Shown one piece after another: positions 1-32,000 of a stretch of DNA of 32,000 bases. The position numbers and the translations under genes were made by a program. Position 1 is the first letter of the stretch. The number at the start of each line of letters is the position of its first letter. This DNA comes from Erysipelotrichaceae bacterium. GTDB lineage: Bacteria > Bacillota_I > Bacilli_A > Erysipelotrichales > Erysipelotrichaceae. The notes beneath the pieces are model-generated. The model worked only from the letters and a program-made list of their open reading frames with translations. It was not told the DNA's origin and ran no database searches. Where the stretch lies: positions 150,001 to 182,000 of the forward strand of contig OY781039.1 of NCBI GenBank assembly GCA_963676105.1, written 5' to 3'.

Positions 1-172
1 AAAAGACATAAACTTTCAAATCTCTTATCTCACGTGGATCTATAACACCCGCAATGAGTCCCTGTTTATTATTAAATGGTTTATCTTCAAAGTAATCGAA
101 AATAATGAAATTTTTATCAATTTTTAATGCAAAACTACTGTGATAAAGATACCAAACTTTTATAGTTTTCAT
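1..172 (-). CDS. MBL-fold metallo-hydrolase-like protein, N-terminal part only (gene runs off the window at position 1)
   Basis: Absent from the ORF track because the window edge cuts it. Hand translation of the minus strand from ATG at 172..170 gives MKTIKVWYLYHSSFALKIDKNFIIFDYFEDKPFNNKQGLIAGVIDPREIRDLKVYVF, open to position 1. It resembles N-termini of Lactamase_B_3-type MBL-fold proteins. Confidence 0.45.
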   Translation of the reverse strand, partial: MKTIKVWYLYHSSFALKIDKNFIIFDYFEDKPFNNKQGLIAGVIDPREIRDLKVYVF

Positions 173-177
173 AGGAT

Positions 178-546
178 TTATTTTTTACGTACGATTTCGA
201 TCCAAAATCCATCTGGATCCTCAATAAAATAGAGCCCCATATCTACATTTTCAAAACAAATCACACCGTTTTTCTTATGAAATTCATATGCAGTTTCATA
301 ATCGTCAACTTCAAAACAAATGTGAATTTCATTATCGCCAAGTTCATATGGCTTTTCCCAATCACGTAACCATGTTAGTTCGAGTTTATGCTTTGATTCT
401 CCATCACCAAGAAAAACAATAATGAAACTCTCGTCATCTGCAACTTTACGTTTAACTTCAACGAGTCCTAAATTTTCTTTATAAAAGTTAATACTTTTCT
501 CTAAATCAAATGAACTTAAATTATTGTGGGCAAAATTGAATTTCAT
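178..546 (-). CDS. VOC family protein / glyoxalase I-like (lactoylglutathione lyase-like), 122 aa
   Basis: The ORF has a small glyoxalase/VOC fold pattern (FAHNNL..., ELTW..., IHICFEVDD, FIEDPDGFWIEI). AGGAGA lies 7 nt upstream of the ATG (minus strand). Confidence 0.75.
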   Translation of the reverse strand: MKFNFAHNNLSSFDLEKSINFYKENLGLVEVKRKVADDESFIIVFLGDGESKHKLELTWLRDWEKPYELGDNEIHICFEVDDYETAYEFHKKNGVICFENVDMGLYFIEDPDGFWIEIVRKK

Positions 547-671
547 TTTCTTTTCTCCTAATTGATAATTTTATTTATATAAGATATCTTAACACTCTCA
601 GCATAAAAGATTACTTAGTTTAATCTATAAGCTAAGTAGTATGAGGGTAAAATGCTGCTCATGATTTAAGA

Positions 672-677
672 TATAAT
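672..677 (+). promoter_or_regulatory. Candidate -10 box (TATAAT) 6 nt upstream of the rpiR-family ATG; possible leaderless transcript
   Basis: TATAAT at 672..677, then attttt, then ATG at 684. No Shine-Dalgarno and no convincing -35. Confidence 0.3.
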
Positions 678-683
678 ATTTTT

Positions 684-1535
684 ATGAATATCATTTCTAA
701 AATGAAACAACTAAAAAATTTAACACCTAATGAACAAACGCTAGTTGATTTTATTCTTAAAGATGTAGATAGTTTTCTTAAACTAAAACGTAAAGACATT
801 GCGGTTGAGGCATTTGTTTCAGTCTCTACAATCTATCGTTTAGTCGATAAATTAAAATTAAATGGCATTAATGAGTTTAAACTTCAATTGTTATCAGCAT
901 TACAGGATACAGGGATTGAATCAAATACCTTAGACTATAACTTTCCTGTAGATGAATCAGATAGTATTCAAGAGATCATTTATAATCTCAAACAACTCGA
1001 TAATAAAACCTTAGAAGAAACCATGTTTTTATTTGATTCTGACGAATTATTAGAGATTATCAACCAAATAAAGCCACATACCATTATTGATATTTATACC
1101 TCTTCATCAAACATCTATTTCGCAAAAAACTTTCAGTTTCAAATGAGTGAAATTGGACGAATTGTTAATGTTCCAGAAGAAAACTATTTCCAACGCATTA
1201 CTGCAGCCAATAGTGATACTAATCATTTTCCTATCATTATGTCGTTTGGAGGAAGAGGTCAAACGACTCAAGAAGTCATAGAGATCTTAAGAGAAATGAA
1301 AAAAGATTTTTGTTTAATTGGATCATCAGAAAATAAATGGAAAAAGTATGCGAAATTTAATATTGAAATTCCATTACTTGAAGATCACTACAATAAAATT
1401 TCTTCTTTTGTGACACGTTTATCACTTCTTTATATCTTTGATGTTTTATATACTTGTATCTTTAACTTAAACAATGAAGAAAATTTAAAGTTTAAATTGG
1501 AAGCTTATAGAAAGATAAATTCAAACTTAGACTAA
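684..1535 (+). CDS. MurR/RpiR family transcriptional regulator (N-terminal HTH_6 + C-terminal SIS domain)
   Basis: 283-aa ORF. The N-terminus (LTPNEQTLVDFILKD...AVEAFVSVSTIYRLVDKL) is typical of the RpiR HTH, and the C-terminal half looks like a SIS-type sugar-phosphate binding domain. Confidence 0.8.
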   Translation: MNIISKMKQLKNLTPNEQTLVDFILKDVDSFLKLKRKDIAVEAFVSVSTIYRLVDKLKLNGINEFKLQLLSALQDTGIESNTLDYNFPVDESDSIQEIIYNLKQLDNKTLEETMFLFDSDELLEIINQIKPHTIIDIYTSSSNIYFAKNFQFQMSEIGRIVNVPEENYFQRITAANSDTNHFPIIMSFGGRGQTTQEVIEILREMKKDFCLIGSSENKWKKYAKFNIEIPLLEDHYNKISSFVTRLSLLYIFDVLYTCIFNLNNEENLKFKLEAYRKINSNLD

Positions 1536-1560
1536 AAAGCGATCATAATGATCGCCTTTT
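1536..1560. terminator. Bidirectional intrinsic terminator between convergent rpiR-like and HAD genes
   Basis: GCGATCA-taa-TGATCGC stem flanked by an A-run on the left and a T-run on the right (aaagcgatcataatgatcgcctttt). Confidence 0.65.
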
Positions 1561-1571
1561 AGGTGTATATC

Positions 1572-2405
1572 CTACAAATATCTCTCGACAACTAGGGCAA
1601 TACCATCGTTATCGTTAGAGGCCGTAATTTCCTGGGCAGCGTTTTTAAGTTCATCCACGGCGTTATCCATAGCCACACCCAGTCCTGCAAATTCTATAAT
1701 GGACATATCGTTTTGACCATCTCCAAAGGCAATACAATCTTTTGCATCAATACCCATTGGTGTGAGTACATTTCTGAGTGCATTTCCTTTATCAATGCCT
1801 TTAGCAGTGAATTCATAATAGAAGGCAGCAGTAAACATCGAACTAAGTTTACCTTCAAATGGTTTTCTTATGTTTTCGTAGTTTTTAGTTAAGTAATCAG
1901 GATCAGCCGCAATAAGGATTTTATTTAGTTCAAAATCTGCAAATTCGGCTAGATTTTCTTTCTCGCAGAGCAAATATTTGCCTCCTCGTGATTCATACTG
2001 GATGATATTTATATCTTTATCTTTGTAGTGAATATTGTTGTTATAGACATTATTAACATACATGGTGTCACCTTTAGCAATCATCGGCATGACATCAAAG
2101 TTTTCTAAATGAGTAAGGACTGCTTTTACTTCTTTAACAGTCATGGCTTGATTGAATAGAAGTTCATTTGTTTGACAGTCAATAACGGCAGCACCGTTAT
2201 AGGAAACGAGTAAACCATCATGTTCATTCATTTTTAATTGTTTAGCGACATCAACCATGACACGTGCTGGTCTGCCTGATGCTAAGATTAATTTAACACC
2301 CTTATCTTGGGCAGCTAATAAAGCTTTAAGCGTACGAGGACTAATCTTCTTTTCTGATGTATATAATGTTCCATCAATATCTAAAATAATTGCTTTTAAG
2401 TTCAT
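1572..2405 (-). CDS. Cof-type HAD-IIB family sugar phosphatase
   Basis: DIDGTL motif at the N-terminus (MNLKAIILDIDGTLY), SGR motif and GDGQND near the C-terminus. The tracked ORF starts at a TTG (2435), but ATG at 2405 has AAGGAG 6 nt upstream, so the shorter start is preferred. Confidence 0.85.
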   Translation of the reverse strand: MNLKAIILDIDGTLYTSEKKISPRTLKALLAAQDKGVKLILASGRPARVMVDVAKQLKMNEHDGLLVSYNGAAVIDCQTNELLFNQAMTVKEVKAVLTHLENFDVMPMIAKGDTMYVNNVYNNNIHYKDKDINIIQYESRGGKYLLCEKENLAEFADFELNKILIAADPDYLTKNYENIRKPFEGKLSSMFTAAFYYEFTAKGIDKGNALRNVLTPMGIDAKDCIAFGDGQNDMSIIEFAGLGVAMDNAVDELKNAAQEITASNDNDGIALVVERYL

Positions 2406-2599
2406 AAAATCTCCTTGTCCATAAAATATTAACAATTTTCTTCACTTTTGTGCACGATTCACAAAGTTTTGAAAAAAGAATATCAAAACAGGTATTTTTA
2501 AACTTAATAAGTGAAAATTGTGTTTCAATAAAATAGACTAGAATGTTAATAAAAGTATGTACATGCTTTATTAATTACATTAATGAAAACGAGTATATT

Positions 2600-3778
2600 A
2601 TGACTAGATCAAGACATCCAAATCAGATTATTGTTTTAATTATCATTTATATTGCCTTCATCTCTTTAGGTTTACCCGATGCTTTACTAGGTTCTTCATG
2701 GAATTTAATGCGTGTAGACTTAGAACAACAATTGAGTATGGTGGGTTTAATTACGGCTACTTCTTATGCGCTCACTTTAACGTCTACTTTTTTATCGCCA
2801 AAATTATTAGCTTTCTTTCAGACAAAAGTTATTGTTTTTATTAGTATTATTTTTACTGGTTCTGCAGTCATATTAATTAGCCAAGTATCAAACTTTTGGG
2901 TTCTTGTTTTTTTGACTATCCCGTTAGGTATTGGGGCAGGTGCGATTGATCTATCACTCAACCATTATGTATCCATTCACTATAAGGCTTCTCATATGAG
3001 TTATCTACATGGTTTTTATGGAATTGGTGTGACAACTGGTCCACTTATTATGGCAAAAGTTCTAGAATATAATACATGGCGTATTGGTTACATGATTGTA
3101 GGAATTATTCTTTTAATCATTGCCTTTTTAGTTTTAATCACATTTCCTTACTGGTTTAAAGAAAGTACTGAGCATCAAGAAGAATATCACGGTAATTATT
3201 CTGTTAAAGAAGTTTTCTTAACAAAAGGGGTTATTCCTAGTATTTTAATTTTCATGTTTTATGTGCACATCGAATCTTTCTTAAGTGTTTTTGTGGCGAG
3301 TTATATGCATTTAGTTAAAGGGTTTAACTTATCACAATCTGCACTCGCAACAATGGTATATTTTTTAGCTTTAACAGCAGGACGATTTACCAGTGGATTT
3401 ATTTCAAACCGTTTTAAGTCTCAAATGATTATTAAATTAAGTGAATTACTTATAATACTTGGTGCAATTCTTTTAATCATAAATGTTTCAAATGCTTATC
3501 TAAGTTTCTTGTTTATTTTTCTTATCGGTTTTGGTTCTGGTCCAATCTATCCAAATATGATGCATCTTAATTCAAAATTTTTTGAAAATCAAAAGATAAG
3601 TAGAGTCATGAGTCTACAAATGATGATCGGCTATTTAGGATTTGGTGCACTAACTCCTTTAATGGGAATTATATTAGATAAGGTATCAATAAATCTTTAT
3701 CCTTTCATTATTATTCTTCTTGGAACTTGTTTGTTTTTAATCACTTCTTATTATCTAAAAATCAAAAATGAAAATTAG
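2600..3778 (+). CDS. MFS transporter (about 12 predicted TM segments)
   Basis: Long hydrophobic ORF with MFS-like periodicity. The tracked ORF starts at 2543, but the first 19 residues (MLIKVCTCFINYINENEYI) look non-native, so ATG at 2600 (MTRSRHPNQ...) is preferred. The start is uncertain. Confidence 0.7.
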   Translation: MTRSRHPNQIIVLIIIYIAFISLGLPDALLGSSWNLMRVDLEQQLSMVGLITATSYALTLTSTFLSPKLLAFFQTKVIVFISIIFTGSAVILISQVSNFWVLVFLTIPLGIGAGAIDLSLNHYVSIHYKASHMSYLHGFYGIGVTTGPLIMAKVLEYNTWRIGYMIVGIILLIIAFLVLITFPYWFKESTEHQEEYHGNYSVKEVFLTKGVIPSILIFMFYVHIESFLSVFVASYMHLVKGFNLSQSALATMVYFLALTAGRFTSGFISNRFKSQMIIKLSELLIILGAILLIINVSNAYLSFLFIFLIGFGSGPIYPNMMHLNSKFFENQKISRVMSLQMMIGYLGFGALTPLMGIILDKVSINLYPFIIILLGTCLFLITSYYLKIKNEN

Positions 3779-3934
3779 ATTTAAATTAATCATAAGAAGT
3801 AAAGCAGACTAGAATAATGATGTTTTTTGTATGGGAATAGCATTTATTAGAACTTAGTGAAATTTGTCACAAATGAGTATCTATAAGCTTAAATATAAGG
3901 TACAATAAGTTTAGATTAAAAAGGGAGAATGATT

Positions 3935-4606
3935 ATGGAAAAAACAACATTTAAAGATTTAACCGTTTTATTGATTAAACTAGTGGACAAGATTAATGAT
4001 TATGTTGAAGATCATCATCGCAGAAGTGCAGTGGCAGCCTACTACATTGGCAAAGAAATGAATCTTTCAGCCAAAGAATTAAGAGATGTCGTTATCGCAA
4101 CCTCTATTCATGACTTAGGCGTTTTAACTTTAGAAGAAAGAGATATCGCGATGAGTGAAGATGATTCTCAATCAGAGGCACACTGTAATCTAGGTTATGA
4201 AATGTTAGTTGATTTCAAACCATATAAAGACATTGCGCAAATTATTAAATATCATCACACACATTACTTCCAAGGTGAGCATATTGAAGATTTTAATAAA
4301 GGAAGCTATATTACACATCTTGCCCATCGCATTGATACAATGATTGCGCCAAAATTGGATATTTTAGTTCAAACAGATCGTATTATTGATCGCATTTCTT
4401 CTCAAGCTGGAAGTGTTTTTGATATCGATGTCAATGATGCCTTCTTAGAGGTATCATCTAAAGCTAAATTCTGGAATGATATTGTGAACATGTCTATTGA
4501 AGATCTATTTAATGAATTAGATTGCGAAGATAACGCGGAAATTGATTTAGAAATCATGAATGGTTTTATCAAAACACTTACTAAAATTGTTGATTTAAGA
4601 AAATAA
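3935..4606 (+). CDS. Stand-alone HD-domain protein, paralog of the N-terminal half of the HD-GYP protein at 11721..12977
   Basis: Motifs HHRR...HDLG...HC...KYHH. Alignable along its whole length with residues 1 to about 222 of the 418-aa protein. GGGAGA lies 7 nt upstream of ATG 3935; the ORF-track start at 3929 sits too close to the SD. Confidence 0.7.
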   Translation: MEKTTFKDLTVLLIKLVDKINDYVEDHHRRSAVAAYYIGKEMNLSAKELRDVVIATSIHDLGVLTLEERDIAMSEDDSQSEAHCNLGYEMLVDFKPYKDIAQIIKYHHTHYFQGEHIEDFNKGSYITHLAHRIDTMIAPKLDILVQTDRIIDRISSQAGSVFDIDVNDAFLEVSSKAKFWNDIVNMSIEDLFNELDCEDNAEIDLEIMNGFIKTLTKIVDLRK

Positions 4607-4611
4607 CTTAG

Positions 4612-4636
4612 ACAAGCAGAAATGCTTGTTTTTTTA
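4612..4636 (+). terminator. Intrinsic terminator after the HD-domain gene
   Basis: ACAAGCA-gaaa-TGCTTGT followed by TTTTTTT. Confidence 0.8.
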
Positions 4637-4648
4637 AGTTATAGTATT

Positions 4649-4676
4649 TTATCAATTAATGTGAATGCTTTATAAT
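4649..4676 (+). promoter_or_regulatory. Candidate sigma-70-type promoter of acylphosphatase; start codon 8 nt after the -10 (leaderless-type arrangement)
   Basis: TTATCA (4649..4654), 16-nt spacer, TATAAT (4671..4676), then gtagatat, then ATG 4685. No Shine-Dalgarno. Confidence 0.45.
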
Positions 4677-4684
4677 GTAGATAT

Positions 4685-4969
4685 ATGAATCAGACTGTAA
4701 AAACAATCAAAATAAGAATAAGTGGCTTTGTTCAAGGAGTCGGTATGCGCTATTTTATTCATTCAACCGCCATCAGCAATCAGGTTACTGGAACAGTACA
4801 AAACCTTTATGATGGAGATGTTGAATGTATTGCTCAGGGAAGTGAAGACCATTTAAAACAATTCGTTGAAGATATAAAGATGGGACATCCTGGAACGATT
4901 GATATGTTGGATGTTAAAGACATTGAAACTAAAGAATTATTTAATGATTTCGATGTAAAATTATTTTAG
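4685..4969 (+). CDS. acyP: Acylphosphatase, 94 aa
   Basis: The size and the N-terminal signature ISGFVQGVGMRYF match the acylphosphatase V-x-G-x-V-Q-G-V-x-F-R pattern. Confidence 0.8.
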   Translation: MNQTVKTIKIRISGFVQGVGMRYFIHSTAISNQVTGTVQNLYDGDVECIAQGSEDHLKQFVEDIKMGHPGTIDMLDVKDIETKELFNDFDVKLF

Positions 4970-4976
4970 AAAACTT

Positions 4977-5008
4977 AAAATATTCCTTGATTATAAGGAA
5001 TATTTTTT
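4977..5008 (+). terminator. Intrinsic terminator after acyP
   Basis: AAATATTCCTT-gattat-AAGGAATATTT stem running into a T-run. Confidence 0.8.
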
Positions 5009-5050
5009 ATTTGAAATGATAAAATAGATTCACATATTAGAAGAGGTTTT

Positions 5051-7195
5051 ATGGAACAATTAATACAACCCATTGCTAACAAATTAGCAATTTCAGCAAC
5101 GCAGGTCAAAAACACGCTCAATTTATTAGAAGAAGGTAATACGATACCTTTTATTGCACGATATCGTAAAGAAATTACTAAGAATTTAGATGAAGAACAA
5201 ATTCGTTATATTGACGAGCAATACCAATATCAAAAGAAACTCTTAGAGCGTAAAGAAGATGTTAAACGCTTAATTAAAACACAAGGCAAACTAACAGAGG
5301 AACTCATTAAACAAATCGATGCCTGTGAAACTTTAGCACAAGTTGAGGATATTTATCGTCCTTATAAACAAAAGAAAAAAACAAGAGCTACCGATGCGAT
5401 TGAAAAAGGTTTAGAACCTTTAGCAAAGTGGATTTTGTCACTTCCTAGAAGTGGAGATGTTGAAATTGAAGCAAAGAAATATCTAAATGACAATGTTGGA
5501 ACAATTGAAGATGCGATACAAGGCGCGAAAGATATCATTGCGGAAATGGTTAGTGATGATGCGAAGTTAAGATCTTTAATAAGAGAAATGATTTTTACTG
5601 AATCTAAGATGATCGTTAAATTAAAGAAAAAAGCTGAAGATCCAGAAAAGAAATATAAAGTTTATTATGACTATCAAGAGCGCGCCAAGACTTTAGCTCC
5701 ACATCGCATAATGGCGATAAATCGTGGAGAAAAAGAAAAAGTCTTAGATGTGTCAATAGATTACAACAAAGAGCGTTTTTCACGTTATCAATTTAACCAA
5801 TTAACTCATCATAAAGAGAGTATTGTAAATGATTTAATTCAGGAAGCCATTACAGATGGTTTAAAACGTTTGGTTTATCCAAGCATTGAACGAGAACTTA
5901 GATCTGAATTATCCGATACTGCACAAGAAAAATCTATTGATGTATTCTCATCAAACTTAGAAAGTTTACTATTACAAACACCGATGAAAGATGCGAAGAT
6001 TCTTGGTTTAGATCCAGCTTATCGTACAGGATGTAAATTAGCGGTTATAGATCAAACCGGTAAACTATTACATATTGATAAAATCTATCCCCATCAACCT
6101 GTAAATAAAGTTGATGAAGCTAAAAAAATTACAATCAATCTATTAAAGAAATATCAAATTAATTTAATTGCGATTGGGAATGGAACAGCATCACGTGAAT
6201 CTGAAATGTTTATTGCGAACATCTTAAAGGAAAATTCTGATATTAAAGCACAGTATGCGATTGTTTCAGAAGCTGGAGCATCTGTTTATAGTGCAGGTGA
6301 TGTCGCAAGAGCAGAATTTCCAGATTTACAAGTCGAAGAGAGATCAGCAGTATCTATCGCACGTAGATTATTAGATCCATTATCAGAACTTATAAAAATT
6401 GATCCGAAGTCAATTGGGGTGGGACAATATCAACATGATTTAGCCCCAGCACGTCTTAAAGAACGTTTAGATTTTGCGGTAACAAAAACAGTTAATCGGA
6501 TTGGGGTTGATGTTAACACAGCTAGTCCAGAACTTTTACAACATATTTCTGGTCTGAATAAAAAAGTTGCTGAATCCATTGTGGATTATCGTAATACAAA
6601 TGGGTTATTTAAAAGCCGTAAAGAATTCACAAAAGTTAAAGGATTAGGTGAAAAGGCATTTACGCAGGCAGCTGGATTCTTACGTGTAACACACGCTAAA
6701 AATGAATTAGATGCTACAGCCATTCATCCAGAGAGCTATGAATTAACACTAAAACTTATGAGAGATTTAGGTATCAAATCATTAAGTGATGAAATGAATA
6801 TTAATGTAGACCCAAAGAAAATTGAAGTTTTGGCAAATACATTAAGTTCAGATGTCTACACCATTACAGATATCTGCCAAATCTTAGCCAATCCTTTTAG
6901 AGATTATCGTGAGTCATTTGATGGTCCTTTGTTGCACTCTGATATTGTGAAGTTAGAAGATTTATCAGTTGGTATGCAATTAGAAGGTACGGTTAGAAAT
7001 GTGACTGATTTTGGTGCATTTGTTGATATTGGATTAAAAAATGATGGATTGATTCATATCTCAAAATTAAGTAAAGAACGCGTATCATCAGTCTATGATG
7101 TCGTTTCTGTTGGGGATATTGTATCTGTAACTGTTATAAATATTGATTTAGAACGCCATAAAGTTTCTTTATCAATGATTGAAAAAAATAATTAA
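5051..7195 (+). CDS. tex: Tex-like transcription accessory protein (YqgF/RuvC-like, HhH and C-terminal S1 RNA-binding domains), 714 aa
   Basis: N-terminal ...NTIPFIARYRKE motif, central IAIGNGTASRE (YqgF-like) and C-terminal S1 domain (GTVRNVTDFGAFVDIG...GLIHIS). GAGG Shine-Dalgarno upstream. Confidence 0.9.
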   Translation: MEQLIQPIANKLAISATQVKNTLNLLEEGNTIPFIARYRKEITKNLDEEQIRYIDEQYQYQKKLLERKEDVKRLIKTQGKLTEELIKQIDACETLAQVEDIYRPYKQKKKTRATDAIEKGLEPLAKWILSLPRSGDVEIEAKKYLNDNVGTIEDAIQGAKDIIAEMVSDDAKLRSLIREMIFTESKMIVKLKKKAEDPEKKYKVYYDYQERAKTLAPHRIMAINRGEKEKVLDVSIDYNKERFSRYQFNQLTHHKESIVNDLIQEAITDGLKRLVYPSIERELRSELSDTAQEKSIDVFSSNLESLLLQTPMKDAKILGLDPAYRTGCKLAVIDQTGKLLHIDKIYPHQPVNKVDEAKKITINLLKKYQINLIAIGNGTASRESEMFIANILKENSDIKAQYAIVSEAGASVYSAGDVARAEFPDLQVEERSAVSIARRLLDPLSELIKIDPKSIGVGQYQHDLAPARLKERLDFAVTKTVNRIGVDVNTASPELLQHISGLNKKVAESIVDYRNTNGLFKSRKEFTKVKGLGEKAFTQAAGFLRVTHAKNELDATAIHPESYELTLKLMRDLGIKSLSDEMNINVDPKKIEVLANTLSSDVYTITDICQILANPFRDYRESFDGPLLHSDIVKLEDLSVGMQLEGTVRNVTDFGAFVDIGLKNDGLIHISKLSKERVSSVYDVVSVGDIVSVTVINIDLERHKVSLSMIEKNN

Positions 7196-7289
7196 AAATG
7201 AGCATATTGAATGCATGTTTTAATCTTTTTATATATAATCAAAAACATGTTATAAACACATAAGAAATTTAAATTAGGAGAAATTAAAA

Positions 7290-7898
7290 ATGTCAAAGTA
7301 TGATGTAGTTATTATTGGTGGTGGAGCTTCAGGTTTATCTGCAGCGATCACTCTAGGTTCAGGCGCAGAGAAATTAGCTTTTGTAGCTGATAAAAAAGTA
7401 TTGGTTATTGATTCAGGTAAATCACATTTAAAAATCGCAAAATTATTTAATGCAGCTGGGGTAACAAAAGGAACACCAGGTGTTGATGTACTAGCTGATT
7501 TAAAAGAAAGAGCTACTGCTTATCCAAATGTAGAACTATTAGATGGAACAGTAACTGCTGTTTCAGGTAGTGCAGGTGCATTTACAGTAAAAACTGAAGA
7601 TGCAGAATTTGAAGCTGGTATTATTGTTTTCGCGACAGGTATGGCTTCTATTGATATCGAAGGTATTGGTGCAAACGTTGTTGAAAACAAACGCGCAACT
7701 AAACCTGGTACATTAATGATAGAAGGTTCAGAATCAGGACGCATTGCTGAAGGTAAGTATGTAACTGGTGTTGCAACTGGTGCTGCTTCAATGTTCACAA
7801 TGGCTGCTGGCTTAGGTGCTCAAACAGCAACTGATATCATGAGTTCATGGAATGACAAATATGTTGTTATCCATGATGTTAATGCTCCAAAGGCTTAA
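7290..7898 (+). CDS. Small FAD-binding oxidoreductase-like protein (TrxR-like FAD domain without an NAD(P)H domain), 202 aa, no cysteine
   Basis: N-terminal YDVVIIGGGASGLSAA dinucleotide-binding motif, FATG motif near residue 115, and a C-terminal TrxR-like FAD motif region (YVTGVATGAASMFTMAAGLGAQTA). Strong AGGAGA SD and an Ala/Gly/Val-rich composition with GGT/GCT/GTA/ACT codons. Confidence 0.7.
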   Translation: MSKYDVVIIGGGASGLSAAITLGSGAEKLAFVADKKVLVIDSGKSHLKIAKLFNAAGVTKGTPGVDVLADLKERATAYPNVELLDGTVTAVSGSAGAFTVKTEDAEFEAGIIVFATGMASIDIEGIGANVVENKRATKPGTLMIEGSESGRIAEGKYVTGVATGAASMFTMAAGLGAQTATDIMSSWNDKYVVIHDVNAPKA

Positions 7899-7908
7899 TT
7901 AAATATTT

Positions 7909-7941
7909 AAAAACACCCAAGATAATTTGGGTGTTTTTTTT
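7909..7941 (+). terminator. Intrinsic terminator after the flavoprotein gene
   Basis: AAAAACACCCA-agataatt-TGGGTGTTTTTTTT. Confidence 0.85.
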
Positions 7942-7947
7942 GGTCTG

Positions 7948-7956
7948 TGTTATAAC
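7948..7956 (+). promoter_or_regulatory. Candidate extended -10 (TGtTATAAC) 6 nt upstream of ATG 7963
   Basis: tgt+tataac at 7948..7956, then attact, then ATG. No Shine-Dalgarno. Confidence 0.3.
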
Positions 7957-7962
7957 ATTACT

Positions 7963-8220
7963 ATGCAGACTTTCTATATTGATGAAGCTATAGTTTATTT
8001 AAAACAGGGAGATGTGATTAAAACAGTCAATCAACCTTTTTTCTATATAATTTTATTAGAAAATAAAATAATTGTAATGAATGATAATTCTCGATCTCAT
8101 ATCACTGTTGATGATTTTAAAACACTATATAATCATGAGAAATTCAGTATTCATGAGAGTGGAAATGAACAAGAAATTAGTCTTGAAAAAGACAAAGAAT
8201 ACTATTCTTGGAAACAGTAA
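7963..8220 (+). CDS. Hypothetical small protein, 85 aa
   Basis: The tracked ORF starts at 7927, inside the upstream terminator, so ATG 7963 (MQTFYIDEAIVYLKQGD...) is preferred. No family was recognised. Confidence 0.4.
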   Translation: MQTFYIDEAIVYLKQGDVIKTVNQPFFYIILLENKIIVMNDNSRSHITVDDFKTLYNHEKFSIHESGNEQEISLEKDKEYYSWKQ

Positions 8221-10212
8221 TTATCGACCGCGAATAACTTCAGCAGGATCTAATAAATTAATATGGTGAGTCAACGTAAAGACAAGCGTTAAAAAGACAG
8301 CCATCAGAATCAAGAAAACTTCAATAACATGATTAAAACCAAAACGAAATAATTCGATATTGCTGTAAAAGATATGTGTATCAATAAAATGCATTTTTAG
8401 TGCGAAATTAAGAATATCAATCATAGATGGTACCATGACCATAACTAAAGCTAAAATTAAAAGTCCTAAAACAAGTGCTTCTATCCAGAAGATTCTTTGT
8501 ATTTGCCTCATCCCACAACCAAGACTTCTAAGTATGCCAATTGTTTTTCTTCGATAAGCAATCGAATGACTAATGCTATAACCTAAGAAGATTAATGCAA
8601 TATATCCCATTAAAGGAACTAACATCCCCATCAGTAAAGATAATTCATAGCGTGAATAAATATTAATGCGATCATCAGTTGCAGGGAAGATATTGATTTT
8701 TCCTAAGTCTTTTAAATCATTAAGAAGCTGCGTAAGATTTGTCTCTTCACTAAATCGAATTCCATAAGTTTGTGTAATGCGCGTATACTGATTATCTTGT
8801 ATAAAGGGTTCAGTTGTATAAATAAGGGGAATATTACTGAGAAGAGCTATGTTTTCACCATTCATCAACACTACATTTTCTTCAAGAATTCCAACAATTT
8901 TAAATGATTCAAAGTTATTGATAATAAGTTCTTCAGAATCGATTAAATCATGAAGTTGACTTGAAATGACGACTTCATCATCACTCAGTGGTAATCGACC
9001 TATAAGATTCGAACTGTTTTCTAAAATGCTCGCTGAAGTGAAACTTAATACAGAGTCTTGTAGGATATCTAAATCACTTTTAGTCATTCGTATCATCCAG
9101 TCTTCAATTTGAAGATTTTTAATATTTGCATCTTCTAGTTTTAATAATTCATCATTGACTAAAATATGTGAGCGAGAGAAAAAGATACTGTGATTATCCA
9201 ATGCGATTTGATTAATTTGAGCACGGACAATTGAATTAATATTTTTGGTTTTAATAATTTCACTTGGATTATATTGATTGATACTTTTTAAATTAAAAGT
9301 TTCAGTGATTAATACTTGATCTTGTTGACTCGCTTGTATGACACGTGCATTGATGTCTGGATCGGCATATAGAGAGGTATAAATGGAGCTTAGAATAGCG
9401 ACTAAAAAGGCTACAATGATGGCACTTACTATGATTCTAACTTTATTATGTAATAAGTTACCTAAACCTAGTTTGATTGTATATGATAGGGGCAGTTTAG
9501 CTGCTTTTGTATATTTTTGATAAACTGCATCATTACCAAAAGTTTTTCCACTATCATCTATGACTTGTCCATCGGCAATTTCAATAATACGATCTGCAAA
9601 TTGATGGGCATATTCTGTGTCATGAGAGACAACTAAAACCAAACGTTTTTTTGAAAATTTCTTAAGTAAATTAAAGATCGCAATAGAAGTCTCAGAATCT
9701 AAATTCCCGGTTGGTTCATCTGCACACAAAATTGCGGGATCTTTTATGAGTGCTCTTGCGATGGCAACTCTTTGTTTTTGCCCACCTGAGAGTTCAGATA
9801 TTTTTCTATGCTCCAAACCTTCTAGTTCAACTTCTTTTAAAGTATTTAAAATAATTTCATCGGTATAAGCTTTCTTTTGTAGTTTTAAAGGTAAGGCAAC
9901 ATTTTCATAAACAGTTAAATCTGATATTAAGTGATAAGCTTGGAAAATGAAACCAATATATTGATTACGATATCGAGATAAATGTTCATCATCAAAACGT
10001 TTAAGTTCAATGCCATCAAAAAGTATCTTTGAGCTATTCGCATTATCTAATCCACCTATTATTGATAATAGAGTAGTTTTACCTGAACCGCTTTTTCCAT
10101 GAATAAAAACCAGTCCTTTTGAGCCGAAAGTTAAGTTAACTTTATCAAGTGCTTTTAAAGGATGGGTGCTTTGTGATTGATAGATTTTGGACGCATTTTT
10201 TATTTCAATCAT
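8221..10212 (-). CDS. Fused ABC transporter ATP-binding/FtsX-family permease protein (MacB-like architecture with a large extracytoplasmic domain), 663 aa
   Basis: Walker A GKSGSGKTT, signature LSGGQKQR, Walker B ILCADEPTGNLD and H-loop VVSHD. Then TM1 (around residues 258-280), a hydrophilic region of about 260 aa, and three C-terminal TMs with an FtsX-like pattern. AGGTGA SD; the ATG directly follows the upstream TAA. Confidence 0.85.
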   Translation of the reverse strand: MIEIKNASKIYQSQSTHPLKALDKVNLTFGSKGLVFIHGKSGSGKTTLLSIIGGLDNANSSKILFDGIELKRFDDEHLSRYRNQYIGFIFQAYHLISDLTVYENVALPLKLQKKAYTDEIILNTLKEVELEGLEHRKISELSGGQKQRVAIARALIKDPAILCADEPTGNLDSETSIAIFNLLKKFSKKRLVLVVSHDTEYAHQFADRIIEIADGQVIDDSGKTFGNDAVYQKYTKAAKLPLSYTIKLGLGNLLHNKVRIIVSAIIVAFLVAILSSIYTSLYADPDINARVIQASQQDQVLITETFNLKSINQYNPSEIIKTKNINSIVRAQINQIALDNHSIFFSRSHILVNDELLKLEDANIKNLQIEDWMIRMTKSDLDILQDSVLSFTSASILENSSNLIGRLPLSDDEVVISSQLHDLIDSEELIINNFESFKIVGILEENVVLMNGENIALLSNIPLIYTTEPFIQDNQYTRITQTYGIRFSEETNLTQLLNDLKDLGKINIFPATDDRINIYSRYELSLLMGMLVPLMGYIALIFLGYSISHSIAYRRKTIGILRSLGCGMRQIQRIFWIEALVLGLLILALVMVMVPSMIDILNFALKMHFIDTHIFYSNIELFRFGFNHVIEVFLILMAVFLTLVFTLTHHINLLDPAEVIRGR

Positions 10213-11541
10213 TTACTCACCTTTAAGGACCATCATTAATGGGTGTTTTTTAAATCGTATTTTTAGTAATACGACATTTAATAGAGATGTTCCAATTAAT
10301 AAGATAAAACTAAACAAAAGTATCAGTAGAATATTTAGACTTAAAATCGCCTCATCAAAAAAGAAGTGATGATTTAAATTAATCACATACATCAAGGAAC
10401 CCAAAATTCCGATTAATATAGAAAAAAGATTAATTATACTAATCTCCCAAAACAGTAAGACCCAAATATCTATAAAACGTGCGCCAATGGCTTTATAAAT
10501 CGAAAACTCTTTAAGTCTTTCATCAATAGTAGCAGCTTGAGTTACGTACGATACAGATGACACAATAAGGATTAAAATCGTATAGACAAATAGACTGTTA
10601 TCTAGACTCAAATAACGTTGTAGATTATTTGCCATAGTATCTAATTCACTCGCCATAAAAAGACTATTTTCATTCAAATTTGGAAATTGAATAAATTGTA
10701 GATAAGACTGTAATAAGAAAAGTAAAACTAAACTAATAGAAAGAATCACAGTGGTCATAATATTTTGACCAGTGCGATATTTAATTTGTCGAAGAGCATA
10801 TTTAAATGCAGACGTAAAACTTAAGTGATTATCCTTTAGATTAAGATTTTTTTGACTTGATTTATTTTCGTGTTTAATAAGATCTGATAATACTTCACCA
10901 TCTTTAATTCTTAATAATCGATCACCATAGACTTCTGCTTCTTCAGGATCATGTGTTACGACAATGATCAGTTTTTCTTTAGAGATTTCCTTTAACAGTT
11001 CAAGAATCTGTTTTGCGGTATTTGTATCTAAATTACCCGTTGGTTCATCAGCTAAAATGAGCTGAGGATCTTTAATTAAAGCTCTAGCAATTGCTAGACG
11101 TTGTTTTTGACCACCTGATAATTCTGAACCTAAGTGATGTTTATGATCCTTTAAGCCTACAAGATCAAGAAGATGATCTATTTTTTCTTGATCAACTTTC
11201 ATTCCTTGTAGTTCACAAACAAAGGCTAAATTCATCTCAACACTATAGGCATCAATAATATTAAAGTCTTGAAATACAAAGCCAATCAATTGATTTCTAA
11301 GCTCTGTTTTTTCATTTTCACTTACTGTAGATAAGGAAATGTTATCGATTTGTATTTCACCACTACTTAGATGATCTAGGGCTCCTAAGCAATTTAGAAG
11401 GGTGCTTTTACCACTACCACTTTTACCCAAAATAAAAACCAATCCTTTATCAGGAAAGGTTAAATTGATGTCTCTTAAGGCTTCAACTTTAACACCACTT
11501 GCGGTTTGATAGGTTTTATTAACATGTGTAAGAGTAATCAT
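10213..11541 (-). CDS. Fused ABC transporter ATP-binding/FtsX-family permease protein with only a short extracytoplasmic loop, 442 aa
   Basis: Walker A GKSGSGKST, LSGGQKQR, LILADEPTGNLD and VVTHD. The C-terminal part has 4 TMs with an FtsX-like segment (YKAIGARFIDIWVLLFWE...). Confidence 0.85.
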   Translation of the reverse strand: MITLTHVNKTYQTASGVKVEALRDINLTFPDKGLVFILGKSGSGKSTLLNCLGALDHLSSGEIQIDNISLSTVSENEKTELRNQLIGFVFQDFNIIDAYSVEMNLAFVCELQGMKVDQEKIDHLLDLVGLKDHKHHLGSELSGGQKQRLAIARALIKDPQLILADEPTGNLDTNTAKQILELLKEISKEKLIIVVTHDPEEAEVYGDRLLRIKDGEVLSDLIKHENKSSQKNLNLKDNHLSFTSAFKYALRQIKYRTGQNIMTTVILSISLVLLFLLQSYLQFIQFPNLNENSLFMASELDTMANNLQRYLSLDNSLFVYTILILIVSSVSYVTQAATIDERLKEFSIYKAIGARFIDIWVLLFWEISIINLFSILIGILGSLMYVINLNHHFFFDEAILSLNILLILLFSFILLIGTSLLNVVLLKIRFKKHPLMMVLKGE

Positions 11542-11549
11542 GCATGATG

Positions 11550-11558
11550 ATTATAGCA
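11550..11558 (-). promoter_or_regulatory. Candidate extended -10 promoter (TGcTATAAT) 8 nt upstream of the ABC operon ATG; leaderless-type arrangement
   Basis: The minus strand reads tatgcTATAATcatcatgcATGATT. No Shine-Dalgarno lies between the -10 and the start codon at 11541. Confidence 0.45.
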
Positions 11559-11720
11559 TAGTGAAAGTCTCATATTTCCATTCATTATTCATAAAGACAC
11601 AAAGTTTCATTAGCTTAAAATAATGTATGGTTTTTAAAAAATATGAATAGGTTTATAATAAATTTAGGAAGTAGACCAACTAAATATAGGGTGATAATCA
11701 ATAGCTAGGAGAATTCTTTT

Positions 11721-12977
11721 ATGGAAAAATTCACACTAAGGGAACTTGCGGTTCCGATGATTAAAGCAATTGATAGTTTTAATTATCTTTTAAAGTCTCA
11801 TCACAGAAGAGTTGCGGTCGCATCATATCATATTGGTAAACAACTAGGTATGAGTAATGATGAATTACTAAATCTTGTGATTGCGGCATCCTTGCATGAT
11901 ATTGGGGCGTTGTCTGTTCAAGAAAGAGATATGCTAATTCAAGAAGATGTCGAAAATCCTGAACCACACTGTATTATGGGGCACAGAATGTTACAAACAT
12001 TTGATGTTTTTTCAGAGATTGCACAAATTATCAAACATCATCATATAAATTATGAAAAATCTAAATCAATGTTAGAAAGTGAAGTTCCATTTGCCTGTTT
12101 TATTATTCATTTAGCAGATAGAGTTGATGTCATGATTAATCCTGATCAGTTTATCTTAGGTCAAAAAGAAAAAGTTACATCACATATCAGAGACAAAGTT
12201 GGTACTGTTTTTCATCCAGATGTTTTTGATGCGTTTGTGAAAGCTTCTAAATCTGATATCTTCTGGATAGATATGAATAATATGAGTATTGAACAACTCT
12301 TTAAAGAACTTGATTTTACCTTTGATGTAGAAATGAGTTTTGATTTAATTCTAGAGTTTGCTTTAACTATGTCTAAGATTGTTGATTTTAGATCACAATT
12401 TACAGCTGCACATTCATATACCGTTGCTCAATTAGCGTCCTTAATCGGTGGTTATTTCGGATGGAATGAAGTAGACTGCAAAAAACTAAAAATTGCAGGT
12501 TATTTCCACGATATTGGCAAAATAGGTATTGATCCAGGGATCATAGAAAAACCTGGAAAACTTTCAGATGAAGAATTTCAAATGATTAAATTGCACCCAT
12601 ATTTTACTGATCAAATCCTTCAAGAACTCCACGATTCTGAATGGTTCAAAGATATTGTTGATTGGGCAAGCAATCATCATGAAAACATTCAAGGTACAGG
12701 ATATCCTCACGCAATCAGTGGTCAAGAAGTTCATACAGGAACTAAAATATTGGCTTTCTCAGATGTCATTACGGCACTACTCGAAGATCGTCCTTATCGT
12801 GAAGGACTACCGGTTGAAAAAGCATTTAATATTATAAGGGGTGAAGTTGCCCCTAAGATATCCGCAGATATGTTTGAAGTTATATACCAACATCGTGATG
12901 AAATTGACAGAGTTGTTCAAGAATGTAAACTCTATTCTTCTGATGAATATCATAAAGGGAAAGCCGTCTACCATTAA
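11721..12977 (+). CDS. Tandem HD-domain protein: N-terminal HD-like domain + C-terminal HD-GYP domain (putative c-di-GMP phosphodiesterase), 418 aa
   Basis: N-terminal half has HHRR...HDIG...HC...KHHH. C-terminal half has AHSYTVA...FHDIGKIGI...HHENIQGTGYP (HD...GYP signature). AGGAGA SD. Confidence 0.8.
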   Translation: MEKFTLRELAVPMIKAIDSFNYLLKSHHRRVAVASYHIGKQLGMSNDELLNLVIAASLHDIGALSVQERDMLIQEDVENPEPHCIMGHRMLQTFDVFSEIAQIIKHHHINYEKSKSMLESEVPFACFIIHLADRVDVMINPDQFILGQKEKVTSHIRDKVGTVFHPDVFDAFVKASKSDIFWIDMNNMSIEQLFKELDFTFDVEMSFDLILEFALTMSKIVDFRSQFTAAHSYTVAQLASLIGGYFGWNEVDCKKLKIAGYFHDIGKIGIDPGIIEKPGKLSDEEFQMIKLHPYFTDQILQELHDSEWFKDIVDWASNHHENIQGTGYPHAISGQEVHTGTKILAFSDVITALLEDRPYREGLPVEKAFNIIRGEVAPKISADMFEVIYQHRDEIDRVVQECKLYSSDEYHKGKAVYH

Positions 12978-12990
12978 TCAATTTACAAAT

Positions 12991-13029
12991 AGATATGCGC
13001 AAATTTAATCTGCATATCTTTATATTTTT
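12991..13029 (+). terminator. Probable intrinsic terminator after the HD-GYP gene
   Basis: AGATATGC-(13 nt)-GCATATCT followed by the T-rich ttatattttt. Confidence 0.55.
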
Positions 13030-13056
13030 GACTCAATTCTATATATAAAGTATACT
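13028..13056 (+). promoter_or_regulatory. Candidate sigma-70-type promoter of the BCCT transporter gene
   Basis: TTGACT (13028..13033), 17-nt spacer, TATACT (13051..13056). This leaves an AT-rich leader of about 115 nt before the AAGGAG SD and ATG 13178. Confidence 0.55.
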
Positions 13057-13177
13057 TTGAAGGCAGCATTTTTGAATGTTATATTAATTTATCAAAATCT
13101 GATTAATCATATATTAAGTCTTTTTAATTTATGTACAATTAATTTTTTTATTTGCTGTTGATAAAAAGGAGATATTT

Positions 13178-14965
13178 ATGAATGAAGATAAGCATCAAAA
13201 AATAGCTTCAATGAGAATTTTGGCTAAAAAGCTTCATAAAGCTGAAGTAGAAGCTAGAAAGAAAGCGGTCAAAAACAGAGATCTTTTCAAAGGATTACAG
13301 ATTAGACCTACAACATCTTTATTTGACGAAGAAGGTCGACAAGAACCCGGTGAAAATAACTGGAAAGGGTTTGGATTTGATTTACATCCACAGGTTTCAT
13401 TTGTTTCGGCAATCTTGTTAATCGTTTTTATATCGTTAACACTTATTTATCCAATTAAAGCGGATCAAATATTTGGTAACTTAATGAGTTCAATAACAAC
13501 AAACTTTGGTTGGTTCTTTATTTTATCTGCAAATATCTTTATTATCGCAGCAGTATATTTCGCTTTTGGTAAATATGGCGATATTGTCATTGGTGGTAAA
13601 GGGTCAAAACCAGAATTCAGCCGATTTGGTTGGTTTGCCATGTTATTGAGTGCGGGTATGGGTATTGGATTATTATTTTGGAGTGTAGGCGAGCCTATAA
13701 GCCATTTAATGAATCCATCTCCACTTTTTGGTGATATTAATCCATTATCTTCAGCAGCTGCACAAGCAGCTATGACGACAACTTTTTTTCACTGGGGTGT
13801 TCATCCATGGGCTATTTATTCAATTGTAGGATTAGGCTTAGCTTTCTTTGCTTATAATGAAGGACTTCCTCTAACAATTCGTTCAGTATTTTACCCATTA
13901 ATCGGCAATAAAATTTATGGTTTCTGGGGAAATGTTATTGATATCTTATCTGTTTTAGCAACTTTGGCTGGATTAGCCACTTCACTAGGATTTGGAGTTG
14001 CACAAGTCAATGCTGGTCTAAATTTCTTGTTTGGTATACAGATGAGTACAAGTATTCAAGTTATATTAATTGTGGTTATTACTGGAATGGCTACGACATC
14101 TGTTGTCTTAGGTTTAGATAGTGGAGTCAAGCGATTAAGTGAAATTAATATGGTGCTTGCAGGTATTTTCTTAATTCTTATTTTAGTGTTTGGACCAACT
14201 GTTTTCATCTTAAGTGGCTTCACACAAAATGTGGGTAATTATATTTCTAACTTTGTAAAAATTAGTCTATGGACTGAAACGTTTAGTGGTACTAATTGGC
14301 AAGGAGCATGGACTGTATTCTATTGGTCATGGTGGATTTCATGGTCACCATTTGTTGGAATGTTTATAGCACGTATTTCTAAAGGAAGAACAGTACGTGA
14401 GTTTATATTAGGTGTATTATTAGTTCCTACTTTATTGTCATTGTTATGGATGAGTGTTTTTGGTGGAACAGCAATCTATCTTGAGATGAATGAGATTGCA
14501 AATATCGCAACAGCAGTATCTACGGATGTCGCAATTGCATTATTCGCGATGGTTCAACATTTGCCTTGGACACAAGTTCTTTCAGTCGTTGGAATCATTT
14601 TAGTTATTGTGTTCTTCGTTACATCATCTGATTCGGGTTCACTGGTCGTCGATCATTTAACTTCTGGTGGTAAACTGGATTCACCAGTTCCACAAAGAGT
14701 TTTTTGGGCTGTTATGGAAGGGGTTGTTGCGGCTACATTATTAATTGGTGGCGGACTTTCATCTTTACAAACAGCGTCAGTTATTACAGGTCTACCATTT
14801 GCGATTCTTTTGTTACTTTTAGTAATATCTTTGAATTCTGGTTTACATAAGGAATATGAAATTGAAAAGGCAGTGGATAAACGTCTAAGAGAAGTTGAAG
14901 AAGAGCATTTCTTAAATGAAGCAATTTATGATGCAATTCAAGATGAAAATAGCGATAATACTTAA
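13178..14965 (+). CDS. BCCT family (betaine/carnitine/choline) transporter, 595 aa
   Basis: 12-TM pattern with a Trp-rich conserved BCCT segment (WTVFYWSWWISWSPFVGMFIARISKGRTVREF). Charged N- and C-terminal cytoplasmic extensions. Confidence 0.85.
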   Translation: MNEDKHQKIASMRILAKKLHKAEVEARKKAVKNRDLFKGLQIRPTTSLFDEEGRQEPGENNWKGFGFDLHPQVSFVSAILLIVFISLTLIYPIKADQIFGNLMSSITTNFGWFFILSANIFIIAAVYFAFGKYGDIVIGGKGSKPEFSRFGWFAMLLSAGMGIGLLFWSVGEPISHLMNPSPLFGDINPLSSAAAQAAMTTTFFHWGVHPWAIYSIVGLGLAFFAYNEGLPLTIRSVFYPLIGNKIYGFWGNVIDILSVLATLAGLATSLGFGVAQVNAGLNFLFGIQMSTSIQVILIVVITGMATTSVVLGLDSGVKRLSEINMVLAGIFLILILVFGPTVFILSGFTQNVGNYISNFVKISLWTETFSGTNWQGAWTVFYWSWWISWSPFVGMFIARISKGRTVREFILGVLLVPTLLSLLWMSVFGGTAIYLEMNEIANIATAVSTDVAIALFAMVQHLPWTQVLSVVGIILVIVFFVTSSDSGSLVVDHLTSGGKLDSPVPQRVFWAVMEGVVAATLLIGGGLSSLQTASVITGLPFAILLLLLVISLNSGLHKEYEIEKAVDKRLREVEEEHFLNEAIYDAIQDENSDNT

Positions 14966-15158
14966 AAAGGAAGTCGATGAGATTAACCCTTATAGTAGGT
15001 ACTATTAAAAGTGCCTGCTTTTTAATTTGTGATAATATCACTTGTGATTCAATTATTTTGTCAATTAGATAGTGACATGACCTTCATTAAAAAGAGATTT
15101 ATGCTTTTACATAAGCCTATTAACTGCGTGTCAAACTGATGCAAGAACTGATAAAATA

Positions 15159-15330
15159 GTGTATCCAAAAGAACTAAAAATCATTTTAGCGAGCGATATT
15201 CATTATTGCGATGACGCACTGTTTAATGTTGGTTTGGTATTTGAAAACTAAGAAATAAGATCTGATGGAAGGCTTCTACAATATAAAGAAGATATCAGTT
15301 ATGGTTTAATGTCGATCCATAACTTGACTT
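15159..15330 (+). pseudogene. Possible decayed remnant of a metallophosphoesterase-like gene
   Basis: Short interrupted reading frames in a noncoding gap of about 460 bp. They read PKELKIILASDIHYCDDALFNVGLVFEN* and EIRSDGRLLQYKEDISYGLMSIHNLT*. The first resembles a calcineurin-like phosphoesterase N-terminal motif (D-x-H). Confidence 0.3.
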
Positions 15331-15394
15331 AGATACGTATTTAAGAACTATGATAAACTCCATGTTTCAAAATCATTATTCAATCCATATCAAC

Positions 15395-15430
15395 AAAAAA
15401 ATCCCTTATTCACTTTAGAATGGGGGATTT
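15395..15430 (-). terminator. Intrinsic terminator at the end of the aromatic amino acid operon
   Basis: The minus strand reads AAAATCCCCcattctaaagtgaataaGGGATTTTTTT, a stem plus T-run immediately after the tyrA stop. Confidence 0.7.
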
Positions 15431-16275
15431 TACTTATTGAATTCTTTTCGACGTTGGGTTGATTGAATAAATAGACGCTTCATTTCATCAACGTCATTAT
15501 TAATTAATGTTTCCTTGAAGCGATTGAGTTCTTTTTCAAAATCTTCGATTTCTTGGATTAGAAAGTCTTTGTTTAAAAGAAATAGTTCAGACCACAAATG
15601 TTCGTTAATTTTCGCAATACGGGTTAAATCTCTAAAGGAATCACCTGTATACTCCTTTAAATGCGTATTATCACTTGTATTCATTAAGCTTACCGCAATC
15701 ACATGAGTCAATTGAGAAACAAAACCAATCATTTTGTCATGTTCTTCGATGGATAGTTCTACAATCCGCGCAAAGCCTATGGTTTCGCCTATGTCTCTTG
15801 CGATTTGAATACCTGCTCTTGTGTTTTTTGAAGTAGGTGTAATGATGTAGTTTGCCTTTAGAAAAATGGTCTCGTCACTGTTTTGAACACCACTGACTTC
15901 TTTTCCAGCCATTGGATGTGCCGCTATGAATTCTACATCATCTCTTAAGAAAGATTGAATGAGATCTACAACGTTTTGTTTAACACCACTCACATCAGTT
16001 AAATAAGCACCTGTCATAAAATGTTTCTGGTTTTTGTTAACCCATTCAATAAAGGCATGAGGATAGAGAGCAGAAATAATTATATTAGCTTTACTGATTA
16101 ATTCAGTATTATGAATAGAACCTTGATCAATAATATTATGTTCTAAAGCGTAATCAATTGATTCTTGATTGATATCCAAGGCAAAAACAGTGAAACCATG
16201 CTTTTTAAAAGCTTTCGCATAACCTCCACCAATTAAACCTAATCCAACTATCAGAATCTTTTGATTTTTGTTCAT
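15430..16275 (-). CDS. tyrA: Prephenate dehydrogenase
   Basis: N-terminal Rossmann motif ILIVGLGLIGGG followed by a PDH-family pattern. The tracked ORF starts at TTG 16293, inside aroA. ATG 16275 lies 1 nt after the aroA stop (TAAgATG) and is preferred. Confidence 0.85.
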   Translation of the reverse strand: MNKNQKILIVGLGLIGGGYAKAFKKHGFTVFALDINQESIDYALEHNIIDQGSIHNTELISKANIIISALYPHAFIEWVNKNQKHFMTGAYLTDVSGVKQNVVDLIQSFLRDDVEFIAAHPMAGKEVSGVQNSDETIFLKANYIITPTSKNTRAGIQIARDIGETIGFARIVELSIEEHDKMIGFVSQLTHVIAVSLMNTSDNTHLKEYTGDSFRDLTRIAKINEHLWSELFLLNKDFLIQEIEDFEKELNRFKETLINNDVDEMKRLFIQSTQRRKEFNK

Positions 16276-16276
16276 C

Positions 16277-17551
16277 TTAATTCTCTTCTTCAATTGTAAG
16301 TGAAATATTTACTTTTTGACAGTCTTCAAAGAAAGCTGGGTATGATTTGTTTACACATTCAGCACCATTAATAATTGTGCTTGAGTTAGAACATGTTCCA
16401 GCTACTGTCAAAGCCATCGCAATACGATGATCTTTATGACCTAATAATTCACTGTTACATGTCAAATCTTTTGAGCCTTTAATAAATAATTCATCTTCCG
16501 TAGCTTTTACTTCAATACCAAATTTATTTAATTCTTCCTGCATAGAAATGATACGATCAGATTCTTTAAGTCTTAATCTTCCAGCATTGAAAATATGCGT
16601 TTCACCTTCAGCGTAAGATGCGACAACAGTAAGAATCGGTCCTAAATCAGGACAATTACTTAAATCAATTTCAGTTGCTTCGAGATTTGACGCTTTTACA
16701 TGATAGCCATTTTCAATTTCAGCAATGTTAGATCCCATGCGTTTTAAGATGTCTAAGATTTCTTTATCACCTTGTAGTGAGTCATGTCTCATTCCTAAAA
16801 TATCAAGTTCACCTTTAATTGAGGCAAGGGTCGCAAAAAAAGCAAATTGTGAGAAATCACCTTCAACAGTGTATTCACGAGCTTTATAGCTTTGGTTTCC
16901 TTTAACACTTAATGTCAAATCATCAACAAAGTTTAATTCAACGCCAAAATCGGCTAATGTTTGAAGGGTTAAATCAACATAGGATTTTGATTCAAAAGGT
17001 GGATTAATTTTAATTGTAGAATCACCATTTAATAATGGTAGGGTAAATAATAAACCAGTGATAAATTGAGAACTCACATCACCATCAATGACATATTCTC
17101 CTGCACTTAGCGCACCATCTAATGTAATTCTTTCTGTTGTATGCGAAAAAGGAATAGCTCTTTCTTCAAAGAGTTTTTCGTAGATGTTTTGTGGACGATG
17201 AAGTAAACGATTACGCCCGACAAAAGTGACTTTCTCATTAGCAAGTGAAAAGAGGGGAATTAAAAATCGTAATGTTGAACCTGACTCAATACAATCTATT
17301 TCAGAGGTTTTCATTTTAATCTGATTTTTTACACCATCAATATGAAGCGTTTTACCTTCTCTTAAAATATTTGCTCCGACACTTTCCATTGCATTAATGG
17401 TCGCAAACATATCATCAGATGTATCGATATTGTGTACTGTACTATGTCCATCTGCTAAACATGCACAAATGATTGCACGATGGGCAATACTTTTAGATGG
17501 TGGTATCGTTACAGTACCTTGTGGAAGTGAAGGCTTAATATAAGCTTTCAT
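16277..17551 (-). CDS. aroA: 3-phosphoshikimate 1-carboxyvinyltransferase (EPSP synthase), 424 aa
   Basis: N-terminal IPPSKSIAHRA motif, a typical length and operon context. Its ATG overlaps the upstream stop by 1 nt (TAATG). Confidence 0.9.
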   Translation of the reverse strand: MKAYIKPSLPQGTVTIPPSKSIAHRAIICACLADGHSTVHNIDTSDDMFATINAMESVGANILREGKTLHIDGVKNQIKMKTSEIDCIESGSTLRFLIPLFSLANEKVTFVGRNRLLHRPQNIYEKLFEERAIPFSHTTERITLDGALSAGEYVIDGDVSSQFITGLLFTLPLLNGDSTIKINPPFESKSYVDLTLQTLADFGVELNFVDDLTLSVKGNQSYKAREYTVEGDFSQFAFFATLASIKGELDILGMRHDSLQGDKEILDILKRMGSNIAEIENGYHVKASNLEATEIDLSNCPDLGPILTVVASYAEGETHIFNAGRLRLKESDRIISMQEELNKFGIEVKATEDELFIKGSKDLTCNSELLGHKDHRIAMALTVAGTCSNSSTIINGAECVNKSYPAFFEDCQKVNISLTIEEEN

Positions 17552-18567
17552 TACATATCTCGGCCAATAACTTTGGCGATTTGTTTACCTTTAGTAATAA
17601 TATCTTCAAACATTTTTGGTGTCACGGTTTGTTCACCATCAGACCATGCATTTTCAGGGTCTTCATGAACTTCAATGATTAAACCATCACAACCTGCCGC
17701 AATGGCCGCTAAAGCAATTGGTTCAACTAAATCTCTATAACCTGTCGCATGTGAAGGATCAATCACAATAGGTAAGTGCGTGCGTGCTTTAATAATTGGA
17801 ACTACGCTTAAATCTAAAGTGTTACGTGTATATTTTTCAAAGGTACGAATCCCACGCTCACATAATATGACGTTAGGATTTCCTTCAGACATGATATATT
17901 CGGCGGACATAATCCATTCCTCAATCGTATTAGAAAAACCGCGTTTAAGAAGAATTGGTTTTTTCGTTTTACCAATTGCTTTGAGTAAATCAAAGTTTTG
18001 CATATTACGCGCACCAATTTGAATTAAATCAACGTTCTCAATAAATTCATCGAGTTTATCAGCACTCATCAGTTCGGAAACGACTGGTAAATGCGTTTTT
18101 TGTTTAGCCTCATTCATCCAATCTAAACCAATTTTGCCATTACCTTGGAAAGAGTATGGGGAAGTACGAGGTTTATAAGCTCCACCACGTAACATATCAC
18201 CACCTGCTGCTTTAACTTTATCAGCGATAGAAATCGTATTGTCATGTGTTTCAATTGAACAAGGTCCACCAATAATCACGATTTTTTCTTTACCACCAAC
18301 TTTTACTCCGGCTACATCAACCACTGTATCTTCAGGGTGAAATAAACGATTTGCTTTTTTATATGGTGCTGAAATACGACGTACTTCATCCACCCATTGA
18401 TGAGCTAAAATTTGATTTGGATCAATCGCAGTTGTATCACCAACTAAACCTAGAATTGTGTAATCTTTCCCTTGAGATAGATGTACCTGACAGCCTTTTT
18501 CTTTAATAAATGCTTCCATTTTCTGAATTTCAGATTGTGGACAGCCTTTTTTCATCGATATAATCAT
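17551..18567 (-). CDS. aroF: 3-deoxy-7-phosphoheptulonate (DAHP) synthase, type I-beta with N-terminal ferredoxin-like regulatory domain, paralog 2 in transcription order
   Basis: 338 aa. Aligns with the Thermotoga-type DAHPS pattern (MIxxxKxG..., GPCSIE, LRGGAYKPRTSPYSFQG, IGARN, LLKRG, CERGIRTFE, DPSH). Confidence 0.9.
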   Translation of the reverse strand: MIISMKKGCPQSEIQKMEAFIKEKGCQVHLSQGKDYTILGLVGDTTAIDPNQILAHQWVDEVRRISAPYKKANRLFHPEDTVVDVAGVKVGGKEKIVIIGGPCSIETHDNTISIADKVKAAGGDMLRGGAYKPRTSPYSFQGNGKIGLDWMNEAKQKTHLPVVSELMSADKLDEFIENVDLIQIGARNMQNFDLLKAIGKTKKPILLKRGFSNTIEEWIMSAEYIMSEGNPNVILCERGIRTFEKYTRNTLDLSVVPIIKARTHLPIVIDPSHATGYRDLVEPIALAAIAAGCDGLIIEVHEDPENAWSDGEQTVTPKMFEDIITKGKQIAKVIGRDM

Positions 18568-18586
18568 AAGTTTTTTCCTCTTTTAT

Positions 18587-19603
18587 TTACATTTTTCTGC
18601 CGATAACTTCAGCAATCTTACGTCCCTTATTAATAATGTCTTCAAACATTTCAGGGGTAACTGTTTGTTCACCATCAGACCAGGCATTTTCAGGGTCTTC
18701 GTGAACTTCGATAATTAAACCATCTGCACCAGCTGCGATTGCCGCTAAAGCAATTGGTTCAACAAGTCTTCTATAACCAGTTGCGTGGGATGGATCGATC
18801 ACAATAGGTAAGTGAGTTCTTTCCTTAATAATAGGAACAACACTTAAATCTAAAGTATTACGGGTGTATTTTTCAAAGGTACGAATACCACGCTCACATA
18901 AAATAACATTTGGATTACCATTAGCCATAATATATTCAGCAGACATAATCCACTCTTCAATGGTATTTGAAAAACCACGTTTTAATAAAACAGGTTTTTG
19001 AGTTTTCCCAACCGCTTTGAGTAAATCAAAGTTTTGCATATTACGGGCACCAATTTGAATAAGGTCTACATTTTCGACAAATTCTTCAAGTTTATCAACA
19101 GCCATAAGCTCTGATACAACTGGAAGTTTTGTTTGAGCTTTTGCTTCATTCATCCAATCTAAACCTACTTTACCATTCCCTTGGAATGAGTATGGTGAAG
19201 TACGAGGTTTATAAGCACCACCTCGTAACATATCGCCACCAGCATCTTTAACTCGTTTCGCGACTGAAATTGTATTATCGTGAGTTTCAATTGAACATGG
19301 TCCTCCAATAATGACAATTTTCTCCTGTCCACCAACTCTAACACCTGCAACATCTACAACAGTATCTTCAGGGTGGAATAAACGGTTAGCTTTTTTATAT
19401 GGAGCAGATACTCGTTGAACATTTTCAACATTGTGATGCGCCATAATGTTATTTGGATCAATAACGGTTGTATCACCAATTAATCCAATAATGCTTTGAT
19501 TTTCACCGAAAATGATTTGAGTTTGTAAACCCAAACTTTCAGCATAATCCGCCATTTTAATGACTTCTTCTTTTGGCGTTCCTTTTTTCATTGATATAAT
19601 CAT
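18587..19603 (-). CDS. aroF: 3-deoxy-7-phosphoheptulonate (DAHP) synthase, type I-beta with N-terminal ferredoxin-like regulatory domain, paralog 1 in transcription order
   Basis: 338 aa with the same motifs as the adjacent copy. The catalytic barrel is nearly identical and the N-terminal ~65 aa are diverged. Confidence 0.9.
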   Translation of the reverse strand: MIISMKKGTPKEEVIKMADYAESLGLQTQIIFGENQSIIGLIGDTTVIDPNNIMAHHNVENVQRVSAPYKKANRLFHPEDTVVDVAGVRVGGQEKIVIIGGPCSIETHDNTISVAKRVKDAGGDMLRGGAYKPRTSPYSFQGNGKVGLDWMNEAKAQTKLPVVSELMAVDKLEEFVENVDLIQIGARNMQNFDLLKAVGKTQKPVLLKRGFSNTIEEWIMSAEYIMANGNPNVILCERGIRTFEKYTRNTLDLSVVPIIKERTHLPIVIDPSHATGYRRLVEPIALAAIAAGADGLIIEVHEDPENAWSDGEQTVTPEMFEDIINKGRKIAEVIGRKM

Positions 19604-19608
19604 AAATT

Positions 19609-20046
19609 TTATCTCTTTTCTAATGTTTCTTTTAAGTAAACTAAGGCTGATTTATAGCCTTCAATACCTTCACCCGCAAAGGTTTTAAGACAAGCAAGTC
19701 CTGCATAGGATACATGTCTAAATTCTTCGCGTTGATAAATATCAGATAGATGAACTTCAATACATGGTAAGCCAACTGCTTTTAAAGCATCTAGTATTCC
19801 AATACTGGTATGCGTATAAGCAGCAGGATTAATAATAATCCCATCAAACACTTGATAAGCAGATTGAATCTTATCAATAAGTGCACCTTCATGGTTACTT
19901 TGATAAACTTCAATTTCAATATCATAATCAATCGCAGTTGATTGAACAAATTGTACTAAGTCTTGATAGGTTGTTTTCCCATATATTTCAGGTTCTCTAA
20001 TTCCTAACATATTTAAGTTGGGTCCATTAATGATTAAAAATTTCAT
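19609..20046 (-). CDS. aroQ: Type II 3-dehydroquinate dehydratase, 145 aa
   Basis: MKFLIINGPNLNMLGIREPEIYG is the classic AroQ N-terminus. AAGGAG SD. Overlaps the 3' end of the upstream aroE/aroK fusion by 20 nt. Confidence 0.9.
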   Translation of the reverse strand: MKFLIINGPNLNMLGIREPEIYGKTTYQDLVQFVQSTAIDYDIEIEVYQSNHEGALIDKIQSAYQVFDGIIINPAAYTHTSIGILDALKAVGLPCIEVHLSDIYQREEFRHVSYAGLACLKTFAGEGIEGYKSALVYLKETLEKR

Positions 20047-21277
20047 TGAATTTCTCCTTTATTTGACTGATGGCACTCTCAATATCCGAATTGTTTTCAA
20101 TTGTGATATGAGCTGCCTGTATATAGAGTGGATATCTCTTTTCATACATCGTTTTTAGAGCTTCCATATCTTTTGATAGTGGACGATGACCTTTTGTTTC
20201 TAATTGGTCAAGTTTACGATTGATGTAGAAAATAATTCCATTTTGTTGAAGTGCTCGAACATTGGCAGGGTTAAGGATACTACCACCACCGGTTGCGATC
20301 ACTAAGTTGGTTTGTTTACTTGTACTTAGGACAGCTTCATGTTCGAGTGACCTAAAGTAAGGTTCTCCATATTCCTTAAAGATTTCAGGAATACTAGCTT
20401 GTGCGTTCGTCTCAATGACTTCATCAATATCGATGAATTTTTTATTAAAGATTTTGCTTAACTCTAAACCAATCGTGGATTTGCCAGAACTTGGCATACC
20501 TATTAATACAATGTTTTGATAATCCTTGAGTAGGTTTTGATAGATAGGAAGAATCAGATCATCATCTAAGACTTTATCTAAAAATTTATCTGCCGCAAAT
20601 TTAGCTTGTGCCACTAACATGAGTAAACCATTTGCGGTTTTAATATTTTTAGCTTCAGCTTGAAGGATTAGGTTTGTTTTAAGTGGATTATAAATCACGT
20701 CTACACATGCTTCCAATTGTTTAAAGTTTTCTAAATCAATTGGGCTCATTTCATTATTGGGATACATCCCACTAGGGGTCGCATTGATAATGACTTGAGT
20801 GTTCATTTTTGTTAATGCAGTTTCATAATCAATAAAATTTCCATGTGCTTTACGCGAAACAATAAATACAGATTTTGCTTCTAGACTTTCACAAACAGCT
20901 TGTATGGTTTTTGAAGTCCCACCAGTTCCTAAAATCATAACGTGTTTATCTTTTAAGGAAATATTATTCACTTTAAGTGAATAGATAAAACCATAATAAT
21001 CTGTGTTATAAGCAATGAGTTTTCCATTTTTATTAACGATGGTATTAGATGCCCCAATTTTTTGAACAGATTCATCAAGTTCATCACAATAAGGAATGAC
21101 GGTTTGCTTATAAGGAATTGTTACATTGACCGCATTAAATGTCTTTTCAGTCATAAATGTATCCAATTCATCGATTGACATTGGCAATAAATCATATTGA
21201 TAATAGCCAAATTGTTCGTGTATACCTTTGGAAAAACTATGGGATAGCTTTTCACCAATTAGTCCATATATTGCCAT
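20027..21277 (-). CDS. aroE/aroK: Bifunctional shikimate dehydrogenase / shikimate kinase fusion, 416 aa
   Basis: The N-terminal ~250 aa have AroE motifs (GLIGEKLSHSFS, NVTIPYK, NTD, ILGTGGTSK). The C-terminal ~165 aa have AroK motifs (LIGMPSSGKSTIG Walker A, DID, GEPYFRSLE, TGGG). AGGAGG SD. Confidence 0.9.
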   Translation of the reverse strand: MAIYGLIGEKLSHSFSKGIHEQFGYYQYDLLPMSIDELDTFMTEKTFNAVNVTIPYKQTVIPYCDELDESVQKIGASNTIVNKNGKLIAYNTDYYGFIYSLKVNNISLKDKHVMILGTGGTSKTIQAVCESLEAKSVFIVSRKAHGNFIDYETALTKMNTQVIINATPSGMYPNNEMSPIDLENFKQLEACVDVIYNPLKTNLILQAEAKNIKTANGLLMLVAQAKFAADKFLDKVLDDDLILPIYQNLLKDYQNIVLIGMPSSGKSTIGLELSKIFNKKFIDIDEVIETNAQASIPEIFKEYGEPYFRSLEHEAVLSTSKQTNLVIATGGGSILNPANVRALQQNGIIFYINRKLDQLETKGHRPLSKDMEALKTMYEKRYPLYIQAAHITIENNSDIESAISQIKEKFNEIFNH

Positions 21278-21294
21278 ATGTCCTCCTTTTTAAA

Positions 21295-22398
21295 TTATTT
21301 TTGTGTCATCCACATGTAACCATAACGTTCAGCAAATAAGTCGACTAAACCAATCGCAATCATTGAGTCAACGACAACACGTGCTCTATGAATAATCGCT
21401 GGATCATGTCTTCCTTCAATTTGTAGAAGGGTATTTTCATGTGTTTGAATATTAACTGTTTCTTGTTTCTTATAAATTGATGAGGTTGGCTTAACCACTG
21501 ATTTAATCACTATTGGCATACCATTAGAGATGCCACCATTGATACCACCCATATGATTAGTCTTTGTTTTAACACCATCATCGTAAACAAATGGATCATT
21601 GGATTCTGATCCTTGCATATTCACTAAATCAAAGCCTGAACCAAATTCAATACCTTTGATGGCAGGGATTGAATAAATAAGTTGAGCTAGTCTACTTTCG
21701 ATTGAATTAAAGAAAGGTTCACCAATACCGGCTGGCATATTGAGTACAACTGATTCTAAGATACCACCAATACTATCGCCAACTGACTGCATCGTTTCAA
21801 TTCGTGAGACCATTTCAGTTTCGACTTCAGTATTTAATGTAGGGAAGTATTTGAGCGATAAGTCTTTGAGTTGTTTTTCTAAAACTTTTTCATCATTTGA
21901 GAAAGCTTCATCATGAATATCAGCTAATTGAGTGATATGAGTACCAATAACAATCCCTTTAGATTCTAAGATTTGGGTGCAGATCGCACCTGCCGCCACA
22001 AGTGGTGCAGTAATTCTACCAGAGAAGTGACCTCCACCACGATAATCTTGGAAACCTTGATATTTCACATGAGCTGTGTAATCAGCGTGTGATGGTCTCA
22101 TGAGATCTTTTGTTTTTTCATAATCTTTAGAATGTTGGCTTTTGTTTTCAATAATGATACTTAAAGGTGTACCAGTGGTATAACCGTTAAAATAACCACT
22201 TAAGATTCTAAACTCATCGGCTTCATGTCTTTGAGTTGATATTTTACCTTTAGGCTTACGTAGGTTTAATTTGGCGCGCACTAGATCTAAATCAAGTTCT
22301 ATCCCAGGTGCTAAGCCATCAATGACAACACCTATACCATCTGAATGAGATTCGCCAAATAGACTGATATGTAAGTTTTTTCCGAAACTGCTTTTCAT
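21295..22398 (-). CDS. aroC: Chorismate synthase, 367 aa
   Basis: FGESHS motif near the N-terminus, an RPSHAD motif and a typical length. AAGGAG SD. Confidence 0.9.
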   Translation of the reverse strand: MKSSFGKNLHISLFGESHSDGIGVVIDGLAPGIELDLDLVRAKLNLRKPKGKISTQRHEADEFRILSGYFNGYTTGTPLSIIIENKSQHSKDYEKTKDLMRPSHADYTAHVKYQGFQDYRGGGHFSGRITAPLVAAGAICTQILESKGIVIGTHITQLADIHDEAFSNDEKVLEKQLKDLSLKYFPTLNTEVETEMVSRIETMQSVGDSIGGILESVVLNMPAGIGEPFFNSIESRLAQLIYSIPAIKGIEFGSGFDLVNMQGSESNDPFVYDDGVKTKTNHMGGINGGISNGMPIVIKSVVKPTSSIYKKQETVNIQTHENTLLQIEGRHDPAIIHRARVVVDSMIAIGLVDLFAERYGYMWMTQK

Positions 22399-22410
22399 AA
22401 TTGGTCTCCT

Positions 22411-23418
22411 TTAGAGTTTTGCGATATAGGATTTGAGTTCTTCAAATTCAATATCTTTGAGTTCTGCTTTGCCACAATGTTTTACAGTGACAACAGTGAT
22501 ATTATTCTTAGTTGCTTTTTTATCCTTCAACATTAGTTGATAAATAGTATCTGAATCAAATTCAACAGAAGTTTTTAGACCCATTTTTTCATAAACTTTG
22601 ATGACTCGCTGTTTTAGATTTTCATCCTCCAACATCGCCAAACTACCAATCGCAACACATTCGCCATGATAGAGTTCACTTAAGTTATAGTAACTTTCAA
22701 TCGCATGACCTATGGTATGTCCAAAGTTTAAGATTTTACGTAAGTTTTGTTCTTTCTCATCGATTTGAACCACTTCTTTTTTAACTTGTAAAGCACGAAT
22801 AATAATTTCTTCTAAATGGTCCAGATAATTATCTTCTTCAAAAAGTTCAAAGAGTTTTTTATCATAGATTAATCCAGCTTTAACGGCTTCAACTAAGCCA
22901 GCCATTAGATGTCTTTGAGGTAAAGACTTAAGGGTGTCTGTATCAATAAAGACCATTTTAGGATGATAGAAGGCACCGACAATGTTTTTAACTTTATCGA
23001 CATTAATTGCTACTTTACCACCAATACTACTATCAATTTGTGATAGAGATGTCGTTGGGATTGAAATGAAATCAATGCCTCTCATATATGTCGCAGCTAC
23101 AAAACCTGATAAATCACCGATAACACCTCCACCTAAAGCAATGATAAGATCTTTGCGCGTGAATTTTAGTTCTAAGAGTTTTTTAAGTAGCGTTTCATAG
23201 ACTTCAAAACTTTTTGCACCTTCACCTTGATCAACAATGTGATAGTATGCATTTTCGCATTGGGAAAGAAGGGTATCTAAATAAGTTTTTGGTACACCAG
23301 TGTCTGTGATAATAAAAATGTTTCTCTGTAAATTAACATAACGAGAAACATTGTTTAGACAACCCGGTTCGATAAGAATATCGTAATCTGTGTGAGTTAA
23401 GTTGATGTTTAGTTTCAT
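22411..23418 (-). CDS. aroB: 3-dehydroquinate synthase, 335 aa
   Basis: GGGVIGDLSGF nucleotide-binding motif and the metal-binding region LNFGHTIGHAIE. The start lies 1 nt after the pheA stop. Confidence 0.9.
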   Translation of the reverse strand: MKLNINLTHTDYDILIEPGCLNNVSRYVNLQRNIFIITDTGVPKTYLDTLLSQCENAYYHIVDQGEGAKSFEVYETLLKKLLELKFTRKDLIIALGGGVIGDLSGFVAATYMRGIDFISIPTTSLSQIDSSIGGKVAINVDKVKNIVGAFYHPKMVFIDTDTLKSLPQRHLMAGLVEAVKAGLIYDKKLFELFEEDNYLDHLEEIIIRALQVKKEVVQIDEKEQNLRKILNFGHTIGHAIESYYNLSELYHGECVAIGSLAMLEDENLKQRVIKVYEKMGLKTSVEFDSDTIYQLMLKDKKATKNNITVVTVKHCGKAELKDIEFEELKSYIAKL

Positions 23419-23419
23419 G

Positions 23420-24505
23420 TTAATTTTCCTGCTTCGTATAAGAGCCTAGATATCTAAAGTCTTGGCAATATCGGCTAAAGTCTTCAAACAATGCAAAAGC
23501 TTCATCGCTTTGACGACTTCCTTCTAATGCAACGTAAAAGTAATATTTCCAAGGTTGGTTATGAATTGCGCGTGATTTTAAATTTTCCATGTTAAAACCA
23601 TGCTCACTAATCGCATTGATAACTTTAGCGAGTGAACCTGCGTGGTGATCTGTAGTAAAGATAAATGACATACGATTACCTTCGTCTGATCCCTTTTTAG
23701 AAATCACAATAAAACGGGTTGTATTATCTTCAGATGTATTTATATTTTTAACTAGCACGTCCAAGTTATAAAGTTCAGCAGTCTCTAATGATGCGACAGC
23801 AGCTTTAGATTTATCATTTGTTTCACTAACAAACTTAGCCGCTAGTGCTGTATTAGGATACGGAATGAGTTCAACGGGGTACATGCTTAAGAAATGTTTA
23901 GATTGATTTAGTGCTTGTTCATGTGAGTAAACTTGTTTAATATCTTTAATGTCTGCGCCTTTTACAGCTAATAAATTTTGATCAATTTTTAAATCATAAA
24001 TATCACTAATCATGACATCATATTTATATAGTAGGTCTAAAACTTCGCCGACTTCACCAGTGTATGAATTTTCAAAAGGCAAAACTGCTTTTTCGACTTC
24101 ATCATTTAAAACAGCCAAAACGACTTCTTCAAAAGTTTTATAAGACTTAACTTGTTGATCTTTAAATAATCGATTTAAAGCGATATGTGAGAAAGCACCT
24201 TCTGTTCCTTGAAAACCAATGACTTCTTTGGATGATAATTGATGCTGATGTTTGCGAGATAAGCTCATTAAATAAGTAATGAATTCAACATAAAAAGGCT
24301 CAAATTCTGCATGCTGAATATAAGCCTTATTTTTATCAATGACTTGTTTCTCGCGTGATGAATCTAAGACTTGAAGATTGTTAGCCATCTTGTAGGCAAC
24401 CACATCTTCTACAACTTGCATACGCTCTTCAAATAATCGAGCCATTTCTCGATCAATGATATCTATTTGAATGCGTGCTTCTTCAAGTGTCTTCATTTCA
24501 ATCAT
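23420..24505 (-). CDS. pheA: Bifunctional chorismate mutase / prephenate dehydratase (P-protein type, with C-terminal ACT-like region), 361 aa
   Basis: N-terminal CM_2 pattern (IDIIDREMARLFEERMQVV), then the PDT pattern (GFQGTEGAFSHIA ... TRF) and an ACT-like tail. It is the first gene of the operon. Confidence 0.85.
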   Translation of the reverse strand: MIEMKTLEEARIQIDIIDREMARLFEERMQVVEDVVAYKMANNLQVLDSSREKQVIDKNKAYIQHAEFEPFYVEFITYLMSLSRKHQHQLSSKEVIGFQGTEGAFSHIALNRLFKDQQVKSYKTFEEVVLAVLNDEVEKAVLPFENSYTGEVGEVLDLLYKYDVMISDIYDLKIDQNLLAVKGADIKDIKQVYSHEQALNQSKHFLSMYPVELIPYPNTALAAKFVSETNDKSKAAVASLETAELYNLDVLVKNINTSEDNTTRFIVISKKGSDEGNRMSFIFTTDHHAGSLAKVINAISEHGFNMENLKSRAIHNQPWKYYFYVALEGSRQSDEAFALFEDFSRYCQDFRYLGSYTKQEN

Positions 24506-24527
24506 TATTCCTTATTTGATTGTTAGA

Positions 24528-24536
24528 ATTATACCA
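24528..24536 (-). promoter_or_regulatory. Candidate extended -10 promoter (TGgTATAAT) of the aromatic amino acid operon
   Basis: The minus strand reads ttttaTGGTATAATtctaacaatcaaatAAGGAAtaATG. The -10 ends 22 nt before the pheA ATG, leaving room only for a short leader with an SD. Confidence 0.5.
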
Positions 24537-24708
24537 TAAAATGAAAAAAATACAGTTTTGTTTCTAAAAATTTTCATAAGTTTTCATATTCTGGACAAAT
24601 GACTCCATATCTTCGTCGTATCCATCTTTATTATACGCTTTGTTGTAGTCACTTTAATTGACTTTTAGATTTCAAAAATTCAAAGTAAAAACGAAAAGAG
24701 GGAAATCT

Positions 24709-25128
24709 ATGAAATTTGTGAAAAACGCTTTTGCTTATTTAATCTTTGGATTATTATCAGGTTTATATTTTAGAGAATTAACTCGTACATTAGATTTTGA
24801 AGGTTATACAGTGCTTTCAAGTTTACATACTCATGCGATTGTACTTGGAACTATGTTTTCCTTATTAATCCTTGTATTAGATAAAAATTATAATCTACAA
24901 AGTCGAATCAAATTTGATCTTGCTTGGATACTTTATGTCACTGGTGTTTGGTTTTTATTACTAATGAATACAATTAGAGGAACACTACAAGTTTTAAAAA
25001 CACAATTAAGTTCAAGTATGGATGGAATGATCGCTGGAATTGCTGGATTATCCCATATCTTATTAAGTGTAGCTCTTGTTTGGTTAATGTTAATTATCTA
25101 TCGATCTGTTAATGATGTAGAAAAATAA
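24709..25128 (+). CDS. DUF2871-like small integral membrane protein (4 TM), 139 aa
   Basis: The tracked ORF starts at TTG 24658, but ATG 24709 has a GAGGGA SD. The N-terminus MKFVKNAFAYLIFGLLSGLYFRELT and the HTH motif resemble DUF2871 family members from memory. Confidence 0.6.
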   Translation: MKFVKNAFAYLIFGLLSGLYFRELTRTLDFEGYTVLSSLHTHAIVLGTMFSLLILVLDKNYNLQSRIKFDLAWILYVTGVWFLLLMNTIRGTLQVLKTQLSSSMDGMIAGIAGLSHILLSVALVWLMLIIYRSVNDVEK

Positions 25129-25209
25129 AATAGACATATAAAGGACATATTTAAGCCACATTCATTATTTATACTTCATTTATGCTTAAGGCATGCAAGG
25201 AGAAAAATA

Positions 25210-25566
25210 ATGAAAAAAATATTAATTGTGTTTGGTACATTTGTTGCAGTTAGCTTAATCTTCTTAGGTTTAACAAACATGGATGAAATCAACGCCTATA
25301 TCAATAATGAAGAAGTGAGTGATGATACATTAGCTTTATCTGAAAACACTGAAAGTAACGAATGGTCATTAGATGAAGATGGCAGTGAAGTTGAAGCTTT
25401 TGTAGAAACTGAGAAAGGTTCAGAAAACTTTGCATCAACAGATGGAACAAGACCTGAAAGAGGTACACCACCAGAAGGATTTGATGGCGAAAGACCAACT
25501 CCTCCAGATGGCGAATTCCCTAGTGATGATACTTATACAGGAAGTACATCTACTACAACTGAATAA
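25210..25566 (+). CDS. Small secreted or membrane-anchored acidic, Pro-rich protein, 118 aa
   Basis: N-terminal hydrophobic signal/anchor (KKILIVFGTFVAVSLIFLGL), then an Asp/Glu-rich region and an imperfect repeat ERGTPPEGFDGERPTPPDGEFP. AAGGAG SD. Confidence 0.6.
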   Translation: MKKILIVFGTFVAVSLIFLGLTNMDEINAYINNEEVSDDTLALSENTESNEWSLDEDGSEVEAFVETEKGSENFASTDGTRPERGTPPEGFDGERPTPPDGEFPSDDTYTGSTSTTTE

Positions 25567-25570
25567 TCAA

Positions 25571-25597
25571 AAAGACGAGCAATCGTCTTTTATTTTA
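25571..25597. terminator. Bidirectional intrinsic terminator shared by the small secreted-protein gene (+) and the AOR operon (-)
   Basis: AAAGACG-agcaat-CGTCTTT with T-runs on both strands. The stem abuts the ThiF-like stop codon. Confidence 0.75.
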
Positions 25598-26261
25598 GGC
25601 TTATAAATTCTAGCTCTAATTCGTTTAAATCTAAATAGTAGAATCCATCAAAATCATTAAATTCATTAGATAATATTTTATAGACAAACATACTTTGTAT
25701 TTGAGCGCAGGTATTTGCGACCATCACAATGTTTCCTAAGTCTAACTCGGATCCTTTTTCAAAAGTATCACCAAGTTTTGATATATTTCGATGTTCATTT
25801 GTGGAAACAGTAATATAAGCAAACCAAGAGCTTATCATCCCAGAAACAATGGGAATATCTAAATTAAGTTTTTCAAATGCTAAAGATAAACTAAAGTTAT
25901 CTAAAGCATCAACGATGACATCAATATTTGAAAGTGGAAGTTTTAAATCATTGAAATCTAGATAATCCGTATAAGTGTGAATGATGCAAGCAGGATTAAT
26001 TTTTAAACATTCTTCCTTAATAACATCAATTTTATTTTGATTTAAATTTTCTGTGTTTGAAAAACACTGACGATTTAAATTTGTTTCATCAAAAACATCA
26101 TGATCAATAACTGTTAATTCCCCAACACCCAATCTCACTAAACTATGGGCAATATGGCCGCCTAATCCACCACAACCACAAATTAACACATGAGATTCTA
26201 AAAGTTTTTTTTGATTTAATTCAGATATAGTAGATTTATTTTTTAAATATCTTTTCATCAT
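25590..26261 (-). CDS. ThiF/MoeB/HesA-family E1-like adenylyltransferase, short form (223 aa)
   Basis: ICGCGGLGG nucleotide-binding loop, DETNLNRQ and VVDALDN motifs typical of E1-like enzymes. No CxxC zinc motifs and no rhodanese domain. The start overlaps the MoaD-like stop (ATGA, 4 nt). Confidence 0.8.
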   Translation of the reverse strand: MMKRYLKNKSTISELNQKKLLESHVLICGCGGLGGHIAHSLVRLGVGELTVIDHDVFDETNLNRQCFSNTENLNQNKIDVIKEECLKINPACIIHTYTDYLDFNDLKLPLSNIDVIVDALDNFSLSLAFEKLNLDIPIVSGMISSWFAYITVSTNEHRNISKLGDTFEKGSELDLGNIVMVANTCAQIQSMFVYKILSNEFNDFDGFYYLDLNELELEFISLK

Positions 26262-26479
26262 CCACCTGCAACAGGAGGGAAGAAAGCGACAATATCTTGA
26301 TCTTTTAAAATCGTATCAGCTTTATTATGACGACCATTCACTAAAAGAATTTGGACATCTTCCAAATTGATTTTCAAATGATCTAATAAGGCTTGTGGAG
26401 TAGGGAATTCTTTTTCATCTAAGAAAAGTATTTTTCCACGATTATCTCTAAAGTATGCGAATAGTCGGACTTCAACCAT
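26258..26479 (-). CDS. MoaD-like ubiquitin-fold sulfur carrier protein ending in Gly-Gly, 73 aa
   Basis: MVEVRLFAYFRD...DIVAFFPPVAGG* closely mirrors the MoaD N-terminus and its C-terminal VAFFPPVxGG tail. The tracked ORF starts at TTG 26491, but ATG 26479 has a GGAGG SD 5 nt upstream. Confidence 0.8.
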   Translation of the reverse strand: MVEVRLFAYFRDNRGKILFLDEKEFPTPQALLDHLKINLEDVQILLVNGRHNKADTILKDQDIVAFFPPVAGG

Positions 26480-26499
26480 AACAACCTCCAAGTATAAGA

Positions 26500-26520
26500 A
26501 AGGGAGATTTTCTCTCCCTT
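26500..26520 (-). promoter_or_regulatory. Intercistronic stem-loop between AOR and the MoaD-like gene
   Basis: The minus strand reads TGAtaaaattAAGGGAGAgaaaaTCTCCCTTtcttatacttGGAGGttgttATG. The 8-bp stem lies between the AOR stop and the MoaD SD. Confidence 0.5.
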
Positions 26521-26527
26521 AATTTTA

Positions 26528-28324
26528 TCATAGTAAATCTAAACGTTTGAGGGTTTCTTCCGTAGGGAAGGCATTGACCCAACCGCGTGCTTCATAATAT
26601 TGCGGTAAGGTAATATTTAGTTTACTTACTTCACCTTTTGAAGGACCATCTGGAATTGGTTCATTGAGAATACGTTTTGGTAAAGTATCATCTTCCGGTT
26701 TCATACCAGCTTCTTTATTAAATAAGCGTTCAATATTATAGATACGTTCACCAATTTCTAGAAGTTCTTCAACACTGTGATTTGTTCCTGTTGCGGCATT
26801 AATCATTGCTGCATATTCAGGTGCACCAAGTGCAAATGAAGTAAAGAGACACATACCGCTTGAATCGATAACAGCCGTTAAATCTTGGAAAATCTTAGTC
26901 CAAACAGCTTTATCATCAGTTGCGAAACGATCTAAAGGTTGAGGTAAACCTAAGACTTCAGGAGAAATCATGTAACCACGTACGTGACATGCACCGCGAT
27001 TAGAAGTTGCATAAGTAATCCCAATCCCTTGGATACCACGCGCATCATAGGCAGGCATTTCTTGTTTTTTAACAGACATTGAAAGTTCAGGAACACCGTA
27101 ATGTTCACATAAACGATAGGATCCTTGAGCCATGAGTTTAGCAAGCATACTTTCTTGAGTCCCCATGCGTTTAGTCCATTCAATGATGGCTTTTGAACTA
27201 CCCCACACAAGTGGAACACCATCACAATCTTCGTCTTTAATGTAACCTTTTTGGTAAAGTTCCATTGCAGCAGCAATGGTCGTAGGCGCGCCAATGGCAT
27301 CTAGCCCCATTTCATTAGCATAGTAATTAGCTTCATTAATCGCTTCTAAATCATCAACTGCACAGTTAGCGCCATATGCCCAAATAGGTTCATATTCTGG
27401 ACCGCCAACCACTTTATCACCGAGTTTAATAACACGGCCACAACCGATTGGACATCTATGACAGAAACCTTGTTTAACTAAGTGTTTTTCTTGTAAGGTT
27501 TCACCAGAAATATTATCGGCATCAGCAAATTGTGATTCTTGCCAGTTTTTAGTAGGGAAGGATCCAATATTATTGATGATATTAACTAAAACAGCTGTAC
27601 CATAGGTTGGTAAACCTTGACCAGTAACTCCATTTTCACGAATGAGCTTTAATCCGTTAGTTACTGCTTCTCTTAATGCATCTTTGTCTTCAGGTTCAAT
27701 AACATTGCGTTTCGATGAACAAACAATTGCTTTAAGTTTTTTAAAACCCATAACAGCTCCAACACCACCACGACCAGCAGCACGATCTGCTTCATTCATA
27801 ATGGCTGCAATTAAGGATAGATTTTCACCAGCAGGACCAATATTAACAACAGAAGCATCTTTGCCATATTCAGCTTTGAGTTCTTCTTCAACAACTTCGG
27901 ATGTTTTACCCCATAAATCAGCTGCATCTTTTAATTCAACATGATCATCATCAATGACCATATAAACTGGTTTATCAGAAGCACCTTCAACGATTAATGC
28001 ATCATATCCAGCGTATTTAAGGCGAGCACCCCAAACACCTCCAGAATTTGAACTAGCAATCATGTTGTTGAGTGGTGATTTTGTCACAACCATATAACGA
28101 CCACCAGTAGGAACGTTGACACCAGTGAGTGGACCATTAATGAAAACTAGCTTATTATCTGCTGATAATGGTTCAACTTTGGCAACGCCTTCATCCATTA
28201 GTATTTTGGTACCTAGACCACGACCACCAATGAATTTTCGTGCTAATTTTTCATCCAAAGCTTCGGTTTTAATTGATCCATCACTTAGATTAACTCTTAG
28301 CATCTTTAAATTATAACTTGACAT
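26528..28324 (-). CDS. aor: Aldehyde:ferredoxin oxidoreductase family protein (tungsto/molybdo-bis-pyranopterin + [4Fe-4S] enzyme), 598 aa
   Basis: The N-terminal AFOR_N pattern (LRVNLSDGSI...KFIGGRGLG), the cluster motif CHRCPIGCGR and a later SGMCLF cysteine match the AOR family. AGGAGG SD. Confidence 0.9.
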   Translation of the reverse strand: MSSYNLKMLRVNLSDGSIKTEALDEKLARKFIGGRGLGTKILMDEGVAKVEPLSADNKLVFINGPLTGVNVPTGGRYMVVTKSPLNNMIASSNSGGVWGARLKYAGYDALIVEGASDKPVYMVIDDDHVELKDAADLWGKTSEVVEEELKAEYGKDASVVNIGPAGENLSLIAAIMNEADRAAGRGGVGAVMGFKKLKAIVCSSKRNVIEPEDKDALREAVTNGLKLIRENGVTGQGLPTYGTAVLVNIINNIGSFPTKNWQESQFADADNISGETLQEKHLVKQGFCHRCPIGCGRVIKLGDKVVGGPEYEPIWAYGANCAVDDLEAINEANYYANEMGLDAIGAPTTIAAAMELYQKGYIKDEDCDGVPLVWGSSKAIIEWTKRMGTQESMLAKLMAQGSYRLCEHYGVPELSMSVKKQEMPAYDARGIQGIGITYATSNRGACHVRGYMISPEVLGLPQPLDRFATDDKAVWTKIFQDLTAVIDSSGMCLFTSFALGAPEYAAMINAATGTNHSVEELLEIGERIYNIERLFNKEAGMKPEDDTLPKRILNEPIPDGPSKGEVSKLNITLPQYYEARGWVNAFPTEETLKRLDLL

Positions 28325-28345
28325 TTATGTACCTCCTCATGTCAC

Positions 28346-28374
28346 AAAAAAATCAAGGGACGTGACCCTTGATT
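28346..28374 (-). terminator. Intrinsic terminator forming the expression platform of the riboswitch
   Basis: The minus strand reads AATCAAGGG-tcacgt-CCCTTGATT followed by TTTTTTT. It lies 20 nt upstream of the AOR SD. Confidence 0.8.
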
Positions 28375-28500
28375 AAGTGTTGTTTCGGGAAGGGTCACGC
28401 TCTGAAATCAGCGTCCCTTTCCAAGATGGGAGGTTGAACTGTCACCAATTCAGCCTATCGGGCTATATAACTCTCTAGAGTTATTATAGTCTCGGAACTA
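28346..28500 (-). promoter_or_regulatory. Moco/Wco (molybdenum/tungsten cofactor) riboswitch candidate in the AOR leader
   Basis: The minus-strand leader carries the conserved Moco-motif blocks in order: CCGAG, a hairpin, AGCC-cgata-GGCTG, ACCTCCC, GGAAAGG. Alternative antiterminator and terminator helices follow. Recognised from memory of the Rfam Moco RNA motif; no covariance model was run. Confidence 0.7.
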
Positions 28501-28505
28501 TTTAT

Positions 28506-28534
28506 ATTATAAAGCGCTTACATTCACAATGCAA
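28506..28534 (-). promoter_or_regulatory. Sigma-70-type promoter of the riboswitch-AOR operon
   Basis: Minus strand: TTGCAT (28534..28529), 17-nt spacer, TATAAT (28511..28506). Confidence 0.65.
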
Positions 28535-28723
28535 TCTTGTTTTTAAAAAATTAGGAAAAACACAATTAAAATCATATATATAAGGTGTAGATAAACATAC
28601 TGATTGTTCCACCATTAAGTTGATTGGAGTTATGGATATATTAATACAAGTATTAATATTAATCTTTTCTGTCTAAGGCGTTGTCTATTCCATCTTTTAT
28701 AAGAAGAAGTAGATTAAACAAAT

Positions 28724-28764
28724 AAAACACTCTTTCTAAGTTACACAGCCTAGGAGAGTGTTTT
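28724..28764 (-). terminator. Possible terminator / 3' stem-loop downstream of the radical SAM gene
   Basis: 10-bp arms AAAACACTCT...AGAGTGTTTT with a 21-nt loop. On the minus strand it is followed by the T-rich ttttatttgttt. Confidence 0.4.
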
Positions 28765-28844
28765 CAAATTTTGAACGCTTTCTTATTTAATGTATACCTG
28801 TTTTTCAATTTTTCCTAACAATTAGCCAATGAAGGAATATGAAA

Positions 28845-29900
28845 TCAAATACACTGTACAAAATCTCTTGTCCATAAACAATCTGCACATGATGGATTTT
28901 GTCCTTTACAATCGCAAAGTGAATCATTTACATAGTCGCAACAATTAACATAGTCACAATCAGGACAAGAAGGGAATTGATTGCGTAAGTTTTGAATTCT
29001 TAGATCTGTATAAAGTTTTGAGTGCCAAATATCGTTGATGCTAGATTCAGTTATGTTTCCATAACTAACTTCATAGACTTGTTTGCGACGTCCAAATACA
29101 TATTCAATACTAGGATGGGCAAAGCGATAACACGGCGCAATATGGCCATCACTATTAATAGTCATTGTTCCATCATATACAAAGCGACATTTACGCTCTG
29201 TTTTAAGTTCAATGGCTGGAAATTTGATTTGAAGTTTAGAAGACATCGCTTTATTTAACCATTTATTTCGATATGACTTCATACGTGTATTATCGTAAAG
29301 TTTATATAAAATTTTATCTTTATCAAGTTCATTTTGAGGTAATAAATTAGAAAGAATGATCTGCATATAACCCATTGAAGATAAACGTGGTATGAGTGTT
29401 TCAATCTCATCAACGTTGTATTCACTAATCACTGCTTGAGCAATCACAAAAGGATGATCTCGTTTTAGTTCATTGCGTCTTTTGACCAATTTTCGAACAT
29501 TTTCTTCCATGATTGAAAAATCAAAACCACGAATGATTTTAAAGGTGTCTTCATGACCATCAACAGAAATGACAACACGATCAAATTTTGAAGCTAAGAC
29601 TTCAATGATTTCATCTGACCAATGATAAGCATTTGATGTAATGGTTAATTTTACATCTGCTAATAAATCAACCCATTCTAAAAACTTGGGATGAAAAGTC
29701 GGTTCTCCGATTCCACCTAAAACAATTTCTTCTAAGCTCTCTATGTCGTGTAAATGATTATTTGTTTTATCAAATAGCTCATCACTCATCTGTGTTTGCG
29801 CAAAGTCCCAGTTTTGTCTGAAACAACTTGTACAATTTAAATTACATCGTTGAGTGAGTTCTAAATAAACCTTTTTTATAGGTACATCATCTTCATGCAT
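28845..29900 (-). CDS. Radical SAM protein with Cys-rich SPASM-like C-terminal domain; resembles the AOR-associated tungsten cofactor oxidoreductase radical SAM maturase family
   Basis: CNLNCTSC (CX3CX2C) at residues 19-26. The C-terminal cysteine clusters (CRFV...APCYRF...CPDCDYVNCCDYVNDSLCDCKGQNPSCADCLW) fit auxiliary Fe-S binding. It sits directly beside AOR. Confidence 0.8.
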   Translation of the reverse strand: MHEDDVPIKKVYLELTQRCNLNCTSCFRQNWDFAQTQMSDELFDKTNNHLHDIESLEEIVLGGIGEPTFHPKFLEWVDLLADVKLTITSNAYHWSDEIIEVLASKFDRVVISVDGHEDTFKIIRGFDFSIMEENVRKLVKRRNELKRDHPFVIAQAVISEYNVDEIETLIPRLSSMGYMQIILSNLLPQNELDKDKILYKLYDNTRMKSYRNKWLNKAMSSKLQIKFPAIELKTERKCRFVYDGTMTINSDGHIAPCYRFAHPSIEYVFGRRKQVYEVSYGNITESSINDIWHSKLYTDLRIQNLRNQFPSCPDCDYVNCCDYVNDSLCDCKGQNPSCADCLWTRDFVQCI

Positions 29901-29906
29901 AGATTT

Positions 29907-29936
29907 ATTTTAGACTTTTATTTAAGAAAATGTAAA
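29907..29936 (-). promoter_or_regulatory. Candidate promoter of the radical SAM gene with the start codon 6 nt after the -10 (leaderless-type)
   Basis: Minus strand: TTTACA (29936..29931), 18-nt spacer, TAAAAT (29912..29907), then aaatct, then ATG at 29900. No Shine-Dalgarno. Confidence 0.45.
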
Positions 29937-29951
29937 GGCTTTCAATTTCTG

Positions 29952-29960
29952 TGTTAGAAT
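29952..29960 (+). promoter_or_regulatory. Candidate extended -10 (TGtTAGAAT) for the moeA genes
   Basis: tgt+tagaat at 29952..29960, about 30 nt upstream of ATG 29991. No clear -35. Confidence 0.35.
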
Positions 29961-29990
29961 TTAAGTAGTGTTTCGGGGGTTTTTAAAACC

Positions 29991-31223
29991 ATGATTAAGT
30001 CAATAAACCTTTTGTCTGTTGTCAGTGTGGACGAAAGTGTCAAACAATGCACTGATTTTATAGTCAAACATCATTTAAAACGAAAAGAAACTGTTAATAT
30101 TGCAGATTCTTTTTCACGTATTTTATCAAGCAATATTATTTCACAAGAAAACGTACCTAATTTTAATCGTAGTACCGTAGATGGCTATGCTGTAATTGCT
30201 TCAGAGACCTTTGGGGCAAGTGAGGCAATGCCATCTGTATTACGTTATGGTGGAGAAATCCAAATGGGTGAAAATACCTCATTGGAATTAAAAAAAGGTG
30301 AATGTATTAAAGTCATGACTGGTGCAATGTTACCTAAGGGTGCTAATGCGGTTGTGATGATAGAGTATAGTGAACTGTTTGGTGAAAATATCCTCTTTTA
30401 TAAAGCTGTATCTGAGAATGAAAATGTTATTTGGTTAGGTGATGATGCGAAAGAGAATGAGATTTTATTTCTTCCTTATCATTCAATGCATCACTCAGAC
30501 ATTGGTTTTTGTGCAGCCTGTGGTGTAAATGAGATTGAAGTTTTTTCACCACTTAAAGCTTTAGTTATTTCAACCGGTGAAGAAGTTATAGAAGTTGAAA
30601 AGAAAGCACAAATTGGTCAAGTGCATGATGTGAATATGCCTGTAGTCAAAAGTATGTTGAATGATTATGGTTTTCAGGTTGTAGAAAGCATGCTTATTCA
30701 GGATGATCAAGTAAAACTACAAAACACCTTAATTAAATATCGAGAACTTGTGGATTTAATCATCATTTCAGGTGGTAGTTCTCAAGGTGAAAAAGATTAT
30801 ACAGCTGAGGTCATCAATTATTGCGGTGACCCAGGTGTATTTGTTCATGGTGTTGCGATTAAACCAGGTAAACCTACAATTCTTGGCGCATCACAAGATT
30901 GTTTAATGGTGGGATTACCTGGACAACCGGTTAGTGCTTTAACTGTTTTGCGTGAAGTCATTTTAAAAGCTTATGATTTAGCGTACCAACAAAAACCTTT
31001 AAAGATACAAGCAAAACTCACAAACAATATTATTGGCTCACCTGGTCGTGAAACAACGATTTATGTTCAATTAAAAGAAGATAATGGAAATAAATTGGCA
31101 CTACCACTTTATACAAAGTCAGGTTTAATTTCGACCCTTAAAAAGGCAGATGCCTATGTGATTATTCCACGTAATCATGAGGGTTATCCTAAAGATAGTA
31201 TTGTGGATTGTTATATATGGTAA
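29991..31223 (+). CDS. moeA: Molybdopterin molybdenum/tungsten-transferase MoeA family protein, 410 aa
   Basis: MoeA motifs NFNRSTVDGYAV, ISGGSSQGEKDY and IKPGKPT. Confidence 0.85.
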   Translation: MIKSINLLSVVSVDESVKQCTDFIVKHHLKRKETVNIADSFSRILSSNIISQENVPNFNRSTVDGYAVIASETFGASEAMPSVLRYGGEIQMGENTSLELKKGECIKVMTGAMLPKGANAVVMIEYSELFGENILFYKAVSENENVIWLGDDAKENEILFLPYHSMHHSDIGFCAACGVNEIEVFSPLKALVISTGEEVIEVEKKAQIGQVHDVNMPVVKSMLNDYGFQVVESMLIQDDQVKLQNTLIKYRELVDLIIISGGSSQGEKDYTAEVINYCGDPGVFVHGVAIKPGKPTILGASQDCLMVGLPGQPVSALTVLREVILKAYDLAYQQKPLKIQAKLTNNIIGSPGRETTIYVQLKEDNGNKLALPLYTKSGLISTLKKADAYVIIPRNHEGYPKDSIVDCYIW

Positions 31224-31235
31224 GGGGAGGTTAAA

Positions 31236-32000
31236 ATGGGACGAAATCTATATTTAAAAAGTGTTAGCTTAGAAGAAGCACATGAAAAATTTTTTAGATT
31301 AAAACAAACTCAAATAAAATCAGTTCAAACTGAAATTATACAAACAAAAGATGCTTATGATCGTGTTTTAAGTAAGGCAATTTTTGCGAATAAAAGTGTA
31401 CCTGCTTTTCCTAGTGCAGCCATGGATGGGATATCAGTTAAATCATCAATCACTCAAAAAGCAAGCGATCATCAACCACTATTGCTTAAAACAGATGATT
31501 ATCAAGTCATTGATACAGGTGATATCATCAAAGCACCTTATGATGCCGTAATTATGGCTGAGGATTGTATTGAAACTGAAGAAGGCATAAAAATTATTAA
31601 AGCTGTTGTCCCATATGAAAATGTGAGACCAATTGGTGAAGATGTAGTACAAGGTGAGCTAATATTTCCGATGGAACATGTTTTAGATGTGATGGATTTA
31701 TCGGTCTTAATCGCAAGTCACGTAAAAACTGTAACGGTCTATAAACAAGTAAAACTTGGCATTATTCCAAGTGGGGATGAAATAAAGAATATTGATGATT
31801 TATCAGATGAGGCAGATATTATTGAATCTAATTCCTATTTATTTGCTTCTTGGGCTAAAAAAGCTAAAGCAATCCCAACAACTTATCCAATTGTACCTGA
31901 TATTCCAGAAAAAATTGAAGCTATTTTAAAACAAGCATTAAAAGAAAATGATGTCGTTTTAATTAATGCTGGCTCTAGTGCAGGGCGTGATGATTATACG
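31236..32000 (+). CDS. moeA: Second MoeA family protein, N-terminal 255 codons (continues beyond the window)
   Basis: Absent from the ORF track because it is open at the window end. Hand translation from ATG 31236 (GGGGAGG SD) gives MGRNLYLKSVSLEEAHEKFF...VPAFPSAAMDGISV...NAGSSAGRDDYT, with no stop through 32000. Confidence 0.75.
   Translation, partial: MGRNLYLKSVSLEEAHEKFFRLKQTQIKSVQTEIIQTKDAYDRVLSKAIFANKSVPAFPSAAMDGISVKSSITQKASDHQPLLLKTDDYQVIDTGDIIKAPYDAVIMAEDCIETEEGIKIIKAVVPYENVRPIGEDVVQGELIFPMEHVLDVMDLSVLIASHVKTVTVYKQVKLGIIPSGDEIKNIDDLSDEADIIESNSYLFASWAKKAKAIPTTYPIVPDIPEKIEAILKQALKENDVVLINAGSSAGRDDYT

Follow-up and report, generated by a model that had tools for sequence, protein, structure and literature searches.

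The closest described systems are gene neighbourhoods in which a MoaD-like protein is encoded beside aldehyde:ferredoxin oxidoreductase (AOR). A role in making molybdopterin for the tungsten cofactor of AOR was proposed for MoaD/MoeB clusters linked to AOR (Iyer, Burroughs and Aravind 2006, PMC1779556), and the MoaD-like protein is named WorX in a 2026 WOR classification, with a predicted role in pterin biosynthesis (PMC13328260). In T. kodakarensis, deletion of ublC, which lies between aor and a radical SAM gene, decreased AOR activity to 54% and abolished FOR activity in pyruvate medium (PMC11323500). MoeA can have paralogues that are specialised for W or for Mo (PMC13197769). Moco-riboswitch RNAs that are devoid of the P3 stem correlate with tungsten-cofactor genes (PMC2408646), and Tuco riboswitches precede the WOR and tup operons of E. 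limosum (PMC11725836). A Moco/MOSC/AOR cluster of Dielma fastidiosa was proposed to have been acquired horizontally from Clostridia (PMC6147048).

The window (the whole 32,000-nt stretch of DNA that was analysed) carries at its right end a region that is probably the visible half of a tungsten-cofactor/AOR island, conserved and mobile by horizontal transfer, in an uncultured Erysipelotrichaceae-like bacterium. An RF01055 aptamer of the tungsten type, without P3, and an intrinsic terminator precede an aor-moaD(worX)-E1 operon; a TIGR04317-like radical SAM/SPASM (rSAM) gene, monocistronic, is found upstream of aor on the same strand; a divergent moeA1-moeA2 operon extends past the edge of the window. 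The six genes and the RNA element listed by a first-pass annotation of this DNA were found by Pfam, NCBIfam and RF01055 searches at or near the positions that it gave (Table 1). Its proposal of an undescribed system does not hold for the genomic association, which had already been published (Iyer 2006, TIGR04317, WorX 2026, T. kodakarensis 2024). The new elements are the predicted ON riboswitch platform and the lack of MoaE in the 1.36 Mb searched around the related clusters. All six genes are under purifying selection relative to L083, a related locus colinear with window positions 20842-31998 at 79% nucleotide identity (dN/dS 0.04-0.16; AOR, 0.058; MoaD-like protein, 0.042; E1, 0.13; rSAM, 0.057). 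The neighbouring shikimate genes display similar values (0.10-0.12).

Table 1. Features of the tungsten-cofactor/AOR region, given in window positions.
Feature	Position	Strand	Size or extent	Family or basis
Short, zinc-less ThiF/MoeB-type adenylyltransferase (E1)	25590..26261	-	223 aa, or 222 aa from second ATG	PF00899
MoaD-like sulfur-carrier protein (WorX)	26258..26479	-	73 aa from ATG	PF02597
Aldehyde:ferredoxin oxidoreductase (AOR)	26528..28324	-	598 aa	AFOR_N + AFOR_C
Radical SAM/SPASM protein	28845..29900	-	351 aa	TIGR04317
MoeA1, metal insertase	29991..31223	+	410 aa	MoeA_N, MoCF_biosynth, MoeA_C (Pfam)
MoeA2	31236..32000	+	first 255 aa only, cut by window end	
Divergent promoter region, rSAM/moeA1 intergenic	29901..29990	.	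90 bp	
Moco/Tuco riboswitch aptamer without P3 stem	28399..28509	-		RF01055
Intrinsic terminator closing the aor-moaD-E1 operon	25570..25591	-		terminator scan + fold
Stem-loop, aor/moaD intergenic, poor U-tract	26500..26520	-		terminator scan + fold
Terminator hairpin of the riboswitch platform + U7 run	28344..28374	-	hairpin 28351-28374	
Predicted antiterminator	28360..28400	-		constrained folding
Putative promoter	28506..28534	-		read from sequence
Terminator-like hairpin after the rSAM gene	28724..28764	-		fold

AOR is assigned to the single-subunit (Class I) tungsten bis-pyranopterin/[4Fe-4S] enzymes (Pfam: AFOR_N, 263 bits; AFOR_C, 474 bits; structure matches: PDB 9g7j, 715 bits; 1aor, 647 bits). 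The cysteines are Cys288, Cys291 and Cys295, which form a CxxCxxxC motif (288-295), and Cys492. The MoaD-like protein matches ThiS (PF02597, 45.2 bits) and scores under the TIGR01687 and TIGR01682 cutoffs. It ends in ...PPVAGG, with a GG ending found in 74 of the 76 cluster homologues, and a start at a TTG (26491) would lengthen its ORF. The stop codon (TGA) and the E1 start codon share a 4-nt overlap (ATGA), which indicates translational coupling. E1 matches ThiF (PF00899, 122.8 bits), scores under every NCBIfam equivalog cutoff and contains no CxxC motif in its sequence. Its adenylation motifs (RY, GCGGLGG, D.DvFd.NLNRQ and DAlD) are conserved in 41 cluster-linked E1s; the short E1 has no conserved cysteine beyond the nucleotide-binding loop.

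A single operon, transcribed from one promoter and bounded by terminators, had been proposed for these three genes. The terminators were found; the one that closes the operon (-8.9 kcal/mol, z -3.3) is shared with a convergent + strand ORF ending at 25566. The putative promoter combines TTGCAT, a 17-nt spacer and TATAAT. Its -10 box is perfect (28511-28506), but its -35 box matches only 3 of the 6 consensus positions and the promoter was therefore not listed by the scan; the 5′ strand of P1 would adjoin the transcription start. The stem-loop between aor and moaD (-13.3 kcal/mol, z -2.0), which has no good U-tract, is a further caveat; it is possibly an attenuator or an mRNA stabiliser that sets the AOR:MoaD/E1 ratio.

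The aptamer matches the full RF01055 model (positions 1-135, P3 deleted) with 32.3 bits and an E-value of 2.7e-5. This is under the gathering score of 36, which is why the default scan missed it. Seven relatives carry an RF01055 match above the threshold (42-58 bits) in the same rSAM/aor gap, so the aptamer of the window is considered real. At least 35 loci have the aptamer core directly 5′ of AOR. Where a long cluster runs in one direction, the riboswitch separates the biosynthesis genes from AOR, which indicates that AOR, rSAM, MoaD and E1 form their own regulatory unit.

Downstream of the aptamer, the terminator hairpin (arms AAUCAAGGG and CCCUUGAUU) is followed by the U7 run. In constrained folding, GCGUGACCCUU (28400-28390) pairs with AAGGGUCACGU (28370-28360) to give an antiterminator, whose C-rich arm can alternatively pair with the P1 3′ strand GGAAAGGGAC. 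When the P1 3′ strand is free, the terminator state is better (-28.5 vs -25.6 kcal/mol); when it is locked, the antiterminator is better (-18.4 vs -15.3 kcal/mol). The same preference is found in 10 of 14 related leaders; in the other 4 it fails at the minimum-free-energy level. Across the 14 leaders, the antiterminator helix is 89% paired, vs at most 51% when slid, with one compensatory change (C-G to U-A). One C-rich element is contested by two G-rich ones, the P1 strand and the terminator arm, which leaves ON as the only logic, and an ON switch is predicted. The aptamers that precede tupA in one related locus (L043) have the opposite, OFF, layout.

The best family of the rSAM protein is TIGR04317, named "tungsten cofactor oxidoreductase radical SAM maturase", i.e. 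for the AOR context (344.6 bits, below the cutoff of 380; second-best NCBIfam family, 168 bits). Some above-cutoff members of this family are found in arsenic-resistance operons, with no AOR nearby. The protein carries a C19x3C23x2C26 motif and 11 C-terminal cysteines, 9 of which are invariant. Its AF2 model (pLDDT 91.6) has SkfB, SuiB, CteB and anSME as closest folds. The terminator-like hairpin located 3′ of the gene (-15.5 kcal/mol, z -2.1) is followed by UUUUAUUUGUUU, so that the gene is monocistronic and not controlled by the riboswitch. No riboswitch is present in the gap between rSAM and moeA1.

The best NCBIfam model of MoeA2 is NF011068, a 647-aa MoeA fusion. In L083, MoeA2 is a 631-aa MoeA-PBP_like fusion (PBP_like, 211 bits) followed by moaA, whose product has an N-terminus 61% identical to that of the MoaA of L001. 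In distant Erysipelotrichaceae relatives that carry the divergent operon, moaC, a MOSC gene and mogA/moaB come next, and most of them add tupA, tupB, tupC and a second MOSC gene (full clusters: L001/L006, L003, L004, L007, L008, L016, L020). From L083 and about eight distant relatives, the moeA operon of the window is inferred to continue with moaA, moaC, MOSC, mogA/moaB, tupABC and the second MOSC gene. The two MoeAs would thus head a general operon of tungsten-cofactor biosynthesis and uptake. The island would then go beyond a finishing step and cover tungstate import, the pathway to the cofactor, MoaE excepted, and an enzyme that uses the cofactor.

The island had been called self-contained, which must be abandoned: MoeA2 is cut by the window end and the operon runs on in relatives (moaA in L083). 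The statement that MoaA/C, MogA and a tungstate transporter are missing from the window is literally true but merely reflects the point at which the window ends. A finishing module of six genes that includes the MoeAs is likewise not retained, as these head the general operon in L083 and in the distant relatives. Conservation of the six-gene neighbourhood was examined in 80 species-level loci found through rSAM. The genes found beside rSAM encode AOR (73 of 80 loci), MoaD (73 of 80) and E1 (47 of 80), and the commonest order is AOR>rSAM>MoaD>E1 (37 loci). The conserved unit is therefore AOR, rSAM, MoaD and E1, and the MoeAs lie outside it. E1 is absent nearby in 26 of the 73 MoaD-bearing loci; the short E1 is replaced in L001 and L007 by a canonical Zn-type enzyme encoded on the opposite strand.

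In the proposed mechanism, which draws on family knowledge, TupABC would import tungstate and MoaA/MoaC would produce cPMP. The short E1 would adenylate the GG terminus of the MoaD-like protein, which, once thiocarboxylated, would donate the sulfurs of the dithiolene. Pterin adenylation and tungsten insertion would fall to MogA/MoaB and the two MoeAs, one with a fused PBP-like domain that would bind oxyanions, and apo-AOR would receive the bis-pyranopterin cofactor. Ligand-stabilised P1 would hold its 3′ strand, so that the C-rich element is freed and pairs with the 5′ arm of the terminator; aor, hence moaD and E1, would be transcribed only in the presence of the pterin ligand. AOR, its cofactor or the MoaD-like protein would be the target of a radical step by the rSAM enzyme, whose fold is that of peptide/protein modifiers. 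Several points weigh against this scheme: the genes past base 32000 are taken from relatives, the RF01055 and TIGR04317 scores are both under curated cutoffs in the window, and the ON prediction hangs on a difference of about 3 kcal/mol. In addition, an ON switch that senses the finished cofactor creates a bootstrapping problem if both moaD and E1, which it controls, are needed to make this cofactor. This problem speaks for a late function of moaD and E1 that is specific to AOR, or for a ligand that is a precursor.

MoaE is the normal partner of MoaD. The window and the 1.36 Mb surrounding the 80 related clusters yielded none (phmmer, best E-value 2; query: an E. coli MoaE sequence that matches PF02391 at 131.7 bits), so that sulfur insertion as drawn has no catalytic subunit, except if a moaE gene is present at another site. 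No biochemical precedent is known for a MOSC-based or rSAM-based MPT synthase. It is nevertheless conceivable, if unlikely, that molybdopterin synthesis is independent of MoaE and that the thiocarboxylate of the MoaD-like protein, activated by E1, delivers sulfur to cPMP on another scaffold: the MOSC protein encoded right after moaC, the rSAM enzyme or apo-AOR. MoaE is undetected in clusters that otherwise hold MoaA, MoaC, MoaD, E1, MogA and MoeA, and moaC is followed by a MOSC gene in nearly every full cluster. In Dehalobacter, which is devoid of MoaD and MoaE, clustered MOSC proteins were suggested to replace MPT synthase (PMC4751268), and the T. kodakarensis authors speculate that pterin sulfuration may follow binding to the target enzyme (PMC11323500). 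However, a moaE gene may just be located elsewhere in the genome, the MOSC genes are beyond the window, and the Archaea and Proteobacteria with AOR-linked MoaD do have MoaE, sometimes in the same neighbourhood (PMC1779556).

The model of the first-pass annotation is a poor candidate. AOR, MoaD-GG, E1, rSAM and the paired MoeAs would form a dedicated module that finishes or inserts the cofactor after the general pathway (for example by AOR-specific sulfuration, metal choice or cofactor modification), with a separate housekeeping MoaD/MoaE/MoeB set elsewhere. AOR, rSAM, MoaD and E1 do travel together and are parted from the biosynthesis genes by the riboswitch, whose predicted ON logic regulates moaD and E1 together with the consumer of the cofactor. 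T. kodakarensis has a second MoaD/E1 pair (UblB/TK2117) and target-specific Ubls (PMC11323500), and in Azoarcus MoaD is fused to the AOR C-terminus (PMC1779556). Against it, the MoeAs head the general operon, outside the four-gene unit, and no Moco genes other than those of the island were seen in the Erysipelotrichaceae relatives inspected or are reported in Dielma; the MoaD loci without a nearby E1 and the Zn-type substitutes also count against this model. Far less probable is a MoaD-like protein that acts mainly as a ubiquitin-like modifier or chaperone, with E1 attaching it to AOR or enzymes of the pathway in the manner of archaeal SAMPylation. The GG terminus and E1 are present, UblC of T. 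kodakarensis forms protein conjugates (PMC11323500) and the Azoarcus fusion suggests a physical association of MoaD and AOR (PMC1779556). The neighbourhood maps inspected display no JAB-type deconjugating peptidase or E2-like gene beside the core genes, the short E1 is devoid of a conserved cysteine outside the nucleotide-binding loop, and both the MPT-derived signal and enzyme activity fall upon ublC deletion, in agreement with sulfur carriage (PMC11323500).

The tungsten-cofactor/AOR island that is favoured here resembles the Iyer 2006 (PMC1779556) and WorX (PMC13328260) neighbourhoods: a GG MoaD strictly beside AOR, often with a MoeB-like E1 and cofactor genes, a sporadic mobile spread across phyla and a predicted pterin supply for the AOR tungsten cofactor. 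It differs by the additional rSAM gene, the Tuco riboswitch, the zinc-less 223-aa E1 and the lack of MoaE, an occasional neighbour in the 2006 account. A single cluster of MoaA, MoaC, MoeA, MoeB, MogA, MOSC and AOR is reported for Dielma fastidiosa, of the same class (Erysipelotrichia; PMC6147048), a likeness that rests on the published description, Dielma being outside the 80 loci. The same three families are adjacent in tk1066 (aor)-tk1065 (ublC)-tk1064 (radical SAM) of T. kodakarensis and in aor-cmo of Pyrococcus; in T. kodakarensis, however, the archaeal E1 is encoded elsewhere, further functionally redundant Ubls exist and there is no riboswitch. The rSAM protein shares CX3CX2C and a Cys-rich SPASM domain with TIGR04317 and with the solved SPASM maturases (anSME, SkfB, SuiB, CteB, PqqE) and, as in TIGR04317, adjoins AOR, although it scores below the cutoff of this family; like anSME, it has a fold resembling that of peptide/protein-modifying SPASM enzymes without an N-terminal RiPP-recognition domain. 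As in the E. coli MoaD-MoaE/MoeB system, a beta-grasp GG carrier is combined with a ThiF-fold adenylyltransferase that keeps the adenylation motifs. Unlike in E. coli, MoaE is not nearby, the carrier is under the MoaD equivalog cutoffs, E1 is devoid of the two CxxC zinc motifs of MoeB and about 25 aa shorter, and moaD is translationally coupled to E1, an arrangement that Iyer et al. call rare for MoaD/MoeB. The aptamer has the conserved core of the P3-less Tuco variant (RF01055; Regulski 2008; E. limosum WOR1/tupABC, 2024), without P3 and 5′ of a tungsten-enzyme gene; its platform is a terminator/antiterminator, predicted to be ON, whereas the E. coli riboswitch that was tested turns translation OFF.

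The six genes that the first-pass annotation had joined into an AOR maturation island lie at the positions it gave them and were confirmed by domain and family matches in the window (table). MoeA_N, MoCF_biosynth and MoeA_C are all found in MoeA1, and the first two in MoeA2 before the window end (Pfam); the MoeA2 orthologue of L083, the colinear relative, has all three MoeA domains and a PBP_like domain (Pfam). The AOR matches AFOR_N at 263.2 bits and AFOR_C at 474.5 bits, both above the Pfam cutoffs. It scores 715 bits against PDB 9g7j and 647 bits against the P. furiosus AOR (1aor), and it keeps the [4Fe-4S] ligands Cys288/291/295/492 (CxxCxxxC and a distal Cys). Judged from its sequence, it is an orthodox member of the tungsten AOR family. 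The dN/dS values, computed for the window versus L083, indicate that all six genes are functional.

Features of the window, with dN/dS (window versus L083) and number of loci, out of 80, in which a gene of this type lies within 10 kb of the rSAM gene
Feature	Position	Strand	Description	dN/dS	Loci (of 80)
MacB-like genes	8221-11541	-	tandem pair (663 and 442 aa); in each product an ABC ATPase is fused to an FtsX-type permease
Shikimate operon	15430-24505	-	aromatic amino-acid/shikimate operon, complete (tyrA, aroA, aroQ, aroE-aroK, aroC, aroB, pheA)	0.10-0.12 (flanking genes)
DAHP synthase paralogues	17551-18567; 18587-19603		two, in tandem, in the shikimate operon
aroE-aroK	20027-21277		gene fusion in the shikimate operon
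DUF2871 and 118-aa genes	24658-25566	+	membrane protein, then acidic Pro/Thr-rich protein, apparently secreted, no family match
Terminator	25570-25591		terminator scan
E1	25590-26261	-	ThiF-fold, 223 aa	0.13	47
MoaD-like	26258-26479	-	ThiS/MoaD-fold; 73 aa from ATG, 77 aa from upstream TTG; C-terminus VAGG	0.042	73
AOR	26528-28324	-	598 aa, both AFOR domains	0.058	73
Terminator	28351-28374		followed by U7; terminator scan
RF01055	28399-28509	-	Moco/Tuco riboswitch aptamer, permissive scan
Putative promoter	28511-28506		perfect -10 TATAAT, -35 weak; start placed at 5′ strand of P1
rSAM hairpin	28724-28764		terminator-like; fold analysis
rSAM	28845-29900	-	radical SAM/SPASM; TIGR04317 best family by far	0.057
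MoeA1	29991-31223	+	complete MoeA	0.16	34
MoeA2	from 31236	+	second MoeA, continues past window end	0.11
MoaA					30
MoaC					29
MOSC					28
Tup					~21

The 80 loci were obtained by scanning one genome per species with an rSAM alignment; they represent Clostridia, Erysipelotrichia, Bacteroidales, Spirochaetes, Thermodesulfobacteria and others. AOR>rSAM>MoaD>E1 is the commonest order (37 loci); rSAM>AOR>MoaD>E1, found in the window, is the Erysipelotrichaceae variant. Many Clostridia carry all these genes as a single string, tupAB-mogA-moeA1-moeA2-moaA-moaC-MOSC-[riboswitch]-AOR-rSAM-MoaD-E1, and the riboswitch divides the AOR/rSAM/MoaD/E1 module from the biosynthesis genes. By the counts over the 80 loci, there is a conserved AOR-linked module, as had been proposed, but it consists of four genes (AOR, rSAM, MoaD, E1) and not of six, the MoeA genes being outside. 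One Erysipelotrichaceae genome (L002/L013, 11050-11244) has a 64-aa ankyrin-repeat ORF between rSAM and riboswitch/AOR. A Christensenellales MAG (L018, 4470-6309) has an AOR frame in at least five fragments, from decay or from an assembly error, while rSAM, MoaD and MoeA beside it are intact.

The island had also been called self-contained, and this is contradicted by what follows moeA2 in the relatives. Exact-sequence look-ups with the window rSAM, MoaD (77 and 73 aa), AOR and MoeA1 gave no match. A protein search with the window E1 gave a 100%-identical protein on a 1.96-Mb contig, presumably from the source genome, and a 72%-identical E1 on L083. It is colinear with the window over 20842-31998, at 79% nucleotide identity, and has the gene order moaA(partial)-moeA2-moeA1 / rSAM-aor-moaD-E1-116aa-DUF2871-pheA-aroB-aroC. 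Its 631-aa MoeA2 carries PBP_like (211 bits) at the C-terminus, and moeA2 is followed by a gene for a MoaA N-terminus that shares 61% identity with the MoaA of L001, a locus from a more distant member of the family. In more distant Erysipelotrichaceae (L001/L006, L003, L004, L007, L008, L016, L020), the gene order of the divergent operon is moeA1-moeA2(PBP)-moaA-moaC-MOSC-mogA/moaB, and most of these loci then have tupA, tupB and tupC with another MOSC gene behind them. It is literally correct that the window has no MoaA/C, MogA or tungstate transporter; as a real absence this fails, since the operon runs on in relatives and the apparent lack is thus an artefact of the window end. For the MoeA2 fragment, the metagenome-contig scan gave no relative and the protein search nothing closer than 52%. 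From gene order, both MoeA genes are part of the operon for general cofactor biosynthesis and uptake.

On its other side the island directly adjoins the shikimate operon, and the same flank is found in L083. The DUF2871 and 118-aa genes are kept beside E1 in L083 and in another related locus, L084. The MacB-like genes match the TupC seed weakly but are unrelated to tungstate transport.

The moaD stop codon and the E1 start codon overlap (ATGA), so that the two genes are translationally coupled. Between aor and moaD there is a hairpin without a U-tract. The rSAM gene is followed by its own terminator-like hairpin, which places it outside riboswitch control. The default Rfam scan (gathering threshold, 36 bits) gave no RF01055 in the window. 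A permissive scan gave a match of 32.3 bits (E 2.7e-5) over the full model (1-135), with the P3 columns deleted. RF01055 is found above threshold (42-58 bits) in the same rSAM/aor gap of seven relatives, and at least 35 related loci have the aptamer core immediately in front of AOR; these syntenic elements show that the window element is real. It fits the Tuco subclass by its missing P3 stem and its tungsten-cofactor gene context. Moco RNAs without P3 have been described as the class tied to the tungsten cofactor (PMC2408646), and in E. limosum such riboswitches precede WOR and tup operons (PMC11725836).

The RNA downstream of the aptamer can form three pairings, each of which excludes the others: the 3′ strand of P1 (GGAAAGGGAC) with a C-rich element (..GUGACCCUUCC); the same C-rich element with AAGGGUCAC, the 5′ arm of the terminator; and the terminator itself. 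In constrained folding, the terminator state is preferred when the P1 strand is free (-28.5 vs -25.6 kcal/mol) and the antiterminator when P1 is locked, as if ligand-bound (-18.4 vs -15.3 kcal/mol). The outcome with free and locked P1 is the same in 10 of 14 related leaders. Over these 14 leaders the antiterminator helix is 89% paired, vs at most 51% in slid controls, and shows one compensatory change (C-G to U-A); pairs were counted on a MAFFT alignment with columns defined on L007, window-based columns having a 4-nt indel. The ON/OFF logic was judged on the 14 leaders; an automated classification of 41 aptamer hits was discarded, the first U-run having been misassigned. Since one C-rich strand is contested by two G-rich strands, only an ON design is possible, and from folding and covariation the window riboswitch is predicted to be an ON switch. 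Should this hold, moaD and E1 would share their control with the enzyme that consumes the cofactor and not with the genes that make it, which is awkward if their role is in making the ligand. It would hint that bootstrapping is leaky, that the two act late and specifically for AOR, or that the ligand is a precursor. In Caldanaerobacter subterraneus, two tandem P3-less Moco/Tuco aptamers (L043, 12031-12116 and 13680-13771) precede a tupA-mogA-moeA operon; they have the usual OFF-type layout (antiterminator when P1 is free), opposite to the AOR leaders. In L010 the minus strand has a fluoride riboswitch (RF01734, 43.9 bits) at 17466-17536, some 4 kb downstream of its AOR-MoaD cluster.

The MoaD-like protein matches PF02597 at 45.2 bits and stays below the MoaD equivalog cutoffs (TIGR01682, 31.9 bits, cutoff 66; TIGR01687, 39.3 bits, cutoff 49.5). 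A GG C-terminus is near-universal among its homologues. No fusion partner was found: among 1.84 billion representatives, the best 150 of 260 matches are all stand-alone proteins of 51-124 aa. E1 matches PF00899 at 122.8 bits, has RY, GCGGLGG, NLNRQ and DALD, and is likewise below the MoeB/ThiF equivalog cutoffs (best NF006395, 106.5 bits vs cutoff 159). Two CxxC pairs form a structural zinc site in E. coli MoeB and ThiF. Whereas MoeB and ThiF have these zinc motifs, most cluster-linked E1s have about 225 aa and lack them while keeping the adenylation motifs; no CxxC motif is found in the window E1 or in most cluster-linked short E1s. In L001 (13342-14160, minus strand) and L007 (13341-14105, minus strand), the short zinc-less E1 is absent and a canonical MoeB/ThiF-type E1 (254-272 aa, two CxxC motifs) lies on the opposite strand, convergent to moaD. 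L003, L008 and L010-L013 have no nearby E1 at all. Within the four-gene module, no protein evolves faster than E1: identity between window and L083 is 72% for E1 vs 93% for AOR, and between window and L004 38-39% vs 83%. The C-terminal half of the window E1 deviates from the family consensus. Decay of E1 was considered and rejected, given orthologues at 88%, 72% and 52% identity and its dN/dS against L083.

MoaD normally works with MoaE as MPT synthase, and in E. coli the moaD-moaE genes come after moaC. Neither the window nor the 1.36 Mb around the 80 clusters (83 loci) gave a MoaE, the best matches being at E 2 (phmmer) and E 0.16 (tblastn). The query was an E. coli MoaE seed, which matches PF02391 at 131.7 bits. 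A small MOSC-domain gene lies right after moaC, in the slot of E. coli moaD-moaE, and another MOSC gene is the last of the tup operon; the two slots are at 4870-5313 and 1895-2353 in L001 and recur in L003-L008, L016, L020 and most Clostridia loci. A 147-aa gene after moaC in L001 was considered as a divergent MoaE and rejected; it has no Pfam hit, and at the counterpart position L003 has a MOSC protein. Dehalobacter genomes have been reported to lack MoaD and MoaE, with MOSC proteins suggested as substitutes (PMC4751268).

That the island encodes a MoaE-independent route to the pyranopterin dithiolene in this lineage, with an ON riboswitch sensing a pterin intermediate, is considered unlikely. 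The zinc-less E1 would then activate the AOR-linked MoaD-like protein, and this would pass its sulfur to cPMP bound on a scaffold other than the canonical one: apo-AOR, the TIGR04317 radical SAM/SPASM enzyme, or the MOSC protein whose gene stands in for moaD-moaE behind moaC. The ON riboswitch would sense the pterin intermediate and turn on sulfuration and apo-enzyme together.

The rSAM protein, which adjoins AOR in the window, scores 344.6 bits against TIGR04317, under the NCBIfam cutoff (380), the next family being at 168 bits. It has CX3CX2C at C19/C23/C26, a SPASM domain (50.2 bits) and eleven C-terminal Cys, nine of them invariant. Its AlphaFold model is confident (pLDDT 91.6). The closest solved folds are the SPASM/Twitch enzymes SkfB, SuiB, CteB, anSME, ChlB and PqqE (TM-scores about 0.6), with MoaA lower. 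The enzymes that it resembles modify peptides or proteins. No N-terminal RiPP-recognition domain was found in rSAM and no small ORF nearby, which favours a protein, either AOR or the MoaD-like one, or the cofactor as its substrate. A literature search on the TIGRFAM name and on 'cofactor modifying protein' found no papers. Matches to TIGR04317 above cutoff (389-398 bits) also occur without AOR within 10 kb, in L049 (10001-11056), L050 (10001-11056), L061 (9944-11041) and L040 (10001-11041). In genomes of Clostridium and Lacrimispora the gene is part of an arsenic-type operon, whose other products are ArsC, an ArsM methyltransferase, an acetyltransferase like ArsN1 and a MarR-like regulator rich in Cys; in L040 a gene for a hybrid-cluster protein is about 3.3 kb away. 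The TIGR04317 family may not be AOR-specific.

Tungsten enzymes of the AOR family, which can reduce carboxylic acids without prior activation and remove toxic aldehydes, are relevant to gut microbiology and biocatalysis. Active enzymes of this family are hard to obtain in heterologous hosts, one reason being the poorly understood maturation of the tungsten cofactor. In relatives the compact Erysipelotrichaceae island has some 16 genes and covers uptake, pathway, enzyme, riboswitch, MoaD/E1 and rSAM; it is a candidate for a portable, nearly minimal set with which active AOR could be reconstituted. Its interest rests on the predicted ON switch, the rSAM chemistry and a possible MoaE-independent pathway. 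It sharpens two questions, the role of the AOR-linked radical SAM enzyme and molybdopterin synthesis in Firmicutes that seemingly lack MoaE.

The first-pass annotation had regarded the system as undescribed; the association is already in the literature. AOR-linked MoaD/MoeB genes were proposed to make molybdopterin for the AOR tungsten cofactor (Iyer 2006, PMC1779556), and the aorD and aorE products of A. aromaticum are MoaD-like 'putative maturation factors'. The MoaD-like protein is named WorX, 'function unknown', in the 2026 WOR classification (PMC13328260). The aor-ublC-rSAM cluster of T. kodakarensis has been dissected genetically; deletion of ublC lowered AOR activity to 54% and abolished FOR activity on pyruvate medium (PMC11323500). 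MoeA paralogues of M. extorquens are specialised for W or Mo (PMC13197769), and a Moco/MOSC/AOR cluster of Dielma fastidiosa (Erysipelotrichia) was reported as a horizontal transfer from Clostridia (PMC6147048). The window was thus correctly read as a cluster of an already known kind, and is one further example of the published association.
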